Source: a virus
Direction: 5' to 3' (one strand)
Virus record (IMG/VR): IMGVR_UViG_3300046000_004279
Span: 32,001-96,000 of that record
Length of the DNA stretch: 64,000 bases
The notes under the pieces: model-generated
What the model was told of the DNA's origin: nothing
The model's database searches: none
The model's input: only the letters and a program-made list of their open reading frames with translations
Shown here: positions 1-64,000 of the stretch, in pieces
How positions within the stretch are numbered: position 1 is the stretch's first letter
How the letters are laid out: every line of letters begins with the position of its first letter
Program-made: the position numbers and the translations under genes

Positions 1-192
1 TATATAGATCAGGCGCAAAGTATCAACCTTATGCTTGATCCTGACACGCCAGTGAAGGAAATAAACGCTCTTTATTTGCTTGCGTGGGAACTTGGTATTA
101 AGAGTCTGTATTACAGTTTCTCAATGTCCAAAGCTCAATCACTAACACGTAAAAGAGTAATGAGTCAAGGTTGTGCAGCTTGCGAGGGTTAA
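1..192 (+). CDS. nrdA: Ribonucleotide reductase class I alpha subunit, C-terminal fragment (partial)
   Basis: Frame +1 reads [10 protein letters not shown]...[11 protein letters not shown]...GCAACEG*, the typical NrdA C-terminus (DQ.QS.N, KSLYY, terminal CxxC). Confidence 0.93.
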
Positions 193-330
193 ATGGAAGA
201 AGAATACTACGGTCTATGTGACAATTGTGATGTTGAGACACAGGTTATGGTAATGGACGAAGAGGAACCACCATTATATTGCCCAATGTGTGGTTGTGGT
301 TTAGAGTTCGAAGCATTAGCAGACGATTAA
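193..330 (+). CDS. Small zinc-ribbon protein (45 aa)
   Basis: MEEEYYGLCDNCD...YCPMCG... with two CxxC motifs; ATG follows the nrdA stop; below the ORF-track size cutoff. Confidence 0.7.
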   Translation: MEEEYYGLCDNCDVETQVMVMDEEEPPLYCPMCGCGLEFEALADD

Positions 331-341
331 TTAACTTGACT

Positions 342-372
342 AAATATCCCTGTGAAAGTGGGGATATTTTTC
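342..372 (+). promoter_or_regulatory. Hairpin sequestering the RBS of the GIY-YIG gene and overlapping a late-promoter-like ACTAAATA; could also be a terminator
   Basis: AAATATCCC-TGT-GAAA-GTG-GGGATATTT followed by T-rich tract; ATG at 375. Confidence 0.5.
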
Positions 373-374
373 TT

Positions 375-791
375 ATGTGGCATTATCAAGGCAAAGAATA
401 TAGTGAAACGCCAGAAGAATATCAAGGGTTTGTATATGAAATCCTTGAGATTGATACTGGAAAGCGTTACATTGGTAAGAAGTTCTTTTGGAAACCAAAA
501 ATCCTTCCGATAACGAAGACCCGCAAGAGACGTGTCAGAACACGTGCCGAATCAGATTGGCGAAGTTACTATGGATCTTCAACAGAAGTAAAATTCCTTG
601 TAGAACAAAAAGGTGTTGACAACTACACCAGAACTATGTTAAAGTTATGTAAGACGAAAGGTGAATGTTCTTACTATGAAGCAAAGTTACAATTTGAACA
701 TGACGTATTGCTTCGTGACGATTATTACAACGAGTTCATCGGTTGTAAGATCCATTCAAAACACCTAAGGAAAGATAATGATTCTAATTGA
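375..791 (+). CDS. GIY-YIG family endonuclease
   Basis: GFVY..I....TGKRYIGKK motif, conserved E (YYEAKLQ) and YYN; start moved to ATG 375. Confidence 0.8.
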   Translation: MWHYQGKEYSETPEEYQGFVYEILEIDTGKRYIGKKFFWKPKILPITKTRKRRVRTRAESDWRSYYGSSTEVKFLVEQKGVDNYTRTMLKLCKTKGECSYYEAKLQFEHDVLLRDDYYNEFIGCKIHSKHLRKDNDSN

Positions 792-1638
792 TTATAATGC
801 TATTGCTATTAGCAATATCGTGACACAGAAGATGGATTTGGATGAAAATCTAATTCGTCATATGATTCTTAACTCCATTCGCATGTACCGTAAGAAGTAC
901 TTTCGCGAGTTTGGTGAAATTGTTATCACAAGTGATGGCAGCAAGAACTGGCGTTATGAAGTATTTCCTCAATACAAATTCAAACGCAAAGATGCTCGTA
1001 AAGTGTCTAAGATCGATTGGCAAGAAGTATTCCGCATCACCAATAAGGTGTTTGATGAAATTCGTGAGAACTTCCCCTATAAGGTGGTTGTGCACGATGA
1101 GTGTGAAGCTGACGATGTGATCGCTCAGTTGGTTGTTAACTCTCAAGTTGACTTTGGTCATCAAGAGAAGGTGATGATCATTTCTTCTGACAAAGACTTT
1201 GGTCAGTTGCAGAAGTATTCCAATGTGAGTCAATACTCACCGATGTTGAAGAAAGAGATCGTGATTGTTAATCCTCGTAGGCACTTGCTTGAGTTAATCC
1301 TTCGTGGTGACCAATCAGACGGCATTCCTAACGTGTTATCAATTGATGATTCATTTACTGAAGGAGTTCGCCAGACACCTCTTCGTGAATCAAAGATCAA
1401 TGAGATTATGAAAGATCTTGACGATGGTGAGTTGTTGTATGCGGCTTCTTGGCATCGCAATTATCTTCGCAATAAAAAATTGATTGATCTTACAGAAACA
1501 CCATCTAACCTAAAACTAGAAATTATAAATAACTTTGAACAGCAAGGTGATAAGTCCGACAATAAGAAAAAAGTAATGAATTACTTAATTGTCAATGGAT
1601 GCATTAATCTAGTTGAAGTGATTGGAGACTTTATTTAA
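778..1638 (+). CDS. rnh: T4-type RNase H (5'-3' exonuclease)
   Basis: MILIDYN, WR...FPQYK..R, EADDVIA, SSDKDFGQL, GDQSDGIPN motifs. Confidence 0.93.
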   Translation: MILIDYNAIAISNIVTQKMDLDENLIRHMILNSIRMYRKKYFREFGEIVITSDGSKNWRYEVFPQYKFKRKDARKVSKIDWQEVFRITNKVFDEIRENFPYKVVVHDECEADDVIAQLVVNSQVDFGHQEKVMIISSDKDFGQLQKYSNVSQYSPMLKKEIVIVNPRRHLLELILRGDQSDGIPNVLSIDDSFTEGVRQTPLRESKINEIMKDLDDGELLYAASWHRNYLRNKKLIDLTETPSNLKLEIINNFEQQGDKSDNKKKVMNYLIVNGCINLVEVIGDFI

Positions 1639-2069
1639 TGGCTAACCCTGTAACAAAATATATTCATGAAGTGCTTGCACTTGTTGATAAGGCTACGACT
1701 AAAAAAGAGAAGATTGAAATTCTTCAGAACAATGACTCGATGGTTCTCAAAAACATCCTCATTGGTACATTCGACGAATCGCTCGAGTGGCTTCTTCCAG
1801 ATACACCGCCGCCATATGAACCATGCGATGGCCACAACGCACCATCTTCCCTAAAAAAACAATTGGACAACTTCACCTACTTTGTCAAAGGCGGTAAGGG
1901 TCAAGACCTGTTAAAAATCAAGCGTGAGATGATGTTCATCCGCTTGCTTGAATCTATTCATCCCGAAGACGCTAAGATTGTTGTCGCGATGATTGCGCGT
2001 AAGCTGCCAACCAAAGGTTTAACTAAAGCACTAGTAAAGGAGGCTTTCCCTAAACTACTTCGTAACTAA
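1638..2069 (+). CDS. Conserved hypothetical protein of T4-like phages
   Basis: 143-aa ORF coupled to rnh; KRE.MFI.LLE.IHP.DA motif. Confidence 0.7.
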   Translation: MANPVTKYIHEVLALVDKATTKKEKIEILQNNDSMVLKNILIGTFDESLEWLLPDTPPPYEPCDGHNAPSSLKKQLDNFTYFVKGGKGQDLLKIKREMMFIRLLESIHPEDAKIVVAMIARKLPTKGLTKALVKEAFPKLLRN

Positions 2070-2093
2070 GTTTTAAATAAAACAGGAGATTGC

Positions 2094-2255
2094 ATGACTG
2101 CTCAGCTCGAACGATTAATAGAAGATTCTAATCAACTCCAAACATATATAACGAAAGTCGAAAAAAAAGGTCGCAAGGATTTAGTACCCAAACTAAATCA
2201 AAAACTATACTTTTTAGACCAAACAATAGCTGAGTTTAGACAACAATTGCAATAA
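2094..2255 (+). CDS. Hypothetical protein (53 aa, coiled-coil-like)
   Basis: AGGAG RBS then MTAQLERLIEDSNQLQ...; not in ORF track. Confidence 0.6.
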   Translation: MTAQLERLIEDSNQLQTYITKVEKKGRKDLVPKLNQKLYFLDQTIAEFRQQLQ

Positions 2256-2310
2256 GGAGATACGCGAGTCGGTTAGTCACCCGACTAGCCGACTACTCAA
2301 GGGAAATATT

Positions 2311-2541
2311 ATGCCGACTTACAATATGAGAAATTTAGAAACTGATGAAGTACAAGAGATGTTTATGTCTCTTAGCGAACGGGAAAGTTTGCTTGCAACA
2401 GGTAAATTTAAACAAGAATTGGCTACTCCAAATTTTGTATCGATCACAGGCGGAACTTTATCAAAAACCAGCGGCGATTGGAAAAATTTAATGACCAAGA
2501 TTAAAAAAGAAGCTGGTCGGTCCAATACAGTAAAAGATTGA
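2311..2541 (+). CDS. FmdB-like small protein (Cys-less)
   Basis: MPTYNMRN..T.E..E start; usual position upstream of phoH. Confidence 0.6.
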   Translation: MPTYNMRNLETDEVQEMFMSLSERESLLATGKFKQELATPNFVSITGGTLSKTSGDWKNLMTKIKKEAGRSNTVKD

Positions 2542-2543
2542 TT

Positions 2544-3239
2544 ATGACAAAAAGAATTAAGGCGGCTCCGATTAACCCAACTGCGGAGTGGTTAGCAGAT
2601 ATCAAACCAATCACTGCAACGCAACAGAAGGTGTTTGATAGTTGGAACGATCAATACAATTTGGTTTTAGCTGGTTCAGCGGGCACAGGTAAGACATTCA
2701 TTGCAATGTATCTTGCATTGCGGGATCTGTTGAAGTATGAGTCAATCTACAACCAAATCGTGATTATTCGTTCAGTTGTCCCCACACGAGACATGGGCTT
2801 CTTGCCTGGCACTCAAAAGGAAAAAGAAGAAGCGTATCAATCTCCATACAAATCTATCTGTAATGAGTTGTTTGGTGATGCCGCTGCTTATGCAAAGCTT
2901 GCGGGAACACAAAAGATCCATTTTGAGTCAACATCGTTCATTCGCGGCTTGACTTTTAATGATAGTATCCTTATAGTAGATGAGATGCAGAACCTTAACT
3001 TTCATGAGTTGGATTCCGTCATCACGCGCGTAGGTAAGAACTGTAAGATCATATTCTGTGGTGACTATCGTCAGTCCGACTTCAAGAAAGATGAAGACAA
3101 GAATGGTATTCTATCGTTCCTATCAATCATTGAACACATGAATAACTTTGATATTATCAACTTCGGTTGGGAAGACATTGTTCGTTCAGGGCTTGTTAGA
3201 GACTATCTAATGACAAAAGAGATGTTAGGAATCGTGTAA
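2544..3239 (+). CDS. phoH: PhoH family ATPase
   Basis: GSAGTGKT, MGFLPG, FIRGLTF, IVDEMQNL, GDYRQSD, DIVRSGLV. Confidence 0.95.
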   Translation: MTKRIKAAPINPTAEWLADIKPITATQQKVFDSWNDQYNLVLAGSAGTGKTFIAMYLALRDLLKYESIYNQIVIIRSVVPTRDMGFLPGTQKEKEEAYQSPYKSICNELFGDAAAYAKLAGTQKIHFESTSFIRGLTFNDSILIVDEMQNLNFHELDSVITRVGKNCKIIFCGDYRQSDFKKDEDKNGILSFLSIIEHMNNFDIINFGWEDIVRSGLVRDYLMTKEMLGIV

Positions 3240-3487
3240 TGGTTATCATCTATGGTACGGAATGGTGCAGTTATTGCATCAGAGCAAAGAAGTTAGTTGA
3301 ACAATATCAGCTTGATTTTGAGTTCAAAGATGTGGATAATACTAATGTTGCACAACAATTGAAAGCACTGCTGCCCGATTACAAAACCATTCCTCAAATA
3401 TGGTGGCACGGGATCCATATCGGCGGATACGATAACTTTGTCCGTGAAGTTGAAAACACACGCAACTTTGCGCAAGATGGTTTCTGA
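3239..3487 (+). CDS. Glutaredoxin
   Basis: CSYC active site, TIPQI, IGGY. Confidence 0.9.
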   Translation: MVIIYGTEWCSYCIRAKKLVEQYQLDFEFKDVDNTNVAQQLKALLPDYKTIPQIWWHGIHIGGYDNFVREVENTRNFAQDGF

Positions 3488-3506
3488 AAGGTGAGATAAC
3501 TCTACT

Positions 3507-3689
3507 ATGGCTAAATTTGGTCGATTTGATCCCCACAATAAAAAACGGGATCAAGACAAGCAAAAGTCTTTACACAAAGACATCCGTATACACGAGAACG
3601 ATAAAGATCGAAGATTAAAGGGGTTTACTTACACCCCCGATGCTTACCTTGAACCAGTTGAAGAGGATTATTATGATTTTGAAGAATGA
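3507..3689 (+). CDS. Hypothetical protein
   Basis: 60-aa ORF, basic N-terminus and acidic C-terminus. Confidence 0.6.
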   Translation: MAKFGRFDPHNKKRDQDKQKSLHKDIRIHENDKDRRLKGFTYTPDAYLEPVEEDYYDFEE

Positions 3690-3903
3690 TATGTTTGAAC
3701 TGCTACAACTTCGCTTTGAATGGGAAGAAATTGCCCGTACTTTCAAATTAAGTGATAGATCTGGGCACCTAGATAATCTGAAGAGATTTGTACATGTGGG
3801 GCATAAAGCCAATCGCTTTCGTGATGGATATGACCGCGCTGTGGAGATTGCTAACTTGATTATTGCGAGGTGTCCAAATGAACGCGAAGAGATTACAACC
3901 TGA
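3673..3903 (+). CDS. Hypothetical protein
   Basis: GAGGA RBS, ATG 3673 in track ORF. Confidence 0.6.
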   Translation: MILKNDMFELLQLRFEWEEIARTFKLSDRSGHLDNLKRFVHVGHKANRFRDGYDRAVEIANLIIARCPNEREEITT

Positions 3904-4174
3904 TCTAAATTCAGATGGGTTACTAACAGACTCAGAGCTCAGTCGATCAGAACGGTTGACTGAGCTTGACATTAGAAACGAAAAAGCAGACGCACAGAAA
4001 CAAATGGCATGGGTAGCAATGTTCTCCATGATAGTGTTTACTGTTGTACTGTTTAGCCCTATGCTATCGGATAGTAGAGTGCAAGCTCTTGCCGATTTGT
4101 TAGGGCTTTTTTACATTGCACAGGCTGGTGTGGTCGGTGCTTACTTTGGAATGACTGCATGGATGAGTAAATGA
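3878..4174 (+). CDS. Two-TM membrane protein (holin-like candidate)
   Basis: GAGGT RBS; two hydrophobic segments. Confidence 0.55.
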   Translation: MNAKRLQPDLNSDGLLTDSELSRSERLTELDIRNEKADAQKQMAWVAMFSMIVFTVVLFSPMLSDSRVQALADLLGLFYIAQAGVVGAYFGMTAWMSK

Positions 4175-4947
4175 AAAGACTAATTTATCAAGTATATGTT
4201 GGCAAGAAATCAGCGTTGTATGATCACTGTACGACATCAGTAAAAGAATACTGCAAGCGTCACGGCATTGATTATGTTGTGCAGCGAACACCTATTCTGT
4301 TTATCAGACCAGATCCGTTTATGACAGGTCGTAGCAAAGAAGCTACTGATCGTCTTGGGTATCTGCCAATCTTTGAGAAAGAAAATGCATTCACATATCT
4401 TAAAAGTTATGACCAAGTTGCGATTATTGATAGTGATATTTTTATTCGCCCTGACGCTCCCAATATTTTTGATAGTATTGACCCATCAGCTGATTTCGCT
4501 GGTGTGGTAGAACGTGAGATGCCAATTACACCTCACTATGTCACTAAGATTGTAAACTATTCTCGTATGCAATACTCTTCTATTCGTAATGTTGATTGGA
4601 AGTGGAATGATCGTGGTGGTGAGTTTATCAACATGGGTGTGATGGTAATGAACAAGTCGATTTCAAAGTATCTCAACAACGAGACGCCTAAACAATTCTT
4701 AAATCGCCCAAGGTTCAAAGCGTTTGTTGATGGTCAAGGCCCATGGAAGTGGTCAACGGATCAAACCTTGCTAAACACTTGGATTAAAGAAGAGAAAATG
4801 AATGTTCATCATCTTGATTGGCGATTTAATGGGTTGTATACTGCAAACACTAACATCAAAGAATGCCATTTCGTCCACTTCTTCTTGAAGGACAAGCTGC
4901 CCAATCGTGGTGAGGATGTTGAACAATTGATGAAGGATATCCAATGA
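4171..4947 (+). CDS. GT-A fold glycosyltransferase (GT8/GT34-like)
   Basis: IIDSDIFI DxD motif, INMGVMV, DQTLLN, HFVHF. Confidence 0.8.
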   Translation: MKRLIYQVYVGKKSALYDHCTTSVKEYCKRHGIDYVVQRTPILFIRPDPFMTGRSKEATDRLGYLPIFEKENAFTYLKSYDQVAIIDSDIFIRPDAPNIFDSIDPSADFAGVVEREMPITPHYVTKIVNYSRMQYSSIRNVDWKWNDRGGEFINMGVMVMNKSISKYLNNETPKQFLNRPRFKAFVDGQGPWKWSTDQTLLNTWIKEEKMNVHHLDWRFNGLYTANTNIKECHFVHFFLKDKLPNRGEDVEQLMKDIQ

Positions 4948-5750
4948 AGCATATTGCATTAAGAGCTAAAAGTGTTCGCAATTCAAACAACGCGTTCACA
5001 GCAACTGGGCTTGGTGATAGGATCCACTCTGTTACTCTTGCTTGGTGTTATAGTAGAGCTCACAATACACCTGTGACAATTCACTTGACTAGAAGCAAAC
5101 AAATTGGTGGTCAGTTTGATAACAAGAAACAATCTTGGCAAGAGATATTAACACTATTTCCTGTTGGATCTGTGTCAATCGGATATCACGATTATGAACC
5201 AACCGATGAGTTTGATTGGATTCAATATCTTAAAAATCAAGGAATTGATGCAGAGATATTTTGGTATAAAGATCACCCAGGACCCCAAGAAACTCCTACG
5301 AAGTTGGACATCTCAGAATATCTAACTAAGGATATTCCGCTGTTGAAAGCAGATCCCGTCGACATGCAGCTGCCCGAACGGTTTGTTACGTGTCAGTGGG
5401 ACTCAAATGATCGATCTCGCACTTTAAAGCCTCATCTTCGTGGAATGGTGATGGACAACTACAGGCGTCAAGGCTACGAGGTTGTTACTGTGGGTGGTGA
5501 GTCATCGGACAAAGATCTTAATTGGTCTTTGAAACATATTGCATATGCTATGTCAAAAGCTGACATGCATGTGGGTGTTGATTCTGCATTTATGCACATG
5601 GCTTTTTTGTATAACCCATATAAAAAGATCAACCTATATAATGAGCCAAATGGGTTTTACTCACACCATGCGCGTAGAGCAATTGACAACGGTGTCAAGC
5701 TCAACCAATACTACACTCCAATTCGTTTACCAGATGGAACCATATTATGA
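4944..5750 (+). CDS. GT-B glycosyltransferase (GT9 heptosyltransferase-like)
   Basis: GLGDRI N-terminal motif and ADMHVGVDSAFMHMA. Confidence 0.7.
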   Translation: MKHIALRAKSVRNSNNAFTATGLGDRIHSVTLAWCYSRAHNTPVTIHLTRSKQIGGQFDNKKQSWQEILTLFPVGSVSIGYHDYEPTDEFDWIQYLKNQGIDAEIFWYKDHPGPQETPTKLDISEYLTKDIPLLKADPVDMQLPERFVTCQWDSNDRSRTLKPHLRGMVMDNYRRQGYEVVTVGGESSDKDLNWSLKHIAYAMSKADMHVGVDSAFMHMAFLYNPYKKINLYNEPNGFYSHHARRAIDNGVKLNQYYTPIRLPDGTIL

Positions 5751-6109
5751 CATTGACAGTATTGACAGTCCCTATTAGTGTAGGTGATTTTATTGATCGC
5801 CTAAGTATCTTAACAATTAAAAACAACAAAGATCTTCCTGTATCGGATGAACTTGAACAATATGAACAACAATTTGCAGAGTTGTCTGCGTATTCGCGAT
5901 TCCATTACCTTGAAATGTTTTTAGCTGTCAATGCTCAGTTATGGGGATTGGAAGACCGAAAGCGCAGCAAGTTGCTTGAGGTTGGTTCAGAAGAATATGT
6001 AGAAGTATCTGAATTAATCACACATCTAAACGATCTAAGGTTCCAAATTAAAAAGAGCGCTGACAAATACTTTGGAAGTGCCATCTCAGAAAAGAAATCC
6101 CATGAGTGA
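5747..6109 (+). CDS. Conserved hypothetical protein (DUF6165-like)
   Basis: PISVGDFIDRLSILTIK, VN.QLW.LED, ND.R..IK, EKKS. Confidence 0.6.
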   Translation: MTLTVLTVPISVGDFIDRLSILTIKNNKDLPVSDELEQYEQQFAELSAYSRFHYLEMFLAVNAQLWGLEDRKRSKLLEVGSEEYVEVSELITHLNDLRFQIKKSADKYFGSAISEKKSHE

Positions 6110-6731
6110 ACACCTAGCAGCACTATTCAACAAGTATGAATGCGACAAAGCGTCTAAGCACAAGTATCATACTGTATATGGTCCTGAGCTAGAACACTTA
6201 CGACTTTCAGCGTATCCAATCAACATTCTTGAGGTTGGTGTGTTCAAAGGTGCAAGCACTGCTGCATGGCTTGAATACTTTCCTCATGCCACAATCTATT
6301 GTCTTGATATCTTCACTCGCGTTGACCCAAAAGACATTCCAGTGTTGAATGATCCTCGTGTCAAGTGGTTGAAAGGTGACTCAACTAACCTTGATGTGAT
6401 CACAAGTATCAAAGAGGCTTGGCCACGTATTCGGTTTGATGTTATTATTGACGATGGTCTTCACACCCCTCGTGCAAATGCTAGTACACTAGGTAACTTG
6501 TTTGGTTTACTGAAGGTAAACGGTGTTTACTTTATTGAAGATGTTTGGGCTCTTGATCAAATGACTAACAAACAACTTTCACACTATTGGATTCAAAATC
6601 ACAGTAGTGACTTGAATCTGCTTGAGAACCAGCAGTTCTTAAATGTGTTGGCTGACAAAACGGTAACACGTTTTGATCTACGAGAAGAAACAAAACACGC
6701 TGACAGCTACATTATTAAAGTGACAAAATGA
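6102..6731 (+). CDS. Class I SAM-dependent methyltransferase (sugar O-MTase-like)
   Basis: DK...H.Y, ILEVGVFKGAS, FDVIIDDGLH, GVYFIEDV. Confidence 0.85.
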   Translation: MSEHLAALFNKYECDKASKHKYHTVYGPELEHLRLSAYPINILEVGVFKGASTAAWLEYFPHATIYCLDIFTRVDPKDIPVLNDPRVKWLKGDSTNLDVITSIKEAWPRIRFDVIIDDGLHTPRANASTLGNLFGLLKVNGVYFIEDVWALDQMTNKQLSHYWIQNHSSDLNLLENQQFLNVLADKTVTRFDLREETKHADSYIIKVTK

Positions 6732-7420
6732 AAGCAGTATCAATCGTTATCAAAGACAATGCAGTCTCCGAGTTTGGATATTCCAGACTCGTAGAATCTT
6801 CTCAATCTGTTGATAATTATTTTGATATTGTAAGGTATGATGCTATCACGCCCGACAAGGTCGATAACTTCATGGAGATCTCAGGTATCAAATGGAATTA
6901 TCCTTGGGAGGGTGAGGTGGTTGACTTTGCTACTGGGTTAAAGAAGTCTGCATATAAGACAGTGAATCCAAAGGCGAGAATGGCGTGCGCTTGCAGTCAC
7001 TACAGTTTGTGGCAGGAAAGTTCTACAACCAATACCACAATGTTAATCCTTGAGCATGATGCTTACTTTACCAACAAGATTGATTTTGATCCCAAAGATA
7101 TCAAGGCAGATATTCTTGGAATCAACAATCCTCTTGGTGCAACTCGTAAGTCGCAACTTTACTATGATATGATTATGGAGTCTGCCGCAAGTTATCAACT
7201 TGCCCCATGGATTGACAATGTGTATGTGCCTCAAGGGCTTGCTGGTAACTCTGCCTACATAATAAAACCTAGTGGTGCTAAGCACTTGATTGAAATAGTT
7301 AAACAATACGGTCTGTGGCCGAATGACGCTATCATGTGTCGCCAACTTGTTCCAAGACTAGGCGTCACTCGCAAGTTTTACACCAACATTCAAGGATTGA
7401 AGAGCACAACATCATTATGA
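6728..7420 (+). CDS. Glycosyltransferase family 25-like
   Basis: ACACSHYSLW, LILEHDA, AYIIKPSGA..L. Confidence 0.8.
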   Translation: MKAVSIVIKDNAVSEFGYSRLVESSQSVDNYFDIVRYDAITPDKVDNFMEISGIKWNYPWEGEVVDFATGLKKSAYKTVNPKARMACACSHYSLWQESSTTNTTMLILEHDAYFTNKIDFDPKDIKADILGINNPLGATRKSQLYYDMIMESAASYQLAPWIDNVYVPQGLAGNSAYIIKPSGAKHLIEIVKQYGLWPNDAIMCRQLVPRLGVTRKFYTNIQGLKSTTSL

Positions 7421-8061
7421 AAAATTATGTAATTACGATCATTGATAACAAGAAATCGATTGAGGCTGCAGATCGTTGCATTGACTCTGGCGTAAAGCAA
7501 GGAATGTTAATTCAAAACTTCCGAGCAATCACTCCTCGTGATCCTATACGAGACATCTTGAAAAAACAAGGCATCTCTGATCAAGGATTTAAAGAGAAAT
7601 TCTCACGACTTGATAATTGCATTTCAGCATTCTTGTCACACTATGCATTGTGGAATCAATGTGCATTGGGTAAAGAAGAGTTTCAGATTTTCGAGCATGA
7701 TGCTATAATTGTCAATCAAATTCCAGAATTTATTGACTACAAGTATTGCATCTCTCTTGGAAAACCATCGTATGGTAAGTATCAAACACCAAACAACATA
7801 GGTGTCAATACTTTAACGTCTAAGCGGTATTTCCCGGGGGCACACGCGTATAGACTTAAACCAGCTGGTGCTAGACTACTAATTGCTCAAGCAAAGGTTC
7901 TGGCGCGCCCTACGGACATTTTCTTGACCCTAGATACTTTCCCATGGCTAGAAGAATACTATCCTTGGCCAGTTGAAGCTCACGATACGTTCTCAACGAT
8001 TCAACGGGCAGAAGGTTGTCTAGCAAAACATAACTATAGCGATAAATATGAAATCATTTGA
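7417..8061 (+). CDS. Glycosyltransferase family 25-like
   Basis: AFLSHYALW, IFEHDA, GAHAYRLKPAGA..L. Confidence 0.8.
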   Translation: MKNYVITIIDNKKSIEAADRCIDSGVKQGMLIQNFRAITPRDPIRDILKKQGISDQGFKEKFSRLDNCISAFLSHYALWNQCALGKEEFQIFEHDAIIVNQIPEFIDYKYCISLGKPSYGKYQTPNNIGVNTLTSKRYFPGAHAYRLKPAGARLLIAQAKVLARPTDIFLTLDTFPWLEEYYPWPVEAHDTFSTIQRAEGCLAKHNYSDKYEII

Positions 8062-8698
8062 TAAAGTGTTCCTCACGGGATGTGACAGTAAAACTGAGTG
8101 GATGTTACCTTGGTTTTTGAAAAACTTCAATAAACATAACAAAACCCCAATAGTGTTTGCAGACTTCGGTGTAAGTGAACAGGGTCTTAACTACGCATCG
8201 TCTTGTGCTAGTGTTATTGATATGACGTCTACAGGTGGTCAAGGGTGGTTTAAAAAACCTCAATCTATGATTGAAGCTTCAAAACTTTCTCATAAAGTTT
8301 GTTGGATAGATACTGACTGTCATATACTTGCGGATCTAAAAGGTGTGTTTGACCTAATAGAACCAAACAAACTAGCAATGGTTGAAGACATTCCATGGTC
8401 AAAACGCAGACAAGAAGTGTGGCACAATACAGGTGTTGTAGCGTTTGAAGACCGCCCGTTGATCTTGGATGAGTGGTTTAAAGCTGTCAAATCCAATCCT
8501 GTTCAAGGTGACCAAGAAGTATTACATACGATCCTAAGAAAGGATCTTAAACGTCAAATAAACACAACATCATTACCACAAGAATACAACTGGCTTCGTT
8601 TGATGTTGCAAGATGGTGTTGATAGTAAAAAAAAGAAAGTGATGCATTGGACAGGTCCAAAAGGCAAAGAATATATCAAAGGTATTGTTAATGACTAG
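8048..8698 (+). CDS. GT-A fold glycosyltransferase
   Basis: WFKKP, WIDTDC DxD, NTGVV, GDQEVL, MHWTG. Confidence 0.75.
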   Translation: MKSFDKVFLTGCDSKTEWMLPWFLKNFNKHNKTPIVFADFGVSEQGLNYASSCASVIDMTSTGGQGWFKKPQSMIEASKLSHKVCWIDTDCHILADLKGVFDLIEPNKLAMVEDIPWSKRRQEVWHNTGVVAFEDRPLILDEWFKAVKSNPVQGDQEVLHTILRKDLKRQINTTSLPQEYNWLRLMLQDGVDSKKKKVMHWTGPKGKEYIKGIVND

Positions 8699-9284
8699 AA
8701 CTGCTCATGTGATTGGAAATGGTGATAGCGCTTCAAGGTATAATCCCGCTAAAGGGTTCAAGATTACTTGTAACCTTCCACCATTCGCTGTAGAGAATGT
8801 TTATGCTAGCTGCATAGTCGATTTCAAGATGATGAATGCAATCAAAGAAGGTAGCGTAATCGTCCCAGGAGAATGGGTACTTGGTGCAAGACCTAAGAAA
8901 TTTATGGAGTTAAATCCTCAGTTTAATTTGAAGTATGCCAATCAAGTAAAAGAATACTATGATGTACTACCAAAGTATGCTGGTAACTATACAAACTTCA
9001 ACTGTGGTCACATGGCTGTTCACTATTCGGCAAACAAACTGAAGTGTGATGAGATCCACATGTATGGGTTCGATTCGATCTTTGACTTCAATCTTCGTAG
9101 TTCTAGTGACCTATACCTTGTAAGCGATAGAGAAGCAAACAACAGTCTCAGACTTTCCAACAACTGGCGTCCTATCTGGCAAGATATGTTCAAAGAGTTT
9201 CCCAACACTAAGTTTGTCCTTCATCATAAACACAATCAAATCAAGTTTCCTGTTGGAAAAAATGTTGAGATCGTTACAAATTAG
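8691..9284 (+). CDS. Sialyltransferase/Maf-like glycosyltransferase
   Basis: AHVIGNGDS, NCGHMA, EIHMYGFD. Confidence 0.55.
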   Translation: MTRTAHVIGNGDSASRYNPAKGFKITCNLPPFAVENVYASCIVDFKMMNAIKEGSVIVPGEWVLGARPKKFMELNPQFNLKYANQVKEYYDVLPKYAGNYTNFNCGHMAVHYSANKLKCDEIHMYGFDSIFDFNLRSSSDLYLVSDREANNSLRLSNNWRPIWQDMFKEFPNTKFVLHHKHNQIKFPVGKNVEIVTN

Positions 9285-9287
9285 GGC

Positions 9288-9315
9288 TTGACTTTTCCGA
9301 CAAACACTGTATAAT
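9288..9315 (+). promoter_or_regulatory. Sigma70-type early promoter
   Basis: TTGACT-N16-TATAAT. Confidence 0.7.
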
Positions 9316-9346
9316 AAAGCTGTGATTGTTAACGAGGGTCAATAAC

Positions 9347-9736
9347 ATGATCTACACGGTTGAAGGCGGAACCAAAGCTCAGCGTAAGGTTGTCGATTCG
9401 GCAATGTCTTATGTAGTGCATATACTTAAAATCCCAAATAAAGTTCATGTTGAAATTGTTCTTGGAAAGTTTATCTCTCACGGGGTGCGAGAAGATAGCA
9501 AGAACAGCTTTGAAATTGAAATTTGCAAAGATGTGAATGATGCAGAGATCGCTTACACAGTATTCCACGAGATGAAGCATGTTGAACAACTAGCTAGTGG
9601 ACGATTGCGCCATCAGGGATTTATTACGTTTTGGGAAGGTAAAGACATGCCTCTTACTGAGTACCACCAGCGCCCTTGGGAAATTGAAGCATTTAAATTT
9701 GAGAAAAATGCCGATTCTATCTTGACATTTGTTTAG
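9347..9736 (+). CDS. Zincin-like metallopeptidase
   Basis: HEMKHVEQ (HExxH) and PWEIEA. Confidence 0.75.
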   Translation: MIYTVEGGTKAQRKVVDSAMSYVVHILKIPNKVHVEIVLGKFISHGVREDSKNSFEIEICKDVNDAEIAYTVFHEMKHVEQLASGRLRHQGFITFWEGKDMPLTEYHQRPWEIEAFKFEKNADSILTFV

Positions 9737-9750
9737 AGATGTACTATATT
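9722..9750 (+). promoter_or_regulatory. Sigma70-type early promoter
   Basis: TTGACA-N17-TATATT. Confidence 0.75.
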
Positions 9751-9777
9751 AATAGTATGAACAAAGGAGAGATCACA

Positions 9778-9960
9778 ATGAACGGCTTTGACTATCAATC
9801 TGCCACTGAAGTGGCGATTCGTCTTGCTGGTGTTGCTCGTCGTGCCATCCTGTTTGGTCAAAGTCGCGAACGGATCATTGAAGAGATCTTGTTCTTGTCA
9901 GAAGACTACGCTAAGGTCGCTGCACAAATTGAAGTTCACATGGAAAAGGAAGCTGCATAA
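9778..9960 (+). CDS. Hypothetical protein
   Basis: AAGGAGA RBS, ATG 9778. Confidence 0.65.
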   Translation: MNGFDYQSATEVAIRLAGVARRAILFGQSRERIIEEILFLSEDYAKVAAQIEVHMEKEAA

Positions 9961-10142
9961 TGGATAATGTAATGCGTGACGAAGTTGCTCGGTTGTATCC
10001 AGCAAATGTATCAAGTGACTTTGAGAACAATGTTCGCGGTGAGCTCATTGATTGGATTTTGCTTGCACCTACACCAATCAAGTTGACTGGTATGGACATG
10101 AAAGATGTAATTAAAATGTTTTGGAACGAAAGGCTAAACTGA
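9960..10142 (+). CDS. Hypothetical protein
   Basis: Coupled TAATG start. Confidence 0.6.
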   Translation: MDNVMRDEVARLYPANVSSDFENNVRGELIDWILLAPTPIKLTGMDMKDVIKMFWNERLN

Positions 10143-10336
10143 TGGCTGATAGAAATGTAAGTGTTCAAGTAGGTCCTAACTTCTTAGGTCTCTTGACTAT
10201 CGTGTTCATTACCCTTAAACTGACTGGATACATTGCATGGTCGTGGTGGTGGGTTCTTTCGCCGCTGTGGCTGGGTTTTGTTGTAGCCATTACCATATTC
10301 CTCATCATAGCAATTATTGCAGGATTGTTCAAATGA
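10142..10336 (+). CDS. Small membrane protein
   Basis: GLLTIVFITLKLTGYIAWSWWWVLSPLW, a common phage membrane motif. Confidence 0.75.
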   Translation: MADRNVSVQVGPNFLGLLTIVFITLKLTGYIAWSWWWVLSPLWLGFVVAITIFLIIAIIAGLFK

Positions 10337-10710
10337 AAACTCTCGTAGCTATCGCACTACTGTTTGCTACATCTGCTTCCGCAGATACTGTTCGTGCAAC
10401 TATCAAAGACCATTATGAATGGCAAGATGTTAACATACCAATTACGCAGACTTATTGTAAGCAGAAGTCTGGTGGTCAAGGTGCTCTCGAAGGTATGATC
10501 ATTGGTGGTCTACTTGGTAAAGGGATCACTGGTGATGACGAAGGTGCTATTGGTGGTGCAGTTATCGGTGGTATAATCGGTGCTGATAAAGCTGGTCGTA
10601 AGTGTTGGGACGAGACTACATATTACACTGAGACAACTCAAGTGTATGCGTATAGCACGATCACTTTCACTCAAGATGGTCAAACATACACCGTGGACTT
10701 TTATAAATAA
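10333..10710 (+). CDS. Exported glycine-zipper protein
   Basis: Signal peptide MKTLVAIALLFATSASA; GMIIGGLLG...GAVIGGIIG. Confidence 0.75.
   Translation: MKTLVAIALLFATSASADTVRATIKDHYEWQDVNIPITQTYCKQKSGGQGALEGMIIGGLLGKGITGDDEGAIGGAVIGGIIGADKAGRKCWDETTYYTETTQVYAYSTITFTQDGQTYTVDFYK
10702..10709 (+). promoter_or_regulatory. T4-type late promoter
   Basis: TATAAATA immediately before the first tRNA. Confidence 0.65.
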
Positions 10711-10716
10711 GACATT

Positions 10717-10793
10717 GCTTCCGTAGCACAACTGGATAGTGCAAGAGATTTCTACTCTCTAGGTTGTGGGTTCGAGTCCTACCGGAAGCACCA
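10717..10793 (+). tRNA. tRNA-Arg(TCT)
   Basis: Cloverleaf GCTTCCG/CGGAAGC, loop TT-TCT-AC, encoded CCA. Confidence 0.92.
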
Positions 10794-10798
10794 ACATT

Positions 10799-10874
10799 GC
10801 CCATGTAGGCCAAAGGTAGAGTCAGGAGACTTAAAATCTTCACAGTGTCGGTTCGAGTCCGACCATGGGCACCA
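10799..10874 (+). tRNA. tRNA-Leu(TAA), short variable loop
   Basis: GCCCATG/CATGGGC, CT-TAA-AA, CCA. Confidence 0.9.
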
Positions 10875-10892
10875 ATCTTCTAAGGGGTTTAA

Positions 10893-11048
10893 ATGAGTAG
10901 CACAGAGTACGCCGAACTTGCAGGATTGACTATCGCGTTGAGTCGTTTAAGTCTCACCGCTGAAATACATAGAGATAGAGAGTGGGCTTTTGTTACTACT
11001 TGGATGACAGAACGCATCAATAATTTAAACAACAAAAAGAGACCATAA
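10893..11048 (+). CDS. Hypothetical protein (51 aa)
   Basis: AAGGGG RBS; MSSTEYAELAGL... Confidence 0.5.
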   Translation: MSSTEYAELAGLTIALSRLSLTAEIHRDREWAFVTTWMTERINNLNNKKRP

Positions 11049-11221
11049 TGTTTTACGTAAAAGAACACGGATTCTACTATGAAAAAAAGCACGGACCATA
11101 CAGCACGTTGAAGGAAGCTATGGCTAACAAGCCGCCTGACAAGACATTTGGGCGCGAAGAAGCCTGTGTGGTATTTACGATTGAATCTACTGAAGGCACG
11201 GTTCAACTGCTAAACGAATAA
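11048..11221 (+). CDS. Hypothetical protein (57 aa)
   Basis: Coupled TAATG; MFYVKEHGFYYEKKHGPY... Confidence 0.5.
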   Translation: MFYVKEHGFYYEKKHGPYSTLKEAMANKPPDKTFGREEACVVFTIESTEGTVQLLNE

Positions 11222-11222
11222 T

Positions 11223-11313
11223 GGAAGTGGGCGTTAGACGCAAGAGGGACTTATAAACCCTTCAGCAGTAGATGACTGTTCTCGACTGGGAGCGTAACCC
11301 AGCACTTCTACCA
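11223..11313 (+). tRNA. Atypical tRNA with TAT (Ile) anticodon, long variable arm and non-canonical T loop
   Basis: GGAAGTG/CACTTCT-A-CCA, CT-TAT-AA loop, T arm CTGGG-AGCGTAA-CCCAG. Confidence 0.7.
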
Positions 11314-11314
11314 T

Positions 11315-11390
11315 GATCCTATAGCTCAGTGGTTAGAGCTGGGCGCTCATAACGCCTAGGTCCGAGGTTCGAATCCTCGTGGGATCACCA
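11315..11390 (+). tRNA. tRNA-Ile2(CAT), lysidine type; Met less likely
   Basis: GATCCTA/TGGGATC with C4-G69 and C5-G68; CT-CAT-AA; CCA. Confidence 0.8.
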
Positions 11391-11399
11391 TTAAAAATG

Positions 11400-11407
11400 T
11401 ATAAATA
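11400..11407 (+). promoter_or_regulatory. T4-type late promoter
   Basis: TATAAATA. Confidence 0.7.
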
Positions 11408-11427
11408 TATCAAAAATGAGATATCAA

Positions 11428-12483
11428 ATGTTACGTTTTAAAAAAGTCTTTATGGAAAGTGGTTTAAATTCAAAAGCGGGTAACCCTGAGAATTTTGATT
11501 TACACAGTAAAAAATACGACACTGAAGGTGATCGACATACTCAAAAGTATATTGCGCCTTACTTGCCTGGCAAAATTTCTCATGCGCAAGGCACACACAG
11601 AGTAAATGGGGATGTTTCTTCAGATATTCCAAAAGGTTCTAATGTAACAATTCATGGCCATTCAATTGTTAACAACAGGCATCATGTAACTATTTCTGCA
11701 GTTGGAAGTAATAAAAAAGTTACAGTAGCTACAAGCAAACTGAACAAACCCACAGGTTCTACTACCATTGAAAATGAAGGTCATAAGTATGAGAAGTCGA
11801 CATTTGATAGATTTAAAAGTCATGGATTAATTCCTGATGGATATAGTCCAGCTGGATCCACTGCTGGTACGGATGTTCCTATCATAAACAAAAGACAAAA
11901 AACTCACCACCAAGGTCGAATTGTTGCCGATGACAAAGCATTGTTATCAGGCGAAGTTAAAAAAGATACTACAGCAGCATTTGGACAGATAACTGTTAGA
12001 CATGATCCTCAAAAGGGCGGATGGCATATTCCCGATAATAACAGAGGAAAAAGACCCAGCTATGCATCCGAAGTTGAAAAAGCTGGTTTAATAGACCACT
12101 TAAACAAAACCGCCAGTGATCCTACTAAAACGACAAAAACTGCTTCTGGTCGAGTTAAAACTGAAAGAATTACACATCCAGATCTTAAACCCGCAGAATC
12201 ATATTTGACTGATCACCATGTTGACGTGTTACACGTGGGCGGCGGTCATGGTACGTATAGTGTCGGTGAGAAAGATGTTACTGACCACGGTCTACCTAGG
12301 CTATCTGGTAAAGGATTATGGACAATTCGTCAAAAACAAACAGGTGCGAATGCACATAATACTAGAACTATCATGTTCCAGCCACATGGCAAAGCTGGAC
12401 TAAATAATAGTCATATTAATCTTGATGATGATTCGCATATAGAATCTTTCAAGAAAACCTTGGGTCACTCTACTTCGTCATAA
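11428..12483 (+). CDS. Hypothetical late protein; possible capsid-targeted PD-(D/E)xK nuclease
   Basis: MLRFKKVFME start; GHKYEK...GTD...GEVK...FGQ. Confidence 0.55.
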   Translation: MLRFKKVFMESGLNSKAGNPENFDLHSKKYDTEGDRHTQKYIAPYLPGKISHAQGTHRVNGDVSSDIPKGSNVTIHGHSIVNNRHHVTISAVGSNKKVTVATSKLNKPTGSTTIENEGHKYEKSTFDRFKSHGLIPDGYSPAGSTAGTDVPIINKRQKTHHQGRIVADDKALLSGEVKKDTTAAFGQITVRHDPQKGGWHIPDNNRGKRPSYASEVEKAGLIDHLNKTASDPTKTTKTASGRVKTERITHPDLKPAESYLTDHHVDVLHVGGGHGTYSVGEKDVTDHGLPRLSGKGLWTIRQKQTGANAHNTRTIMFQPHGKAGLNNSHINLDDDSHIESFKKTLGHSTSS

Positions 12484-12610
12484 CAATCTATAAAACAGGA
12501 TATTCAAATGGAACCTTTAATAGAAAAGACTTAAGATTGTTCTTGCATCCGCATTTTCATTAAAAACTTCGTTGGATGTTAAAAAGTTTTCATGGAGCGT
12601 AAAAAAACGC

Positions 12611-12640
12611 TTGACTTACAATAACAAAGTACTATATAAT
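12611..12640 (+). promoter_or_regulatory. Sigma70-type promoter of the leader/tRNA operon
   Basis: A-tract, TTGACT-N18-TATAAT. Confidence 0.7.
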
Positions 12641-12670
12641 AGAAGTACGAACAAAGGAACTCTATTGCAA

Positions 12671-12757
12671 ATGACTTCGCTGCATAAACAAAATCAATCC
12701 TGGTTTATGACCCCGCTCTGCGGCGAGTATATTCGCATGTGTGGAGGCTCTATGTAA
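12671..12757 (+). CDS. Putative attenuator leader peptide MTSLHKQNQSWFMTPLCGEYIRMCGGSM
   Basis: AAAGGA RBS, 28 codons; the last codons overlap the antiterminator arm. Confidence 0.65.
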   Translation: MTSLHKQNQSWFMTPLCGEYIRMCGGSM

Positions 12758-12783
12758 CGTATATCAAAGATATACCTTATCAA

Positions 12784-12819
12784 AGAGCCCTCCCAGATGA
12801 AAATCTTGGAGGGTTTTTT
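12784..12819 (+). terminator. Intrinsic terminator (attenuator) just upstream of tRNA-Cys
   Basis: AGAGCCCTCC-C-AGA-TGAAAA-TCT-T-GGAGGG-TTTTTT. Confidence 0.8.
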
Positions 12820-12824
12820 AATAC

Positions 12825-12902
12825 GGTGTGGTGCTCGAGTGGCCCAAGGGAACGGATTGCAAATCCGTAAAGTCGTGAGTTCGAATCTCACCCACACCTC
12901 CA
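12825..12902 (+). tRNA. tRNA-Cys(GCA)
   Basis: GGTGTGG/CCACACC, TT-GCA-AA, U73, CCA. Confidence 0.92.
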
Positions 12903-12904
12903 AT

Positions 12905-12978
12905 GTTGGTGTAGCTCAATGGTAGAGCTGCGGTGGTCAGCACCGTGCGTGAGAGTTCGATTCTCTCCACCTTCGCCA
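12905..12978 (+). tRNA. tRNA-Trp duplicate with altered anticodon loop (GG-TCA-GC)
   Basis: Identical to 13057-13130 except position 26 and 5 loop bases. Confidence 0.6.
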
Positions 12979-12982
12979 ATTC

Positions 12983-13054
12983 GGTGTGGCAGCTTGGTGC
13001 TGACTTGGGTCTCATAAGCCCGAAGAGAAAGTTCGATTCTTTCCCACACCACCA
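12983..13054 (+). tRNA. tRNA-Met(CAT), atypical D arm
   Basis: GGTGTGG/CCACACC-A-CCA, CT-CAT-AA, GAAAG-TTCGATT-CTTTC. Confidence 0.75.
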
Positions 13055-13056
13055 AT

Positions 13057-13130
13057 GTTGGTGTAGCTCAATGGTAGAGCGGCGGTCTCCAAAACCGTGC
13101 GTGAGAGTTCGATTCTCTCCACCTTCGCCA
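13057..13130 (+). tRNA. tRNA-Trp(CCA)
   Basis: GCGGT-CT-CCA-AA-ACCGT, G73, CCA; two U.U pairs in the acceptor stem. Confidence 0.88.
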
Positions 13131-13139
13131 AAATAACTG

Positions 13140-13168
13140 TTGACATTTGTGTAGAAAAGGTCTATATT
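13140..13168 (+). promoter_or_regulatory. Sigma70-type promoter
   Basis: AAATAACTG-TTGACA-N17-TATATT. Confidence 0.8.
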
Positions 13169-13206
13169 AAGTTAACAGGGGGAAATTAATTCGAATCAAT
13201 CTCTCT

Positions 13207-13218
13207 TGCTCTTTCAAA
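13207..13218 (+). promoter_or_regulatory. boxA-like antitermination site
   Basis: TGCTCTTTCAAA ~40 nt after the promoter (rrn boxA is TGCTCTTTAACA). Confidence 0.6.
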
Positions 13219-13266
13219 CTAACTAGAAAATGTCCTAGCGTAAGCGATGATGGACTGGAAACAGAT

Positions 13267-13384
13267 AACTCTGTTTTCATTGGGGTGGTGCTTGGTGCTC
13301 GCTTAGTCTCTTGCAGGAGACGGTGGCTAGCTGCAACTAGTGAGCAAGGTTCGATTCCTTGGCCACCTCATTGAAAACAGAGTT
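13267..13384 (+). ncRNA. Unassigned tRNA-like RNA enclosed in a 13-bp stalk
   Basis: AACTCTGTTTTCA/TGAAAACAGAGTT enclosing TGGGGTGGT/GCCACCTCA and T arm CAAGG-TTCGATT-CCTTG. Confidence 0.65.
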
Positions 13385-13386
13385 TT

Positions 13387-13461
13387 TGGGGGATAGCATA
13401 GTGGTTTTGCAGCAGACTTTGAATCTGTTGATCGTAGGTTCGAATCCTACTCCCCCAACCA
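13387..13461 (+). tRNA. tRNA-Gln(TTG)
   Basis: TGGGGGA/TCCCCCA, CT-TTG-AA, CCA. Confidence 0.9.
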
Positions 13462-13465
13462 ATAT

Positions 13466-13540
13466 GTCTTGGTAGCTCATTGGTAGAGCGAAGGTCTGAA
13501 AAACCTTGCGTAGGGAGTTCGATTCTCCCCCTTGGCACCA
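13466..13540 (+). tRNA. tRNA-Phe(GAA)
   Basis: AAGGT-CT-GAA-AA-ACCTT, CCA; two U.U pairs in the acceptor stem. Confidence 0.88.
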
Positions 13541-13560
13541 TATAACATAAGGAATATACA

Positions 13561-13794
13561 ATGAAGATTGGTGATAAAGTTATCCATACTAAGCAATGGA
13601 ATCAATATAAGGGTTGGGTTGGGACTATTGTGTCGCTTAGTCCATTAATTGAAGGATTTGTTTTTGTTAAGTGGGATACACGTATTGATCCTGATGGTAA
13701 TGTCTTTAAAGATTCTTTAGAATCGGATGGTATGCTTCAACACGTTCTTGAGTTAACACTATACCAACCTGTGTCAGATCCAGCTGCACATTAA
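13561..13794 (+). CDS. Hypothetical protein (SH3/KOW-like)
   Basis: TAAGGA RBS; MKIGDKV...GTIV...VKWD. Confidence 0.65.
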   Translation: MKIGDKVIHTKQWNQYKGWVGTIVSLSPLIEGFVFVKWDTRIDPDGNVFKDSLESDGMLQHVLELTLYQPVSDPAAH

Positions 13795-13815
13795 AAGAAT
13801 TTCTGGCTGAATTTT

Positions 13816-13890
13816 GGTCCTATAGCTCAGTGGTAGAGCAAAGAGCTGATAACTCTTAGGTCAGGTGTTCAATTCACCTTAGGACTACCA
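13816..13890 (+). tRNA. tRNA-Ile(GAT)
   Basis: GGTCCTA/TAGGACT, CT-GAT-AA, CCA. Confidence 0.92.
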
Positions 13891-13927
13891 AAGTCAAACC
13901 TAGTTGATCTCGAAAGTCGCTAGGTCT

Positions 13928-13995
13928 GCTCCTACAAGTGGTTATGCGGTTGTTCGAGCAACTGCATGTGGGATCGTTCCCCACTAGGAGTAACA
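13928..13995 (+). ncRNA. D-armless tRNA-like RNA
   Basis: GCTCCTA/TAGGAGT acceptor, CAAGTGGTT linker, 10-bp stem, T arm GTGGG-ATCGTTC-CCCAC; ends in ACA. Confidence 0.55.
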
Positions 13996-14000
13996 AGTTT

Positions 14001-14085
14001 GGGAGTGACGCATCAAGGTGATGCAGCAGACTGTAAATCTGTGGCGGAAGCGCAACGTTGGGTTCGATTCCCTTCACTCCCACCA
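14001..14085 (+). tRNA. tRNA-Tyr(GTA)
   Basis: GGGAGTG/CACTCCC, CT-GTA-AA, long V arm, CCA. Confidence 0.9.
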
Positions 14086-14092
14086 ACACCAT

Positions 14093-14167
14093 GCAGCATT
14101 TGATTTCTGGTGAGATCGCTATCCTTTCAAGATAGAGAGACGGGATCGTAACCCGTATGCTGTACCA
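14093..14167 (+). tRNA. tRNA-Glu(TTC), ATCGTAA T loop
   Basis: GCAGCAT/ATGCTGT, CT-TTC-AA, CCA. Confidence 0.82.
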
Positions 14168-14170
14168 ATT

Positions 14171-14247
14171 GCCTCCATAGCTCAGCTGGATAGAGTACTG
14201 GTCTTCGAAACCATGGGTCGGGAGTTCGAATCTCTCTGGGGGCTCCA
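14171..14247 (+). tRNA. tRNA-Arg(TCG)
   Basis: GCCTCCA/TGGGGGC, CT-TCG-AA, A20, CCA. Confidence 0.9.
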
Positions 14248-14254
14248 TAACAAT

Positions 14255-14329
14255 GCTGGATAAGGTGTAACGGTTGCACTCCTGATTGTGAGTCAGGCAG
14301 ATGTGGTTCGACTCCACTATCCAGTACCA
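14255..14329 (+). tRNA. tRNA-His(GTG), 8/4 fold, no G-1, A73
   Basis: GCTGGATA/TATCCAGT 8-bp acceptor, GTGG/CCAC 4-bp T stem, TT-GTG-AG. Confidence 0.85.
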
Positions 14330-14334
14330 AGAAT

Positions 14335-14409
14335 GCGGGTGTAACTCAGGGGTAGAGTACTTCGTTGCCAACGAAGCTGTCGTGGGTTCAAATCCCACCA
14401 CCCGCTCCA
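14335..14409 (+). tRNA. tRNA-Gly(GCC)
   Basis: GCGGGTG/CACCCGC, TT-GCC-AA, U73, CCA. Confidence 0.92.
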
Positions 14410-14418
14410 ATATATTAT

Positions 14419-14426
14419 TATAAATA
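14419..14426 (+). promoter_or_regulatory. T4-type late promoter
   Basis: TATAAATA. Confidence 0.7.
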
Positions 14427-14451
14427 TCTTAACATTAGTTAGGAGAATAGT

Positions 14452-14889
14452 ATGAAGAAGTTGTTATTGGTAGCGTTACTGCTACTGCCATCCATTGCTT
14501 TCGCTGAGAAGAAACCAGAAGGCGTAGTACACGATCTAAAGATCATTCGCGTGATTGATGGTGACACTGTAGAGTTTGAAGCACCATTCCTTATTGATCC
14601 ATTGCCTAAGAAGCTATCAATTCGTGTATGGGGTGTTGACACTCCTGAAAAGTCTTTCCGCGCTAAGTGCGAGAAAGAAGCAGCAATGGGTGCAGAAGCT
14701 TCCAAGTTCACAAAGGATCTTCTTGCCAATGCCAAGACCACACAGATCTCAATCTACGAATGGGATAAGTATGGTGGAAGAGTTCTTGGAGATGTTATCA
14801 TTGACGGTAACAGCTTAACGAAGATGTTGCTAGACAAAGGTTATGCTCGTGAATACTATGGTGATGCAAAACAATCTTGGTGTGAGTGA
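14452..14889 (+). CDS. Thermonuclease (SNase family) with signal peptide
   Basis: RVIDGDT, IRVWGVDTPE, DKYGGRVLG; N-terminal signal peptide. Confidence 0.9.
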   Translation: MKKLLLVALLLLPSIAFAEKKPEGVVHDLKIIRVIDGDTVEFEAPFLIDPLPKKLSIRVWGVDTPEKSFRAKCEKEAAMGAEASKFTKDLLANAKTTQISIYEWDKYGGRVLGDVIIDGNSLTKMLLDKGYAREYYGDAKQSWCE

Positions 14890-14895
14890 AAACAG

Positions 14896-15204
14896 ATGCT
14901 TTTAGATATTACACCGAACGCCAAAGAATATCTCACTAAGATGACTGAAGATAACGGTAAGCGATATGTTTACCTTAATGTCAAGGGCGGTGGGTGCAGT
15001 GGGTTCAAATATGAATGGAACTTTACTGATGAAACCGACAAAGGTGCGTTGGTACAAGACATTCTTGTCTTGGATGCTATGGCTGAAATGTTTGTATTTG
15101 GTTGTACTGTGGATTACATTCGCGAGTTAGGCGGTAACTATCTCACAGTATTGAATCCTAACGCAAAAGCAAAATGTGGCTGCGGCGAAAGCTTTGGCAT
15201 ATGA
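14896..15204 (+). CDS. iscA: A-type Fe-S cluster carrier (IscA/HesB)
   Basis: GGGCSGFKY, NPNAKAKCGCGESF. Confidence 0.92.
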   Translation: MLLDITPNAKEYLTKMTEDNGKRYVYLNVKGGGCSGFKYEWNFTDETDKGALVQDILVLDAMAEMFVFGCTVDYIRELGGNYLTVLNPNAKAKCGCGESFGI

Positions 15205-15220
15205 TTAGTGAAAATAACTG

Positions 15221-15249
15221 TTGACATTTGGTTCAGAATAATGTATAAG
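15221..15249 (+). promoter_or_regulatory. Sigma70-type promoter
   Basis: AAATAACTG-TTGACA-N17-TATAAG. Confidence 0.75.
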
Positions 15250-15270
15250 TATACATGTAAGACGAATCAA

Positions 15271-15282
15271 TGCTCTTTGAAA
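15271..15282 (+). promoter_or_regulatory. boxA-like antitermination site
   Basis: TGCTCTTTGAAA ~20 nt after the promoter. Confidence 0.65.
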
Positions 15283-15298
15283 ATTTAGAAACAGAAGT

Positions 15299-15393
15299 GA
15301 TTCTGTTTTCACATGCATCCTGTGAATGAGGGTAGGCCACCCAACACTTTGCGGACTACGCAGAAATGCTGGGGTGCATGTGAAAACAGAGTT
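15299..15393 (+). ncRNA. Unassigned RNA: ~23-bp stalk topped by a three-way junction
   Basis: TTCTGTTTTCACATGCATCC/GGGTGCATGTGAAAACAGAG; inner GGGT/ACCC and TTTGCG/CGCAGA hairpins. Confidence 0.65.
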
Positions 15394-15394
15394 T

Positions 15395-15471
15395 TGCGGG
15401 GTAGACTGGAGGTGGTTCCAGCACGGTCTCATAAGCCGAATACGTAGGTTCGATTCCTGCCCCCGCCACCA
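15395..15471 (+). tRNA. tRNA-Met(CAT), initiator-like
   Basis: TGCGGGG/CCCCGCC with 1:72 mismatch, CT-CAT-AA, CCA. Confidence 0.8.
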
Positions 15472-15477
15472 AAATAC

Positions 15478-15567
15478 GGAGAGCTGGGCGAGTGGTTTAT
15501 GCCTGCAGTCTTGAAAACTGCCGAACGGTGAAACGTTCCGTGAGTTCGAATCTCACGCTCTCCGCCA
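15478..15567 (+). tRNA. tRNA-Ser(TGA)
   Basis: GGAGAGC/GCTCTCC, CT-TGA-AA, long V arm, G73. Confidence 0.92.
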
Positions 15568-15570
15568 GAA

Positions 15571-15762
15571 TTCGATGGACGGCGTAGTTACACGGTCTTA
15601 GACGCCTCTCGTAGAAGCGCAACATCTAAGACGAGGTCGGGAGAGATGCTTCCCATATAGTCATACCCGCCCGTTTGGCGGTCCACTATATGGGGTATAA
15701 AGCTGATCATAACCTTGGGAACCCGTGCGCTGAAAAGGGGATGCATACCCGTTTCCATCGAA
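15571..15762 (+). ncRNA. Unassigned multibranched RNA (~190 nt)
   Basis: TTCGATGGA/TCCATCGAA closing stem; GTCTTAGA/TCTAAGAC; CCCATATAGT/ACTATATGGG. Confidence 0.55.
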
Positions 15763-15763
15763 C

Positions 15764-15875
15764 TTTATACGGAGTCAGTAGTGTGTCGGCTCGTTTTGAG
15801 GTTACAGATCTTATACCGTTGAAGGATAAGCACACCACTACTTCTGCGAAAGGCTTAGATCCCCTTTCGTATGAA
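15764..15875 (+). ncRNA. Unassigned structured RNA (~110 nt)
   Basis: TTATACGGAG/TTTCGTATGA closing stem; AGTAGTG/CACTACT; CTTAT/ATAAG. Confidence 0.45.
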
Positions 15876-15878
15876 TTC

Positions 15879-15951
15879 GGGGCGGGTAATGGGTTACGGG
15901 TGATCCTTGCAAGATTGCTGTCGTTGGGTTCGATTCCCAATTGCTCCACCA
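15879..15951 (+). tRNA. tRNA-Ala(TGC), reduced D arm
   Basis: G3.U70, CT-TGC-AA, TTGGG-TTCGATT-CCCAA, A73, CCA. Confidence 0.8.
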
Positions 15952-15955
15952 AATT

Positions 15956-16029
15956 GGCCCATTGATGAAGTGGTATCATACCGGATTGTCTATCCGAGGT
16001 TGCGAGTTCGATTCTCGCATGGGTCGCCA
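15956..16029 (+). tRNA. tRNA-Asp(GTC)
   Basis: GGCCCAT/ATGGGTC, TT-GTC-TA, G73, CCA. Confidence 0.88.
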
Positions 16030-16220
16030 AACTTGGGGCTAGCCGCCCAAGACCAGTGTCAGAGAATTTCTTGTTACAACGCTGACACTTTAATAAACTC
16101 TGGTATACAAGCGTGCCTGTCGACGATAATAGATGGGGGTTTTAGTTATATTCCACCCTTAAGAAATATGACGGGTAGTGATGCAACCTAGAAGGGGTGG
16201 CTCCCAGCATCGTAAATTAC

Positions 16221-16294
16221 GGTCTGTTAGTTCAATGGTAGAACATCGTCTTTACACGGCGACTACGCGGGTTCGATTCCCCCACAGACTACCA
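16221..16294 (+). tRNA. tRNA-Val(TAC)
   Basis: GGTCTGT/ACAGACT, TT-TAC-AC, CCA. Confidence 0.9.
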
Positions 16295-16300
16295 GATAAT

Positions 16301-16376
16301 GCCTTGGTGGTGAAATGGTAAACACACCGGTCTTAGAAACCGCAAGCTGAGAGTTCGAGTCTCTCCTGAGGCACCA
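16301..16376 (+). tRNA. tRNA-Leu(TAG), short variable loop
   Basis: GCCTTGG/CTGAGGC, CT-TAG-AA, CCA. Confidence 0.88.
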
Positions 16377-16395
16377 ATAAATTTAGGAATAGATA

Positions 16396-17529
16396 ATGAA
16401 GTCCAATGTGATACAAGATGAAATCACTGCTGAAATCAGCAAGATTTTTGACTATAAGTTTGACGGGACAACTGAGTTTGTTCCACCGTCAATTGGAATG
16501 ATTGATAAAGAGACAACACTGAAAGACTTCAACATTGGCTTGATAGTCGGACCATCGGGATCTGGCAAGAGTACGATGTTAAAGGATTTCGGTGTTGAAG
16601 TCGATCCTCAATGGGATCCTGATCTCTGCGTTGCATCTCATTTTGAAAATGTGAAACAAGCACAAGAACGTTTAGGTGCAGTTGGGTTCAATAGTATTCC
16701 AAGTTGGCTTCGCCCTTATCATGTTTTGTCTAACGGTGAACAGTTTCGCGCTCGTTTGGCTCGTCAACTAGATAACAATGTAGTGGTGGATGAGTTCACT
16801 TCTGTCATTGATCGTGATGTTGCTAAGAGTTGTTCAAATGCAATTCATCGTTACATCCATGCAAATGGTTTGAAGAACATCGTCTTTTCATCCTGTCATT
16901 ATGACATTATTGAGTGGTTACGTCCAGATTGGGTATTTGATACTCAAACTGGTAAATTGACCACAAGGAGGTTTGAAAGGCCAGCCATCGTTTTGGAAAT
17001 CCTACCTTGTTCCACCAAAGCTTGGTCATTGTTCAGCGACCATCACTATCTTGACGGGGACATCAATAAAAGTTCACGATCTTGGATCGTCACGTGGAAC
17101 AACCGACCTGTCGGCTTTCTTTCAAGTTTAGCGATGCCTAGTGGTAGTCTTAAGAACGCTTGGAGAGGTCACAGAACTGTCGTTCTACCTGAGTTTCAAG
17201 GTTTGGGTATTGGTGCTAGAATGACCGAAGCTTTAGGTGAGATGCACATCAGAGAAGGCAAAAGGTTCTTCACAAAGACCGCACATCCGCGCTTAGGTGA
17301 GTATCGTAATGCGTCTGACCTTTGGAGATCGACAAGTAAAAACGGGATCTTGAGAAACGACTACAAACACATATCAACTGATGGTTTACCAAACCCTCGT
17401 GGCGCTGGTTACAGTCGTAAGTTTACAAAAGAATATCTGGCTAAACACGCTGACAGAGTGTGTTACAGTCACGAATACATAGGAAATACAACGGATCGTG
17501 GGCTGGATGGTAAAGCAGCAGTTTGCTAA
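16396..17529 (+). CDS. ABC-type ATPase fused to a GNAT acetyltransferase
   Basis: GPSGSGKST, LSNGEQFR, VVVDEF; HHYL and RTVVLPEFQGLGIG acetyl-CoA motif. Confidence 0.88.
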   Translation: MKSNVIQDEITAEISKIFDYKFDGTTEFVPPSIGMIDKETTLKDFNIGLIVGPSGSGKSTMLKDFGVEVDPQWDPDLCVASHFENVKQAQERLGAVGFNSIPSWLRPYHVLSNGEQFRARLARQLDNNVVVDEFTSVIDRDVAKSCSNAIHRYIHANGLKNIVFSSCHYDIIEWLRPDWVFDTQTGKLTTRRFERPAIVLEILPCSTKAWSLFSDHHYLDGDINKSSRSWIVTWNNRPVGFLSSLAMPSGSLKNAWRGHRTVVLPEFQGLGIGARMTEALGEMHIREGKRFFTKTAHPRLGEYRNASDLWRSTSKNGILRNDYKHISTDGLPNPRGAGYSRKFTKEYLAKHADRVCYSHEYIGNTTDRGLDGKAAVC

Positions 17530-17580
17530 ACTGTACTACCTGTAAGGGTAGAGTGGGTTCGATTCCCACACGATCCGCCA
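17493..17580 (+). tRNA. tRNA-Ser(GCT)
   Basis: GGATCGT/ACGATCC, TT-GCT-AA, long V arm, G73, CCA; overlaps the upstream CDS. Confidence 0.9.
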
Positions 17581-17588
17581 TATAAATA
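17581..17588 (+). promoter_or_regulatory. T4-type late promoter
   Basis: TATAAATA, followed by a possible 50-aa ORF at 17594-17746. Confidence 0.55.
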
Positions 17589-17707
17589 ATCTCATGTTCA
17601 AAAAGATTTGGTCCATTCTCTTGCCATTGACTGTCATAGTTAACTTTGGTTTAGCTATCAGTAACTTAATATCCACTAGATCAAACCATTTTATGTTGAT
17701 CGACCTA

Positions 17708-17736
17708 TTGACTTTACATCAATCAAGCACTATATT
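17708..17736 (+). promoter_or_regulatory. Sigma70-type early promoter
   Basis: TTGACT-N17-TATATT. Confidence 0.7.
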
Positions 17737-17756
17737 AAGTAAGTAGAGACAGAGAG

Positions 17757-18287
17757 ATGACCATGACAAACTTCAATTCTTTTGTGACAAACTTTTCGGA
17801 GAGTGCATCGATTGAAAAATCTATGCAAGAAAAGATCTCCAAGGCATTTGCCGAATTGAATGCTAAGTTGATCAAATCTGATCAAGAGTGGGCCAAGAAA
17901 AAGATCGAAGGGTTCCAAGACCACATGAAAAAATGGGATGCAGATCACACCAAATACGCCGATTACAAACTTCGTGGTCCTGAAGTTATCAAATATTGGG
18001 GCAGTGAAGCGATGATGAAACTGATTGCGAGTCGTGGTCTTCAAGGCGGTCTTGATAACATGATGAAAAACACTCATGCTCTTATCGCAAAAAGAGACAA
18101 TCAGATTGTCGCGGCTCTACGTAAGAATAAGATCGACGGCATTCCCGATTTTGAACTGAAACACAATAGTGATGGTTACGAAGGCAGTTTCAAAGTTGGT
18201 GATCACAATGTTAACATCCGCACAATCGTTGCTGGTGGGTACAACATTCAAAGAATGCACATGCGAACGTTAATAAAAGTACAGTAA
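17757..18287 (+). CDS. Hypothetical early protein
   Basis: 176-aa ORF; C-terminal TIVAGGYNIQRMH.R motif. Confidence 0.7.
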   Translation: MTMTNFNSFVTNFSESASIEKSMQEKISKAFAELNAKLIKSDQEWAKKKIEGFQDHMKKWDADHTKYADYKLRGPEVIKYWGSEAMMKLIASRGLQGGLDNMMKNTHALIAKRDNQIVAALRKNKIDGIPDFELKHNSDGYEGSFKVGDHNVNIRTIVAGGYNIQRMHMRTLIKVQ

Positions 18288-18301
18288 AGCTAAAATAACT
18301 C

Positions 18302-18330
18302 TTGACTCTTGCTTAGAGATGCACTATATT
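18302..18330 (+). promoter_or_regulatory. Sigma70-type early promoter
   Basis: AAAATAACTC-TTGACT-N17-TATATT; near copy of the 9722 promoter. Confidence 0.75.
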
Positions 18331-18355
18331 GATACTGTAGTAAAGAGGAAAACAC

Positions 18356-18766
18356 ATGTACACGTTCGACGAATCAATTGTTTCTGATCTGCACAAAGAC
18401 ACTTACGGCTTCCGCCCTGACAGTGCTTTCTGGTCTAACTGGAATGTCTCCTCAGATGCTGGCAAACAGTACATCTGGGATTGTCTGCTCGAAGCTTTCG
18501 CCCACACCATTGAGATTAATGCTAACGAGGATATCGCTGCGATCAATGCTTTCGAGCTTGAGATTGCAAACACGATTGATCTTGGTGCTACTTCGCGTGA
18601 AGTCGCTATTCGTTGGATCATTGAGTCGATGGGTCTGACTGAGACCGATTTGGTGTACGGTGGCAGTTATGTCTGTTTCTTGAAGAAACTACCGTATTCA
18701 ATGGCTCCGTTGTTTGATAACGCGATTCGTGATCTTGAAAGTAACTTCATCAAAGAGGATGCATAA
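18356..18766 (+). CDS. Hypothetical early protein
   Basis: SDLHKDTYGFRP motif; GAGGA RBS. Confidence 0.72.
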   Translation: MYTFDESIVSDLHKDTYGFRPDSAFWSNWNVSSDAGKQYIWDCLLEAFAHTIEINANEDIAAINAFELEIANTIDLGATSREVAIRWIIESMGLTETDLVYGGSYVCFLKKLPYSMAPLFDNAIRDLESNFIKEDA

Positions 18767-18984
18767 TGTTGGAAACTATCTCTGCGGGTGAACTGTGTAT
18801 GGGCATTCTTGAATCAGAATTCCATCGCCCGTTGATCAATGGTAAAGCGAATCGTGAGAACATTGAAGATGCAATCACGATTGGCATGATGGAAAAGAAA
18901 CTTGGGTATGTGTCGCAAGAGACTGTTGACATTGCAATTGCTTTGGTCAACGATTTGCTAGCCCTACATAATGTAAAAGAATAA
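18766..18984 (+). CDS. Hypothetical protein
   Basis: Coupled TAATG. Confidence 0.6.
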   Translation: MLETISAGELCMGILESEFHRPLINGKANRENIEDAITIGMMEKKLGYVSQETVDIAIALVNDLLALHNVKE

Positions 18985-18988
18985 CCGT

Positions 18989-19064
18989 TTCCAGTTAGCT
19001 CAGTTGGTAGAGCATCTGACTGTTAATCAGAGGGTCGCTGGTTCGAGCCCAGCACTGGGAGCCA
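18989..19064 (+). tRNA. tRNA-Asn(GTT)
   Basis: TTCCAGT/ACTGGGA, CT-GTT-AA, G73, CCA. Confidence 0.93.
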
Positions 19065-19071
19065 AATATAT

Positions 19072-19146
19072 CAGGGTGTAGCTCAGTGGTAGAGTGCTTC
19101 ACTTGGAATGAAGAAGTCGCAAGTTCAATCCTTGTCACCCTGACCA
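19072..19146 (+). tRNA. tRNA-Pro(TGG)
   Basis: CAGGGTG/CACCCTG, CT-TGG-AA, CCA. Confidence 0.92.
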
Positions 19147-19168
19147 AATATACGTCAACACTATTGGT

Positions 19169-20293
19169 ATGAATAAAATGATTTTGAATCCAAACGATGC
19201 TTTGTATGCATATGGTAAAATAAACGAAGCGTATGGTTCTATCAATCGTATTGACGATTATTTTAGAATGAAGAAACTTGAACGGATCAAACACCTTCCT
19301 ACGCCCTTGTTTGGGTTTTCGATGGAAGATGAGATGTTTCAATCATACGATATGTCTCCTGATGATATGAATTTCAAAGTTGTTCAACTGAAAAATCAAA
19401 CCTTCAATACTTTGTTGGAGATGACGGCTTCATTCACTTATGAAGACGCCCCTGGTAAAGAACTAAAGCTTGCAATTCAAGAAACCACAACTGGTAAGTA
19501 TGTTGGGTTTATCAAGTTAGGATCTCCTCTAATCAACTCCAAACCAAGAAACGATTACTTAGGTGATGTTCCTGAGTTCTCTCGTTTCAACAAACATGCA
19601 ATTATGGGGTTTATCATTGTTCCTGTTCAACCGTTTGGGTATAACTATCTCGGCGGTAAACTACTCAGCCTTATCTGTGCAAGTCACGAGATACGTGAGA
19701 TGATAAACAAAAAATACAATTGTAATATCTGTTTGTTTGAAACTACTTCACTGTATGGCAATATCAAAGGAACATCTCAGTATGATGGTCTCAAGCCCTA
19801 CTTGCGGTATCTTGGCGATACACAGTCTAAGTTTCTGTTAACTCTTCCTGATTCTATATACCATGATCTATACAAGTGGTTCAAAGATAAAAACAATGGT
19901 GAAGAACTGATTCACAAAGGTGCGTCTAGCAGAAAACTAAAAATTCAGACTAAGATGATTTCAATCATTAAACACTCTTTGAAAGAACATCATCCAGATA
20001 AGTATACAGAGTTTGTGGAGTTTATCAAAAATCGTGAAGAAGTCACAACTCAAAAAAGGTTCTACATGTCTGACTATGGGTTCTCAAACGTAAAAGATGT
20101 TTTGACTGGAAAGACTGATACATTGGTCCCGAATCCAGAGAACTATGACAAGTTCTATCTTGATAATCTTATAAAGTGGTGGAAGAACAAAGCTACAAAC
20201 AGATTTAACCGATTGAAAGAAACGGATTGTTTGCGTACCAATCTTGAGGTTTGGAACGAGGATACGATCAACACGATTGATATTATCAGATAA
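19169..20293 (+). CDS. DUF4338 (DruA-like) domain protein
   Basis: GFIKLGSP.IN.KPRN, IVPVQPFGYNYLGGKLL, ETTSLYG. Confidence 0.65.
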   Translation: MNKMILNPNDALYAYGKINEAYGSINRIDDYFRMKKLERIKHLPTPLFGFSMEDEMFQSYDMSPDDMNFKVVQLKNQTFNTLLEMTASFTYEDAPGKELKLAIQETTTGKYVGFIKLGSPLINSKPRNDYLGDVPEFSRFNKHAIMGFIIVPVQPFGYNYLGGKLLSLICASHEIREMINKKYNCNICLFETTSLYGNIKGTSQYDGLKPYLRYLGDTQSKFLLTLPDSIYHDLYKWFKDKNNGEELIHKGASSRKLKIQTKMISIIKHSLKEHHPDKYTEFVEFIKNREEVTTQKRFYMSDYGFSNVKDVLTGKTDTLVPNPENYDKFYLDNLIKWWKNKATNRFNRLKETDCLRTNLEVWNEDTINTIDIIR

Positions 20294-20314
20294 ACTATAC
20301 TATATAATCATATT

Positions 20315-20389
20315 GCGGGAGTAGCTCAGTGGTAGAGCGCTATCCTTCCAAGTTAGATGTCGTGGGTTCGACCCCCATCTCCCGCTCCA
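20315..20389 (+). tRNA. tRNA-Gly(TCC)
   Basis: GCGGGAG/CTCCCGC, CT-TCC-AA, U73, CCA. Confidence 0.92.
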
Positions 20390-20394
20390 ATTTC

Positions 20395-20470
20395 GCTTCC
20401 TAAGCATTGCTGGCGATGCAACGGTTTTGTAGTCCGAAGATAGAGTGTTCGATTCACTCAGGAAGCACCA
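20395..20470 (+). tRNA. tRNA-Thr(TGT)
   Basis: GCTTCCT/AGGAAGC, TT-TGT-AG, CCA. Confidence 0.82.
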
Positions 20471-20491
20471 TTTTACATTATAGGAGTTACA

Positions 20492-20854
20492 ATGGCATAC
20501 TGGGGTTATCACGCGATCTTCGATTGCGCTGCTTGTGATATTGGTCTTATCACTAGCGAGAAAAATGTTTACAATTTCATTAAAGAACTTGTCCCTGCGA
20601 TTGATATGGTAGCCTACGGTGAGCCAATGATCAAACACTTTGCTACTCACGCTATCGACAAAGCTGGTATCAGCTTCTGTCAGATGATTGAGACTAGCAG
20701 CATTACTGGGCACCTTGTTGATGCAAACGGTGATGCATATATTGACATCTTCTCTTGTAAGCCAGTTGATATTGGCATTGCTCAAGATGTTATCACTAAG
20801 TATTTCAAGCCATCTAAAGTTCGAGTTAATTTCCTCACTCGCAGTGCTGGATAA
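20492..20854 (+). CDS. speD: S-adenosylmethionine decarboxylase proenzyme
   Basis: WGYH..FD, IETSSITGH cleavage region, YIDIFSCK. Confidence 0.85.
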   Translation: MAYWGYHAIFDCAACDIGLITSEKNVYNFIKELVPAIDMVAYGEPMIKHFATHAIDKAGISFCQMIETSSITGHLVDANGDAYIDIFSCKPVDIGIAQDVITKYFKPSKVRVNFLTRSAG

Positions 20855-20875
20855 TCATACAATTTAGTATTAACG

Positions 20876-20898
20876 CCCCGTAGCTTATGGCTACGGGG
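20876..20898 (+). terminator. Strong hairpin after speD
   Basis: CCCCGTAGC-TTATG-GCTACGGGG; short T tail; followed by late-like TATAAGTA (20910-20917). Confidence 0.5.
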
Positions 20899-20922
20899 TT
20901 GAACTCGTTTATAAGTAGCAGT

Positions 20923-21735
20923 ATGACAAGAACAACACCTTTACCATTCTATCGACCTGAAGATCCATTCTTCTTATATCATGATCTGTATCCAACAAAT
21001 CAGGTAAAGCTGTGGTTGGATATTTCAACACATTGCAATGCAAAATGCCCACAATGTCACAGAACAGATGCTAATGGATTAGGTAAATCCGATTGGTTAC
21101 CTGTTGTGCAGTGGTCTTTTGAACAATTCAAGTTTGCATTTCCTCCCAAGACTCTACAGATGTTCAAAGAGATTCAGATCTGCGGTACGTGGGGTGATCC
21201 TATGATGAACAAAGACATCTATGAGATCATGGAATACATTATGGATAACAGCCGAGGAATCCACGTACTGTTGAACACCAATGGCAGTATTCGTGACGAA
21301 GAGTGGTGGTGGAAGTTCGGCACAAAGGTCCGTAACCGTTGCACAGTGTTCTGGGCAATTGAGGGGATCACCAACGAACAACATGCAATGTATCGTCAGA
21401 ACACCGACCTTGATAAGGTTCTACGCAACATGGAATCGTTCTCTGCTGCTGGTGGCATAAGCGAAGTATTTACAGTTGTGTTTAAGCACAATGAGAAAGA
21501 TATGTACAACATCGCCAAGGTTAGCAAAGACCTCGGTGCAAGGCAGATCATGTTTGTTCAGTCAAATAGGTTCTACAGACATTCTAAGTTTGACTTTGTT
21601 GATGATCAAGGTGTTGAACAGTCACTATATAGAGCAGAACTACCACCCAACAAAGAGTTCTATTGGAAATCGTGGGATTTGAATAACCCTGTTGCTATGG
21701 AGATTATAAAGAATGAAGCCAGTCGAACGCAATAA
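20923..21735 (+). CDS. Radical SAM protein
   Basis: CNAKCPQC, CGTWGDP, NTNGS. Confidence 0.9.
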   Translation: MTRTTPLPFYRPEDPFFLYHDLYPTNQVKLWLDISTHCNAKCPQCHRTDANGLGKSDWLPVVQWSFEQFKFAFPPKTLQMFKEIQICGTWGDPMMNKDIYEIMEYIMDNSRGIHVLLNTNGSIRDEEWWWKFGTKVRNRCTVFWAIEGITNEQHAMYRQNTDLDKVLRNMESFSAAGGISEVFTVVFKHNEKDMYNIAKVSKDLGARQIMFVQSNRFYRHSKFDFVDDQGVEQSLYRAELPPNKEFYWKSWDLNNPVAMEIIKNEASRTQ

Positions 21736-22120
21736 GTGTGGGGTTGTTTGCGAATGGATGCAGACTGGTCGCATCTTAATTAATCCTGATGGGCAAGTGT
21801 TACCTTGCTGTTACCTAGCAAATGTGATGTACATGGTTAACAAGCTAGGCACACCCGAGCAGGTGTTGGCTAATAAGAACAATCTAACAGACCAGATTGG
21901 CCAACGCAACCTGATCCAAAAAGAGTTCTATGAAGAGCCAGTGTTGGTTGAGTATCTTGAGAACAAAGAAAAGTACAGCGTGTTTCACACACCATTCGAA
22001 GAAATCATTAATAGTGATTGGTTTACTAAAACATTACCACAATCTTGGGATGATTCTGATAGATTGGTATTACAGTGTGCACAACACTGTGGAACGGTAA
22101 AGCATCGTGGCAGAAAGTAA
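21713..22120 (+). CDS. Stand-alone SPASM/twitch Fe-S domain protein
   Basis: C...INPDGQVLPCC...C...C. Confidence 0.8.
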   Translation: MKPVERNKCGVVCEWMQTGRILINPDGQVLPCCYLANVMYMVNKLGTPEQVLANKNNLTDQIGQRNLIQKEFYEEPVLVEYLENKEKYSVFHTPFEEIINSDWFTKTLPQSWDDSDRLVLQCAQHCGTVKHRGRK

Positions 22121-23300
22121 ATTCTGCCCGCTTCCTTGGTTTAACATTACTACAGATGTAAACGGATCTGTTAGACCATGTTGTAGATATGCTCAACCTA
22201 GTGAGCAAGTTGATCACAAAATGCCTTGGTTGCAAGATGGTAGCATAAAGTCACTATGGAATGGTCCTGAGATGAGAGGCTTGCGTAAAGCTTTTCTCAA
22301 TGGCGAGCAACCAGCCGACTGTAGTTGGTGTTGGAAAGAAGAAGATAACAATATCAAAAGCTACAGACAATTACACATTGATGAGTATAGTAGCGATTAT
22401 GATAATGTTGATTTAACAACTGATTATTCACCAAATCCAATAGTGTTTGACCTAAAACTATCTAATGTGTGCAATTTAAAATGTAGGATGTGTGGTCCAA
22501 CAGCTTCTAGTTCTATCTTAAAAGAACAAAAGACTTACAAATATTTTACAGACCGCGATAAAAAAGAACACGAATACTGGCTAACTAATAAAATTCTTGG
22601 AACACATAATGAAAAAGATTTCATGGAGTGGTTACCATCTATTGTTGAACTTCAATTTACTGGTGGTGAGCCATTAGTAAGCCCAGAAAATAAACAATTA
22701 ATAAAATTAATCTCAGAAACTGAATATGCAAAAAACATTAGTATTCAATTAAACACCAATGCTACACATTTTAACACATCATTTGTTGAACAATTAAAGA
22801 AATTTAAAAAGATTCATATAGACGCTAGTATTGACGATATTGGACCCCGAATTGAATATGCTCGACATGGGTGCAATTGGGAAAACTTGAATAATAATTT
22901 AAAAAGATACAACAGCATAGAAGAAATCAAACTTAACATATGGGCTACGGTAAATAATTACAACATTTGGTATTTGGATGATTTGATTAATTATTGTGAA
23001 GAAAATAATATCGAACTGGCCTTGGGGGCTTTGCACACTCCTAGTGAATTGTCAATTCAATACTTACCAGAACATTTAAAAGATGCTATTCGCGAAAAGT
23101 ATATAAAACCAATTCACTTAGATCCTGTTGCAAATGAATTACGCGCTAAAAGATTAAAACCTATTATTAATTTCTTGGACGCTTCTAATGAAAACCGTCT
23201 TAAAGAATTTTTAAAAACAACTTGGGTCTATGATCGAATTCGTAAAGAAAAATTTAAAGATGTATTTCCAGAGTGGAGAGATATGATTTACTATGGATGA
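22107..23300 (+). CDS. Twitch/SPASM-radical SAM protein
   Basis: FCPLPW...GSVRPCC...CSWC; CNLKCRMC; FTGGEP. Confidence 0.9.
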   Translation: MAESKFCPLPWFNITTDVNGSVRPCCRYAQPSEQVDHKMPWLQDGSIKSLWNGPEMRGLRKAFLNGEQPADCSWCWKEEDNNIKSYRQLHIDEYSSDYDNVDLTTDYSPNPIVFDLKLSNVCNLKCRMCGPTASSSILKEQKTYKYFTDRDKKEHEYWLTNKILGTHNEKDFMEWLPSIVELQFTGGEPLVSPENKQLIKLISETEYAKNISIQLNTNATHFNTSFVEQLKKFKKIHIDASIDDIGPRIEYARHGCNWENLNNNLKRYNSIEEIKLNIWATVNNYNIWYLDDLINYCEENNIELALGALHTPSELSIQYLPEHLKDAIREKYIKPIHLDPVANELRAKRLKPIINFLDASNENRLKEFLKTTWVYDRIRKEKFKDVFPEWRDMIYYG

Positions 23301-24039
23301 TTATAAAAGTCTTCTTGATAAGCGACAGCTAACAATGTGGTTGGACATATCAACATATTGTAATGCTGGTTGTCCTCAATGTCACAGAACAAACCCAAAC
23401 GGGTTAGATAAGATCTATTGGTTGCCGCTTGTGCAGTGGTCAATCGATGACTTTAAAAGAGCATTCCCGATCTCATCCATGGCGAGAATTGACAAGTTTG
23501 ATATTTGTGGTACGTGGGGTGATCCTATGATGAACAAAGACATCTATGAGATTGTCGAATACATCATAGAGAATTCTGAATGTACAGTACAACTTCACAC
23601 AAACGGTAGCATGAGAGACAATGACTTTTGGTGGAACCTAGGCGTCCTTTGTGGAAAACGATTGAATGTTCAATTCACAGTTGATGGTGTTACTGAACAA
23701 GAACACGCGTTGTATAGACAAAAAACAAGCCTTGCAAAAACCCTATCTAACATGTTGACATTAACAAGTACGAATGCTACAGCGGGTGTGTACACTGTGA
23801 TATTTGAACACAACGAAAGATCTATACAAGATATCGCAAAACTATCTCGTGATCATGGTGCACACTATATAACATTTGTGCCTTCAAATAGATTCAAAGT
23901 TAATGATGAAGAATTCAATTTTTTTAAATTTACTGATGATAAGGGTGCGGAACAGATGTTTGTTAAGTCAAATTTAAAAAAATACTTAACAGGTGCGCTT
24001 ACTGATAAATTTATTGAAAGTCTTGCCCATGTCTTGTAA
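23293..24039 (+). CDS. Radical SAM protein (paralog of 20923-21735)
   Basis: CNAGCPQC, CGTWGDP, HTNGS. Confidence 0.9.
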   Translation: MDDYKSLLDKRQLTMWLDISTYCNAGCPQCHRTNPNGLDKIYWLPLVQWSIDDFKRAFPISSMARIDKFDICGTWGDPMMNKDIYEIVEYIIENSECTVQLHTNGSMRDNDFWWNLGVLCGKRLNVQFTVDGVTEQEHALYRQKTSLAKTLSNMLTLTSTNATAGVYTVIFEHNERSIQDIAKLSRDHGAHYITFVPSNRFKVNDEEFNFFKFTDDKGAEQMFVKSNLKKYLTGALTDKFIESLAHVL

Positions 24040-24409
24040 AATTGAATGTGAATGGATGCAGAGTAAAAGAATCCTTGTCAATCCTGATGGTCAAGTGTGG
24101 CCTTGTTGTTATCTTGCTAACAGTACATACATGCGTGCTGCATTAGGTTATCCAGAATCTTATACATCAAAAGAGACGTATAGAATTGAAAATCAGATTA
24201 TAAACCTTGAAGATGCTGCTGTACGTACTGGCCAACAGGTTCTGTTAAAAGAATATTTTGATGAGAAAGAACAGTATAATATATTCAATCATACGATTGA
24301 TGAGATTGTTGAATCAAAGTGGTTTGCTGAGACATTACCAAAATCATGGGACGAACCAGAAAGAGTGCTATATCAATGCAAGATCAATTGTTCGAAATCG
24401 GAAACCTAA
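24029..24409 (+). CDS. Stand-alone SPASM/twitch domain protein
   Basis: CEW...VNPDGQVWPCC...CKINC. Confidence 0.8.
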   Translation: MSCKIECEWMQSKRILVNPDGQVWPCCYLANSTYMRAALGYPESYTSKETYRIENQIINLEDAAVRTGQQVLLKEYFDEKEQYNIFNHTIDEIVESKWFAETLPKSWDEPERVLYQCKINCSKSET

Positions 24410-25443
24410 AGACTAGGTGTAAAGCGCCGTTTAACAATCTGTACTTCTCTACATTCGGCAAAGCGGGCCCGTGCTGGCTGCAAGTTAATGTCACATCAGA
24501 TTGGAGTCACACAACATCAATCAAAGACATATGGAACGGACCTGAGTTTAACAAGATCCGCGAAGATCTACTCAACGACAAGTTTTGCGGTAAATGTGAG
24601 ATCTGCAAGACAAACTGGGATGACAACGTTTGGCCCCTCGCGCAGGCGTATGACAAGTTTGGTGTACAAGGATATCCCGAATGGCCATCTTTGTTTGAGT
24701 TAGAGTTAAGCAACCAATGTAATCTTGAGTGCACGATGTGCAGTGGATATCTAAGCAGTGGTATTCGTAAGAATAGAGAAAAACTGCCACCACTACCAAT
24801 GATGTATGATCAGACATTCGTTGATCAGTTGACCGAGTTTGTTCCACATCTGGAAGAAGTACGATTCAATGGTGGTGAGCCATTTGCTCAGAAGATTGTG
24901 CTTGACATTTGTGACATGGTTGCGGGAATCAATCCAGGATTGAAGATCAACATTGCGACCAACGGAACAGTATACAACAAACGCGTTGAGAAGATCCTAC
25001 GCCAGAACAATGTACACATGAATGTCAGTATTGACAGCTTGATAAAGGAAAGATATGAAGCAATTCGTATCAATGCAAACTTTGATCAGCTAATGGCTAA
25101 CTTTGAGATCTTCCACAAGTATAGTATGGAAGGAAATAAAGAGATGGCTGTAATGGTAAATCCAATGCGCAACAATTGGGATGAGATGGTTGACTTTTTG
25201 CAGTTTGCAAATGATCGTAACATAAATCTTTGGTACAACACAATCAAGTATCCTGAGCATCTTGCAATATGGAATCTTGATTGTGATAAGTTGGTGGAAA
25301 TATGTGATACTCTATCTGTAAAGTTAGATCAATACACGCGAAGTGTTAAACATCGTAAGTTCGACAAAGATAACACCTCTACGACTAAGCATTTGATTGA
25401 GAAACAAATAAAGACATGGTTGTTGGATAGCTACACAAGATGA
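24346..25443 (+). CDS. Twitch/SPASM-radical SAM protein
   Basis: CKAPF...GPCW...CEIC; CNLECTMC; FNGGEP; start may be 24376. Confidence 0.9.
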   Translation: MGRTRKSAISMQDQLFEIGNLKTRCKAPFNNLYFSTFGKAGPCWLQVNVTSDWSHTTSIKDIWNGPEFNKIREDLLNDKFCGKCEICKTNWDDNVWPLAQAYDKFGVQGYPEWPSLFELELSNQCNLECTMCSGYLSSGIRKNREKLPPLPMMYDQTFVDQLTEFVPHLEEVRFNGGEPFAQKIVLDICDMVAGINPGLKINIATNGTVYNKRVEKILRQNNVHMNVSIDSLIKERYEAIRINANFDQLMANFEIFHKYSMEGNKEMAVMVNPMRNNWDEMVDFLQFANDRNINLWYNTIKYPEHLAIWNLDCDKLVEICDTLSVKLDQYTRSVKHRKFDKDNTSTTKHLIEKQIKTWLLDSYTR

Positions 25444-26672
25444 GTCAAAAAGAATTTGAAAAGCGTAAAAAATATCTTTGCAAGGCCCCGTTTTCAGGTC
25501 TCACTGTTAACCCAACGGGATCTATAACTCTATGTTGTAGTGGTGGACCAGTAACAACTCCTCTTGGTCATATTAGTAAAGTTGACAGTCTTCAACAGTT
25601 TTACAACAGTGAGATAATGGAAAATGTTCGCATTCTTCACGAAAACAAAGCTATAGAACAATCTGTCTGTGCGGGTTGTTATAGACAATATGCTGCTGGA
25701 AAACACAATATGATGGCCATTTTTAACAACTATTGGCATTGGTCTCGAAACAATTTTGATAATGATTGGTATGCTAGAAAAGACGGTATAGATCGGCCAT
25801 TGAGATTTCTTGAATATACGTGTAGCAACATTTGTAATCAAACGTGCGCGTCCTGTAGCAGTTGGTTTAGCTCTAAGTGGCGCGACTATGAGTTAGCATT
25901 TACTCTCGACCAACAACATAAATTCGACAAAACCCCTAAACCCATTTTGAGGTTGGGGGAAACGGATATTGATAAGATCATTGATGTTCTTCCCCACTTA
26001 GATTTTCTATCAATGAAGGGGGGCGAACCTTGGGCGGATAAGAACAACGTTAAAATTCTTCAAAAATTGCTAGAAGTTAATCCATCATGCACTGTCGATA
26101 TTGTTTCTAATATGCAATCAATTCCAGAAAGCACTTGGAAAATGCTTGGTGATGTGGACCATAGTTTAACAAAGCTTTGGTTATCCGCTAGTATAGATGG
26201 TGTAGGTGAAGAGTATAATTGGATTCGCGGCGGAAATTTCAACAAAACGGTTGAAAATCTTGAAAGATGGCATGAAGTTACAAAAAAGAAAATTCGCATT
26301 AATCCTTTTGTGTCGATCTTTAACTTTTTTTCTCTAGACAAGATTGTAGATTATTTCGTATCAAAACCTTATGTTGTAGGTGTTAATATTTCTAATATAG
26401 GCACTTACCCCACATATATTAAATCTCAAAATCTACCAAAATATATAATATTTGAAAAACAAGAATATTATAGAACTAAGTTTAAATCTTACGACCAAAG
26501 CAAATTATTTTGCACCCCTTTATTAGACGATATGAACGAAAGGGAAACTAATTTTATAGAATTAAAAAAATCATTTGAGTGGATTGAAGTTGTTAACAAG
26601 ATGAGAGGTTTTGATTTGTTGGATCATGTTCCTGAATTAAAACGTATCAAAGAAGTTATTTGCGATGGGTGA
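25440..26672 (+). CDS. Twitch/SPASM-radical SAM protein
   Basis: CKAPF...LCC...CAGC; CNQTCASC; MKGGEP. Confidence 0.9.
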   Translation: MSQKEFEKRKKYLCKAPFSGLTVNPTGSITLCCSGGPVTTPLGHISKVDSLQQFYNSEIMENVRILHENKAIEQSVCAGCYRQYAAGKHNMMAIFNNYWHWSRNNFDNDWYARKDGIDRPLRFLEYTCSNICNQTCASCSSWFSSKWRDYELAFTLDQQHKFDKTPKPILRLGETDIDKIIDVLPHLDFLSMKGGEPWADKNNVKILQKLLEVNPSCTVDIVSNMQSIPESTWKMLGDVDHSLTKLWLSASIDGVGEEYNWIRGGNFNKTVENLERWHEVTKKKIRINPFVSIFNFFSLDKIVDYFVSKPYVVGVNISNIGTYPTYIKSQNLPKYIIFEKQEYYRTKFKSYDQSKLFCTPLLDDMNERETNFIELKKSFEWIEVVNKMRGFDLLDHVPELKRIKEVICDG

Positions 26673-28011
26673 TCAGACATTAACAGGTCTATCATATGGA
26701 TTCCATGATGCAGCCATCACTGTTATTGATGGCGATAAAATTATAGAATGTCATCACGCAGAACGATTCTCTAAGATCAAAAACGATCACAATCTTTGGC
26801 CCGAGTTCAAAACCTATGGTAAGACTGCCTACTATGAACGACCGTTTCTAAAGAACACTCGTAGATTGTTTGCAGGTCAGTCTTGGGTTAAGAAACCAAA
26901 ACACGACTATTACGTTCCACATCATTGGTCACACGTTGCTGCTGGATACTACACGAGACCGTTCGTTGAAGAACCTGTATGTGTTGTGATTGACGCCGTT
27001 GGCGAATGGGACACCGCATCTATTTGGTGGAAAAAGCAGAAGGTGTGGTCAACAAAATACCCTAGATCTCTTGGTCTGTTGTATAGTGCCATTACCGACT
27101 ACGTTGGTTTGAAACCAATGGAAGATGAATACATTCTTATGGGGATGGCTGCATATGGCAACTACAGCATTAGGTTAGAAGATGCTATACAGAATCTTAT
27201 GAAGACCAACCTACACAAAGGATGTCGTTGGGATTATCGACATCTTGGTCAAAACTATAATGACCTTGCTGCAACTGTTCAAAGTGTGCTAGAAGATAAG
27301 ATTGTAGAGATTATGGCAATCGCTCGTCAATACTCAAACTATTTGTGTTACGGTGGTGGAGTGGCTCTCAATTGTGTAGCAAACTCAAAGATCCGACCAA
27401 TGTTCACAGATGTGTGGATCTTTCCTAGCCCTAGTGATAGTGGCAGTGCATTAGGAGCTGCTGCTGCAATCAACGACAGGATCTTAGATTGGCAAGGACC
27501 TTATCTTGGTTACGACATTAATAGGGAAATCAATCCAAAAGAAGTAGCACAATATCTCGTTGAAAATAGTGTCTGTGGTGTTGCAAATGGTCGTGCAGAG
27601 TTTGGACCTCGTGCGTTAGGCAACCGTAGTCTTTTGGCTGATTGTAGACTGCCAATCAACGATACGGTTAACACAATCAAAAAGCGGCAGAAGTTTAGAC
27701 CATTCGCCCCCGCAATACTAGCAGAGTTTGCTGATCAGTACTTTGATGGTCCAATGAATGAATATATGCAGTTTGTTGCGAAAGCAAAGCACGACTACAG
27801 ATCTGTTACTCACGTTGACGGAACATCGCGAGTTCAGTTGGTAAAGGCTAACTGCAAGTCGGTGTTGAGACCAATACTTGAAGAGTGGTACGAGTTAACG
27901 GGTTGCCCTATGTTGCTAAACACCAGCCTAAATATAAAAGGTCAGCCTTTGGTAAACGATTGGAATGATGCAGAGGCTTTTGCAACTACAAATAAAGTAA
28001 AGGTTTTTTAA
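26665..28011 (+). CDS. Carbamoyltransferase (NodU/CmcH family)
   Basis: HDAA, ERFSKIK, HHWSH, GGVALNC, EFGPRALGNRS, RPFAP, HVDGTSR, LNTSLN. Confidence 0.93.
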   Translation: MGDQTLTGLSYGFHDAAITVIDGDKIIECHHAERFSKIKNDHNLWPEFKTYGKTAYYERPFLKNTRRLFAGQSWVKKPKHDYYVPHHWSHVAAGYYTRPFVEEPVCVVIDAVGEWDTASIWWKKQKVWSTKYPRSLGLLYSAITDYVGLKPMEDEYILMGMAAYGNYSIRLEDAIQNLMKTNLHKGCRWDYRHLGQNYNDLAATVQSVLEDKIVEIMAIARQYSNYLCYGGGVALNCVANSKIRPMFTDVWIFPSPSDSGSALGAAAAINDRILDWQGPYLGYDINREINPKEVAQYLVENSVCGVANGRAEFGPRALGNRSLLADCRLPINDTVNTIKKRQKFRPFAPAILAEFADQYFDGPMNEYMQFVAKAKHDYRSVTHVDGTSRVQLVKANCKSVLRPILEEWYELTGCPMLLNTSLNIKGQPLVNDWNDAEAFATTNKVKVF

Positions 28012-28839
28012 ATGAGTTATTTGCTAGCATCGGGATGTAGTTGGACTGACGCCAATTTTAAATCTCCTATTATACCAACCTATGATGTTTCATTTCCAAA
28101 GTGGCCAGCGGTGCTAGGTGAAAAAATGGGAATACAAAAAGTTGTAAATGTTGGCGTTAACGGCGCATCTAACGATTCTATTTTTAAAAAATGTTACGAT
28201 GAGATTTCTAAACAAAAACCAAAGTTGGTGTGTATATTAATTACCGATTGGTCAAGACATTCTGTTTTTGATAGTTACGCTTTAAACATTATTCATCTTT
28301 TAGCAACAGACCGTTCTGTAGCGAACGATGATTTATCCGAAGAGTTGTATTTGCTGCGCGAATGGGTAGGACATGAACATGATGCTGTGCAGTTTGCTAA
28401 ACATTTATGGTCATCCACTTTATGTGTAGAAGATATTGTAAGAAATACGTTGCGAGAAATTTGGTTGTTCCAGAATTTTTGTCAACACAACAATATTGAT
28501 TATATTATAATGTCAGGATTGAATCCTATTTATGATTACGGTTTAACTCTTTTAAATAGATTTGAATCCGCCGATTCGACAATTACAAATTTTAGTAGTT
28601 ATATAAAACAGACTCTAACTTCCCCCTATGCAGATAAACTCAATGATAAGAATTTGCTTGGATGGCCATTCTTTGCAGAAATTGGTGGATATAGCGTTTG
28701 GTCAGATTGGGCAGACAAGGGATACGACGATGTTTTTGTCCATAAAGATTTTGATAGTCACCCCAATGGTTTAGGTCATCAACTAATAGCAGAAATGTTT
28801 TATAAAGGATATCAAGACATATATGGTAAAATATCTTAA
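28012..28839 (+). CDS. SGNH/GDSL hydrolase-like protein
   Basis: GCSWT, G.NGASND, DSHPNGLGH. Confidence 0.65.
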   Translation: MSYLLASGCSWTDANFKSPIIPTYDVSFPKWPAVLGEKMGIQKVVNVGVNGASNDSIFKKCYDEISKQKPKLVCILITDWSRHSVFDSYALNIIHLLATDRSVANDDLSEELYLLREWVGHEHDAVQFAKHLWSSTLCVEDIVRNTLREIWLFQNFCQHNNIDYIIMSGLNPIYDYGLTLLNRFESADSTITNFSSYIKQTLTSPYADKLNDKNLLGWPFFAEIGGYSVWSDWADKGYDDVFVHKDFDSHPNGLGHQLIAEMFYKGYQDIYGKIS

Positions 28840-28938
28840 ATATCATTTGACAATTATAAGAATGTACTATAATATATGGTTTAAACGTAAAAAACGCAAA
28901 CCAAATCAACTTTACATTTATGAACAACGCAAGGATAA

Positions 28939-29163
28939 GTGATGTTTACAGCGATAGTTTTAATGTGCACAACAGAGATGTGGTGCTACACAATTGTTCA
29001 AGAACAAGGGTTCTACGAATCTGAGAAGCAGTGTGTTGCAGCGATTGAAGAGTTGCTAACCAATGAAGAGTTTGATCCTGTGTATCGTTTTTACGAAGAA
29101 GGTCAAACGTTCGATGTGTACAGTTCAGAATGCGTTGAGTGGAAATTCTCGCGACCAACATAA
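28939..29163 (+). CDS. Hypothetical protein
   Basis: AAGGA RBS; upstream TTGACA promoter at 28847. Confidence 0.6.
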   Translation: MMFTAIVLMCTTEMWCYTIVQEQGFYESEKQCVAAIEELLTNEEFDPVYRFYEEGQTFDVYSSECVEWKFSRPT

Positions 29164-29169
29164 AACCTC

Positions 29170-29198
29170 TTGCCTTTCTGATCTAGATACTCTATAAT
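29170..29198 (+). promoter_or_regulatory. Sigma70-type promoter
   Basis: TTGCCT-N17-TATAAT. Confidence 0.6.
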
Positions 29199-29229
29199 AT
29201 TAGTATAGAAAGGAATCATTGGTGTAATT

Positions 29230-29715
29230 ATGTTCACTGATCGTCAAGTTGAAGAAATCGTAGATCTACTCGCTGGCTTGGAAAAGACTTCGCGTGTATA
29301 TCTTGGTTGCGATTCGGTTCGTTACCGTAGAGATAATGCGAATTGGGCTCGCTACGCTACCGTTGCAATCGTTCACATGAACGGTAAGAACGGCTGCCGT
29401 GTGTTCCACACTATCTCACACGAACCAGATTACGATGCAAAGAAGAACCGTCCAAAGGTTCGTATGATGAACGAAGTTGCAAAAGTTTGTAACTTGTACA
29501 ACCAACTAATCCCTTTTATTGATGAGTACAATGTTGAGATTCATCTTGACATTAATACAGACCCCAAGCACGGCTCGAACTGTGCTGCTACCGAAGCTGC
29601 TGGTTACGTTCTTGGTATGACTGGTGTTGAACCTAAGCTCAAGCCAGAAAGCTGGGCTGCTAGCTTTGGTGCAGACGGTATCGTACATGGTCGTGGTATT
29701 AGAGAGGAAGCATAA
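29230..29715 (+). CDS. RNase H-like YkuK family protein
   Basis: VYLGCDS, EIHLDIN...HGS, KPESWAASFGAD. Confidence 0.8.
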   Translation: MFTDRQVEEIVDLLAGLEKTSRVYLGCDSVRYRRDNANWARYATVAIVHMNGKNGCRVFHTISHEPDYDAKKNRPKVRMMNEVAKVCNLYNQLIPFIDEYNVEIHLDINTDPKHGSNCAATEAAGYVLGMTGVEPKLKPESWAASFGADGIVHGRGIREEA

Positions 29716-30473
29716 TGAAGGTTGTACTGGTCACTGGTGGATTTGATCCTATTCATAGTGGACATATCGAGTACTTTAAGGAAGCTGCTCAACACGGTGA
29801 CTTGGTAGTTGTTGGGTTAAACTCAGATGAATGGCTGACTCGTAAGAAAGGTCAGCCATTTATGTCTTTTGCTGAACGCAAAGCTGTTATTGAAACTTTG
29901 TGGATGGTTGATGAAGTAATTGCATTTGATGATACAGATAACACCGCTTGTAAAGCTATTGAGTATCTTCTTGAAGATCCTAACATTTCAATTATATTTG
30001 CCAATGGTGGAGATCGTACAAACACATCAACGCCTGAGTACGAACGATTCAAAGATAACCCTCGTGTCGAGTTTGCGTGGGGTGTTGGTGGTCGAGATAA
30101 GAAGAACAGCTCAAGTTGGGTTCTAGATAACTGGAAGAACGCTAAAACAATCCGACCGTGGGGTTGGTATCGTGTTCTTGATGATAAAGATGGATACAAA
30201 GTCAAAGAGCTTGTAATCCAGCCTAGCCAAAGTCTATCTGACCAGCGACATATGCTACGTAATGAGTACTGGTATGTCCTAAGTGGCTGTTGTAAAATTG
30301 ATATAGAGTCGCTACACTTTAGAAAGACGTTCGAGCTCTATCAGCTTAGTGAGGGGTTGGATATTCCTGTGAACACGTGGCATAGAGCATATAACGATAC
30401 AGACAAACCTTGCCATATTCTTGAGGTGCAGTTTGGATCAAAATGTGTTGAAGATGATATTGAAAGGAGATAA
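29715..30473 (+). CDS. Cytidylyltransferase fused to a cupin (mannose-6-P isomerase-like) domain
   Basis: TGGFDPIHSGH, FANGGDR; RPWGWY, SLSDQRH..RNEYW, EDDIER. Confidence 0.88.
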   Translation: MKVVLVTGGFDPIHSGHIEYFKEAAQHGDLVVVGLNSDEWLTRKKGQPFMSFAERKAVIETLWMVDEVIAFDDTDNTACKAIEYLLEDPNISIIFANGGDRTNTSTPEYERFKDNPRVEFAWGVGGRDKKNSSSWVLDNWKNAKTIRPWGWYRVLDDKDGYKVKELVIQPSQSLSDQRHMLRNEYWYVLSGCCKIDIESLHFRKTFELYQLSEGLDIPVNTWHRAYNDTDKPCHILEVQFGSKCVEDDIERR

Positions 30474-30475
30474 CA

Positions 30476-30715
30476 ATGGCTAATATAGATGTAACCGTTG
30501 ACATTGACATTGAAGACTATCTTGATGAGGTTGATGATCAGGATCTTGCTGATGAACTATCAAGTCGTGGATGGTTTGTTGGCGAGACTAAAGATTGGTC
30601 ACCGCCAAACGAAGAGTTGACTTATGAAGAGATAAATGTTATACTTGAACTGTTCCAAATGGCTTTGCCTGGAACGATTCGTTATGAAATCTATGAGAAG
30701 TTGAGAAAGCGATGA
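30476..30715 (+). CDS. Hypothetical acidic protein
   Basis: AGGAG RBS. Confidence 0.6.
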   Translation: MANIDVTVDIDIEDYLDEVDDQDLADELSSRGWFVGETKDWSPPNEELTYEEINVILELFQMALPGTIRYEIYEKLRKR

Positions 30716-31146
30716 ACATTGCCCACCACCCCTTGTTTAACACTACCACCATTGCCGAATATTATTCAGAAATTGATGGTGTTCCTGTAAAATATGTCTG
30801 CACCTCTGCATTAACCAGTGATGCTAACTGGGCCGTAGACATCTTCTATCGTGAAACGCCACATCCCAAACATGGTAACCGATACTTTGGTATCTACAAG
30901 GATTCATACAATCTTGTTATGATTTGTAATGCTGATAAGATTGAGGATCTTAGGTTTAGTATGATTGAAGGGCCCAGTGGTTGGGAATACTCTCAACACC
31001 GTCATGATTATCGGCAAGTTGGTCAGGCTGCTATTGATGGTGGTCGTTCATATGTTAGATTGGTTGGCTATGGCAATGCTCAGATAAAAGTCGAAGTTAT
31101 GAAGGTCAAAGATGGACAATTTGTGAAAGTTGCACATGAGGCATGA
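30712..31146 (+). CDS. Hypothetical protein
   Basis: YSQHRHDY...AIDGGRSY.R motif. Confidence 0.7.
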   Translation: MNIAHHPLFNTTTIAEYYSEIDGVPVKYVCTSALTSDANWAVDIFYRETPHPKHGNRYFGIYKDSYNLVMICNADKIEDLRFSMIEGPSGWEYSQHRHDYRQVGQAAIDGGRSYVRLVGYGNAQIKVEVMKVKDGQFVKVAHEA

Positions 31147-31321
31147 AGTGCTCATTCCACAACCACTCTCAGACTGGGTCTGTTACCTCAGTGGTGATCC
31201 ATCTAAACCTATGGGTTCGGTGACGTACAGACCGCCTAAAGACAGAGAACCAAAATGGTTCAATAGAAAAATGCAGGAATTCTTTTTTGGAATTAAATGG
31301 TATAAACATGAAAAAAGATAA
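31136..31321 (+). CDS. Hypothetical protein
   Basis: PKWFNRKMQEFFFGIKW. Confidence 0.55.
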   Translation: MRHEVLIPQPLSDWVCYLSGDPSKPMGSVTYRPPKDREPKWFNRKMQEFFFGIKWYKHEKR

Positions 31322-32480
31322 TATCACAGAAACATCACAGGATTACTACAACAAGATAATCACAACACTTAATAATCCTCTCAATCTTACTAAAGAACTG
31401 GTAGAACAAATGCCAGAACCTAAGGAATATCCAAATTCTAAATTTGTTGAGAGAGTGATAGTTCCACGTTCTTTGGTTAATTATGACAGATCAAAACAAC
31501 CTAGGGATAAACTTAACGATAAAAAACACTTACAAGATCTCAAGAACGATTATGAGGTTTATGGTATTCGAACGGAAAAATATCCACCTATTGTTAAGAA
31601 ATCAACTGACAGCACAAATGAACATCTTCTAGAAGGTGTTGGAGGGTGGCATCGTAACGAAACTCTGTCACAAATTGACCAAGAGTTTTATGTCTATGAC
31701 ATCTACAAGTTCGATTCTCCTTGGGCAGAACGTGTCGTGAGGAATGGATCTAACTGGTCAACTGGGCCCGCCAAGACACAGTCTCGAAATGACTACATAA
31801 AAGAGATTTGTAATGCTGTAGAAGCTGGTGAAATTTCATCTGATGAAGAATCTATTGATAAAGCAATCGAAGAAATTGCAGCAGATACTACAGCAAAAAC
31901 CCGTAGATTTATCAAGAAAGAAGTAATTGCAAATACTCAAGTAATTGCTAACTTCCGTACATATAATCCTGAAGGTGGTCTGAAATCCAATAACTCAGTT
32001 AAATACTTCTGCCATGAACAAGGTATTCCTTTTGCTGGTACAGAGGGTCGTACTGACCAAGAGGTGATTGAGCAAGGTTGTATTATTTACTTCGCATCAA
32101 ATACCAACAACTTCTCTACATGGGGCCGAGGTTGGTTCAATGCTGCTAAGTATGGTGTACCCATCATAATTTTTGCATATCTTGAAGAAAGAGCTGGTGA
32201 CATTATTAAAGCACGAGAAGAAAAACTGAATGAGTTCATCAAACTGAAACAAATGTGGGTTTCTGAAATCTTCAAAGTTGCTAGTGTGGATAATACTGGA
32301 GAAGACCACTATTTCCCCATTAAATTGGGCGGATTTCTTCCTCAGAATATTATGCCTGACAATGTAAACCGTGGGTTACCTACTGAAACAACACTAGTCG
32401 ATGTTGAAGGTAACACTATCGAGTTTAACCCTGAGATGCGATGCTTGTCTGAAAGTAGTAATATTGGAGGCGTCAAATGA
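31308..32480 (+). CDS. Hypothetical protein with possible ParB/Srx-like N-terminal domain
   Basis: QPR...L..D...G...PPIV...GGWHR. Confidence 0.5.
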   Translation: MKKDNITETSQDYYNKIITTLNNPLNLTKELVEQMPEPKEYPNSKFVERVIVPRSLVNYDRSKQPRDKLNDKKHLQDLKNDYEVYGIRTEKYPPIVKKSTDSTNEHLLEGVGGWHRNETLSQIDQEFYVYDIYKFDSPWAERVVRNGSNWSTGPAKTQSRNDYIKEICNAVEAGEISSDEESIDKAIEEIAADTTAKTRRFIKKEVIANTQVIANFRTYNPEGGLKSNNSVKYFCHEQGIPFAGTEGRTDQEVIEQGCIIYFASNTNNFSTWGRGWFNAAKYGVPIIIFAYLEERAGDIIKAREEKLNEFIKLKQMWVSEIFKVASVDNTGEDHYFPIKLGGFLPQNIMPDNVNRGLPTETTLVDVEGNTIEFNPEMRCLSESSNIGGVK

Positions 32481-32516
32481 AAGTCAAAGACGGGATATTA
32501 GTGGGAGTTGCATGGA

Positions 32517-32990
32517 ATGACGTTTGAAGAATGGTTTGATGAACAAGAAGGCGCCGGAACACGGCGTGATAGATTTATTGACGATTTTGTTTTCTGCCAT
32601 CCTTTTTTAGGTAGAGGCAAAGATTGGTTGCACGCTGCATACAATGCTGGGGTCAGAGAGGGGTCTAAACAACCTGTTCCTTTAACTGTTACGACAGTAC
32701 CACACATTAAATACCCAACCCAAGATAACCCGTTTCCGTATCCTCAGCCGTTGCCCACTCCATTCCCTCGACCTATGCCTACCACACCACCTACGCAACC
32801 TGTATGGCCTGGCGTTGTAAGCTGCTCAAAGTGCGGCATTAATTTGGGGGGTGTAATGGGTTATGTTTGCTGTGATCAAGCGTGCCCAACCTTTAGGAAC
32901 GTATGGAGTGGTGGGATCAGTGGTACAATCACTTCGGGGGACACAGGTCCTTATTTTGGTGGTAGTAGCAATCTTGGAAGCGGCAAATGA
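32517..32990 (+). CDS. Hypothetical Pro-rich protein with Cys cluster
   Basis: CSKCG...GYVCCDQACP. Confidence 0.55.
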   Translation: MTFEEWFDEQEGAGTRRDRFIDDFVFCHPFLGRGKDWLHAAYNAGVREGSKQPVPLTVTTVPHIKYPTQDNPFPYPQPLPTPFPRPMPTTPPTQPVWPGVVSCSKCGINLGGVMGYVCCDQACPTFRNVWSGGISGTITSGDTGPYFGGSSNLGSGK

Positions 32991-33526
32991 AAGTATACAT
33001 CGGGCCATATCGTCGGCATTGGTACAGTCATATCCATTATGATTATATGAACAAAAAGTATAATCACGATTGGACTGACAGCACCACCACTTTTGAACAC
33101 CTACTAGAGAAGTATGAAAACTTCTTGGATTGGATCTACAACAATACAATCAACAGGGTCTTTGATCTGCTTAAAGAACAAAAGATCAAGATACGCATCG
33201 ATGACTATGACCTTTGGAGCATGGATGACACTCTTGCTCTTATCATTTCACCTATGTTGAAGAAGCTCAAAGAACAGAAGCACGGGTCATCTTATGTTGA
33301 CAATGACGATGTTCCACCAGATTTGCGGCATCCTGTCACTGATGATCCAGACCACGACAGCTTGATTGAGAAGCGTTGGGCTTATGTGATTGACGAGATG
33401 ATTTGGTCATTTGATCGAAAAATTAAAAATGACTACTTGTACGATGAATCATACAAAGAAGGTCAAATGCGTATGAGCAACGGCTTCCGTTTGTTTGGAA
33501 AATATTACGAATCTTTGTGGGATTAA
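32987..33526 (+). CDS. Conserved hypothetical phage protein
   Basis: MKVYIGPY, DLWSMD.TLA.II.PML, GFRLFGKYYESLWD. Confidence 0.75.
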   Translation: MKVYIGPYRRHWYSHIHYDYMNKKYNHDWTDSTTTFEHLLEKYENFLDWIYNNTINRVFDLLKEQKIKIRIDDYDLWSMDDTLALIISPMLKKLKEQKHGSSYVDNDDVPPDLRHPVTDDPDHDSLIEKRWAYVIDEMIWSFDRKIKNDYLYDESYKEGQMRMSNGFRLFGKYYESLWD

Positions 33527-33559
33527 CTATTATGAAAATGGCAATGAGGTAAAATACGA

Positions 33560-34120
33560 ATGATCAAAGGCGACTTCACACATTGTACATCTTTGCAACA
33601 GTTCTACGACGAGATCGTAGCTGTTCAGAAAGAAGCTCATGGCCAGCTATACACGTCTCACCACGCTGATCTAATTGATCTTATGACGCAATGTAAAACT
33701 TATAAAGAGTTGGGAATCAACCAAGGGGCAACTGCAGCGGCTGTGATGTTGCAGGCTCCAAAGTATATCGAGCTTATCGATATTACACTGACCAACTTTA
33801 ACGAAAACTTACATTTGTTTGAACAGTTTGCTCAAGATAACGATGTTATTCTATCAGTAAAAGAGATTGGTTCAACAGATCCAGAGTTAGAGATCACTGA
33901 GTGTGATTTGTTGTTTGTTGACAGTTTGCATCATGGCTGGCATGTTGAGCAAGAGTTAATTCTGCATGCCCCCATGACAAACAAGTACATTGTTATTCAC
34001 GATACTGATGATAGACCAATGAACCACGCAGTTGCTTTGAAAGTGCTGATGCCATTGGGTTGGAAAGAAGTAAAACGTGACACTCGTGGGTTTGGTCATT
34101 CTATCTTTAAAAGGGTTTAA
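33560..34120 (+). CDS. Class I SAM-dependent methyltransferase-like protein
   Basis: ELGINQGAT, DLLFVDSLH, YIVIHDT. Confidence 0.7.
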   Translation: MIKGDFTHCTSLQQFYDEIVAVQKEAHGQLYTSHHADLIDLMTQCKTYKELGINQGATAAAVMLQAPKYIELIDITLTNFNENLHLFEQFAQDNDVILSVKEIGSTDPELEITECDLLFVDSLHHGWHVEQELILHAPMTNKYIVIHDTDDRPMNHAVALKVLMPLGWKEVKRDTRGFGHSIFKRV

Positions 34121-34122
34121 CA

Positions 34123-34344
34123 ATGTTTAGTGTTGAACATGAGTTTGACAGTTCATCAATCACAGTTTTAGATGACAGCGGCGAACAAGAAGATGTCGCT
34201 GTTATTCTTTTTGATGATGTTGTTTACATTCGTCAATATATTGAAGACACTGACATGGCTTCAGTTATAACGATGACACCGAAAATGTTTGCAGAACTGA
34301 TTGAAGCATATAATTGCAGTGATGGCTCTTTTGTGGTAAGATAA
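34123..34344 (+). CDS. Hypothetical protein
   Basis: 73-aa ORF. Confidence 0.6.
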   Translation: MFSVEHEFDSSSITVLDDSGEQEDVAVILFDDVVYIRQYIEDTDMASVITMTPKMFAELIEAYNCSDGSFVVR

Positions 34345-34402
34345 CTCTTGACAAACTGCTCAACGAGTGTTATGTTAAAGGTGATACTTTAGAGGAAGAA
34401 AA

Positions 34403-34846
34403 ATGCTGATTTGCTTTGATATCGATGGAACACTGGCTGATGTGAGCCACCGTGTCCACTACTGGCGTCAAAAGCCAAAGAACTGGAATATGTTCAAGTC
34501 TGAGATGGTTAATGATGATCCGATTGAACAGATCTGCACGATTGCTCGCGAAATGGATGCCACAGGGCACCGAATCATCCTGTGCTCTGGTCGTAGTGAA
34601 GATACTCGTGAATGGACAGAAGAGTGGCTGACTGCTCAGGGAATTGAATGGTCAAAACTGTACATGCGGGCAGATAATGACTACCGCCACGATGATATCG
34701 TCAAGAAAGAACTGCTGGATCAGATTGTTGTTGACTTTGGCAAGAAACCTGATATAGTGTTTGATGATCGTCCACGTGTCGTTAAGATGTGGCGTGAGAA
34801 TGGCGTGTTTGTCGCCGATGTGTATCAAGGAACGGAGGACTTCTAA
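34403..34846 (+). CDS. HAD-family phosphatase (PseT 3'-phosphatase-like)
   Basis: FDIDGTLAD, SGR, LYMR...D.R.D..VK, FDDRP.VV.MWR. Confidence 0.85.
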   Translation: MLICFDIDGTLADVSHRVHYWRQKPKNWNMFKSEMVNDDPIEQICTIAREMDATGHRIILCSGRSEDTREWTEEWLTAQGIEWSKLYMRADNDYRHDDIVKKELLDQIVVDFGKKPDIVFDDRPRVVKMWRENGVFVADVYQGTEDF

Positions 34847-35160
34847 TGAGTGACGATCTGATCAAGCGCAGTGATGTTTTGTCTATGATTGACGCGTTCG
34901 AGCGTGACTTTCAGCAGTCTTGGAGAGTGCAGTTCCGCGCAGATGTAGACGCTATCCCCGAAGTAAAGGATGAACGCGCCGAAGGGGTCGAGGCCAAACT
35001 TGCCAAGGCGGCAACGTATCTGCAAAAGATCAGCCGTCATGCTAATCGGTCTTGCTCTGCAATCGCCGGCCGCGCGCTGGCTGAACTGGAGGGCGAGCCT
35101 CTTGGCGCTGAGTTTGAGGCGGTGTGGGACGCTAACAAAGGGGAGTTGTATGAGCCATGA
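34846..35160 (+). CDS. Hypothetical protein
   Basis: GC-richer ORF, GGAGG RBS. Confidence 0.55.
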   Translation: MSDDLIKRSDVLSMIDAFERDFQQSWRVQFRADVDAIPEVKDERAEGVEAKLAKAATYLQKISRHANRSCSAIAGRALAELEGEPLGAEFEAVWDANKGELYEP

Positions 35161-35429
35161 GTGACTACCGAATTGAAGCAGCCACCAAAGAGGAATGGGC
35201 TAATCGTGCTTTGGCCGCCGAAGCCAAACTCGACAAGGCGGGAATAGCCGCACTTGAGACTATACTAAATGAACGTGGCCCTGTGTTCGACGCGATGGTC
35301 GATGCCGCCGAGGATGCTGCGGGAAAGGACGTATCGTTCAACGTAGTAGTGGGTCGAGCCATCCGCGCTGCTCTCGCAGTGCTGGCTATATATACTAGAA
35401 CTGATAAAACCTCTGGATCGGAGTATTGA
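35157..35429 (+). CDS. Hypothetical protein
   Basis: ATGA overlap; GC-richer. Confidence 0.55.
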   Translation: MSDYRIEAATKEEWANRALAAEAKLDKAGIAALETILNERGPVFDAMVDAAEDAAGKDVSFNVVVGRAIRAALAVLAIYTRTDKTSGSEY

Positions 35430-35430
35430 T

Positions 35431-35742
35431 ATGACTAAGTATGTAATTGTAACTGCCATCTCGTCTTACCGTATGCGTTATTGCATTCCTGTTGATGAGT
35501 TGCAGAAGTTAAACACAGATGTTCCTATTGAAGGGCATGAGATTGAGTGGGCAGACGATTGTGTCACGAGCGAAGAAGTAGATGAGTTTTCGCAGATGCA
35601 CATTGGTGAACAAATTATCGATACAGAGATTGTTACTGAAGAGCAGATGCTTAGTAAGTTTGATATTGATAATGACTATCTAAGTGATTGGCCAAAAGAG
35701 AAGAAAATCGAATTCATTCGTAGTTGGAAACGTGACGGATGA
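35431..35742 (+). CDS. Hypothetical protein
   Basis: 103-aa ORF, EFSQ.HIGEQI. Confidence 0.65.
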   Translation: MTKYVIVTAISSYRMRYCIPVDELQKLNTDVPIEGHEIEWADDCVTSEEVDEFSQMHIGEQIIDTEIVTEEQMLSKFDIDNDYLSDWPKEKKIEFIRSWKRDG

Positions 35743-35957
35743 AAAAACAACCTCTTCAAAAAGACCTACAGGATCTTCTGACAAAGCATGAAGTTGATAA
35801 ATACACAGGTCTGCACAACTATATGATGTCCGAGCACATCGTTCGTTGGATCGAAGAGTATGTTCGAGAGCAAAATGTCGCGACTCTCTGGTCCAATGAA
35901 GAGCAGACATCATATTTTGATTACATGAAACAAAAAGAGGGCAAGAATGTCGTTTAA
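35739..35957 (+). CDS. Hypothetical protein
   Basis: ATGA overlap. Confidence 0.55.
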   Translation: MKKQPLQKDLQDLLTKHEVDKYTGLHNYMMSEHIVRWIEEYVREQNVATLWSNEEQTSYFDYMKQKEGKNVV

Positions 35958-36810
35958 CCTAACACTGGAGCACGTTAGTGCTATTCTAAAAGGCAACAAA
36001 GAAGTTGAAGCATGGCACAAGGCCATGGCTAAGGTATTGCCAAAGTATAAAATTGATACACCAGAACGTATTGCAGGATTCTTGGCTCAATGTGGCCATG
36101 AGTCAAATAATTTCACTGTGCTCGAGGAGAACCTGCACTATCGCGCCGAGACGCTCGACAAGATCTTCCCAAAGTACTTTGTAAAAGCTGGGCGTAAAGC
36201 AGCAGACTATGCAAAGCAACCTGAAAAGATTGCTAACATTGTTTACGGTGGTCGTATGGGCAACACTCAACCTGGTGACGGATACTTGTTCCGTGGTCGA
36301 GGCGTAATTCAGTTGACTGGCCGTGACAACTACACCAACTTTGGCAAGACTCTAAACAAGTCTGCCGAAGAAGTTGCTAGTTACGTTACATCCAAAGAAG
36401 GTGCAATCGAGTCAGCATGTTGGTATTGGAACAGTCGTAACATCAATAAAGCAGCTGATGCGAGCGACATTGTTGCAATGACGAAGTTGATTAATGGCGG
36501 CACAATCGGCCTAGAAGATCGTAAGAAACACTACGAACACGCTCTTACAGTACTTACAGGTAAAGAGGTACATCAAGCCACACCATCAACTGAATCAGTT
36601 GTTCCTACCGCATCTGGCGCAGTCTCACGGGTACTTAAAGTGGGTTCACGCGGTGCACAAGTCAAGAAGTTGCAAGAAGCTCTGAGTCTTGAAGCCGATG
36701 GTGTGTTTGGAAACGGTACAGAATCAGCTTTGAAAACATGGCAAGAAGCAAATGGTTTGACCGCTGATGGTGTTGCTGGTCCAGCGACTCTTGCTAAACT
36801 GTTGAAATAA
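35947..36810 (+). CDS. Endolysin: GH19 lysozyme plus C-terminal peptidoglycan-binding domain
   Basis: FLAQCGHES, FRGRGVIQLTGRDNY, INGG..GL.DR; LQEAL...ADGVFG..T...WQ...GLTADGVAGPAT. Confidence 0.92.
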   Translation: MSFNLTLEHVSAILKGNKEVEAWHKAMAKVLPKYKIDTPERIAGFLAQCGHESNNFTVLEENLHYRAETLDKIFPKYFVKAGRKAADYAKQPEKIANIVYGGRMGNTQPGDGYLFRGRGVIQLTGRDNYTNFGKTLNKSAEEVASYVTSKEGAIESACWYWNSRNINKAADASDIVAMTKLINGGTIGLEDRKKHYEHALTVLTGKEVHQATPSTESVVPTASGAVSRVLKVGSRGAQVKKLQEALSLEADGVFGNGTESALKTWQEANGLTADGVAGPATLAKLLK

Positions 36811-36901
36811 AACAAATCTTTTTTTCAAAATAATAAAAATGGCTATTGACATTCGTGTTGATAGCCATTATATTATGTGTATGAGTAATGGAGAACAGAC
36901 A

Positions 36902-37111
36902 ATGTTGAAAGCTACAGTGATTCGCGAGTGGTCTGAGGTCAAGCGCAACGGGCGCAAGGTTGAAGATTGGTCTTGGACTGTGACGTTCCGTAAGGATGAA
37001 CAGTTCATCGATCAACACTACTACAACACCGCAAAGGTCGCTAAAGCTGCTGCTCACTTGTTTGAAATTGGTCGCTACAGCGTTGGCGAATATGGTGGAG
37101 TGAAAATCTAA
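36902..37111 (+). CDS. Hypothetical early protein
   Basis: GGAG RBS; upstream TTGACA-N17-TATTAT promoter at 36846. Confidence 0.6.
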   Translation: MLKATVIREWSEVKRNGRKVEDWSWTVTFRKDEQFIDQHYYNTAKVAKAAAHLFEIGRYSVGEYGGVKI

Positions 37112-37360
37112 ATGGATGGTATGAAAATGCAAACAACTGCTGAACGTATGGCTTTGATTCGTCAAGCACACGAGAAGTTCGCAAAAAAGATTAAAGTTCA
37201 AGCTAAGTTTGAACGTGAGGAACGTGTTCAAAAAGTTCATGAACTTGACAAGAAGTTCGAACGTGACGAACGTCTGTGGAACGATTCTTCTCAGTATGCT
37301 AAACAGTACTACGGTGAGACATTCCGTGAAACGACGAGGTTTGATAATGACTGGGATTGA
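37112..37360 (+). CDS. Hypothetical protein
   Basis: 82-aa ORF. Confidence 0.6.
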   Translation: MDGMKMQTTAERMALIRQAHEKFAKKIKVQAKFEREERVQKVHELDKKFERDERLWNDSSQYAKQYYGETFRETTRFDNDWD

Positions 37361-37508
37361 TCTTCCTCGCCTGCAAGTCAGGCTAGCAGAAACAGAAGAC
37401 AAAGTCAAAAGTCTTCTGTTTGCTGTTGATAAACTTGAAGATGTTGTGTATGATCTCAATCAGAAGATTGTACAATTGGAAAACTTGATTGAAAGGAAAT
37501 TAGAATGA
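37347..37508 (+). CDS. Hypothetical coiled-coil protein
   Basis: GAGG RBS, ATG 37347. Confidence 0.5.
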   Translation: MTGIDLPRLQVRLAETEDKVKSLLFAVDKLEDVVYDLNQKIVQLENLIERKLE

Positions 37509-37738
37509 CTCGTGATGAAATGGTGACTGAACTACGTGCACGAACATGTCGTGTAATCTTTACCAAAGTGAATGGTGATGAACGTGATATGCAGTGTACT
37601 TTGAATATTGATTTTATTCCTGAGAATAAACAACCAAAGACTAGCAAAGATTACGCCGATGGTGTAATTCGTGTGTTTGATATCAACAAACAAGAGTTTC
37701 GGTCGTTCCGTGTAGAGAATGTACTTTCGTTCTCCTAA
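37505..37738 (+). CDS. SH3/WYL-like fold protein
   Basis: V.FTKVNGDERDMQCTL...VFDINKQEFRSFR. Confidence 0.7.
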   Translation: MTRDEMVTELRARTCRVIFTKVNGDERDMQCTLNIDFIPENKQPKTSKDYADGVIRVFDINKQEFRSFRVENVLSFS

Positions 37739-37761
37739 ATAATACTAAACGGAGGTCTATA

Positions 37762-37983
37762 ATGTTTGGCATCGACCCTATATTGGCAACTATCATTACA
37801 GCTGGCGGTATTTTTATCGTCAGCTATCTGATTAACCGTCAACACTTTCGACTACAATATGAAAAAATCATTGAAGCAACAATTGATCATTTAATTAAAG
37901 ATGGTTACATTGCTACACGTAAAGCTAAAGATGGTGATATTGAATTAATCACCATTAAAGAACTCAAAGATGTTGACTTCTGA
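37762..37983 (+). CDS. Hypothetical membrane-anchored protein
   Basis: GGAGG RBS, N-terminal TM. Confidence 0.6.
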   Translation: MFGIDPILATIITAGGIFIVSYLINRQHFRLQYEKIIEATIDHLIKDGYIATRKAKDGDIELITIKELKDVDF

Positions 37984-38036
37984 TACAAAACATGGTATAT
38001 TAATTATGCCAATGGTTACATATGATGGAGAAGTGA

Positions 38037-38663
38037 ATGGCTCGTCAGCCACAAACCAAGGAACAGATCGCAGCGCGTGTAGCGAAAGCTCAAGCGACCA
38101 AAGCAGCGAAGAAGACGAATGCACTTGCATTGATGGGTGCAGTTGCAAAGAAACCTATTAAACAAATTCGCAAACGGCGAGTAATGACGGATGAACAAAA
38201 GGCTGCTGCTATAGCTCGTCTTGAAGCCGCTCGTGCGGCCAAAGGTCCATCAAAGAACATGATGATTGATGCAGATGTTCGAAATCTACCTGATGATCAT
38301 ACGTTCAGTTTGAAGAATGTTCGTAAGTGGATTAGTGCCAACAAAGATCTGTTGGGTGCGATGCGTGGTATGAAGGACTCTAAAGAATCCTCTGAACGAG
38401 CAAAGTATATAATCGTTGAAACTTATATTGCCAACTTGGAGAATTACCTCCGAAGTGGTCATTACCTAGATCTCCAATTTGGAGAAAAAGGTCAAAGCAA
38501 AATTAAATATGTGTGTCGTGGTATGGCGTATTATGCCAATGGTCATCCTAAGAGATCTGTTGGTGTATTGTACTCTGACATTGGAGTGTACACACAAGAA
38601 ATGGAAGACGATGATCGAAGAAAAGCAATTTCTGACCAAACAAAAATTCGTAAAACTAATTGA
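38037..38663 (+). CDS. Conserved hypothetical protein
   Basis: 208-aa basic ORF upstream of gp33. Confidence 0.7.
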   Translation: MARQPQTKEQIAARVAKAQATKAAKKTNALALMGAVAKKPIKQIRKRRVMTDEQKAAAIARLEAARAAKGPSKNMMIDADVRNLPDDHTFSLKNVRKWISANKDLLGAMRGMKDSKESSERAKYIIVETYIANLENYLRSGHYLDLQFGEKGQSKIKYVCRGMAYYANGHPKRSVGVLYSDIGVYTQEMEDDDRRKAISDQTKIRKTN

Positions 38664-38844
38664 GGATGTCGTGCGAGCGACAAACTCAACTTATATGGAC
38701 GCAGTGATCTCAGTTTGTCAAGACAACGAAGTTGAGATCGAAGACGTCCGAAAGTTTATTACTCCAATCCTCAAAGATAAGATTCAAGCGGAGGCAATGA
38801 AACTAAACTATCTTCCAAGACAGAATACTTTACCTATTGACTAA
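38611..38844 (+). CDS. gp33: Late promoter transcription co-activator
   Basis: F...IE..V......YMDAVI..C...EVEIE.V.K.I...LKDKIQAEA..LNYL. Confidence 0.88.
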   Translation: MIEEKQFLTKQKFVKLIEDVVRATNSTYMDAVISVCQDNEVEIEDVRKFITPILKDKIQAEAMKLNYLPRQNTLPID

Positions 38845-38865
38845 CCCTATATAATGTTCTATACT
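38837..38865 (+). promoter_or_regulatory. Sigma70-type promoter for gp32
   Basis: TTGACT-N17-TATACT followed by a G-poor, unstructured leader. Confidence 0.6.
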
Positions 38866-38909
38866 AATCATACTAACATTCAAATATTCAAACATACGGA
38901 GAACTACAC

Positions 38910-39809
38910 ATGTCTTTTGCAAACCTAAAACGCGGTGGTACTGACCTTTCAAAGCTCGTTAGCGAAGCTGAGAAATCCACTGGTGCGCGTGATCGCATCA
39001 CCGACGAACGCTTTTGGAATTCCACTCGCGATAAAGCTGGCAATGGCTATGCTATTATTCGCTTTCTTCCTGGTAAAGAAGAAAACACTGTTCCTTGGGT
39101 CCGTTATTGGGACCACGCGTTCAAAGGTCCAACTGGCCAATGGTACATTGAGAAGTCGTTGACAACTCTTGGCCAAGCAGATCCACTTTCAGAGTTGAAC
39201 TCTAAGATGTGGAACGAGAGTGCAGATGGTTCTGCTCAACGTAAGCTGGTAAGCTCGCGTTCACGCAACCTTCGCTATGTTGCGAACGTAATGGTTATCT
39301 CAGACCAATTGGCACCTGAGAACGAAGGTAAGGTTAAACTGTATCGCTTTGGCAAGAAGATCTTTGATAAGATCATGGCTGCTATGAAGCCTCAGTTTCC
39401 TGATGAGAAGCCTATCGACCCATTCAATATGTGGGAAGGTGCTGACTTTGTTTTGAAGATCAGCTCTGAGATGGTTGGGGGTAAGCCTCTGCCTAAGTAT
39501 GATGCTTCGTACTTCAAGGCCGCTTCTGCACTGTTTGGTGGTGATGAAGCTAAGTTGGAGGCTATCTACGATATGCAACACTCAATTGGTGAGTTTGTTG
39601 ATCCTACCACATTCAAGAGCTATGATGAGTTGAAAGCTCGTCTGAATATGGTTCTTGGTGAGTCTGCACCTCGCACGATTCGTGAGACTGCTACTCTAGA
39701 CAACACTATGGAAGCTCCTACTATCAAGACCGCAGAGAACTTCTCTATGAGTGATGGTACTGAGAATGATGAGACTATGGATTACTTTGCGAAACTTGCG
39801 CAAAGTTAA
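38910..39809 (+). CDS. gp32: Single-stranded DNA-binding protein
   Basis: DERFW..DKAGNGYAIIRFLP, HAFKG..GQWYIE, FGKKIFDKI, YFAKLA tail. Confidence 0.96.
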   Translation: MSFANLKRGGTDLSKLVSEAEKSTGARDRITDERFWNSTRDKAGNGYAIIRFLPGKEENTVPWVRYWDHAFKGPTGQWYIEKSLTTLGQADPLSELNSKMWNESADGSAQRKLVSSRSRNLRYVANVMVISDQLAPENEGKVKLYRFGKKIFDKIMAAMKPQFPDEKPIDPFNMWEGADFVLKISSEMVGGKPLPKYDASYFKAASALFGGDEAKLEAIYDMQHSIGEFVDPTTFKSYDELKARLNMVLGESAPRTIRETATLDNTMEAPTIKTAENFSMSDGTENDETMDYFAKLAQS

Positions 39810-39835
39810 TAGTTTTAGCTAATTTAGATAAACAG

Positions 39836-39864
39836 AGGGCCCAGTGTAACGCTGGGCCTTTTTT
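39836..39864. terminator. Intrinsic terminator between convergent genes
   Basis: GGCCCAGTG-TAA-CGCTGGGCC-TTTTTT. Confidence 0.8.
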
Positions 39865-39865
39865 A

Positions 39866-41653
39866 TTATCCTCGTGAACCGTATCCGAGGACATACAGTC
39901 GCTGCAAATCGCGGCGTGGGTCGTGGGCGCTAGGTCTATCCCCTTGGCCAAGATTAATAGTAGTATCGCCGCCTTTGTGGATAGTAGTATTACCATTGTT
40001 TGCAACTACACCGCCACTCAAAGCACTACGTTGTGAACTGGTGAGACTACTTTGTGCTTGTTGTAAATTCTGACCTGTCGTTTTTGGAACTGTAGTAATT
40101 GGTGGTTCATATGAAACCCATTCGTCCCCCTTGCCTCTGCCAAGAGATTTCCAATATCCTTTCTGGCCATCCTCGCCTGGCGGTGGATTCGCAAGCGCTG
40201 ATCCTTGTGGCGCTTGGGGTGGTGGTGCGGGTTGGCGAGGCAATCCCAAGTCTACATCTAAACCAAAGTATTCTGCCAAACCGCCAAATTTATTTTTAAT
40301 CCAATCTACCAATGGTCCAATCGAGTTATTCCAAATCCATGCTCCTAAGTCGCCACCGTACCCTAAAGCGTCATTCCACGCGGTGGAAATCCATGCTGAC
40401 AAATCCGGAAATGTGTTCTCAAACCAAGTCCACAATGGTTTAACAGCAATGTTGTATATCCACTCGCCAATGGTTTTGTACACACCGCTGGTGAGTTTAA
40501 TATATGCCCAAAACAAATCGCTTAGTGCCTTTCCAGGATCTGTGAACAATTCTTCAACCCACTTTACCGCACCTTGAACAAGACCATATATCCCGCCAAT
40601 CAGGTCGTTGATAATTGTTTCAAAACTCCAACTTTGTAGCCACGTTGCAGCTTCTTTAAATCCAAGTTTTTCCAATGCCCATGCAACAATACTTTTTAAC
40701 AAGTCAAGAGGTGCACCAACAAAGTCACCAATAAACGCACCAATTCCTGCAACGAACTTATCCAGGAAAGACCCTTCAGTATTCATAAAGGCCATTACAC
40801 CATCATAAGCTGAAAACAAGAATCCAATTGGTTTTAAGATCCTAAGTGCAAATCTAGCAAACTTACCAATGTTGGCCGCACCTCCAGAAATACCCATAAC
40901 ACTGGATAAGAATCCGAGCATCTTTGCCCCTGATCCTGTCATCCAACCACTAATTCCTTGACCAATTGATATAAATGGATTAATAATAACTGACATTAAC
41001 TTGCCAGCTTTAGATACAATCCTACCAATCTTACCACCATCTAAACCAACACCAAAGGATCTAGTAACATTTAAACGCAACAGATCAAATGCTTCTGATA
41101 TCATTACTGCTGTTGATTTAAGTTCTTTACCTGTAAACCTACCAAGAGCATCTTTTGCCATTCTACCGGTTTGTGGATTAATACCAAACCGTTGAAGAAT
41201 TCCACGAGCTATGTTATCAAATCCGCTTGCAAACTTTAACTTAAAATTGTCGGCTAATTTACCAACGCTGGATACAAGACTAGATGCTAGCTTTCTAATT
41301 ACAGGAACTTCCCAACCTCTTAGACCCGCAATCGCAAGCGGCAGGGCAGCCAATACTGGCAACAAGTAATCACCAATATTAAATCCAGCACTCGCAGATT
41401 GACCCGCTTGCTGGCCAGATTCAAAACTCTTTGCAAATTTAGACTTGTTACGCGCTTCACTGGCAGTTTCAAGAGAATCCGTATTTAATCGTTCCGCTTT
41501 CTTTTGATCAAAGAACATAGTAAAGGATTTGTCAATCGAATCCGTCAGCTTTTTAACTGCTGATGTTGTTTCGTTAACATTTTTGCTAGTCAGATCAGAA
41601 GACTTCTGATTGTTCTTTAACTGACTAACAATATCTTGTAGCGTGGCCGCCAT
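39866..41653 (-). CDS. Tape measure / baseplate hub protein (gp29-like)
   Basis: 595 aa of Gly/Ala-rich amphipathic helices with Trp periodicity; downstream of gp26/gp51. Confidence 0.65.
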   Translation of the reverse strand: MAATLQDIVSQLKNNQKSSDLTSKNVNETTSAVKKLTDSIDKSFTMFFDQKKAERLNTDSLETASEARNKSKFAKSFESGQQAGQSASAGFNIGDYLLPVLAALPLAIAGLRGWEVPVIRKLASSLVSSVGKLADNFKLKFASGFDNIARGILQRFGINPQTGRMAKDALGRFTGKELKSTAVMISEAFDLLRLNVTRSFGVGLDGGKIGRIVSKAGKLMSVIINPFISIGQGISGWMTGSGAKMLGFLSSVMGISGGAANIGKFARFALRILKPIGFLFSAYDGVMAFMNTEGSFLDKFVAGIGAFIGDFVGAPLDLLKSIVAWALEKLGFKEAATWLQSWSFETIINDLIGGIYGLVQGAVKWVEELFTDPGKALSDLFWAYIKLTSGVYKTIGEWIYNIAVKPLWTWFENTFPDLSAWISTAWNDALGYGGDLGAWIWNNSIGPLVDWIKNKFGGLAEYFGLDVDLGLPRQPAPPPQAPQGSALANPPPGEDGQKGYWKSLGRGKGDEWVSYEPPITTVPKTTGQNLQQAQSSLTSSQRSALSGGVVANNGNTTIHKGGDTTINLGQGDRPSAHDPRRDLQRLYVLGYGSRG

Positions 41654-41835
41654 TATTGTGATCCTTTATTATGTTCCTGTTGCTCTTTAATCCATTGCAT
41701 CAGCAGAGTAACGTAAACTTCTTTTTCCCATGGTATCAATCCGTCTATCTCATCTAACGAAAAATTATGATCGCGCATTAATCTAAAGTTACTAGTATAA
41801 TAATTAGATAGGTTTTCGTGAGATAGACTTATTAA
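41653..41835 (-). CDS. gp51: gp51-like baseplate hub assembly domain, probably reached by -1 frameshift from gp26
   Basis: LSHENLSNYYTSNFRLMRDHNFSLDEIDGLIPWEKEVYVTLL; first ATG only at 41778. Confidence 0.7.
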   Translation of the reverse strand, partial: LISLSHENLSNYYTSNFRLMRDHNFSLDEIDGLIPWEKEVYVTLLMQWIKEQQEHNKGSQ

Positions 41836-42542
41836 AAAAAATTCTGCATACCTTCAATTGTGTAGGTATTGGCATGTCGGCATTTAACGCAATTAAAATG
41901 AACTTCGTGGGTCATCTTGGGAATTGTGTCAACGAATGATCTAATCTTTTGTAGTTGATCACCTGTCATTGATTCAATAAATTCTTCAATATCTTTATGA
42001 CTAACATCTTTTAAATCAATCCGTTCTTCGGCAGTATGAATAGCTTTCATTACTGTCATAATCATCTCAAATGTCTGTTCTGTTTGAGATGTTGAGTTGG
42101 TCAGTTTTTTATTAGAAGCCATTGCACCAAAATGTGGATACGACATCTCAAGTGTAATATCATCTGTTAATTTTATCATGAAATCTGTTTTTGGAACAGT
42201 GATCTCAATGGATTGTAGATCAACCGAAACTTTGTTAGTATGTTCACATTCTGAACAGTTAATACCAATATCGCTTGTCTCGCCAACAGACTTTGAACGA
42301 ATCTTGACAAACATGTATTCAATATCAAATGTCGTTAAACTCTTTGGATCAATAGTGTCATCAACACATGCTACAATAGTATCTAACACAGCGTTCAGTG
42401 CTTGACCAGTATCCTTTGTTTCCATAGCAAGCAAAAGAATCTTTTCCTCTTTTACAAGATATGGTCGGAACTTGACCGTTTTGTTTGTAGACGGAATAAC
42501 CAAATCATATTTTGGAGTATTATTTAACTTAGGTAGTGCCAT
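41832..42542 (-). CDS. gp26: Baseplate hub assembly chaperone
   Basis: MALPKL..P.Y....PST...VKFRPYLVKEEKILL, FDIEY.F.KIRSKSVGE, two CxxC, ends NFF. Confidence 0.88.
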   Translation of the reverse strand: MALPKLNNTPKYDLVIPSTNKTVKFRPYLVKEEKILLLAMETKDTGQALNAVLDTIVACVDDTIDPKSLTTFDIEYMFVKIRSKSVGETSDIGINCSECEHTNKVSVDLQSIEITVPKTDFMIKLTDDITLEMSYPHFGAMASNKKLTNSTSQTEQTFEMIMTVMKAIHTAEERIDLKDVSHKDIEEFIESMTGDQLQKIRSFVDTIPKMTHEVHFNCVKCRHANTYTIEGMQNFF

Positions 42543-42562
42543 TCATTTCATCCTTATTCATT

Positions 42563-43126
42563 TCAAGCCATTTTCCATTTACGATAAGAAAGCTGCACAA
42601 GCAGTTCTACTGTCGCATTTTCAGAGGCATCAGATAATTCAATTGCGGTTACAGTTGTGGGGAACGCTTCATAAAGTTCACAACTATACATGATTTTGTC
42701 TTTAGATATCAAATCAATATCAAATATTCTATCACTGTATATTGGTAGACCTATACCGCGTTTTAATTGATGGATCTTTACGGTTTTTGCGTATTCGTTA
42801 AGATATCCAATTTCATGAGTGTTTGGATCAATTGCAAGAGCCTGCCATGACTCAAAATATGTACGGATCTTATAATCGTTCATTACATGAAAAGACAGAC
42901 TAACATCGTCACTAATAGAACTGTAAGCTACCTTTTGATCAATTGCTCCAATGACTCTGTTGTTGGTCATTACTTGCCGACCAGGGACATTAACAGCTTT
43001 ACACAACAGATCAAGATCACGAGTTGATATTCCGTTGATTGATGGCAATTCAACTCTGAAGTAGTTGGCCATTGCTATGCCACCACTATTTGATATCAAA
43101 CCTTTTAACTCTTCAATACTGGCCAT
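42563..43126 (-). CDS. Tail tube-fold protein (gp54/gp19-like initiator)
   Basis: GG.A..N.FRV, LC..V.VPG, YFESWQ, L.EAFPTTV..IELS. Confidence 0.7.
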   Translation of the reverse strand: MASIEELKGLISNSGGIAMANYFRVELPSINGISTRDLDLLCKAVNVPGRQVMTNNRVIGAIDQKVAYSSISDDVSLSFHVMNDYKIRTYFESWQALAIDPNTHEIGYLNEYAKTVKIHQLKRGIGLPIYSDRIFDIDLISKDKIMYSCELYEAFPTTVTAIELSDASENATVELLVQLSYRKWKMA

Positions 43127-43722
43127 TAGATCATGTTCCTCGAATCGGCATAAACTTTATTTATGCTGTATTTCTTACCTTGAGAGTTGAAATCAGCGGT
43201 TGGAAGAAACACAGCAATTTCCCACTCAGGTGCTGGAACCATAGCAAATCGACTTCTGACGTGATCAGTCAAGTAGTGTTTGATACATGGTTTAAAGTAC
43301 TTCATCTTTGCGGCCCGTTGCAAAGCGTTGTACGTCAATTTAAACTTTGTCGTATCATCGTAACGATTATTGTTCGTAACTTCCAAAAGAGCGTCAAGAA
43401 ACTTAGCTCTTAAAACTGGCGGTAGGTAGTGTAGGTTCAACCCTAAGAAACCACCTTCAGCGGGTTTCAGTACGATAACAAGTGGGAAAGAGTCATAGTA
43501 TGGTAATGTCTCTTTGTGTTTTGGATCATAGAAGAACATAAACATTGAACCAACCACTTGGCGGTTCTTAATCTGTATAGGTTCTTCTTTCATCAACTTA
43601 GCACGGTTGATTTGCTTTATAGTTGACATTTTATTACGGAACCATTCGCGCGACTGTGAAGTGCGCGGCGTGATTCCAGCTCTAAAAGCTTCATATTCTA
43701 AGGTTTGAAATAAATTACTCAT
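43126..43722 (-). CDS. gp2: DNA end protector protein
   Basis: MF.YDPKHKETLPYYD.FPLV, GFLGLNLHYL, KPCIKHYL. Confidence 0.92.
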   Translation of the reverse strand: MSNLFQTLEYEAFRAGITPRTSQSREWFRNKMSTIKQINRAKLMKEEPIQIKNRQVVGSMFMFFYDPKHKETLPYYDSFPLVIVLKPAEGGFLGLNLHYLPPVLRAKFLDALLEVTNNNRYDDTTKFKLTYNALQRAAKMKYFKPCIKHYLTDHVRSRFAMVPAPEWEIAVFLPTADFNSQGKKYSINKVYADSRNMI

Positions 43723-43752
43723 GTGCTTATTTATGTTGATATTTGTGTTATA

Positions 43753-44235
43753 TTACTTTTTAGGATAAGGTTTCATCGGTTTTAACGGTTTTAAAGGTTT
43801 GGGCATAATTCCCATTTGTTGTAAAGTGTGTTCTGTCCAAATTTGAAAATGCCATCCATGGTCTTTGGCGTATTCAGAAGCGGCTTTCCATTTGCATTGG
43901 TTCTTAACATAAGTCACAGCTTCGGTAATGTATCTTTTGGTTTTGCGTTGACTAGTTGGAACTTTGGTCTCTTTGTCGGGTTTTATCTCTATCAGAAAAG
44001 TAACACCCTCATTAGTGACATATTTTAGATCAACAAAGTATCTATGGTAACTTTTGTCAACGTCAAAAAAATATGGAATAACAACTTCTTCGCTTGACCA
44101 TTCTTTTATTTGGGGGTTGTTGTCAAGCCATCTAAAACAATGACGTTCCCACATTGAACGGTATATTACGTTTGAATCGTCACCTTTATACTTGTGAGGA
44201 TTGATAACCTTGTATCTTCCCTTATATGTCATCAA
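43753..44235 (-). CDS. gp4: Head completion nuclease
   Basis: YKG.Y...NP.KYKGD..N.IYRS.WE, WSSEE, HRYFVD, EIKP. Confidence 0.93.
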   Translation of the reverse strand: MMTYKGRYKVINPHKYKGDDSNVIYRSMWERHCFRWLDNNPQIKEWSSEEVVIPYFFDVDKSYHRYFVDLKYVTNEGVTFLIEIKPDKETKVPTSQRKTKRYITEAVTYVKNQCKWKAASEYAKDHGWHFQIWTEHTLQQMGIMPKPLKPLKPMKPYPKK

Positions 44236-44242
44236 AAAGCCT

Positions 44243-44250
44243 TATAAATA
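44243..44250 (+). promoter_or_regulatory. T4-type late promoter
   Basis: TATAAATA in the divergent gp4/gp48 gap. Confidence 0.75.
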
Positions 44251-44283
44251 TTTGTGGATGCAACTGTATTTATTAGGCAAACA

Positions 44284-45222
44284 ATGGCTGGTTATTACCA
44301 ATATCCCATAGAACATCAAGATGAGTTCTTAGGAACAATATCGTTTGAGGCGATGGTTGAGCCTCCAATTGAGGTAACTTTGTTTGGTGCTGGTGCTAGC
44401 ACAAACATTCAAACTTTTGCCGACCGCGGCGCCGTTGCCGCAATTGACTACGATGTTCAACAACAATTGTTTGGTATACCAAGAACACCCATAAGCCCCG
44501 GGATAAATGGTGTAACAAGTGATGGTAAGGTCACATTATTTTTACCAAGAGCTTTACAAATCCAAGATGGTGTAAGTTATGACAACAATGTTAACTTAGG
44601 TGCCATTGGTGCCATCGGCGCAGGTCTAGTTGCTAATGGCGCAAGTATTGCTAGTGCATCACAAGCTGCAATTTCTGGAAGTATTCAATCATTTATTGAT
44701 GGTATGACCAATGGTGGTGGAGGAGGAGATCTTGCTCGTTTAGCTGCTGTTCGTGTTGGTGATAACGTTAATTCTGCTAGCCCAGAATTTAATAATGCTG
44801 TAAAATCAATTGCGCAAGTTGTGCCAAATCCAAACACGAGAACCTTGTTTAGAGGCGTTGCAATGCGCGCCTTTATGTTTGATTTTTCGTTAATTGCTAA
44901 CAGTGTTAGAGAAGCGCAAGAGATCAAGAATATTATCAGATTTTTCCGTACTCAACTATATCCAGAAGATATTGGTGGAACAGCTTCAACTCAAGGTGTT
45001 CTAGGTTTAAAGTTTCCAAACAAGTTTGAAATTAAAGTTAAGTATCGTGATAAGGATCTTGGAATTCGTTTTCTACCTTGTTATTTAACATCCTTTTCTG
45101 CGACTTACAATGAACAAGGCGGTGCAATGCATAAGGATGGTGGTTGGAACATTGTTCAAATTCAACTATCATTTAGCGAAACTCGTACACTTGTCAAACA
45201 AGATATTGAACAGGGATATTAA
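44284..45222 (+). CDS. gp48: Baseplate tail tube cap
   Basis: LFLP..LQ..D.V.Y, NPN...LF.GV.MR.F.FDF, FP..F.I, L.FSE. Confidence 0.8.
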   Translation: MAGYYQYPIEHQDEFLGTISFEAMVEPPIEVTLFGAGASTNIQTFADRGAVAAIDYDVQQQLFGIPRTPISPGINGVTSDGKVTLFLPRALQIQDGVSYDNNVNLGAIGAIGAGLVANGASIASASQAAISGSIQSFIDGMTNGGGGGDLARLAAVRVGDNVNSASPEFNNAVKSIAQVVPNPNTRTLFRGVAMRAFMFDFSLIANSVREAQEIKNIIRFFRTQLYPEDIGGTASTQGVLGLKFPNKFEIKVKYRDKDLGIRFLPCYLTSFSATYNEQGGAMHKDGGWNIVQIQLSFSETRTLVKQDIEQGY

Positions 45223-45944
45223 TGTCAAAATACTTTGCTCCTTTTCCGCTATTACAATACAGTTTTGGTACAGGTGAAGATCCTGTTTTATTTCAAAACA
45301 TTTCAACGTATATTGATTTAGTCGATCAAATCAAAGATGATATATCTTATTATCAAACAATGCAAATAGAAGAATATGAACGACCAGATACTCTATCTTA
45401 TAAGTTGTATGGTACAACAGATTACTATTGGACATTCTATCTACTGAACGATGATATTCGTGAAGGTGGATGGCCACTGTCTGGTGCGGACCTACAAGCT
45501 AAGGCGTTGATTGACTACCCAAACAGAGTAATCACAACTACAGGCGATATATCCTCAACATTCCTTCCTAACGAAACCATAATTGGTCTTACTTCAACAT
45601 CAACAGGTAAGATTTTAAAGAGATATCTTGATCTTGGTCAGATAGTGGTTAACTCTCCTAACAACTTTGGCGTTAATGAGTTGATTAGAACATCCACTGA
45701 TGAAATTACAACTGTCAATGTGTACAGAGAAACTGCTCAATATAACAGTGTTCATCACTATGAGGATACGAATGGTAATTGGGTTGATATTAACCCATTC
45801 ACTCAGAACGTATCAGGGTTAATTCCTGTGACATATTTAGATAGAATGATTGAACGTAATGAACAATTGAAAACTATTAAAGTGTTAAACAAAAGAGTTG
45901 CTCCTCAGATATCATCTGGATTTAAGAAAGCGTTATTGAGTTAA
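45222..45944 (+). CDS. gp53: Baseplate wedge subunit
   Basis: YF..FP...Y, ERPDTLSYKLYG...YYW, WPL, HHYE. Confidence 0.85.
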   Translation: MSKYFAPFPLLQYSFGTGEDPVLFQNISTYIDLVDQIKDDISYYQTMQIEEYERPDTLSYKLYGTTDYYWTFYLLNDDIREGGWPLSGADLQAKALIDYPNRVITTTGDISSTFLPNETIIGLTSTSTGKILKRYLDLGQIVVNSPNNFGVNELIRTSTDEITTVNVYRETAQYNSVHHYEDTNGNWVDINPFTQNVSGLIPVTYLDRMIERNEQLKTIKVLNKRVAPQISSGFKKALLS

Positions 45945-45945
45945 T

Positions 45946-47310
45946 ATGCAATCAGCAAAGCATTACGTTATAGAACAAGCTCTAATCACTGCAGATCGCA
46001 CTGCGGGATTTACATTAGACATATCTGCTGCGATTGTAGAACTCAACATATTTGAGAATTTAGAACTTCCATATTTAACTGGAATTGTTCTAATAAATGA
46101 TGAGTTTGATTTATTAAACAGAGTCGGTTTTGTCGGCACAGAGCGTTTAGAAATTAAAATTGCTCAACCAAATAATCCAAATACAATAACCAAAAAGTTT
46201 GTTGTTGAACGAATTGAACGGTCGGAAAAAGTAAACGACCAAAAAGAAATGTTGATGATTCGTATTATTGAAGAGCATGCTTATAACAGCGATCTCATTA
46301 GATTCAGTAAAGCATATACTGGTAAACCTGAAAAAATTATTGAAAAAATTCTATTAGATCAATTACAGTTGAAATTGAATAACAAGTTTGCAGAATCTAG
46401 TCAACCTAACATGAAGGTCGTTGTACCATACATGACTCCGTTACAGTCGTGTGAGTGGGTGAGATCCCGCGTTTCTACCATTAATGGATCTCCTTACTTT
46501 CTATACTCGGCTCTAAATGAAAAAGATTTGGTGTTGAGTGATTTGGATACCATATTGTCAACAGGTACTTGGAATGGTAGTATTGATCGTCCATTCTCAT
46601 ATTCACAAAAAAACGCAAGTTTTGTAGATGAGTCAAATATTGAAAGACAAGCATTCACTATAGAGTCATACACGTATGGTAATACCGAAGATACTCTTGC
46701 ATTGGCTCGACAAGGTATCTTTGGCGCTCAATACTATTTTACTGATTTGTCTTCTGGGATAACTGAACAACAACATTTTGATATAAAAAATGTTGTAGCT
46801 AAGATGGAAAGCACTGGCGTATTATCCGGTGGTAAAACTCTTGCAATTGATCCTGACTATGTAGTTAATGGCAAACAGATTAATTTAATTAATTCGGCTC
46901 ACGTTCATCAAATTGTTAGCAATGGATCTTACCCAGACTATTTTAATTACTATGAAGAAGGTGCCGGCGCAATTGCTAAGTATATGTTAAATGCTTCTAA
47001 CGTTGCGCTGAGATATTTGTTGTTTAAAAATGCACTACAATTCAAAGTCCCAGGTTTTAACTTCTTAACTGGAACAAATAGATCTATTGGTAAGATGGTG
47101 GAGATTAATATTTTCAACAGTGACATGACATTGCAAAATCAAGCAAGTGTTGCAATAGAAGACTTAAAAGATAAGAAGAAATCTGGCGACTATCTAATAT
47201 ATGCTGTACGGCATGTGTTTTCACTTGGTAAACACGACATTATGGTTGATGCAGTAAAGTTAACATCTGATCGCGGCGCCGATGGCGGCAGATATCAGAG
47301 AGGTGTATAA
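45946..47310 (+). CDS. Baseplate hub protein (gp27-like)
   Basis: IFENLELPYLTG, KKSGDYLIYAVRH.F; lies between gp53 and gp5. Confidence 0.65.
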   Translation: MQSAKHYVIEQALITADRTAGFTLDISAAIVELNIFENLELPYLTGIVLINDEFDLLNRVGFVGTERLEIKIAQPNNPNTITKKFVVERIERSEKVNDQKEMLMIRIIEEHAYNSDLIRFSKAYTGKPEKIIEKILLDQLQLKLNNKFAESSQPNMKVVVPYMTPLQSCEWVRSRVSTINGSPYFLYSALNEKDLVLSDLDTILSTGTWNGSIDRPFSYSQKNASFVDESNIERQAFTIESYTYGNTEDTLALARQGIFGAQYYFTDLSSGITEQQHFDIKNVVAKMESTGVLSGGKTLAIDPDYVVNGKQINLINSAHVHQIVSNGSYPDYFNYYEEGAGAIAKYMLNASNVALRYLLFKNALQFKVPGFNFLTGTNRSIGKMVEINIFNSDMTLQNQASVAIEDLKDKKKSGDYLIYAVRHVFSLGKHDIMVDAVKLTSDRGADGGRYQRGV

Positions 47311-48272
47311 TGTTTGGTATGTTTAATTCACAATACTACGGTGATGTTACACGGTGGTTCATTGGTATCGTTGAACAAGTTGGTGGTGATGTTCCACAGC
47401 TTGGTCGTGTAAGGGTTCGTATTCACGGTATTCACGGGCCTAGAGACGAACTACCATTAGCAGATCTTCCGTATGCAAGCGTGATGCTTCCAGCAACCGA
47501 AGGTGGAGTGTCGGGGATTGGAAGATCAACTGGGCTTGTTCAAGGTGCAACAGTGTTTGGAATCTTCATGGACGGAACCAACTCACAGTTACCTTTGGTA
47601 CTTGGATCAATTCCAAAAATGGAAACACCATCTGCTGCTCAGTTAGCGGGAATGCGAACTGGAATACCGTATCAATCATCTGGTGTACCATATGGTAATA
47701 CCAACCCAACAATGAATGATTCACTAGTCGGTATTCCGCCTGGTGTTACATACAATCCAAACTCTGATCAAAAGCAGAATATCCAAACAGCTTGGGATTA
47801 TTTTATGTCCACTGGCAACTATAGCAAAGATCAAGTCGCTGCGATGATTGGTAACTTCTTGCACGAAAGTGGTATGAACCCAGGAATTAGATCTGGCATT
47901 GCGGTTGCATCTGGCGGCACAGAAAACTCGATTGGTATTGCTCAATGGTACTACTATGGTGCAACAGGTGGCCGCCAAACTGACCTGAGAAACTTTGCTG
48001 CACAAAAAGGTAAAAATTGGGATGACTTATACGTTCAGTTGGCATTTGTCGACCACGAACTTGCGACTTTTTCGGACTTGGGTGGAGCTAAGTTTAAGAG
48101 AACAACAAATGTTGTAGATGCTACACTTGCGTTTATGCGTGACTATGAAAACCCTGCTAAAACTGGTGAATACGGACCAGATGGGGAAGAGATGAGATTA
48201 GGTCAAAATGAACGTATTTCAAATGCACAAGGTATTTATCAAAACTTTGCTAGCAGCGGCATGGGGGTATGA
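47310..48272 (+). CDS. gp5: gp5 N-terminal OB-fold fused to a phage tail lysozyme
   Basis: WFIGIVE...LGRVRVRIHG.H, VFGIFMDG..SQ.P.VLGS; AAMIGNF.HESG, GIAQW, F.RDYENP. Confidence 0.82.
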   Translation: MFGMFNSQYYGDVTRWFIGIVEQVGGDVPQLGRVRVRIHGIHGPRDELPLADLPYASVMLPATEGGVSGIGRSTGLVQGATVFGIFMDGTNSQLPLVLGSIPKMETPSAAQLAGMRTGIPYQSSGVPYGNTNPTMNDSLVGIPPGVTYNPNSDQKQNIQTAWDYFMSTGNYSKDQVAAMIGNFLHESGMNPGIRSGIAVASGGTENSIGIAQWYYYGATGGRQTDLRNFAAQKGKNWDDLYVQLAFVDHELATFSDLGGAKFKRTTNVVDATLAFMRDYENPAKTGEYGPDGEEMRLGQNERISNAQGIYQNFASSGMGV

Positions 48273-48275
48273 TAA

Positions 48276-50300
48276 ATGGCAGTTAATGTAAGTGAACTTA
48301 ATTCCCAATTAAAAAACGTAAACAATCAAATTAGTTTTGATGAGATAAATTCAGCAGCTACTACATTAACTGATCAATTTAAAGCTGCGTCACACACTCA
48401 ACTTGGTTTTGGCGTTGGTGAAATCAAAGGTGGCATCGAGTCTTTAGTTCAAACTGTTGATTATCCCTTAGGCGCAACATCATCGCCACTTCCAGCTGTA
48501 TCGCGTGTGACAGCCAACGTTGCGGATGTGAAGAGTGATCTTGTCCAAACGATTAGTGGAACAGATGCATCAAAGTTGGGGTCTATTGTAGAATCTACCG
48601 CCGCCTCTGGCATACTTGATGAAATTATTACTGCGGGCACTGCAGAGGCAATTGCCACAGCTTTCAAACAAGTGTTAGGTAAGACATCATCAGAACTTGA
48701 AAATACTTTATCATCAATTGCGCCTTCTGACCTGTCTGTGAAAATCAGCACATCAGTTGATGATGTATTAAGTGGTGCTTTTAAGAATCCATTTGCCTCA
48801 GGGGTTGGTAATATTGCCACTGCTCTTACGGCCGCTGTTGGTGGTTTAAATAGTACTAACTTAATAAAAAACGTTGTTGAGAATTTTACAGGTCAGATTA
48901 AAAATACAGTATTATCATCAATTAATATTCCTGACAGTGTTATATCTCAATTAGCAGTTGTTGCAATTATGGATGGTAATGTTGGTCTTGCTGTTGATAA
49001 GTCAATTCCGTTTTTAACAATTCCAAAAGATTTGACAGATCTGTCTCTAAGAGTTGGTATTAATATTGATAAGTCTAGTGTGAATAATTTAGTTAAATCG
49101 CTAGATCTTCTTGAACAGGCTGGTGGTAGTTCTTCATCGATCCAAATTGTTATTAACAATATCAGTAGCATTCAATCATCTTTCCAAGGAGCTGCTGGCG
49201 GAATTAGCAACACGATTCAATCAGGTAATCCAGCTTTAGGTGGACCGTCACCAGATCGTATGACCACAATCGGTGGTACTTCTAGCGGTGGGTCAGGTGC
49301 ATATGATACTGACTTCTCGTATATTGAATCATTAGAAGAAATGACTGCAGATCTTCGTGCAGTTACTCGCCCCGTTTCAACAACCGTTGTGCATTGGACG
49401 TCCCATTACATTGATGACAACCATATTGATGCACAAGCTATTAAACAAATTCATATATCTAAAGGGTTAACAACAATAGGATATCACTACATTATTAAAC
49501 GCGATGGATCAATTCAAAGAGGCCGTAATCCAAATCAAGTGGGTGCTCATGCTAAAAGCAGTCATAACCCATACAGTATTGGTATTGGATTTGTAGGTGG
49601 TTATAATTGCCCTAATGGTACAAGTAATCCAGAAAGATGTGCCAGTGCAGATTCTATTAACTCGGCGCAATGGGCAGCTTTTGATATGTACTTAAAAGCA
49701 TTCTATACAGTTTATTCGGGCGGGGAAGTTTGGGGACATCAAGATACAGATCCATGGAACAAGATTGACCCCATGACTAACATGACGTCATATGTTAAGA
49801 ATAAGTTTGGCAAGACCAATGTCAGCCCACAACCATCAAGAACATATTCTCTTGAAGAATTGTCCGAAAAACTTTTTGGTCCAGTTCGTACTGATCCTCT
49901 TGATGAAGGCAACTATACTGGAGAGAATGGTCGCTTAGATCCAAACACTTTAACTGTAGTTGCCCCAGGTCACAGATTACGCGCGGATGCGGCTAGCGCG
50001 TATCTACAAATGGTTTCTAGCGCACGGGCCTCTGGAATTCAATGGTCAATTACAGATTCTTATCGTACATATGAGGTCCAAGTAAGACTTGCACAAGAAA
50101 AGGGTCTCTATGGCGAAGGTGGGTTAGCCGCTAGACCTGGAACTTCTAGGCATGGTTGGGGGCTTGCTGTTGACTTGGGCCCACGCGGCGGCGCCGACAC
50201 CAGTGGAACTCCTGAAAACAATTGGCTTGTTGCCAATGCTAACTCATTTGGATTCCAAACAATTCCTGGTGAACCATGGCACTGGCAATATGTTGTATGA
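48276..50300 (+). CDS. Virion peptidoglycan hydrolase: amidase_2 plus M15 (VanY-like) peptidase
   Basis: VVHWT, IGYHYII.RDG..Q.GR, GAHA, SIGIGFVGG, GHQD; DSYRTY..Q, PGTSRHGWGLAVD, EPWHW. Confidence 0.82.
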   Translation: MAVNVSELNSQLKNVNNQISFDEINSAATTLTDQFKAASHTQLGFGVGEIKGGIESLVQTVDYPLGATSSPLPAVSRVTANVADVKSDLVQTISGTDASKLGSIVESTAASGILDEIITAGTAEAIATAFKQVLGKTSSELENTLSSIAPSDLSVKISTSVDDVLSGAFKNPFASGVGNIATALTAAVGGLNSTNLIKNVVENFTGQIKNTVLSSINIPDSVISQLAVVAIMDGNVGLAVDKSIPFLTIPKDLTDLSLRVGINIDKSSVNNLVKSLDLLEQAGGSSSSIQIVINNISSIQSSFQGAAGGISNTIQSGNPALGGPSPDRMTTIGGTSSGGSGAYDTDFSYIESLEEMTADLRAVTRPVSTTVVHWTSHYIDDNHIDAQAIKQIHISKGLTTIGYHYIIKRDGSIQRGRNPNQVGAHAKSSHNPYSIGIGFVGGYNCPNGTSNPERCASADSINSAQWAAFDMYLKAFYTVYSGGEVWGHQDTDPWNKIDPMTNMTSYVKNKFGKTNVSPQPSRTYSLEELSEKLFGPVRTDPLDEGNYTGENGRLDPNTLTVVAPGHRLRADAASAYLQMVSSARASGIQWSITDSYRTYEVQVRLAQEKGLYGEGGLAARPGTSRHGWGLAVDLGPRGGADTSGTPENNWLVANANSFGFQTIPGEPWHWQYVV

Positions 50301-50322
50301 TTTTTTATAAGGGTAACGTATT

Positions 50323-52380
50323 ATGTCAGACGAAAACGGCGATGATTTTGACGGTATTGTAGATCAACGAGTCGCGGGTATTATTAACACTCCAAGTGGT
50401 GCAGGGTTCTCTGATCCTTCAGGCGTGTATCCACGACCAGAATACCACTACAGAAGTTCAGTTAATAAAGTAGCAACGGGTCACGGTGTTACTGGATTGA
50501 GTATTGGTGGTGGTGATCCACGTGTCGATGGATGGGGATCGTTAAGTGATCCGACAACAGATCAAGCTGGAAAATATACTCATGTTGATATTAATGAGAC
50601 CAAGTCGGGGCATCAAATTGTTTATGATGACACTCCTGGCAATGAACGCATTTTGATTAAGCATCGACTCGGTGGTGGTATCGAACTCCGCGCCGATGGT
50701 ACAATGATTATGAAGACTGAGTCCAACATAATTACATCAGTCATTGGAAACAGTGCTGTAATTATTGAGGGTGACATTCAAATGGCAGCTAAGAACTTCA
50801 CATTAGACATTGCTGCTGATATGAACCTAAAGGTTGGTGGAGACTTCAATGTTACAGTCGGTGGTAGTTTAACTGAAAACATTAATGGTTCACGTAGAGA
50901 GACAATCCAAGGGCAAGCTGGAACAACCGTTAAGGGTAGCAAGTCAACCACAGTACTTGGAACCGTTACTAATACGACCCTTGGTTCAGTGAACAACATT
51001 GTAAAAGGTAACTCTAATAACTCTACAGAAGGTTCAGCATCTCACTCTTCAAAGGGTGCAATGAAAGTTTCATCTGAGGTTGAGACTAACATGTCCTCAC
51101 CAAGTGTCAATATCGCTGGTAACAGTCTATCTGTATTCGGTGCAACAGGGACAATTGGCGGTGAAGGTGTAATCGCTTATGTCAAAAACATTTATGGTGA
51201 GTCAGGAACATTTACTGAAGGTTTCAAGGCTCCTACCTTTGAGGGCAAACTCAAAGGTAAGGCTGATACCGCTTTCCTAGCTGATGGTGCAACATCCGCA
51301 GGCCAAGCTCCTAATGGTGTCTATACCGCACCTGGTTCGCAAGTACACACCGCAGTTGATACTGCTGCAACAGAAAAACCAACAGCTTCTTTACTAAGCA
51401 CATACTTAAACAAATCATCACGCGGTGTATCACGGATCAGTATTGATGCGGGTGATCACTTGAAAAATATGATTGACAAGTCTGTTAAGACGGGTGGTGT
51501 TACTGACCGACCACTTACAGAAGGTGAAACTCGCATTCGCATGTTAGACGAAGACAACGCAGCAAATGCAGACTTTGTCGCTCACTCTGTTGCGTCTGGA
51601 ACACTTGCTCCAACATATTCCAATAGTGTTCCGCCAGCAGTTGGTAGAACAAGATCCACTCAACCTCATGTTCGTTCTGGAACATCATTTAATCCTGGTA
51701 GTACTGCCCAATCAGCCATTAAATCATTTTTACCCGCTGAGAAGCCGCCTGCGAAAGTATTCTCCGCCGATCCAGCATATGACCCAATGAATATTATTCC
51801 GCGAGCGGGTGCAACAGATATCAACTCCTCAACAATGTTGGCAAAAGGCGTTCCTCTAGGAACGTTCCTTGGTGGAACAGCAGACGCAGTAACTTTAAAC
51901 CATATTGCAACTCTTGAAGAGCGTCAAGCAATTGTTCGAAACCTATTACCTCAAGCTGAAATAATTAAATACGTTCAAAATAACAAAGGCGAATTTAAAG
52001 ACTATAGATTGGTTGTTGTTAGTGGGTTATATAAGCTAAGCCCAACTGAAACTGTAACAGCCAACTCAGATAAAGATCTTGCAACCAAAGGCAGACGTGT
52101 AATCTATGAACTGTATGGTCCAAATGGTAAGCCTGCACCTGATAAAATATATGAATTAGCCGACTATTTGACTGATGTGATCTATTTTGATAAAATGATG
52201 TTGTCGTATGATAATTTTAATCCAGCTGGAGCAATGGTCGCTCTATTGAGTGTTACAATGCCTGAACTGTCTAGAACGTATTCAATTGTAGGCGGTGGTA
52301 ATTTTAAGAATTTACTTGAAACAAGATACAATGGTAAGGTACAAAGTGCTAACGATCTAATTGAAGTCTTACCACAATAG
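50323..52380 (+). CDS. gp5 C-terminal beta-helix spike-like protein
   Basis: GFSDPSG.YP, ETKSGH...DDTPGNERI..H, V.G repeats. Confidence 0.78.
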   Translation: MSDENGDDFDGIVDQRVAGIINTPSGAGFSDPSGVYPRPEYHYRSSVNKVATGHGVTGLSIGGGDPRVDGWGSLSDPTTDQAGKYTHVDINETKSGHQIVYDDTPGNERILIKHRLGGGIELRADGTMIMKTESNIITSVIGNSAVIIEGDIQMAAKNFTLDIAADMNLKVGGDFNVTVGGSLTENINGSRRETIQGQAGTTVKGSKSTTVLGTVTNTTLGSVNNIVKGNSNNSTEGSASHSSKGAMKVSSEVETNMSSPSVNIAGNSLSVFGATGTIGGEGVIAYVKNIYGESGTFTEGFKAPTFEGKLKGKADTAFLADGATSAGQAPNGVYTAPGSQVHTAVDTAATEKPTASLLSTYLNKSSRGVSRISIDAGDHLKNMIDKSVKTGGVTDRPLTEGETRIRMLDEDNAANADFVAHSVASGTLAPTYSNSVPPAVGRTRSTQPHVRSGTSFNPGSTAQSAIKSFLPAEKPPAKVFSADPAYDPMNIIPRAGATDINSSTMLAKGVPLGTFLGGTADAVTLNHIATLEERQAIVRNLLPQAEIIKYVQNNKGEFKDYRLVVVSGLYKLSPTETVTANSDKDLATKGRRVIYELYGPNGKPAPDKIYELADYLTDVIYFDKMMLSYDNFNPAGAMVALLSVTMPELSRTYSIVGGGNFKNLLETRYNGKVQSANDLIEVLPQ

Positions 52381-52381
52381 G

Positions 52382-52389
52382 TATAAATA
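52382..52389 (+). promoter_or_regulatory. T4-type late promoter
   Basis: TATAAATA. Confidence 0.75.
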
Positions 52390-52410
52390 AAAGTAAACAA
52401 AAGGGTTGAT

Positions 52411-52851
52411 ATGAGTAGGGCGTTTGCAGTAGAGGATAAAAACCTCAATCAAGCAAGTATTATTGTTTCGCGATCAAGATTGTATCGCGATATCGATCTT
52501 TCTTTTACTGTAAAACCAAGCGGTGAGATTTACAAAAAGATTGATGCGGGTGCAGTAAAACAAGCTATTAAAAATCTACTATTGACCAATCATTTTGAAA
52601 AACCATTTTTACCTTTGTATGGTGGCAATTTAAGAGATCTATTATTTGAATTAGCTCACTCATCAATTGGTGAAGAGATAACATCTAACATTACTCGCGC
52701 GATTGAATCCTACGAACCAAGAGTTAAAATTGTTGATATCAGAGTAGATAACCGAGCTGATTATAACTCAATTGGTGTTACTGTTGAATTTCGTATTGTT
52801 AATACTGAAGAAACTGTAATCTTCACCACTACACTAGTAAGGCTAAGATAA
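52411..52851 (+). CDS. gp25: Baseplate wedge subunit
   Basis: Y.DIDLSF, AVKQAIKNLLLTN..EKPF.P..G, YEPRV. Confidence 0.93.
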   Translation: MSRAFAVEDKNLNQASIIVSRSRLYRDIDLSFTVKPSGEIYKKIDAGAVKQAIKNLLLTNHFEKPFLPLYGGNLRDLLFELAHSSIGEEITSNITRAIESYEPRVKIVDIRVDNRADYNSIGVTVEFRIVNTEETVIFTTTLVRLR

Positions 52852-52852
52852 T

Positions 52853-54679
52853 ATGGCAACGACAATTCTTTCAACGGCACTTGATTTTAACAACATCAAG
52901 AACAACCTAAAGATATATTTGCAACAGCAACCTGAGTTTACTGACCATGATTTTGAAGCATCTGGTCTATCAAACATTCTTGATGTGTTAGCTTACAATA
53001 CACACATCAACGGTTTAATTGCAAACTTTGCTACAAACGAATCATTCTTAGGAACAGCGCAACTCAGAAGCTCAGTTGTTTCACTTGCTGGTGGTATTGG
53101 ATACATTCCAGATTCAAAAATGTCTGCACGAGCAACTGTAAATTTATCTGTTAACTTAGCAGGCGTTGCTGGCAGACCGTCATTGTTATCACTCCCATCA
53201 GGTACAACACTGACATCGACTGTTGATGATATTGCATACACATTCCAAACCATTGAGTCGTATACTGCAGAAGATGATGGTACTGGCGTTTATCGTTTTA
53301 GAGATAATAACGGTACTCTTAATGTTATTGTGTACGAAGGCGCTTTAAAAACAAAGACATTCTACGTTGGACCATTCTCTGAGAATGATGTTTATATTAT
53401 ACCCGATATTAATATTGATGCAAACACTGCAACCGTGAATGTTTATGATACAGCTACAAGCAATACATTTGCAACATACAATAATATCTTAAGTGCGACA
53501 TCTATATCAGCGAATTCAACCTATTATATTCTTAAAGAAGCTCCTAATGGTTTTTATGAGTTATCATTTGGTGATGGTGTCAACCTTGGAAAAGCTCCTG
53601 TTGCTGGTAATAAAATCGTTGTTTCATATCTATCGACAAACGGTAGTGACGCGAACGGAGCTACAATTTTTACACCAACCGCAAACTTCACAGTAAATAC
53701 TGTTGGATATCCATTAACTGTTGCTACAATTGCAAAATCTGTTGGTGGAGATATTTCAGAGTCAATAGAATCAATCCGTAAAAACGCTCCATTCCAATAT
53801 GCAACGCAAAACCGTATGGTTACAGCAGCTGATTATACTTCATTAATTTTACGTAACTATTCGCAGTTTATTCAAGATATTAAATCGTGGGGCGGCGAAG
53901 AAAACTTAGAACCAAAGTTTGGTACAATTTTCACATCCATCTTGTTTGAGGATGATGTGAACGCTACTCTTCAAGCTTCAATCAAAACTCAAGTTGAAAG
54001 TCTTGTTGATCAACTTGGAATTGTTTCATTTAATATTGAATACGCTGATCCAGTTGAAACTTATATTGAGACTAGTGTATATTTCCAAGTTAACCCAAAA
54101 CTAACTACACTATCGTTGAATACTCTTGAGAACCAAGTGAACAGCACTATCGCAACATATTTCTCTAATACAATCGGATTATTTGACCAATCATTTAGAC
54201 GATCAAACTTGCTAACACTTGTTGATGATATCAGCCCTGCTATTTTATCCAGTAGAGCTGATATTAAAATGCAACAACGCTTTATACCTTCTTTAAATAC
54301 CTATGCAAATTATAATTTAAGATTTCCAACATCAATTGCAATTCCCGATAGAGACACACCAGTTATAACCAGTTCACTATTTACATTTAATAGTACCCTT
54401 GCTAAAATTCAAAACAAACTTGGGTCGACCACTTTGCAAGTAATATCAGCTGGAACAGGGACAGTACTTGTAGATAGCGTTGGATCATATAATGCAACAT
54501 CGGGTACTGTTAATATTGTAGCACTAAACCCATCAAATGTTGTCGGTGGAGTTAACTATATTAAATTATCAGCAATTCCAACAAACAATAGTGTTGTTTC
54601 TCCTCAGCGCAATGACGTGCTAAAGTTTGATCAAGAAGCCTCGTTTGCTTCACCAGAGATTGTATCGGCTACGAACTAA
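52853..54679 (+). CDS. gp6: Baseplate wedge subunit
   Basis: LDF..IK.NL, DFE.S.LS.ILDVLAYNTH, FGDGV..GK, QNRMVTA.DY. Confidence 0.93.
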   Translation: MATTILSTALDFNNIKNNLKIYLQQQPEFTDHDFEASGLSNILDVLAYNTHINGLIANFATNESFLGTAQLRSSVVSLAGGIGYIPDSKMSARATVNLSVNLAGVAGRPSLLSLPSGTTLTSTVDDIAYTFQTIESYTAEDDGTGVYRFRDNNGTLNVIVYEGALKTKTFYVGPFSENDVYIIPDINIDANTATVNVYDTATSNTFATYNNILSATSISANSTYYILKEAPNGFYELSFGDGVNLGKAPVAGNKIVVSYLSTNGSDANGATIFTPTANFTVNTVGYPLTVATIAKSVGGDISESIESIRKNAPFQYATQNRMVTAADYTSLILRNYSQFIQDIKSWGGEENLEPKFGTIFTSILFEDDVNATLQASIKTQVESLVDQLGIVSFNIEYADPVETYIETSVYFQVNPKLTTLSLNTLENQVNSTIATYFSNTIGLFDQSFRRSNLLTLVDDISPAILSSRADIKMQQRFIPSLNTYANYNLRFPTSIAIPDRDTPVITSSLFTFNSTLAKIQNKLGSTTLQVISAGTGTVLVDSVGSYNATSGTVNIVALNPSNVVGGVNYIKLSAIPTNNSVVSPQRNDVLKFDQEASFASPEIVSATN

Positions 54680-54680
54680 T

Positions 54681-55667
54681 ATGACAGATAAGACCTTACG
54701 CGACATTGGCAGACGTAATATAGATTTCCAGCGCGATCTGGTCAAAGAGGTTTTGCCTGAATTTTATGCAGCAGATTATCCAAATCTTGTCGAGTTTCTT
54801 GAAAAATATTACAAAAACCTTGACTCTGATGGTAACTTTTCTCGCAAGATCCATGACCTGTTTGCAACTCGCGACATTCAACAAACATCTCAAGAGAACT
54901 TAACATATATTGAAGACGAGTTGTTGCTGGGTCAAAACTATCTTGAAGGTTGGTTGAACTCTCGTCAAGCTGCTTTGTTGTCTAACAACTTCTATAGATC
55001 CAAAGGCACAAAGTACAGTATCGAACGGTTTTTCAGAGCATTCTATGGCCAAGATCCAGTTGTAGAGTATGGTAAAAATTATGTGTTTACTATTGGTCAA
55101 GATATTGTTGGTCCAAGTAGTGGTAAGTATCTTATTAATGATAAAGTTTACCAATTTTGGGGTATCTTAATTAAAGTGGGTTTACCAGCTTCTGAGTGGT
55201 TAGAACTTTATAAACTGTTTGCCCACCCCGCCGGAATGTATGTTGGTTCCGAAGTTCAATTGGTCAGTGTCAACGGCGATATTAGTTTTGGCAATATGCC
55301 AATTGCTATTGCATCTGTAGACGTCCCAGTATTCTCTGGTCTTGCAACAATTACACCATTCGTGTTTACTGATATTACTGGTATCGACATTAACGACTCT
55401 GCAGGCAACTCTTACAGATACAGCCTTGATACGACCGTTATCCAAATTAGCAACAAGTTAGCGGATCAAACTGTTGGATTCTTGGATTCTGCTGAACCAT
55501 TCTATAAAAACTTCAAGGATCTTACAAAAGCTGCATCGCCAACATTCGACGAAGATTCAAACGGCGCTGGCTCATCGATGAGAATGTCAAGTGAGTTTGT
55601 AACCTTTGACCTAGACAAATACGATGTTTACCTTGATTCAGACGGCGTGGGTAATCTTGTTCCATAA
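54681..55667 (+). CDS. Baseplate wedge initiator (gp7-like, short)
   Basis: FYRSKGT..S...FFR.FY, HPAG; position after gp6. Confidence 0.7.
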   Translation: MTDKTLRDIGRRNIDFQRDLVKEVLPEFYAADYPNLVEFLEKYYKNLDSDGNFSRKIHDLFATRDIQQTSQENLTYIEDELLLGQNYLEGWLNSRQAALLSNNFYRSKGTKYSIERFFRAFYGQDPVVEYGKNYVFTIGQDIVGPSSGKYLINDKVYQFWGILIKVGLPASEWLELYKLFAHPAGMYVGSEVQLVSVNGDISFGNMPIAIASVDVPVFSGLATITPFVFTDITGIDINDSAGNSYRYSLDTTVIQISNKLADQTVGFLDSAEPFYKNFKDLTKAASPTFDEDSNGAGSSMRMSSEFVTFDLDKYDVYLDSDGVGNLVP

Positions 55668-55671
55668 CCGA

Positions 55672-55679
55672 TATAAATA
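55672..55679 (+). promoter_or_regulatory. T4-type late promoter
   Basis: TATAAATA. Confidence 0.75.
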
Positions 55680-55705
55680 AAACAAAAGAGTTTTAGGGAT
55701 TTAGC

Positions 55706-56725
55706 ATGTCAAGACAAACCGTTAATATCGGCACAATAGCAAATGACACTACTGGGGATACCCTCAGACAGGCTGGTAACAAAATTAATTCAAACTTTGC
55801 AGAGATATACACATCTTTGTATGGTGATAGTGTAACTGCAATCAGTACGCTAACTCTTTCTAACAATGCTATTATCTTTGAAGGATCCTCAGCAGATTCT
55901 TGGGAAACTACTTTTACATTGGTTAATCCAACGGCGGATAGAACAATTAAGCTACCAGATTACACTGGTACTATTGTAGTTGACTCTGCCACACAGACTC
56001 TGTTGAACAAGACTTTGAAAACGCCAGCGTTTACACGCCCTACGATTAAGGATGCTGATTCAAGTCATTCATACACTATTGTTCCTGGTAATTTAACAGG
56101 TAATAGAAATATTAATCTTCCTGTTTTATCTGATAGTGATACTATAGTATTTGCTAGCCTTACACAGACACTTACCAATAAAACTCTGACATCACCAACA
56201 CTTGTCACTCCAAAGATTGACTCAACAATCCAGGATTCTGCAGGCAACCCACTGATTGGTCATTCTGCTGCAGTCTCTGCTGTCAACTATATCCAAATCA
56301 ACAATGCTGCGACTGGTAATCATCCTGGAATTGAAACGGTCGGCACCAGCTCAAATATTAACTTGACGCTGGCGGCCAAGGGAACTGGAACTATTCAAGT
56401 TCGTAGTCGCTTTAACTTGTTATCAGAGACACTAAATGCGGGAGCTGCAGTAAGTACATCGTCTCCCACAACAATATTTAACCACGCAACAGCAGAAGCG
56501 TTTACCTTAGCTAATGGTGTTACTGAAGGTGATGTTAAAAAGTTTATTAATAGAGGCGCTGGTGAAGCTCGTGTCACTCCAGCCACCTTCCCATATACAG
56601 GTAAAACAAAATTTACATTAAAACAATTTGGTGCAGTTGAAGCCGTTTGGGCATCATCGGGTTGGTTCTTACTGGGCTTAGACTCTAGTCACGATTCGTC
56701 AGCACGTTACATCTTTATTAGCTAA
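55706..56725 (+). CDS. Baseplate/fibre protein with gp9/gp10-like N-terminus
   Basis: RQTVNIG..AND.TGDTLR.AG.KIN.NF.EIY; TQTLTNKTLTSP repeats. Confidence 0.75.
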   Translation: MSRQTVNIGTIANDTTGDTLRQAGNKINSNFAEIYTSLYGDSVTAISTLTLSNNAIIFEGSSADSWETTFTLVNPTADRTIKLPDYTGTIVVDSATQTLLNKTLKTPAFTRPTIKDADSSHSYTIVPGNLTGNRNINLPVLSDSDTIVFASLTQTLTNKTLTSPTLVTPKIDSTIQDSAGNPLIGHSAAVSAVNYIQINNAATGNHPGIETVGTSSNINLTLAAKGTGTIQVRSRFNLLSETLNAGAAVSTSSPTTIFNHATAEAFTLANGVTEGDVKKFINRGAGEARVTPATFPYTGKTKFTLKQFGAVEAVWASSGWFLLGLDSSHDSSARYIFIS

Positions 56726-56737
56726 TAGGACAATTCA

Positions 56738-58105
56738 ATGTCAGCAATCATTACTGAGCGCATTAAAAAACTTATGATCCAGAATCTGTATGATGATATT
56801 ACAGACTCTGCTAACAATTATTATATCGCGATTGGTCGTTCACAGGATTGGGATAGTGCTGATGATGCTCCTACACCAATACCAACAGATCGCGAAATTC
56901 GCAATTTTAGATTGAGTGCGCAGTCAGCCAAACAAGTAACAGACTATTCTTTTGTTATTCCACGTTTCAATTGGTCAACTGGTACAACATATTACGGATA
57001 TGACGATAACACAACTGGACATCCTCTAAACACATATTACGTGATTACTGATGACCAAGGTGTTTACATATGCCTACGTCAAGCAAAAAACACTGCTGGT
57101 GCAGCAGTCCCTTCAACTGTAAAACCAACTGGTATCTTAACTACTCCTTTTATTACAGCTGATGGTTACGTTTGGAAGTTCTTGTATACAGTTGGTACAA
57201 CCTATGCAAACAGATTCCTCGCTGCAAACTATATGCCAGTTCGTTTACAAACATTAACTGACTCAAACTCACTAGCCGTTGAAATTGAACAAGAGACAAT
57301 TCAAAACGCAGCGGTTGCTGGTCAAATTGTAGATATTCAATTAATTACTGGTGGTAGTGGTTTCACTTCTGCCCCAACGGTTACAATTGTGGGTGATGGT
57401 ACATTGGCCCGTGCGGCCGCTACCGTTTCTGGTGGATCTGTTACAAAAATTACACTTGCTGAAAGTAACGGAACTATTGTGACGGGTAGTGGATACAGCT
57501 TTGCTGAAGTAAGACTTACTGGTGGTGGTGGAACTGGAGTCACTAGTAGAGTTGTTTTGGGCCCTAAAAATGGTCTTGGCGCTGACCCAAGAGATGATCT
57601 ACGTGCAACAGCAATTATGTTCAATACCAAACCTGATGGAACAGAAGGCGGAACTTTTGTTGTTAACAACGACTTCCGTCAACTTGCATTGGTAAAAAAT
57701 CCAGAATTGTCTGACAGTGCTGCATTATTTACCGCAGCTGCGGGCAATATGCTTCGTAGATTAAAATTTGCAACAATTTCAACAGTGTTCAGTGCAGACC
57801 ATACGCTTTTGGGTGCCACATCTGGTGCAAAAGGATATGTTAATAAGTTTGACTCAGATGAGGTTTGGTATCATCAAACAGAAGATACTGGATTCATTCA
57901 ATTCTCTGAAGGGGAAGTCGTTACTGAGACAGACGGTGCAGGCACTGGTACATTGCTAAGTGTAGGCGCGGATTCGGATACAAGAGCATTTATTGCACCA
58001 GACATTGATCCGCTTAGTGGCGAGATCCTATATATTGAGAACCGTTCGGCAGTTCAAAGAACTGTTGGTCAGGTTGAAGACATTAAGATTATCGTACAGT
58101 TATAA
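56738..58105 (+). CDS. gp8: Baseplate wedge subunit
   Basis: VIPR.NW..G..Y, VY.CL, DGYVWKFLY, SGEILYIENR...R...Q.EDIKII. Confidence 0.9.
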   Translation: MSAIITERIKKLMIQNLYDDITDSANNYYIAIGRSQDWDSADDAPTPIPTDREIRNFRLSAQSAKQVTDYSFVIPRFNWSTGTTYYGYDDNTTGHPLNTYYVITDDQGVYICLRQAKNTAGAAVPSTVKPTGILTTPFITADGYVWKFLYTVGTTYANRFLAANYMPVRLQTLTDSNSLAVEIEQETIQNAAVAGQIVDIQLITGGSGFTSAPTVTIVGDGTLARAAATVSGGSVTKITLAESNGTIVTGSGYSFAEVRLTGGGGTGVTSRVVLGPKNGLGADPRDDLRATAIMFNTKPDGTEGGTFVVNNDFRQLALVKNPELSDSAALFTAAAGNMLRRLKFATISTVFSADHTLLGATSGAKGYVNKFDSDEVWYHQTEDTGFIQFSEGEVVTETDGAGTGTLLSVGADSDTRAFIAPDIDPLSGEILYIENRSAVQRTVGQVEDIKIIVQL

Positions 58106-58114
58106 GGATACGAC

Positions 58115-61100
58115 ATGGTAACCTCTGTTATTAAGAACACTTTCCTAACTACCTATCGTGACGATTGGAAAGACAGCGACAATTATCACCGTATCTTGTT
58201 TAACAATGGTCGGTCTTTGCAAGCTCGTGAGCTTACGCAAATGCAGACTATTCTACAGAATCAAATTACTAAATCTGGCGACTTCTTGTTTAGGGATGGA
58301 TCTCCTATATCTGGAGGTCAGATCCATCTTTCAACTTCAGCAGAGTTTGTTAAGTTAAATACGGCCGTATACAATTTACCTGTTGACCCTACGACAATTA
58401 TTGGTGATATATTTACTGGATCGACGTCTGGAATTGAGGTTCGTATTGATAAAGTGGTTGTTGCGGAAGGTGCAGATCCAGCAACTCTTTACATATCATA
58501 CATTGATAACAATAGTTTAACTGCCGCAGACACGACTGCCCCACTTAGGTTAAATGCTGGAGAGACACTAACTGGATTATCAAGCGGTGTAACTCTACGC
58601 GTTCAATCAACAAACACAACTGTAAATCCTTGCGTTGGCCGAGGTTCAACTGTCAGTATTGCTTCTGGCACATACTATGTCGCTGGGCATTATGTTTTTG
58701 CTGATAATCAAACATTGGTTATTTCAAAGTACTCAACTACGCCTACAGAGAACGTTGGTTTTATCGTAACCGAAGATATTGTAACAGCTTCCGATAACTC
58801 TGCACTTTATGATAACTCTGGTCCAAACCCCAACTTATCAGCCCCAGGGGCGGATCGTTATAGAATTAAATTGACTATCGCTAAAGAAAGCGAAGTCGAC
58901 TCTGGTACTGTATTTTTTAATGTTGTTAAAATTGATAATGGGTACATTGTTCAAAGTGCTGATGAGGGAACATCAAGTATTCTCAATACTATTGGCGATA
59001 TTATGGCCAAAAGAACTTCAGAAGAATCTGGTAACTATGTTGTAGATCCATTTATTATAAAGGTACAAACTAATGAAGATAGTGATCAAAGATTAGATAT
59101 TGCAGTGGGCCCCGGATTAGCTTATGTTAATGGGTATCGCGTTCAAACCCTAGCTAACACAAACTTCACAATTCCAAAACCGCGTGATACAACTCTTTAC
59201 CCCAACCAAGTTTCTGCTGTTAACTATGGTAACTATGTAATTGCATCTACGTTGAAGGGTCTTCCAACCATCAACACACTTGCTACAGTAAATCTAAGAA
59301 GTGCAATCACATACGGTGGGTCAACAATTGGAACGGCGCGGGTTCGTGCAATAGAAGAGAATGGCGCTAACTACAATATTTATCTGTTTGATGTAACAAT
59401 GAGTGGTGGTAATAGCTTCCGTTCTGTTAGATCAATTGGTGTAAGCTCTGTAAAATATGCAGATTTGATTTTGGAAGACGGTGTAGCAACTATTATTGAT
59501 ACGTCAAACAATAATTTGTTCTTCGATCTTCCACGTTATCGCCCAAGTGAATTATCAGATATTGTGTTAACAACTCAACGGCTGTTTACTGGAACAACAA
59601 GCGGTGCGGGATCTATAACACTAACCGCTGGTACAAGTGAAGTGTTTGATGACGCTAATTCATGGATCACTGTTACCGATAGTAGTGGCACAGTTACATC
59701 TCCATCAATCTCTATCGTAGCACCTTTCACATCAGCGGTATTAACAGGATTACCATTCTCATCAGCTGTTACTGTTGCTGCATATGTTCAAAAGAACGCT
59801 GGATCTGTCAAGACAAAAACACTAACCAATAGAGCTACAACATACACTCCTGATGGTAGTGGTAATATTACACTTGATCGTGCCGATGTATATCGTATTA
59901 ACTCTGCAAAACTTGGATCGTCAGTTGGTGCGGACATTACAAGTTATTACACTTTCATTGACGGTCAAAATGATAATTACTATGGTGTTGGCCAATTATT
60001 ATTAAAACAAAACAAGACACCCCCTGTCGGTAACATCTATGTTGATTTTGATTTTTTCAACCACGGTGCTAACGGCGATTTCTTTGCTGCAAATTCATAT
60101 ACTGGTCAAGTTGCCTATGAGAACATACCATCACATACCCAAGCGAATGGTGATGTGATTAATTTGAGGGATGTTCTTGACTTTAGACCACGTATTAATG
60201 ATGCTGGAACAGGATTTACTGGTACGGGCGCTGTTCGTGTTGAACTTCCAAAAAATACTGACTTAGTAAACTTTGATGCTTATTACTATAGAGCTCAACG
60301 CGGATTAATATCTATCAATCCAGATGGTTCCATGACGGTTGGAACAGGACCATCACTTGTAGTTGATCCAAAATATCCTGATGTGCCGCCTGACAGTCTT
60401 GTACTATATCGATTTGCAATCAATCCATATATGGTTGATGATTTGGATATGACAAGCGAATATATGCGCTACAGACATTACGACATGGCGGCAATTGGTA
60501 AGTTGGAAGATCGTTTAGATCGACTTGAAGAGTTAACTACTTTATCACTACTAGAGCTTGAAACCGCTAATATTCGAGTTCTTGACTCGGCGGGTGTTGA
60601 TCGTTTGAAGGCTGGTTTTACTGCTGATAATTTCAGCAGTCATGGTTATTCTGATTTTAATAATCCAGAATATGCTGCATCTATCGACTTTCAACGTCGA
60701 CAACTTCGCCCAGAATTTGTTCAACGTTCTATTGAATTGGTGTACGATTCTGCGGCTTCTGTAGGAACAATCCTAAAGGGCGATACTGTTTACATGCAGT
60801 ATTCAAATACTCTGTGGAAACAACAACCGACATTCACATCTAGCGAAGATGTTACATCTTTTGAAATTGCAAAAATGGTTGGAGAGATTAAACTTTCACC
60901 AGCTTCAGATGTTTGGTTTGACGAAGAAACAAAACCTAAGAAAATCGTTGACGGTGGATTCGACCTTGATGTTAAATCGACAAGAACGTGGGCTGGATGG
61001 AATGGTGATTGGTCTGGATGGGACGATACTGAACTTGCTGCATTAAAGGTCGGTGATGATTTAAACTCAGGAACCGTTACAGATACAGGTACTCGTACAT

Positions 61101-61858
61101 ACAAATCAGGCAATTACAAATACACTGTAAAAGATCGAACCAAGTATACAAACGAAGTTTCATCAATATACACCGTTAATGTCCCTGGTCCAAGACTCGT
61201 TACTAAGAAATCTATTCCATATCAACGTGCAAAGTTTGTGTTTTTTAAAGCTACAAACCTAAGACCGAATACTAGATTCTTTGCTTTCTATAATAATACA
61301 AATGTAAGTAGTTGGATTAATACCAGTATATCTTTTACGAATTATGGATCTCTGTCTAGAACATCGCCTTATCTAGAAGCGGGTAACATCTATAACGCTA
61401 ATACTCAGTTTCCAGCAAGTTTGGGTGGTCCAACTGATATCTATTCTAACGCTGATGGGACTATTGAGGGTGTGTTTTTAATTCCAAATACATCTACTTT
61501 AAAATTTCCAACAGGAACAAACAAATTAACATTAATTGATATTAGCGTTTTAAATTTAGATACAGCTATATCTTATGCAGAAGCCGATTTTACATCATCT
61601 GGCATGTTAACAACATATCAAGATCAAACAATTAGCACACGCATGGTAAAAATAGTTACAGATACAGAACAGTTGGATCCAATTCAAATTAGTAAAACAA
61701 GAATTCCAAGAGATCCGCCAGAACCATCGAAACCAACCCCAAGAGAACCAACTGGTAATAACTCTGGCGGAGGAGGTAATGGCGCCCAAGTTCAGAAAAT
61801 GCCGGTTTGCAAACCGCCGAAGGTTTCGAACGGTGGTGGGGTCGGAAAGCCCCGCTAA
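58115..61858 (+). CDS. Large virion structural protein (DUF4815/VrlC-like), N-terminal part
   Basis: Y.DD.....NYHRILF..GR.LQARELTQ.Q.ILQ.Q, APGADRY.I, AYV.GY, K.GF..DNF. Confidence 0.8.
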   Translation: MVTSVIKNTFLTTYRDDWKDSDNYHRILFNNGRSLQARELTQMQTILQNQITKSGDFLFRDGSPISGGQIHLSTSAEFVKLNTAVYNLPVDPTTIIGDIFTGSTSGIEVRIDKVVVAEGADPATLYISYIDNNSLTAADTTAPLRLNAGETLTGLSSGVTLRVQSTNTTVNPCVGRGSTVSIASGTYYVAGHYVFADNQTLVISKYSTTPTENVGFIVTEDIVTASDNSALYDNSGPNPNLSAPGADRYRIKLTIAKESEVDSGTVFFNVVKIDNGYIVQSADEGTSSILNTIGDIMAKRTSEESGNYVVDPFIIKVQTNEDSDQRLDIAVGPGLAYVNGYRVQTLANTNFTIPKPRDTTLYPNQVSAVNYGNYVIASTLKGLPTINTLATVNLRSAITYGGSTIGTARVRAIEENGANYNIYLFDVTMSGGNSFRSVRSIGVSSVKYADLILEDGVATIIDTSNNNLFFDLPRYRPSELSDIVLTTQRLFTGTTSGAGSITLTAGTSEVFDDANSWITVTDSSGTVTSPSISIVAPFTSAVLTGLPFSSAVTVAAYVQKNAGSVKTKTLTNRATTYTPDGSGNITLDRADVYRINSAKLGSSVGADITSYYTFIDGQNDNYYGVGQLLLKQNKTPPVGNIYVDFDFFNHGANGDFFAANSYTGQVAYENIPSHTQANGDVINLRDVLDFRPRINDAGTGFTGTGAVRVELPKNTDLVNFDAYYYRAQRGLISINPDGSMTVGTGPSLVVDPKYPDVPPDSLVLYRFAINPYMVDDLDMTSEYMRYRHYDMAAIGKLEDRLDRLEELTTLSLLELETANIRVLDSAGVDRLKAGFTADNFSSHGYSDFNNPEYAASIDFQRRQLRPEFVQRSIELVYDSAASVGTILKGDTVYMQYSNTLWKQQPTFTSSEDVTSFEIAKMVGEIKLSPASDVWFDEETKPKKIVDGGFDLDVKSTRTWAGWNGDWSGWDDTELAALKVGDDLNSGTVTDTGTRTYKSGNYKYTVKDRTKYTNEVSSIYTVNVPGPRLVTKKSIPYQRAKFVFFKATNLRPNTRFFAFYNNTNVSSWINTSISFTNYGSLSRTSPYLEAGNIYNANTQFPASLGGPTDIYSNADGTIEGVFLIPNTSTLKFPTGTNKLTLIDISVLNLDTAISYAEADFTSSGMLTTYQDQTISTRMVKIVTDTEQLDPIQISKTRIPRDPPEPSKPTPREPTGNNSGGGGNGAQVQKMPVCKPPKVSNGGGVGKPR

Positions 61859-61904
61859 TGATAAATATGAATATCTTGCAAGTCAATAAAGGCTGAGAAA
61901 ATAA

Positions 61905-63494
61905 ATGGCACAAAATTATACATCACGTTATTATCACCCAATTGCTCAAACGTTTCACGTTAATAATGATCAGGGAGTCTTTATTACTCAATTAGGACTA
62001 TTTTTTACTCAGAAGTCTACGCGATTTCCTGTGTCAGTGGAGATTAGGCCAACTCTTGCAGGCGCGCCAGATTCTTTTATTGTTTTGCCAGATTCGGTTG
62101 TTACTAAATCCCCAGGAAGTGTTAACGTAGCTTCCAATGGTTCTGCAGAGACATTATTTGAATTTGATGAACCAATATATCTTGCGCCTAAAACTTACTA
62201 TGCAATTATTGTAAAAACATACGCCACTGGCGCAGATGGATATAATGTTGCAACAGCTAAACTCGGTGAATTTTTGTTTGGATCAACGGTGACTAGATTC
62301 ACGGGTGATTTAGATCCTGGGGTGTTTTTTAAGTCTTCAAACGCAGTCACTTGGACCGAAAATCAAGAACAAAATCTAAAATACAAATTGTATCGTGCTT
62401 CATTTACCCCAACAACTGCTTCGGCTGTTTTTGTTGATGCTAACACACCGCGCAGAAAACTAGCGGCGGATCCGTTTTATGTTGACTCTGGATCAAATTC
62501 AATTATTGTGTCGCACCCTAATCACGGTTTTCAAGTAAGTGATCGTGTTTATATCTCAGGATTAACAGCTGCTACTCGTTATAATGGTATTTTGGGATCA
62601 AGTATTGTTGGTCGTAACTTAATCACTGCTGTTGACGGTAGTGGGTATAGCTTTAATGCTGACTCAAGTTCGACTAGCAAAGGTGATTTTGGTGGTAGTA
62701 GCATTTTGGCTACACAACAATATTTAATGGATGTGGGTCAATTACAAATCCAAGCGGCCGTGCCGCCGACAACTACTATAACATATAGTGGTGAGTTTAC
62801 GACATCTAAATCTTTTGCTAGTGCCACAGAGACCGCATACGCTTCTGGGGATCTTATATTTATCGAAAATCAAAAAGATATATATTTTGCTCAGCCACAC
62901 GTCATTATGAACGACTCAAATGAAGTTCTCAATATTGGTGGTGGTACATCAACGACTATTACAGGTACAATGAATAGAGCATCAAGTAATAATTTTATCG
63001 CTCCCGCCATTGATTTGCAAAGAGCTAACCTCTTAGCTATTAACAACCTTATTGATAATCCAGATTCGGTCGCAACAAGTGGGTTTAACGTACCACTGCA
63101 GTTTGTTGCTGAAACAGATCGGTCTGGGGGATCATCACTAGCTAAACACATTACAATTCCAATCACATTGGCAGAGCCTGCTGTTGGTGTTAAAATTATC
63201 TTTGCGGCTAATAGACCAGATGGAACAAACTTTAAAGTATACTATAGGGTTGTAGAAGCGGGTGCTGATGTTAATATTAAAACACTACCTTGGATTGAAG
63301 AGTTAATCGACGTTCCTATGCCAACAGACCAAAATCCAACTAAGTATAGAGAATACAGATACACAGTTGGTGGTGAATATATTGGAACAATACAACCGTT
63401 CACCAAGTATCAAGTGAAGATTGTTATGACTTCGGTTTCTTCATCCATCATTCCAAGAATTAAGGATCTGAGAACCATTGCATTGGGTGTATAA
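61905..63494 (+). CDS. Virion structural protein (VrlC-like C-terminal part)
   Basis: PIAQTF.V....GVFIT...LFF, FFKSSN..TW, KIVM.......PRIKDLR.IAL. Confidence 0.75.
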   Translation: MAQNYTSRYYHPIAQTFHVNNDQGVFITQLGLFFTQKSTRFPVSVEIRPTLAGAPDSFIVLPDSVVTKSPGSVNVASNGSAETLFEFDEPIYLAPKTYYAIIVKTYATGADGYNVATAKLGEFLFGSTVTRFTGDLDPGVFFKSSNAVTWTENQEQNLKYKLYRASFTPTTASAVFVDANTPRRKLAADPFYVDSGSNSIIVSHPNHGFQVSDRVYISGLTAATRYNGILGSSIVGRNLITAVDGSGYSFNADSSSTSKGDFGGSSILATQQYLMDVGQLQIQAAVPPTTTITYSGEFTTSKSFASATETAYASGDLIFIENQKDIYFAQPHVIMNDSNEVLNIGGGTSTTITGTMNRASSNNFIAPAIDLQRANLLAINNLIDNPDSVATSGFNVPLQFVAETDRSGGSSLAKHITIPITLAEPAVGVKIIFAANRPDGTNFKVYYRVVEAGADVNIKTLPWIEELIDVPMPTDQNPTKYREYRYTVGGEYIGTIQPFTKYQVKIVMTSVSSSIIPRIKDLRTIALGV

Positions 63495-63700
63495 TGGATA
63501 ATTATATTAAGGTTGATGGTCAACCAAGTCTTGTTCGTGATAGAAACTCTGGCGCTATAATCAATATAAATAGCACTGAGTTTGAAAAAGCGCGCTTAGC
63601 TAAGCAAGCCAAAAAACGTCAAGAACAAAAGCTGCAAGATCTAGAGAATGACGTAATTGAAATAAAAGCCTTGCTCCGACAACTGATAGAAAAGAGCTAA
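63494..63700 (+). CDS. Conserved small virion-region protein
   Basis: KVDG...LVRD.NSGAIIN, DV.EIK.LL..L. Confidence 0.75.
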   Translation: MDNYIKVDGQPSLVRDRNSGAIININSTEFEKARLAKQAKKRQEQKLQDLENDVIEIKALLRQLIEKS

Positions 63701-63701
63701 G

Positions 63702-64000
63702 ATGACAAGAGTAGTAATCGGACCATCAACAACACTAACCGCCTGGAAGAATTCTACAAACTCGCTAGATTCTGATGTTGGTGTACGTACATCGCTTACT
63801 GCGACCAAGAAATCTACGCTTGTAGCGGCGATTAACGAACTTGATTCCGACCTATTTGGATCTGGGGGTGGTAGTGCTAGAACCTCTCTTACAACTGCTT
63901 CTAAGACGATCTTAGGTGCTGTCAACGAACTTGATAGTGATATAGGTGCAAGATCTTCACTAACAACTGCAACCAAGGTCAGCCTTGTTTTAGCAATCAA
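63702..64000 (+). CDS. Repeat-containing fibre/fibritin-like protein (partial, runs off window)
   Basis: MTRVVIGPSTTLTAWKNSTN then repeats of SL.T..K..(L/I)V.A(I/V)NELDSD. Confidence 0.65.
   Translation, partial: MTRVVIGPSTTLTAWKNSTNSLDSDVGVRTSLTATKKSTLVAAINELDSDLFGSGGGSARTSLTTASKTILGAVNELDSDIGARSSLTTATKVSLVLAI

Follow-up and report, generated by a model that had tools for sequence, protein, structure and literature searches.

The window, the 64,000-nt stretch of DNA analysed here, belongs to a 110.9-kb IMG/VR virus record from an uncultured phage and contains all of the tRNA genes of the record (25/25). The baseplate proteins of the record are T4-like, and the gp6-like protein has its best cultured match at 42.5% identity, with matches from Pelagibacter, Methylophilales and cyanobacterial T4-like phages coming next. 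Four of the tRNA genes, namely tRNA-Cys(GCA), a Trp-like tRNA with a UCA anticodon, tRNA-Met(CAT) and tRNA-Trp(CCA), form a block at 12825–13130 (ARAGORN and Rfam) that is preceded by a compact element at 12611–12824. The features of the element and of the block all lie on the + strand.

The element begins with a sigma-70-type promoter at 12611–12640 (TTGACT, 18 nt, TATAAT; 11/12 consensus matches), with its hexamers at 12611–12616 and 12635–12640. This promoter is the sole promoter-like site before the four tRNA genes and is conserved in the close relatives L190, L232 and L252. It is followed by a Shine-Dalgarno-like AAAGGA at 12653–12658, which is invariant in a five-sequence alignment, and by a leader ORF of 28 sense codons and a TAA stop at 12671–12757 (ATG at 12671, TAA at 12755–12757). 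Equivalent ORFs are present in most elements of the family described below; indels within the ORF among close relatives are multiples of three. The original prediction had assigned AAAGGA as the ribosome-binding site. The motif is indeed present, but it lies 12 nt 5' of the ATG, double the 6-nt mode of the long ORFs of this phage, so that initiation of the leader may be weak or may work differently. A spacing of about 12 nt between the AGGA core and the ATG (mode 12) recurs in many leader families (L149, L182, L136, L207, L248, L243 and others).

The last four codons of the leader contain the 5' strand of a predicted antiterminator (12740–12751), which comprises a GGAGG core at 12743–12747 and a CTCT extension; the sequence GGAGGCTCT is located at 12743–12751. 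Inside the antiterminator lies a hairpin of 7 bp with an AAA loop (12759–12775), one base away from the position implied by the original prediction. This inner hairpin, identified by folding and from relatives, is preserved with different sequences in L190, L232 and L252, and has counterparts with GCAA loops in L008 and L016. The intrinsic terminator at 12782–12819 consists of an A-rich 5' extension, CCCTCC (12788–12793), an AGAT/ATCT stem, a GAAA loop, GGAGGG (12808–12813) and a run of six T residues (12814–12819). A dedicated scan identified it as the sole strong hairpin-plus-T-run on the + strand between 8000 and 22000, while a generic terminator scan misses it owing to its 14-nt interrupted loop. 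The tRNA-Cys gene starts at 12825, 5 nt past the T run, with no promoter between them. Direct reading of the sequence confirmed every feature of the original prediction where it had been described, save for the one-base shift of the inner hairpin. The next promoter (TTGACA, 17 nt, TATATT; 11/12 consensus matches) is not encountered until 13140–13168, where it bounds the block, and the four tRNA genes at 12825–13130 are therefore reachable only via the terminator.

The UCA-anticodon gene (12905–12978), which ARAGORN calls SeC, is nearly a copy of tRNA-Trp(CCA) two genes on (13057–13130), and its product may be an opal-reading Trp-like tRNA. Beside this tRNA, it was noted that the leader stop is TAA and not TGA. 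The arrays of the related tRNA regions L007, L008, L010 and L011 include a tRNA with a CUA anticodon (called Pyl by ARAGORN), which would read amber. Just upstream of the element, an ORF of 355 residues (11416–12483) has no PHROG match. Its homologues on five viral contigs (44–76% identity) were tried as a guide and rejected; protein genes follow them, not tRNAs.

Alternative folds of the leader RNA

The minimum free-energy structure of nascent RNA ending at 12795–12806 is the proposed antiterminator around the inner hairpin (−22.2 kcal/mol), with 12740–12751 paired with 12784–12794. The terminator alone has an energy of −21.3 kcal/mol, and it is the terminator that appears in the fold of the full-length RNA. 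These mutually exclusive folds support the alternative pairing of the terminator 5' arm with the final codons of the leader that had been seen in the original prediction, and the fold of the region is more stable than 200/200 shuffled sequences (z = −4.75).

When a ribosome footprint is set on the stop codon by masked folding, the antiterminator is lost and the terminator remains; when the ribosome is masked at Cys17, the antiterminator still forms in the nascent RNA. The antiterminator also wins in the nascent RNA without a ribosome, and an untranslated leader is therefore predicted to read through; for the same reason, no superattenuation of the trp type is predicted. A clear anti-antiterminator or pause hairpin, comparable to the 1:2 helix of trp, did not emerge from the folds; in the full-length minimum free-energy structure the 5' UTR pairs with GUGGAG.

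The leader stop codon in the window lies 12 nt past the start of GGAGG and 30 nt from CCCTCC. In the family as a whole the stop is mostly 12–19 nt past GGAGG, and the distance from the stop to CCCTCC is 24–37 nt, mostly 27–32 nt. Given these distances, a terminating ribosome would cover GGAGG but not the terminator. With the stop codon in the A site, GGAGG is 4–11 nt before the P-site codon, and the CCUCC of the ribosomal anti-Shine-Dalgarno sequence has the same letters as the terminator arm. Because an SD-like core sits at this distance from the P-site codon, the anti-Shine-Dalgarno sequence of the ribosome may help to hold GGAGG. Positions 12743–12757 (GGAGG, 4 nt, AUG, UAA) also have the layout of a start–stop mini-ORF with its own Shine-Dalgarno sequence. 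This layout is common to the window, L009 and L252; other families end differently.

A family of related elements in IMG/VR

The first relatives of the element (L009, L008, L012 and L016) were fetched via a nuclease gene inside the tRNA region. All four combine a promoter with a short ORF that carries GGAGG close to its end, and continue with a small hairpin and a CCCTCC/GGAGGG/T-run terminator. A second scan of IMG/VR, in which GGAGG, CCCTCC and GGAGGG-T5 were demanded, produced 87 stretches containing 65 unique elements. An ATG-initiated ORF of 15–60 codons with its stop 6–24 nt past GGAGG is present in 54 of the 65, compared with 7.1 expected from shuffled flanks (P ~1e-41). Most of the elements precede tRNA arrays. 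The element in the window is one member of this conserved family.

As a control, IMG/VR was scanned for the CCCTCC...GGAGGG-T6 terminator alone, with the upstream region unconstrained; 108 terminators remained after dropping duplicates and sites with less than 300 nt downstream. tRNA genes are found within 1 kb downstream of 8/11 control terminators that have GGAGG 30–60 nt upstream versus 3/97 of those that do not, and at least one of these three is a variant of the same element.

Since the pattern used to collect the family demanded the antiterminator core, the core itself does not constitute independent evidence; such evidence comes only from the flanks of the antiterminator, from the leader ORF, from the tRNA context and from the match in codons. 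The flanks were assessed using one representative from each of 23 peptide families, pairing the GGAGG region with its own terminator arm or with those of the others. The mean energy is −17.5 kcal/mol for own duplexes versus −13.9 ± 0.5 kcal/mol for mismatched duplexes, and 0/100,000 permutations are as low. The antiterminator is present in the nascent minimum free-energy structure of 41/53 elements, and the terminator in the full-length structure of 50/53. In the five closest relatives, 85% of the antiterminator cells are paired, compared with 36–50% when the partner columns are slid, and four antiterminator pairs are changed on both sides, one of them in the stem proper; a C-G to U-A exchange occurs in L009. 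Covariation in this small set alone is not significant (52/500 shuffles reach four pairs). For the terminator, 98.7% of the cells are paired in the five relatives, and the changes are one-sided only. Across the 23 families, antiterminator flanks vary in step with the terminator arms of their own elements.

Sequences diverge greatly between families, whereas the geometry and the match to the tRNA genes are kept. This pattern bears on the possibility that the element works chiefly through the terminated RNA of ∼170 nt, or through its peptide, as a trans-acting product, with control of the tRNA genes being secondary. Trans action is known for attenuator RNAs and for leader peptides, as exemplified by the rnTrpL RNA and the peTrpL peptide of Sinorhizobium (PMC6614838, PMC7298713), and the leader RNA in the window is strongly structured. 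Such a product would be without a known target, and the element nearly always adjoins tRNA genes; this reading is accordingly the least probable of those considered, with only a slight chance of being correct.

When cultured phage records were searched directly at the DNA level with the element, only tRNA-Cys gave matches, and no cultured carrier of this sequence family was found; a search of the same records with the L012 leader and an exact-match search of IMG/VR with the terminator each gave no match. Some phage genomes carry at least two attenuators whose peptides belong to different families and which precede separate tRNA blocks (the contigs behind L208/L215, L165/L210, L224/L254 and L212, the second element of the last, L220, being equal to L214 in sequence).

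Leader codons and downstream tRNA genes

The leader in the window uses 17 of the 20 amino acids (all but Ala, Asp and Val) and 23 distinct codons, in agreement on recount with an earlier hand count. On the strength of this breadth the original prediction had proposed that the leader samples the general pool of charged tRNAs. The breadth is within what a random 28-mer with the composition of this phage would show (P=0.083), and the codons covered by any phage tRNA (19/27) are no more frequent than in ordinary phage ORFs (64%; P=0.31), so that this part of the prediction is not sustained. Cys, Trp and Met codons together account for 6/27 leader codons versus 4.2% in phage ORFs (P=0.0008). It is in these codons, which match the four tRNA genes next downstream, that the leader stands out; the original prediction had remarked upon the coincidence and so came halfway to this reading.

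Trp11 (12701), Met13 (12707) and Cys17 (12719), which span 12701–12721, lie 14, 12 and 8 codons before GGAGG and are assigned as the sensing codons from the codon excess and their position. Met23 and Cys24 would not be expected to antiterminate, being so near to GGAGG that a ribosome stalled on them would mask it. A match to one of the four gated tRNAs is found for 5/23 sensing codons, most leader codons having none, and the window instance taken alone rests on six codons. Against the wider set of tRNA genes downstream, the match in the window by itself is not significant (12/23, P=0.17, with other leaders as background). L232 has a near-identical leader before genes for Cys, Trp, Met, Gln, Pro, Lys, Lys, Asn, Phe, Ile and Glu tRNAs, with which it matches at 14/23 sensing codons (hand count). 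The leader of another relative, L252, contains no Trp codon, and no tRNA-Trp was detected within 1.25 kb downstream of it.

The match was also evaluated across the family. When leader codons upstream of GGAGG are compared with tRNAs within 0.7–2 kb for all elements, it lies above the permuted pairings by z = 7–8 at the amino-acid and codon levels alike; with one representative from each of 19 peptide families, it is 0.458 versus 0.287 ± 0.025 for permuted pairings (0/100,000 as high). Swapping the leaders of a single contig gives 11/22 and 16/22 for the own pairings and 5/22 and 3/22 for the crossed pairings. A second genome was treated likewise, using L212 and, as an identical copy of the other element of that genome, L214; here the own pairings give 11/23 and 13/22 and the crossed pairings 4/23 and 1/22. 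As the match persists inside single genomes, it cannot be accounted for by base composition. Contrasts within families, which are not independent of one another, show a residue and its matching tRNA gained or lost together in 66 cases versus 35 in the reverse direction.

The excess of matching codons depends on position: it peaks 7–12 codons before GGAGG (ratio 1.8–1.9), is weak at 1–3 codons (1.2) and is gone beyond 25 codons. The zone of 7–12 codons can be read as that in which a stalled ribosome would leave GGAGG, and with it the antiterminator, free. Individual leaders illustrate the correspondence. Codons 3–12 of L152 encode Tyr-Phe-Ile-Cys-Lys-Phe-Glu-Glu-Tyr-Met, and the array behind it contains Ile, Tyr, Phe, Glu, Lys, Lys, Met and Cys tRNAs; in L272, Ser, Tyr, Gly and Glu dominate the leader, which precedes Glu, Ser, Ser, Tyr, Glu and Tyr tRNAs (binomial P=1.5e-8, with other leaders as background). 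A similar likeness between leader and array is seen for L235 and L253. Across the family, leaders mirror the roster of the tRNAs encoded behind them; the original prediction is thus partly supported, as regards the attenuator but not as regards the sampling of a general pool.

A sensor of general translation capacity would need no codon specificity, with any slowing of the ribosome, or a shortage of free ribosomes at GGAGG and AUG-UAA, leading to readthrough. The use of 17 amino acids by the leader in the window and the start–stop layout shared with L009 and L252 would fit such a sensor, and the same switch would answer any stall. The chance-level breadth and phage-tRNA coverage noted above speak against it, as does the specificity of leaders for their own tRNA set, which holds family-wide and even within single genomes, and the start–stop layout is confined to the close relatives of the window. 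A general sensor is therefore considered unlikely.

Peptide motifs are kept within families, and the conserved residues are largely those that have matching tRNAs downstream. Conservation of the peptide could also reflect an ordinary small-protein gene driven by a promoter of its own and followed by a leaky, unregulated terminator, in which case the GGAGG match would be incidental and the tRNAs would be transcribed by constitutive readthrough; terminators of the same type are common after ordinary phage genes. Control terminators without GGAGG very seldom precede tRNA genes, however, the antiterminator flanks covary and the ORF ends at a fixed distance from GGAGG. Together with leader composition that tracks the tRNA set and the identity of the conserved residues, these observations make a small-protein gene very unlikely.

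Proposed mechanism and comparison with known systems

The element most probably governs phage tRNA genes as a ribosome-mediated leader-peptide transcription attenuator. The attenuator logic of the trp/his type that had been recognized in the original prediction is supported by the ORF geometry, the covariation of the flanks, the bistable fold (41–50 of 53 elements) and the tight link to tRNA arrays. Transcription would start from the promoter at 12611–12640, and the 28-codon leader would be translated while RNA polymerase proceeds. On emerging, GGAGGCUCU in the last codons of the leader would pair with AGAGCCCUCC in the terminator 5' arm before the 3' arm is made. A ribosome already at the stop codon would cover GGAGG, allowing the terminator to form and the transcript to end at about 12819. 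If charged tRNA is short, a ribosome delayed at the Trp, Met or Cys codons 8–14 codons upstream would leave GGAGG free; the antiterminator would then hold and the polymerase would read tRNA-Cys, the Trp-like tRNA, tRNA-Met and tRNA-Trp and then the blocks beyond. The arrangement would amount to negative feedback, with slow decoding of the roster codons causing the tRNAs to be made and fast decoding shutting them off.

A more elaborate version, offered tentatively and regarded as doubtful, is that each element acts as a demand meter for its own block. The leader would serve as a codon roster by which the phage detects the loss of particular host tRNAs, for example when anticodon nucleases of defence systems act or when host RNA decays in the course of infection, and replaces only those, and GGAGG would be an internal Shine-Dalgarno mimic held by the anti-Shine-Dalgarno sequence (CCUCC) of the terminating ribosome in competition with the RNA arm.

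Multivalent leaders are known from enterobacteria, such as those of thr (Thr and Ile codons) and ilvGMEDA (Ile, Leu and Val codons), in addition to trpL, hisL, pheL and leuL. The proposed attenuator resembles the thr and ilv leaders in having a short leader that is predicted to be translated and an intrinsic terminator whose 5' arm is also used by the antiterminator, with the ribosome position setting the fold and one leader able to sense several amino acids. It differs from the leaders of amino-acid operons in that it would regulate tRNA genes and not biosynthetic enzymes, in that the sensing codons form a roster of the downstream tRNAs and not a run of one codon, and in that the core of the antiterminator is an SD-like GGAGG. 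The Rfam families of the Trp, His, Thr, Leu and Phe leaders gave no match up to E=1 in 9000–22000, and Rfam identified no cis-regulatory family in the tRNA region, only tRNAs and chance-level matches.

The pheST operon of Escherichia coli, which encodes phenylalanyl-tRNA synthetase, is governed by a leader-peptide attenuator that senses Phe alone and regulates a protein gene. Both systems would place part of the translation machinery, rather than a biosynthetic pathway, under leader-peptide control; here, unlike in pheST, the tRNA being regulated would itself be the one whose supply is sensed. T-box riboswitches of Gram-positive bacteria bind uncharged tRNA directly without a ribosome and control synthetase and amino-acid genes. 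They share with the present element a terminator/antiterminator transcription attenuator that answers to tRNA status, but the conserved ORF and the codon roster point to the ribosome as the reader here, and the T-box model gave no match up to E=1 (Rfam, 9000–22000).

The long tRNA array of Anabaena (the trn operon) is reported to be silent unless translation is impaired (PMC8421152) and to be repressed by the protein TrcR (PMC10272220). Both systems would turn on spare tRNA genes under translation stress; the Anabaena operon is cellular and reportedly under a transcriptional repressor, whereas the present block is viral and would be controlled by an RNA switch coupled to a leader peptide. Published work on a leader-peptide attenuator that governs tRNA genes was not found in the literature searched, as in the original prediction, where no such control of a phage tRNA array was known; most subscription journals lay outside the search, so that this absence is not proof.

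The purpose of phage tRNA genes has been debated for decades. They have been proposed to provide codon compensation, to make up for a decaying host pool or to allow escape from defences that cleave tRNA, which phage tRNAs are known to counteract (PMC10264068, PMC11555353). Candidates for the physiological trigger of the switch would be decay of host tRNA, starvation, and anticodon nucleases or other tRNA-cleaving defences. If the proposed mechanism is correct, the phage measures the decoding speed of exactly those codons that its tRNAs serve and supplies tRNA on demand, and the debate could be put to the test by asking what kinds of stress open the switch. The trp/his mechanism would moreover gain a new class of targets, the RNA genes of the translation apparatus, and the element would provide a compact and programmable means of sensing how well individual tRNAs are supplied. 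With a sigma-70-type promoter and parts that span less than 220 nt, the element should be easy to test in reporters or defined cell-free systems.

A second conserved cassette lies past the gated block (window 13140–13281; L009:975–1100; L008:880–940; L016:8170–8195). It consists of a promoter and a ATCAATCT..GCTCTTT(C/G)A motif, which is boxA-like, with all of its parts ahead of an odd tRNA-like gene. The boxA-like GCTCTTT is absent from the element itself (12611–12824); a copy lies in the following cassette, near 13203. The cassettes of the window and L009 additionally contain a conserved stretch of about 34 nt that starts with TGTCCTAGCG. A GCTCTTTGACAATTTA motif is located directly past the attenuator terminator in L016 and about 40 nt past it in L008. 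At 13282–13370 in the window, ARAGORN calls a tRNA of undefined identity with a two-base anticodon, which is flanked by the complementary sequences AAACAGA and TCTGTTTT.

Follow-up and report, generated by a model that had tools for sequence, protein, structure and literature searches.

Mycoplasma capricolum reportedly carries tandem genes for tRNA-Trp(UCA) and tRNA-Trp(CCA). Phages that have recoded TGA to Trp possess UCA suppressors derived from tRNA-Trp, and a standard-code relative of recoded phages has acquired a TGA suppressor (Borges et al., bioRxiv 10.1101/2021.08.26.457843). Orphan suppressor tRNAs have been described in other standard-code phages as well: the Agrobacterium phage Atu_ph07 encodes a tRNA-UCA despite 267 UGA stops (PMC6102473), and the Xanthomonas phage XacN1 encodes two tRNA-CUA (PMC5852040). 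Phage tRNAs with altered anticodon loops that evade host anticodon nucleases have also been documented or proposed; these retain both U33 and the anticodon and are found repeatedly among related phages (PMC10264068; PMC11555353).

Here we compare with these systems a gene bearing the stop anticodon UCA (hereafter the UCA gene) in the tRNA array of a virus. It is best described as a pseudo-tRNA or a paralogous gene of a phage tRNA array, a suppressor in name only, and on the sequence evidence we give about an even chance to its being a recent and redundant copy, now crippled, that arose through duplication followed by a templated patch. Like the UCA tRNAs of M. capricolum and the recoded phages, it appears to stem from a duplication of tRNA-Trp(CCA), adjoins that gene and belongs to the same transcription unit. 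In those cases, however, only C34 has changed to U, U33 and A37 are kept and TGA is a sense codon, whereas the UCA gene has five loop changes and TGA is a frequent stop in its genome.

The window, by which we mean the whole stretch of 64,000 nucleotides that was analyzed, covers positions 32001 to 96000 of a 110,888-bp viral contig from IMG/VR (G000:C1) with an estimated completeness of 53%, and it encodes T4-type baseplate and tail proteins. The contig is an aquatic myovirus with the standard code, and no close relative of it was found among GenBank phages. ARAGORN places 25 tRNA genes, every one on the + strand, within a 10-kb array. An earlier note on this DNA had remarked that many genes end in TGA and had judged global opal recoding unlikely; the stop counts confirm the remark and allow us to reject recoding outright. 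Open reading frames of at least 100 amino acids (n = 113) end in TAA (58), TGA (41) or TAG (14), and those of at least 60 amino acids (n = 142) in TAA (74), TGA (51) or TAG (17). TGA, as the stop in 36% of genes, is not depleted, and the coding density under table 11, already 87 to 93%, barely rises if TGA or TAG is read as sense. Stop usage varies along the window: twelve genes in succession at 2311-8061 end in TGA, many through an ATGA start-stop overlap, and the structural module at 44254-64000 uses TAA almost entirely. A permuted (two-piece) tmRNA, called by ARAGORN about 27 kb upstream and outside the window (G000:C1:5245-5634), carries the tag ANDNFAPQAYALAA, a type that we take to be typical of Alphaproteobacteria and that hints at the host.

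Table 1. Features of the four-tRNA block in the window, and gene order at the same locus in relatives
Feature	Position	Strand	Basis
Terminator-like hairpin with T run, immediately 5' of the block of four tRNAs	12784..12819	+	Near-identical in L188 and L190
tRNA-Cys(GCA), first in the block	12825..12902	+	ARAGORN; Rfam 56 bits; 2 positions differ from L188
UCA gene: tRNA-Trp body, anticodon arm rewritten, in the ancestral Trp slot	12905..12978	+	68/74 identity to intact copy; L188 synteny
Position 26: T in the UCA gene, G in the CCA copy and relatives; U26-G44 possible	12929	+	Alignment
Rewritten anticodon loop GGTCAGC (G32 G33 U34 C35 A36 G37 C38)	12935..12941	+	
GTCAGCACC, inverted-repeat arm within the UCA gene (loop 33-38 and stem 39-41)	12936..12944	+	
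Window allele of Met', a conserved, unusual tRNA-Met(CAU)-like gene	12983..13054	+	ARAGORN; Rfam 35.5 bits
GGTGCTGAC in the D arm of the window Met', proposed template of the new loop	12996..13004	+	
Intact tRNA-Trp(CCA), lineage-specific second copy, 152 bp downstream of the UCA gene	13057..13130	+	ARAGORN, Rfam 58.9 bits
Locus order in L190: Cys-Met'-promoter			
Locus order in L188: Cys-Trp(CCA)-Met'-promoter			
Locus order in the window: Cys-UCA gene-Met'-Trp(CCA)-promoter			

The earlier note had presented the UCA gene and the intact tRNA-Trp(CCA) gene as copies that part company in the anticodon loop, and direct comparison of the two over their 74 nucleotides bears this out (Table 1). Five of the six differences lie in the loop (GGTCAGC against CTCCAAA), where only C35 and A36 are common to both copies, and the sixth is at tRNA position 26. 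The anticodon is UCA at positions 34 to 36 and U33 is lost; ARAGORN accordingly calls the gene tRNA(tca) and the intact copy tRNA-Trp(cca). The suggested G32-C38 closure is borne out by folding, in which the isolated arm pairs over 6 bp and leaves 5 nt in the loop (-9.3 kcal/mol; the Trp arm reaches -4.9). The concentration of changes on the anticodon arm is non-random, since at least five of six differences would fall in a 7-nt loop with P = 7.6e-6 and all six inside 13 nt with P = 2.6e-4.

Apart from the loop, the UCA gene has the makings of an ordinary tRNA. It scores 42.0 bits against the Rfam tRNA model RF00005 (gathering score 29), with Infernal leaving the loop as an unaligned insert, so that by its cloverleaf and by this threshold it is a canonical elongator tRNA; in place of U33 and an open 7-nt loop, it has G33 and G32-C38. 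Both Trp copies keep the encoded CCA and G73, and both have U-U at 2:71 and 3:70 in the acceptor stem. Pyrimidine-pyrimidine mismatches of this kind are kept in the Trp lineage of the phage group (window 13057-13130; L027 11827-11900; L107-L117), with U-U at 2:71 and U-U, C-C or C-U at 3:70 across at least 10 distinct sequences; position 3:70 varies on both sides and is never a pair, and more distant Trp tRNAs pair normally. We rejected a selenocysteine tRNA, as ARAGORN bases that label on the anticodon only, the body is that of a 74-nt type I tRNA-Trp, and RF01852 has no match at the gene.

With the Met'-type gene, conserved tRNAs and a conserved ABC-ATPase/GNAT gene of the array as baits, ~45 related tRNA arrays were fetched from IMG/VR. 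Decisive for the ancestral state of the locus is L188 (IMGVR_UViG_3300021962_000170), the relative closest by synteny, which is collinear with positions 4687 to 14412 of the window at 80 to 88% nucleotide identity; in the alignment the compared locus runs between the terminator-like hairpin and a promoter region, both of them conserved. Because L188 has Trp(CCA) between Cys and Met', the slot in which the UCA gene stands is the ancestral one for Trp, which makes the intact copy the lineage-specific duplicate. That second copy is missing at its place in both L188 and L190, where the promoter region directly follows Met'. The duplicated block takes in 14 nt upstream of tRNA-Trp (CCCACACCNCCAAT), and the 3' end of tRNA-Cys (CCCACACCTCCAAT) recurs with one change ahead of the second Trp copy. 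A simple tandem duplication of a 152-bp unit was rejected, as by itself it fails to give the observed order, a second Met' being missing. The UCA gene and the CCA copy have in common a window-specific body that differs from the Trp gene of L188 (T stem GAGAG/CTCTC, U43), so the two split, or were homogenized, after the divergence from L188. Since G26 and CUCCAAA are the state in relatives, the UCA gene is the derived copy.

The new loop stands alone among its relatives. Of 313 distinct tRNAs in the related arrays, 310 have U33; G33 and G32:C38 are each found in the UCA gene alone, and YUCCAAM is the loop of every one of the 17 distinct Trp tRNAs. The earlier note had proposed a search of relatives for the same loop, and that search came back empty at every scale. 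The ~45 related arrays hold no tRNA(UCA), the positional orthologue in L188 being CCA. Exact and degenerate pattern scans recovered the loop in a tRNA context from none of 2.9 million viral contigs in IMG/VR, 241 million JGI metagenome records or 185,579 species with one genome each. The pattern matches that did appear (15 viral, 4 metagenomic and 1 bacterial) were rejected as chance occurrences outside tRNAs, none being called a tRNA, and no second instance of the arrangement UCA gene-Met'-Trp came up in the collections searched, in which the nearest relatives of the window may have been missing.

Several other tRNA-like genes of unusual form were seen in the related arrays. In L118, the anticodon loop of a tRNA-like gene on the minus strand (3134-3208) is 8 nt long, AUUGAUAA, and ARAGORN gives it the four-base anticodon UGAU. 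On the reverse strand of L120 (Ga0209083_1000103, ~4940-5060), tRNA D and T arms with an ACCA end flank a truncated middle that replaces the anticodon arm, a sequence left uncalled by ARAGORN. In the window itself, a tRNA-like gene at 13282-13370 combines acceptor and T arms with a long extra arm, and its anticodon-type loop, UUGCAG, has 6 nt; ARAGORN gives it a 2-nt anticodon, it encodes no CCA, and blastn found no homologue of it in related loci. Within the array also lies a gene whose product joins an ABC-type ATPase to a GNAT acetyltransferase domain (16396-17529; phrog_11143), with relatives in 321 viral contig stretches and a conceivable role in tRNA modification. Upstream of the block, a 355-aa open reading frame at 11416-12483 is an insertion relative to L188. 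We checked it as a possible homing endonuclease, which could have been a source of local rearrangement, and it matched no Pfam or PHROG family; relatives at 44 to 76% identity occur in five viral contigs in other gene contexts, and it may be mobile.

The neighbor of the UCA gene, Met', deserves particular attention. The family is represented in 16 viral contigs, mostly directly after tRNA-Cys. Its members are 72 nt long, lack the 8-9 spacer and have a short D arm and a consensus A5-G68 mismatch, and ARAGORN misses the copy in L027. The window allele differs at about 15 nucleotides, mostly in compensatory fashion, and keeps its cloverleaf; it bears the acceptor stem of the neighboring tRNA-Cys on both strands as well as a Trp-like T loop.

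The sequence of the new loop can be read in this neighbor. The loop and 3' stem of the UCA gene, GUCAGCACC, are the exact reverse complement of a segment of the Met' D arm, GGUGCUGAC; bases 33 to 41, GTCAGCACC, are the exact reverse complement of GGTGCTGAC in the window Met', 55 nt downstream. A match of at least 9 nt to the window Met' that overlaps the loop would be made by 26 of the 16,384 possible loops in this context (0.16%; P ~0.0016), and the match is the longest loop-overlapping one, rank 1, among 572 ordered adjacent tRNA pairs of related arrays. The intact Trp gene already shares 8 nt, ACCGTGCG, with the D arm of the L188-type Met' when that arm is read as its reverse complement, and the UCA gene lengthens the inverted match to that D arm to 13/14 (extended to position 46). 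Measured against the present window Met', the inverted repeat goes from 5/9 in the ancestral loop region to 9/9 in the UCA gene. That the loop is the reverse complement of a neighboring D arm indicates a mutational rather than an adaptive origin.

Template-switch (quasi-palindrome) mutation perfects an imperfect inverted repeat by clustered, simultaneous changes that keep length. The UCA gene resembles the quasi-palindrome mutations of the Ripley type in its clustered, length-keeping changes and in having a nearby inverted donor that supplies new bases. It departs from them in that two of its six changes are untemplated: the donor accounts for positions 33, 34, 37 and 38 and fails to account for C32 to G and G26 to U, and the mechanism is read from one sequence. 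No exact fit was achieved with a stepwise template-switch model with microhomology on both sides.

From these data we infer the following order of events. The UCA gene would be the original tRNA-Trp of a block with the order Cys-Trp-Met'. A copy of the Trp gene may have been placed beyond Met' in this phage lineage, and with an intact CCA copy present the original Trp gene would have become redundant. The anticodon loop of the original would then have been overwritten, most likely in one step, by a template switch during replication or repair that copied the complementary strand of the adjacent Met' D-arm segment and thereby turned an imperfect inverted repeat (5/9) into a perfect 9-nt repeat. 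The two extra changes, at positions 32 and 26, would have lengthened the helix, each being able to add a base pair to it. With the loop read as a template-switch patch, the UCA is probably incidental: it complements the UGA within the neighbor's GC-UGA-C, and is probably no selected anticodon. The acceptor stem of the window Met' together with this loop shows, if the template-switch reading holds, short-patch exchange between adjacent tRNA genes.

The UCA gene is probably still transcribed and trimmed with its neighbors, because its body is identical to that of the working copy and it sits in one transcription unit with gaps of 2 to 4 nt on either side. It should decode poorly or not at all, and efficient decoding is unlikely, because U33 and with it the U-turn are lost, G32-C38 can close the loop to five bases, and A37 has become G. 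A37 stabilizes the A36-U pair on UNN codons. Substitutions of U33 reduce the activity of a tRNA without abolishing it. The U-turn is regarded as necessary for translocation (PMC4764823).

Five observations sit uneasily with a crippled duplicate. Selection for a longer hairpin could be behind the two untemplated changes, C32 to G and G26 to U, as each is in the anticodon arm and contributes a further pair. Outside the loop, the anchor with the present window Met' is just 3 nt (ACC), and the 5' side has no microhomology. The sole loop positions that were kept, C35 and A36, would also fit selection for a Trp-charged reader of UGA and UGG, as these are the anticodon bases that matter most for TrpRS and for the UGR box. 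Useless DNA is usually lost from phage genomes, yet the body of the UCA gene has not acquired any further mutation. Finally, tRNA(CUA) genes are present in relatives with the standard code, as set out below.

An alternative that we consider unlikely is a weak opal suppressor, or a tRNA-Trp that reads UGA and UGG, charged by TrpRS through G73, C35 and A36. G33 and the G32-C38 pair would attenuate such a tRNA, and with readthrough kept low the 36% of genes that end in TGA would be unharmed. The gene does have what recognition would call for: UCA at positions 34 to 36 in a working tRNA-Trp body that retains its encoded CCA, together with the three Trp identity elements. It also keeps a purine at position 37, and G37 after A36 is found in five tRNA-Phe genes of this phage group. 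Bacterial TrpRS tolerates C34U. Literature on this tolerance is cited by Borges et al. (bioRxiv 10.1101/2021.08.26.457843). In two relatives a tRNA(CUA) is flanked by Pro or Ser(GCU) on one side and by Gly(UCC) on the other: L027 at 12220-12294 (L112), with a CCCUAAA loop and thus C33, and L111 at 2647-2720, with a canonical CUCUAAA loop. These relatives use the standard code, so suppressor-type tRNAs are tolerated or used in the group. TAG is still a stop in 7 of 69 genes of the L027 contig (G001), and the counterpart place in the window is held by a DruA-domain gene at 19169-20293.

Against a suppressor stand the decoding context and the genome. U33 and A37, which known UCA suppressors from nature and the laboratory have, are both gone, and G33 and a Watson-Crick G32-C38 each occur once among the 313 related tRNAs. 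The orphan tRNA(UCA) of Atu_ph07, which we extracted, has another body, A73 and a canonical CUUCAAA loop, unlike the GGUCAGC of the UCA gene with its G33, G32-C38 and G37. The UCA gene is like the orphan suppressors of Atu_ph07 and XacN1 in being a stop anticodon in an array, in a genome where the same stop is common and no readthrough target is evident; it is unlike them in being a fresh copy of the neighboring tRNA-Trp that is not common to relatives, where the slot holds CCA. No gene that needs UGA readthrough was found in the genome, in which the median in-frame extension past TGA is 9 codons, and no phage gene has an in-frame target of the extended codon type GCUGACC. TGA is undepleted, whereas Borges et al. 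describe its depletion on the way to recoding, and the sequence of the loop is accounted for by the neighboring gene. The sole long in-frame TGA junction, 14889/14896, joins two unrelated genes: a staphylococcal-nuclease homologue ends in TGA, and a HesB/IscA-like gene begins in the same frame two codons on (the pair spanning 14452-15204). A readthrough fusion of the two (SNase, 14452-14889; HesB, 14896-15204) was rejected, as the nuclease bears a signal peptide and relatives have the two genes at separate places.

It is improbable, in our judgment, that the UCA gene makes a functional RNA that does not decode, whether as a decoy or resistant stand-in against a host nuclease that targets tRNA-Trp, or by pairing in cis with the D arm of the window Met' within the polycistronic precursor and so controlling maturation of one or both RNAs. 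All six changes are confined to the anticodon arm with the rest of the gene intact, and those at positions 26, 32 and 38 lengthen its helix. RNAfold pairs this arm with the Met' D-arm segment: the joined sequence of the UCA gene, ATTC and Met' forms a 10- to 14-bp helix of the intermolecular type at -56.9 kcal/mol, against -52.9 for separate folds (a gain of 4.0), and with the CCA copy in place of the UCA gene the gain is just 1.6 kcal/mol and two separate folds are kept. Such minimum-free-energy folds, however, leave out tRNA tertiary structure and cotranscriptional folding and are weak evidence. The tRNA-like gene with a 6-nt loop at 13282-13370 is an example of other genes with abnormal loops in the same array. 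The resemblance to the nuclease-evading phage tRNAs cited above lies in the concentration of differences in the anticodon loop; unlike them, the UCA gene has changed its wobble base (C34 to U) and U33 (to G), keeping only C35 and A36 of the anticodon, is a singleton, and has an unprotected standard copy beside it. A resistant stand-in would have to read UGG efficiently, whereas this gene lacks U33 and an ordinary CUCCAAA copy lies alongside; a decoy would be expected to retain the loop by which a nuclease recognizes its target, whereas five of seven loop bases are changed. Nor is the gene conserved in any relative examined. We regard with comparable doubt the idea that the gene is kept on purpose as a disabled decoder, either as an attenuated reader of UGA late in infection or as a cis antisense element that gates Met' maturation; to our knowledge, pairing between an anticodon arm and a D arm that gates maturation in a tRNA operon precursor is undescribed. 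The decoy, the nuclease-resistant mimic and the conditional UGA reader had all been put forward in the earlier note, and none gained support, given a loop that is unique in the collections, a normal CCA in the L188 slot and a match to the D arm of the neighbor. The same note had named a decaying duplicate unique to this genome as one outcome that would undo its proposal, and the sequence evidence leans that way.

Less probable still is an artefact of assembly, in which strain variants, or an inverted template that arose during amplification, were joined into a chimera. The source is a single metagenomic contig with an estimated completeness of 53%, it contains a near-identical repeat of 89 nt, its arrangement was seen nowhere else, and multiple-displacement amplification is known to yield chimeras with inverted templates, but the repeat is shorter than ordinary read lengths, the difference is a compact 6-nt patch that keeps length and structure with no junction, the flanks are collinear with L188, and the Met' cloverleaf is kept by compensatory changes as in a real gene.

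If the UCA gene is functional after all, it would be the first case known from nature of a tRNA that works with G33. If the reading of a crippled duplicate holds, the gene counsels caution wherever suppressor tRNAs of standard-code phages are counted as evidence of incipient recoding, since annotation software takes it for a suppressor (ARAGORN labels it tRNA-SeC), and the locus would be a snapshot of the evolution of phage tRNA arrays, in which a duplication was followed by a single templated rewrite from a neighboring gene.

Follow-up and report, generated by a model that had tools for sequence, protein, structure and literature searches.

A boxA-linked RNA stalk with two alternative pairings heads phage tRNA runs and may act as an rrn-type leader

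The DNA analyzed here, a stretch of 64,000 nucleotides (the window) from an uncultured T4-like phage, carries two copies of what appears to be a previously undescribed RNA element: the module belongs to no Rfam family, and a literature search found no description of it. The order of parts is identical in both copies: a promoter, a boxA-like sequence, a short hairpin (GGAAACAGA/UCUGUUUUC), a stalk with its cargo, 4-5 nt and a tRNA. The 20-24 bp stalk (UCUGUUUUCA.../...UGAAAACAGA) flanks a 92-nt tRNA-like RNA in cassette 1 and a 69-nt three-way junction in cassette 2. We hypothesize, with a probability of about 55%, that the module is an rrn-type leader, in which boxA would recruit Nus factors, the stalk would be processed, probably by RNase III, and an upstream arm would hold the 5' arm of the stalk.

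Cassette 1 (13131-13386) and the tRNA that follows it contain:
13131..13168, + strand: promoter, with an upstream block AAATAACTG common to both cassettes
13140-13145 and 13163-13168, + strand: -35 TTGACA and -10 TATATT, spacer 17 nt
13207..13219, + strand: boxA-like TGCTCTTTCAAAC, with the shared block CGAATCAAT just 5' of it
13232..13255, + strand: two-helix leader hairpin (GUCC, UA, GC-GUAA-GC, GAUGAU, GGAC)
13257..13265, + strand: competitor arm GGAAACAGA, with its partner UCUGUUUUC across the loop UAAC (13266-13269)
13270-13279, + strand: stalk 5' arm TCTGTTTTCA
13270..13281, + strand: stalk, 5' strand, the invariant UCUGUUUUCA and then UU at the internal-loop position
13282..13370, + strand: cargo 1, a tRNA-like RNA (ARAGORN 'tRNA-???', 2-nt anticodon)
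13370..13386, + strand: stalk, 3' strand, with AU, UGAAAACAGA (13372-13381) and the spacer GUUUU
13372-13381, + strand: 3' arm TGAAAACAGA, then GUUUU, then tRNA-Gln
13387-13461, + strand: tRNA-Gln

Cassette 2 (15212-15394) and its tRNA contain:
15212..15249, + strand: promoter, with the same upstream block as cassette 1
15221-15226 and 15244-15249, + strand: -35 TTGACA and -10 TATAAG, spacer 17 nt
15271..15283, + strand: boxA-like TGCTCTTTGAAAA, then UUUA
15288..15295, + strand: competitor arm GAAACAGA, loop AGUGAU (15296-15301)
15302-15311, + strand: stalk 5' arm TCTGTTTTCA
15302..15323, + strand: stalk, 5' strand, all paired, with the usual CA/GY internal loop closed
15312-15380, + strand: cargo, 69 nt
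15324..15368, + strand: core of cargo 2, a three-way junction with the closing stalk (GGGU-AGGCC-ACCC and UUGCG-GACUA-CGCAG hairpins)
15369..15394, + strand: stalk, 3' strand, with UGAAAACAGA (15381-15390) at its end and the spacer GUUU after it
15381-15390, + strand: 3' arm TGAAAACAGA
15395-15471, + strand: initiator-like tRNA-Met

Every element that the initial annotation had named in its two parallel promoter-boxA-stalk cassettes before tRNAs was present, including the different cargos, one tRNA-like and the other a three-way junction. Its stalk length of 13 to ~23 bp had to be corrected to 20-24 bp in both cassettes, and the shorter hairpin has 8-9 bp. The cassette 1 promoter matches the sigma70 consensus at 11 of 12 positions. 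BoxA starts 39 nt past the -10 hexamer in cassette 1 and 22 nt past it in cassette 2, where the 5' arm starts 18 nt past the 12-nt boxA. The boxA of cassette 1 agrees at 10 of 11 positions with the gamma-proteobacterial consensus GYTCTTTAANA (PMC5725501). Between boxA and the switch, the leader hairpin of cassette 1 combines an asymmetric internal loop with a GNRA tetraloop; cassette 2 lacks this hairpin.

Within the window, the shared parts are rare. The 18-mer AATAACTGTTGACATTTG occurs exactly twice and a third match requires 3 mismatches, against a chance expectation of 0.25 matches at up to 3 mismatches; the promoter 18-mer of cassette 1 is identical to 15213-15230, and the exact boxA core GCTCTTTSAAA is found only in these two leaders across the 64 kb. 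The best true inverted repeats within 10000-21000 are the two stalks, one of 22 nt with 91% complementarity, the other of 19 nt with 95%. In minimum-energy folds the stalk is continuous over ~21 bp in cassette 1 (z-score -2.7) and over ~24 bp in cassette 2 (z-score -5.1).

The strongest evidence against chance, which we consider decisive, is conservation in other phages. A search of IMG/VR with the stalk only returned 13 contigs, and about 40 distinct cassettes were gathered in all; most of the stalk-search contigs with upstream sequence show the promoter, boxA and competitor arm seen here, followed by a tRNA. These phages are distant: in three complete genomes the gp6 baseplate protein is 32-35% identical to that of the window phage, and for two jumbo genomes the gp6 comparison gave a 90-aa match only. 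The window phage and the very distant phages have a 10-bp lower helix in common. Over about 40 cassettes, stalk positions 1-10 do not vary in sequence and are 90-100% paired, positions 11-12 hold a conserved mismatch that makes a 2x2 internal loop (CA/GY or AC/GY in 32 of 40), and pairing is 93-100% at positions 13-19, where each position has up to six pair types; both window cassettes are without the typical 2x2 loop. The upper helix of 7-9 bp comes in 25 distinct strands and is 98.9% paired, compared with 61.5 +/- 2.5% (maximum 70%) when partners were shuffled (1000 shuffles). The 29 G-U pairs of the stalk argue that it pairs as RNA of this strand. The stalk motif, whose conservation the initial annotation had named as one test of its reading, recurs in about 40 cassettes, and recurrence of the module in dozens of very distant phages argues for a real RNA element.

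At least three further families, found through boxA alone, keep this layout but use unrelated sequences for the arms (upstream, 5' and 3' arm: GUAAGUAGAG, CUCUACUUACA and UGUAAGUAGAG; GAAGAACAAC, GUUGUUUCUUC and GUAGAGACAA; AAAACAGUG, CACUGUUUUUA and UAAACAGUG). In all families the three arms vary jointly, and families A and B share the internal-loop flanks CACAUGC/GCAGUUG. The 5' arm starts 18-26 nt past the 12-nt boxA or, in long leaders, 47-58 nt past it, with a closed hairpin inserted between. This two-helix hairpin is confined to long leaders and occurs in 18 distinct true versions, a count that leaves out one spurious regex match (L074); its outer stem reaches 4/5 pairing or better in 18 of 18, with 11 distinct outer strands and 14 distinct inner hairpins capped by GNRA, UUCG or similar loops. 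Two features add to what had first been annotated, namely the 2x2 internal loop of the conserved unit and this extra tetraloop hairpin of cassette 1.

UCUGUUUU has two mutually exclusive pairings, with the upstream competitor or with the downstream 3' arm. This claim of the initial annotation held up, as whole-arm covariation keeps the alternative pairing in at least four sequence families. In predicted folds, the 5' arm pairs with the competitor when the RNA ends before the 3' arm, and with the 3' arm in the full-length RNA, in 9 of 9 representatives each. For cassette 1, 8 bases of the 5' arm are paired with the competitor in the nascent-RNA fold, and none in the full fold.

Around the cargo, the scaffold stays and the content changes. 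In cargo 1, the upper helix of the stalk doubles as an acceptor-like 7-bp stem (13282-13288 with 13363-13369). The cargo also has a hairpin whose 6-nt loop is UUGCAG, a variable-arm hairpin (loop CUGCAA) and the T-arm GGTTCGATTCC, while a D stem and CCA are absent, and an Rfam tRNA search gave zero matches. Its homologue at L050:12669 keeps 5 pairs through two-sided changes. Cargo 2 matched no Rfam family and shares the block AUGAGGGUNGGCCACCCAA with L003 and L006; its covariation is weak because there is just one other distinct homologue. Overall, about 35 different cargos occur in the scaffold, which encloses 54-144 nt of RNA; in L029, L032 and L047 it is empty, the stalk being closed by an AAAA loop with a tRNA next. 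L009 and L074 have leaders 96% identical and downstream tRNAs 99% identical around unrelated cargos: the cargo has been swapped between near-identical flanks. These cargos, the empty form, the exchange and the comparative data strongly support the core of what was first proposed, a reusable rrn-like leader scaffold for different small RNAs, from which RNase III may release discrete RNAs. The Rfam search suggested at that time returned no family for either window cassette.

The closest known arrangement is the rrn leader, which is read by the rrn antitermination complex and whose 16S leader-trailer helix RNase III cuts. In Enterobacteriaceae, the 5' strand of that helix carries boxC (UCUGUGUGGG) at a fixed spacing, reported as 18-19 nt past boxA (PMC10250234); with boxA taken as 12 nt, as in this analysis, the spacing at the E. 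coli locus is 12 nt. It has been proposed that boxA-NusB holds boxC near the RNA exit channel until the trailer emerges (PMC10250234). E. coli leader and trailer sequences co-fold as expected. Like the module, the rrn leader has a strong promoter and then an early boxA in a transcript that is not translated. A conserved element a fixed short distance past boxA supplies one strand, the 5' one, of a long helix around the enclosed RNA, and tRNA genes come after the trailer strand. The module's 5' arm opens with the same five bases as boxC (UCUGU), and part of the E. coli leader strand (CAGACAAUCUG) is also able to pair locally. In contrast to rrn, the module encloses a hypervariable small RNA of 54-144 nt, or nothing, rather than 16S rRNA; its helix has 19-24 bp, against 25-40 bp in rrn; a dedicated competitor arm lies upstream and covaries with both strands; it lacks a boxB upstream; and its boxA has G or C at position 8, where the gamma-proteobacterial consensus has A. 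It is also phage-encoded, and the extended boxA 17-mer GCTCTTTGAMAATTTAG was not found in 401 sampled Pseudomonadota genomes, so the leader was not copied from any sampled host rrn leader.

Other likenesses concern single parts. T7 R1.1-type RNase III signals, in the early transcript, span about two helical turns and consist of two ~10-bp helical segments separated by an internal loop. The module resembles them in its two ~10-bp segments and internal loop, and differs from phage RNase III signals in that its upper helix opens into structured RNA, not a loop. The T4 cluster also begins with tRNA-Gln, as after cassette 1, with a hairpin 10 nt upstream; boxA, competitor arm and cargo are all absent there. 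T4 species 1 and 2 (rnaC and rnaD) are small stable non-tRNA RNAs, co-transcribed and co-processed with tRNAs, as the cargos may be; in contrast, their genes are distal in the cluster, with no conserved stalk or boxA around them, and we found no sequence similarity to the cargos.

One alternative is that the stalk chiefly serves as a handle for a protein, much as Ro/Rsr binds the terminal stem of Y RNAs, with the cargo as effector or decoy in a family of small RNPs and processing secondary. The lower helix and internal-loop flanks are indeed conserved in sequence, beyond pairing, across very distant phages, and the modular layout, in which the stem stays constant while the body varies, suits this reading. 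In addition, a T-arm-like hairpin is carried by 19 of 40 cargos. The YrlA/Y RNAs (RF02553) combine a long terminal stem with a tRNA-like T-arm, closed acceptor and D-arm, YrlA-like RNAs have been reported in phages too (PMC4201824), and the cargos L054:9685 and L055:162 have exactly the YrlA connectivity (stem, T-arm, closed acceptor, D-arm, stem), with L055:158-276 aligning across the whole Rfam YrlA model. However, that alignment scores 25.8 bits against a cutoff of 69, the stalk is without the YrlA stem motif (GNCGAAN0-1G, or GNCGAAG; PMC4201824), and neither the window's genome nor any of five complete genomes with cassettes contains a TROVE/Rsr gene; on these grounds we rejected YrlA membership. 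The window's own cassettes give no YrlA match, and their two cargos differ from YrlA in connectivity. The module stem belongs to an operon leader, always heading the operon after boxA; a cargo-free cassette exists, and the unrelated lower-helix sequences of families B, C and D fit a pairing constraint better than a single protein site. We thus regard the handle as unlikely to be the main function.

It is more doubtful still that the stalk and its U-run form a terminator, with the competitor hairpin as anti-terminator, gating readthrough into the tRNA run. The two structures are mutually exclusive and conserved, a G plus 4-5 U follows the stalk in both window cassettes, and families B and C have a U-rich spacer (UUUAUU, UUAUU) past the 3' arm. 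The U-run is short, however, is missing before non-tRNA elements (GCUUCAAAG, AUCAAGG, AUUGG) and is more in keeping with the context of a tRNA 5'-leader or of RNase E/P, and the adjacent upstream boxA, an antitermination signal, would override termination; for these reasons the readthrough switch entertained in the initial annotation is disfavored. A stem with an A/U-rich base around 54-144 nt of structured RNA would also be a poor terminator, and the full stalk, far stabler than the competitor hairpin, would always win, with no sensing element apparent. A terminator scan did not report the sites, although its loop limit of 3-8 nt excludes large-cargo stems. That the leader hairpins are instead a cis-acting antiterminator RNA (HK022 put), or a nut-type site for an N-like protein, seems to us improbable. 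The order of boxA and then, a few nt later, a hairpin, just past an early promoter, is that of lambda nut sites, the stem sequence is strongly conserved, and long leaders have an additional conserved hairpin that contains an internal loop. N proteins, in contrast, read the boxB loop, and the loops here vary (UAAC, AGUGAU, AGAAAU, UUUAC and others); the hairpin covaries with a 3' arm 54-144 nt downstream that put and nut elements do not need, no candidate N-like gene was identified, and the module heads tRNA genes, not protein-coding genes. Least probable of all, the inverted repeats could act as DNA, as portable homology or recombination sites for exchanging small-RNA cassettes, with RNA pairing incidental. 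The L009 and L074 swap would fit, the same arms in phages of ~33% protein identity suggest horizontal spread, and T4-like phage tRNA regions are known recombination hot spots (SegB, PMC2330249). Cargo exchange may, however, just follow from conserved flanks; the G-U pairs of the stalk would be A-C mismatches on the opposite strand, orientation is fixed relative to promoter, boxA and tRNAs, the upper helix covaries with each cargo, and the competitor arm has no role as DNA.

In the rrn-type leader that we favor, transcription would start from the strong sigma70-type promoter, and boxA (GCUCUUU[G/C]A[A/C]A), ~20-40 nt into the transcript, would recruit host NusB/NusE and other Nus factors, allowing RNA polymerase to withstand Rho-dependent and intrinsic termination over a long, mostly untranslated operon. 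At the place of rrn boxC, UCUGUUUUCA would first be held by the competitor GGAAACAGA in a short hairpin while the cargo folds independently. The emerging 3' arm UGAAAACAGA would then oust the competitor to form a leader-trailer-like helix of ~20 bp around the cargo, made of the invariant 10-bp lower part, the central 2x2 loop in most members and the 7-9 bp upper part. This helix would be a substrate for endonucleolytic processing, host RNase III being the likeliest enzyme; RNase P might act at the internal loop of a tRNA-like cargo. RNase III has been reported in T4 tRNA maturation and to affect T4 tRNA synthesis, as cited in PMC4810235 (refs 47 and 48). No RNase III gene was found in five phage genomes, so the enzyme would have to be the host's. 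If the internal loop is the cut site, the loop-less window cassettes may be processed differently. The lower helix, invariant among phages of ~33% protein identity, exceeds what a plain RNase III stem would need, and sequence-specific protein binding could be involved as well. Nus binding, the nuclease and the roles of the cargos are what we infer from this anatomy. In our model, processing would free the cargo as a small RNA of its own, closed by a terminal helix, and would also clear the 5' side of the first tRNA, after which the cleaved leader could return to the competitor hairpin.

The initial annotation had described two parallel cassettes heading tRNA runs, and both are present as described: each consists, in order, of a sigma70-type promoter, boxA, a competitor arm, a loop, a 5' arm, a cargo, a 3' arm, a short spacer and a tRNA gene. 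We call the helix of the 5' and 3' arms around the cargo the stalk; the competitor arm is the upstream strand able to pair with the 5' arm. Both cassettes lie inside a 10-kb region that carries 25 tRNA genes with small ORFs interspersed, and no true inverted repeat in this tRNA region is stronger than the two stalks.

Features of the two cassettes, all on the strand shown.
13131-13386: cassette 1, promoter TTGACA-17-TATATT
13232-13255: long-leader hairpin, cassette 1 copy
13282-13370: cargo 1
13387: tRNA-Gln, first tRNA after cassette 1, 4-5 nt downstream
15212-15394: cassette 2, promoter TTGACA-17-TATAAG
15395: initiator-like tRNA-Met, first tRNA after cassette 2, 4-5 nt downstream

An identical 20-nt block running into the promoter is common to both cassettes. 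Downstream of the promoter, both carry a CGAATCAAT block and then a boxA-like GCTCTTT[C/G]AAA, which occurs without mismatch only at these two sites in the 64-kb window; after boxA follow GGAAACAGA, a loop of 4-6 nt, TCTGTTTTCA, the cargo and TGAAAACAGA. The exact promoter-plus-boxA pattern had no match in IMG/VR, and that version of the promoter is therefore private to the window. The two boxAs, GCUCUUUCAAA and GCUCUUUGAAA, agree at 10 of 11 positions with GYUCUUUAANA, a gamma-proteobacterial consensus (GYTCTTTAANA in DNA, PMC5725501) that may not be that of the host. At position 8 the consensus A is replaced by C or G in the window pair; of the 35 family copies, nearly all have G, C or U there. 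Because GTTCTTTGAAAA is found at several contig ends of a Bacillus genome, in a placement typical of rrn edges, G at this position may be a natural boxA variant. BoxA starts 22 nt after the -10 hexamer in cassette 2 and 39 nt after it in cassette 1 (mostly 22-42 nt across the family, with two outliers at 9 and 11 nt), and tRNA and small-RNA genes lie downstream. It is thus placed early in the leader of an untranslated or poorly translated operon.

A search of IMG/VR with the stalk arms alone returned 13 contigs. Most of those with upstream sequence carry a TTGACA promoter, the extended boxA GCTCTTTGA(A/C)AATTTAG and GGAAACAGA, and in most of them a tRNA lies downstream of the stalk. Further cassettes were gathered by searching IMG/VR with the short hairpin, giving ~40 distinct, correctly oriented cassettes in which the stalk motif is conserved. 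The Rfam comparison suggested with the initial annotation returned no family for either cassette at gathering or E-value threshold; a mir-202 match on cassette 2 (22.5 bits) reflects the long hairpin only. No relative was found in INPHARED by megablast or blastn. In bacterial genomes, the hairpin pattern gave at least 120 matches, about the chance level, and no boxA lay beside any of those listed; two listed matches that also had a 3'-arm-like match sit in unrelated sequence. A full-text literature search for the arm sequences returned unrelated primers only, and nothing relevant on boxA in phage tRNA operons was found in the literature searched. The feature is real and conserved, with no earlier description found in Rfam or the literature searched, and the cassettes represent an RNA family not in Rfam, with a clear predicted two-state fold.

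The IMG/VR record holding the window measures 110.9 kb and is ~53% complete; the window corresponds to its bases 32001-96000 and includes T4-type baseplate genes. By gp6, the nearest cultured relative is Phage C48C1 (Kyanoviridae; 42% identity), in which no relative of the cassette was found; T4-like phages of Pelagibacter, Methylophilales and cyanobacteria come next, with 32-35% identity. Three complete carriers of the cassette also share 32-35% gp6 identity with the window phage, and two jumbo carriers (342 and 519 kb) match over 90 residues only. Comparing window proteins with the cassette loci by tblastn was uninformative for divergence, the loci being short. Each complete carrier genome has one to three cassettes, and two sites are syntenic: one between tRNA-Cys and tRNA-Gln, the other upstream of initiator-like tRNA-Met and tRNA-Ser(UGA).

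The tRNA region holds several other features. Two near-identical tRNA genes at 12905-12978 and 13057-13130 are called by ARAGORN as tRNA-SeC(UCA) and tRNA-Trp(CCA), respectively, and the first could be an opal-suppressor-like duplicate of tRNA-Trp. At 15879-15952 there is a tRNA-like gene, reported by neither ARAGORN nor Rfam, that encodes its CCA end and has a T-arm TTGGGTTCGATTCCCAA; its 7-nt loop, CUUGCAA, would give the anticodon UGC (Ala). It occupies the relatives' tRNA-Ala(UGC) site, between tRNA-Ser(UGA) and tRNA-Asp, and is probably a divergent tRNA-Ala. Four unannotated gaps of 85-310 nt between tRNA genes (13891-14000, 14086-14170, 15568-15878 and 16030-16220) contain no ORF and no Rfam family, the sole match near them being a weak permuted-tmRNA hit (15924-16041, 21.8 bits); they may encode further stable small RNAs, as with T4 rnaC and rnaD. 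Directly upstream of cassette 2, 14452-15204 encodes two proteins, a staphylococcal-nuclease homologue whose N-terminus resembles a signal peptide and an Fe-S assembly protein of the HesB/IscA type; the same nuclease occurs in L006 and L249, two IMG/VR loci with a cassette-2-type cassette. A 377-aa ORF (16396-17529) joins an N-terminal P-loop (ABC_tran-like) to a GNAT acetyltransferase domain (phrog_11143), a pair that we take to recall TmcA, which acetylates a cytidine of tRNA-Met; tRNA-Met(CAU) genes number three in this phage. Amid the tRNA genes, a 374-aa ORF (19169-20293) matches the Druantia DruA family (PF14236, E 2.4e-12) and is, judged by this match, a defence-system domain carried by the phage.

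The predicted folds contain ~21 continuous base pairs in cassette 1 and ~24 bp in cassette 2 (z-scores -2.7 and -5.1), and the leader-trailer-type helix measures 19-24 bp across the family. Counted from the outside, stalk positions 1-10 are UCUGUUUUCA/UGAAAACAGA, essentially invariant and 90-100% paired. Positions 11-12 form a conserved 2x2 mismatch (5' CA or AC against 3' GY) in 32 of 40 cassettes; the window copies are atypical here, cassette 2 being fully paired and cassette 1 having U-U plus U-A. Positions 13-19 are 93-100% paired with up to six pair types per position, and pairing falls off past position 20. This upper helix, with 25 distinct strands, is 98.9% paired, against 61.5 +/- 2.5% when 3' strands are reassigned among cassettes (maximum 70% in 1000 shuffles). 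The flanks are complementary and covarying and are predicted to form a long helix, and whole arms covary across four or more families. On this model the stalk spans about two helical turns, interrupted at its centre by an internal loop. Since the core around this loop, CACAUGC/GCAGUUG, is common to family A (the window's arm sequence) and family B (a different one), the loop is likely a recognition or cleavage site.

Families beyond A were found by searching IMG/VR with the extended boxA alone, and some boxA loci have the same three-arm layout in other sequences.

Arm sequences beyond the window type: competitor arm, loop, 5' arm ... 3' arm.
Family B: GUAAGUAGAG, loop, CUCUACUUACA ... UGUAAGUAGAG
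Family C: GAAGAACAAC, loop, GUUGUUUCUUC ... GUAGAGACAA
Locus L207: AAAACAGUG, loop, CACUGUUUUUA ... UAAACAGUG
Loci L245 and L229: compensated variants of family A

For nine representatives, the predicted fold of RNA cut before the 3' arm pairs 8-10 bases of the 5' arm with the competitor, whereas the fold of the full RNA leaves the competitor with no 5'-arm base and pairs 8-12 of them with the 3' arm. The three arms change together across families, which is the strongest evidence in our analysis and, at the level of sequence comparison, shows that both alternative structures matter and that the alternative pairing is under selection.

The distance between boxA and the stalk falls into two classes. 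The 5' arm begins 18-26 nt past the 12-nt boxA in short leaders (e.g. cassette 2) and 47-58 nt past it in long leaders (e.g. cassette 1). What lengthens the long leaders is a covarying hairpin, itself closed, that is capped by GNRA or UUCG and contains an asymmetric internal loop (UA / GAURAU); we collected 18 distinct true versions of it. The closed form of this hairpin should keep the 5' arm spatially near boxA in the long leaders. We rejected a K-turn for this hairpin, since half of the copies have GAUAAU and lack the G needed at the first sheared pair. The extended-boxA search also placed boxA at the head of many phage tRNA operons. At eight loci (L203, L230, L237, L242, L252, L256, L258 and L261) no stalk separates GCTCTTTGA(A/C)AATTTAG from the tRNA directly after it, so uncultured phages appear to have boxA-led tRNA operons commonly, also outside the stalk families.

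Cargo length varies from 54 to 144 nt, and ~35 unrelated types occur. One cassette, present at loci L029, L032 and L047, is empty, its stalk closed by an AAAA loop, and five loci (L041, L055, L061, L069 and L220) carry two or three stalk-cargo units in tandem, where the 3' arm of one unit is the competitor of the next. T-arm-like hairpins occur in 19 of 40 cargos; in 10 cargos the hairpin adjoins a 7-8 bp upper helix, like the acceptor/T-arm minihelix of tRNA, and two cargos (L041(-):2825-2988 and L075:1501-1649) are arrays of three consecutive T-arm-like hairpins (GGTTCGAnTCC). ARAGORN called cargo 1, which is tRNA-like, an undefined tRNA with a 2-nt anticodon. We do not consider it a true tRNA: it gave no RF00005 match at E up to 5, its loop has 6 nt, and it lacks a D stem and an encoded CCA. 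In its homologue at locus L050, five pairs are preserved by changes on both sides and the loops UUGCAG and CUGCAA are conserved; cargo 1 is therefore a selected structure. Cargo 2 is predicted to fold as a 69-nt three-way junction and has one other distinct homologue only. A hammerhead seen in it by eye (GAUGAGGGU...ACCCAAAC) was rejected, with A at the essential G12 position and no Rfam match. Likewise, L061(-):5449-5523, called tRNA-Cys by ARAGORN, is degenerate and has no Rfam tRNA match; it is tRNA-like only, not a real tRNA in a stalk.

At the tRNA-Met site, four contigs whose downstream sequences are 93-99% identical carry four unrelated cargos, and two of them have 96% identical leaders. 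As unrelated cargos lie between near-identical flanks, the cargo is exchanged as a unit. One speculative extension, which we hold to be rather unlikely, is that the module is a portable socket through which hypervariable small RNAs are expressed and processed, with exchange between phages by recombination in its constant arms, and that its cargos are decoys or sponges of host factors that recognise tRNA shape. Many cargos may then mimic the tRNA acceptor/T-arm or be arrays of up to three T-arms, and candidate targets may include tRNA-cleaving defence nucleases, tRNA-modifying or repair enzymes, and RNase P. The complete cargo turnover between 96-99% identical flanks and the frequency of T-arms are consistent with this, and cargo classes common to several contigs keep their helices by compensatory changes. 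If true, the module would be a small-RNA counterpart of anti-defence gene islands.

The closest known plan is that of the rrn leader. In Enterobacteriaceae, the 5' strand of the 16S leader-trailer helix contains boxC (UCUGUGUGGG), which Warner et al. report at a distance of 18-19 nt from the upstream boxA in 98% of operons; they tested a model in which boxA-NusB keeps boxC close to the RNA exit channel until transcription has produced the trailer, and the mechanism by which boxC and this helix act in ribosome biogenesis is an open question (PMC10250234). Our reading of the E. coli leader gives boxA, UUUAUCAGACAA and then UCUGUGUGGGCAC, with boxC 12 nt past boxA by the 12-nt boxA definition. 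The complement of the leader strand lies in the trailer, followed by tRNA-Ile, and co-folding the two strands gives a long helix. In the phage module the parts come in the same order with similar short, fixed spacing, and its conserved 5' arm, likewise placed on the 5' strand shortly after boxA, opens with the same five bases as boxC. It differs in enclosing a small RNA and adding a dedicated competitor arm. By this comparison the module would work like an rrn leader but is not one, because its short cargos have no Rfam match to rRNA. It is an analogue rather than a copy of a sampled host leader, since the extended boxA 17-mer is absent from 401 Pseudomonadota genomes, many of which are incomplete and may be without rrn operons. 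Ahead of tRNA-Gln, the first tRNA of T4, there is just a simple hairpin at a distance of 10 nt, and boxA is missing.

The initial annotation had proposed a reusable scaffold like an rrn leader or RNase III stalk. Its architecture is borne out by the conserved parts, covarying arms and exchanged cargo; the release of small RNAs by cutting stands as a proposal. We favour an rrn-type leader with Nus antitermination and a processed stalk, with a probability of roughly 0.55. In our model, boxA would bind NusB-NusE and confer termination resistance, the leader-trailer helix would then form co-transcriptionally under guard, and cutting would follow. The competitor arm could prevent mispairing of the 5' arm while the cargo folds; after cleavage, it could separate the 10-bp lower helix and cap the boxA-bearing leader. 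Phage RNase III sites, such as those of T7, have a central internal loop. RNase III is the leading candidate for cutting the stalk, because the helix size fits, there is a central internal loop and the enzyme is reported to act in T4 tRNA maturation (PMC4810235). No RNase III gene was found in five phage genomes, so cutting by RNase III would depend on the host. For the tRNA-like cargos, RNase P may act instead, since their internal loop lies exactly at the -1/-2 and 73/74 positions of an acceptor-like helix. On the modelled structure, the family has a probable well-marked cleavage site.

Other explanations are less probable. The stalk might be a protein-binding, Y-RNA-like handle, and the cargos of loci L054 and L055 are indeed circularly permuted tRNA-like modules with YrlA connectivity. 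Membership of YrlA (RF02553) was rejected: the best related cassette (L055:158-276) reaches 25.8 bits against a gathering score of 69, neither window cassette matches, and the weak YrlA matches in the window overlie ordinary tRNAs. TROVE (PF05731) is absent from the window's own genome and five complete cassette-bearing phage genomes, with control genomes positive, and we consider such a handle unlikely. The principal fact that the rrn-type leader leaves partly unaccounted for is the invariant sequence of the lower helix. The three-way pairing constraint and horizontal spread may be enough to explain it; alternatively, it may reflect a specific binding protein.

Two mutually exclusive pairings might also suggest a terminator/anti-terminator switch, which we judge improbable. 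An intrinsic terminator or attenuator was rejected, with only 4-5 U against a U-tract of ~7-8 nt, an A/U-rich stem base and a U-run missing in many relatives; a terminator scan reported neither site, its 3-8 nt loop limit excluding stems around a large cargo anyway. A put- or nut-type antiterminator RNA is more improbable still: the hairpin loop sequences vary between copies while the stem is conserved, which led us to reject a lambda nut site, where an N protein reads a conserved boxB loop. Most doubtful is a DNA-level exchange site. The cargo is exchanged between arms, as such a site would have it; the 29 G-U pairs in stalk positions 1-19 argue for pairing as RNA on this strand.

The cassettes bring to light ~35 small structured RNAs that are unexplained, with tRNA mimics among them in number, at a fast-changing locus. 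If the rrn-type leader reading is correct, the module would offer a compact natural system (~150 nt against 1.7 kb) in which to study how a boxA-tethered polymerase brings distant RNA strands together. Large aquatic T4-like and jumbo phages would then be using the host's logic of rRNA transcription and maturation, Nus-factor antitermination plus a leader-trailer helix, for their own tRNA operons, and this would account for how long untranslated phage tRNA arrays escape Rho.
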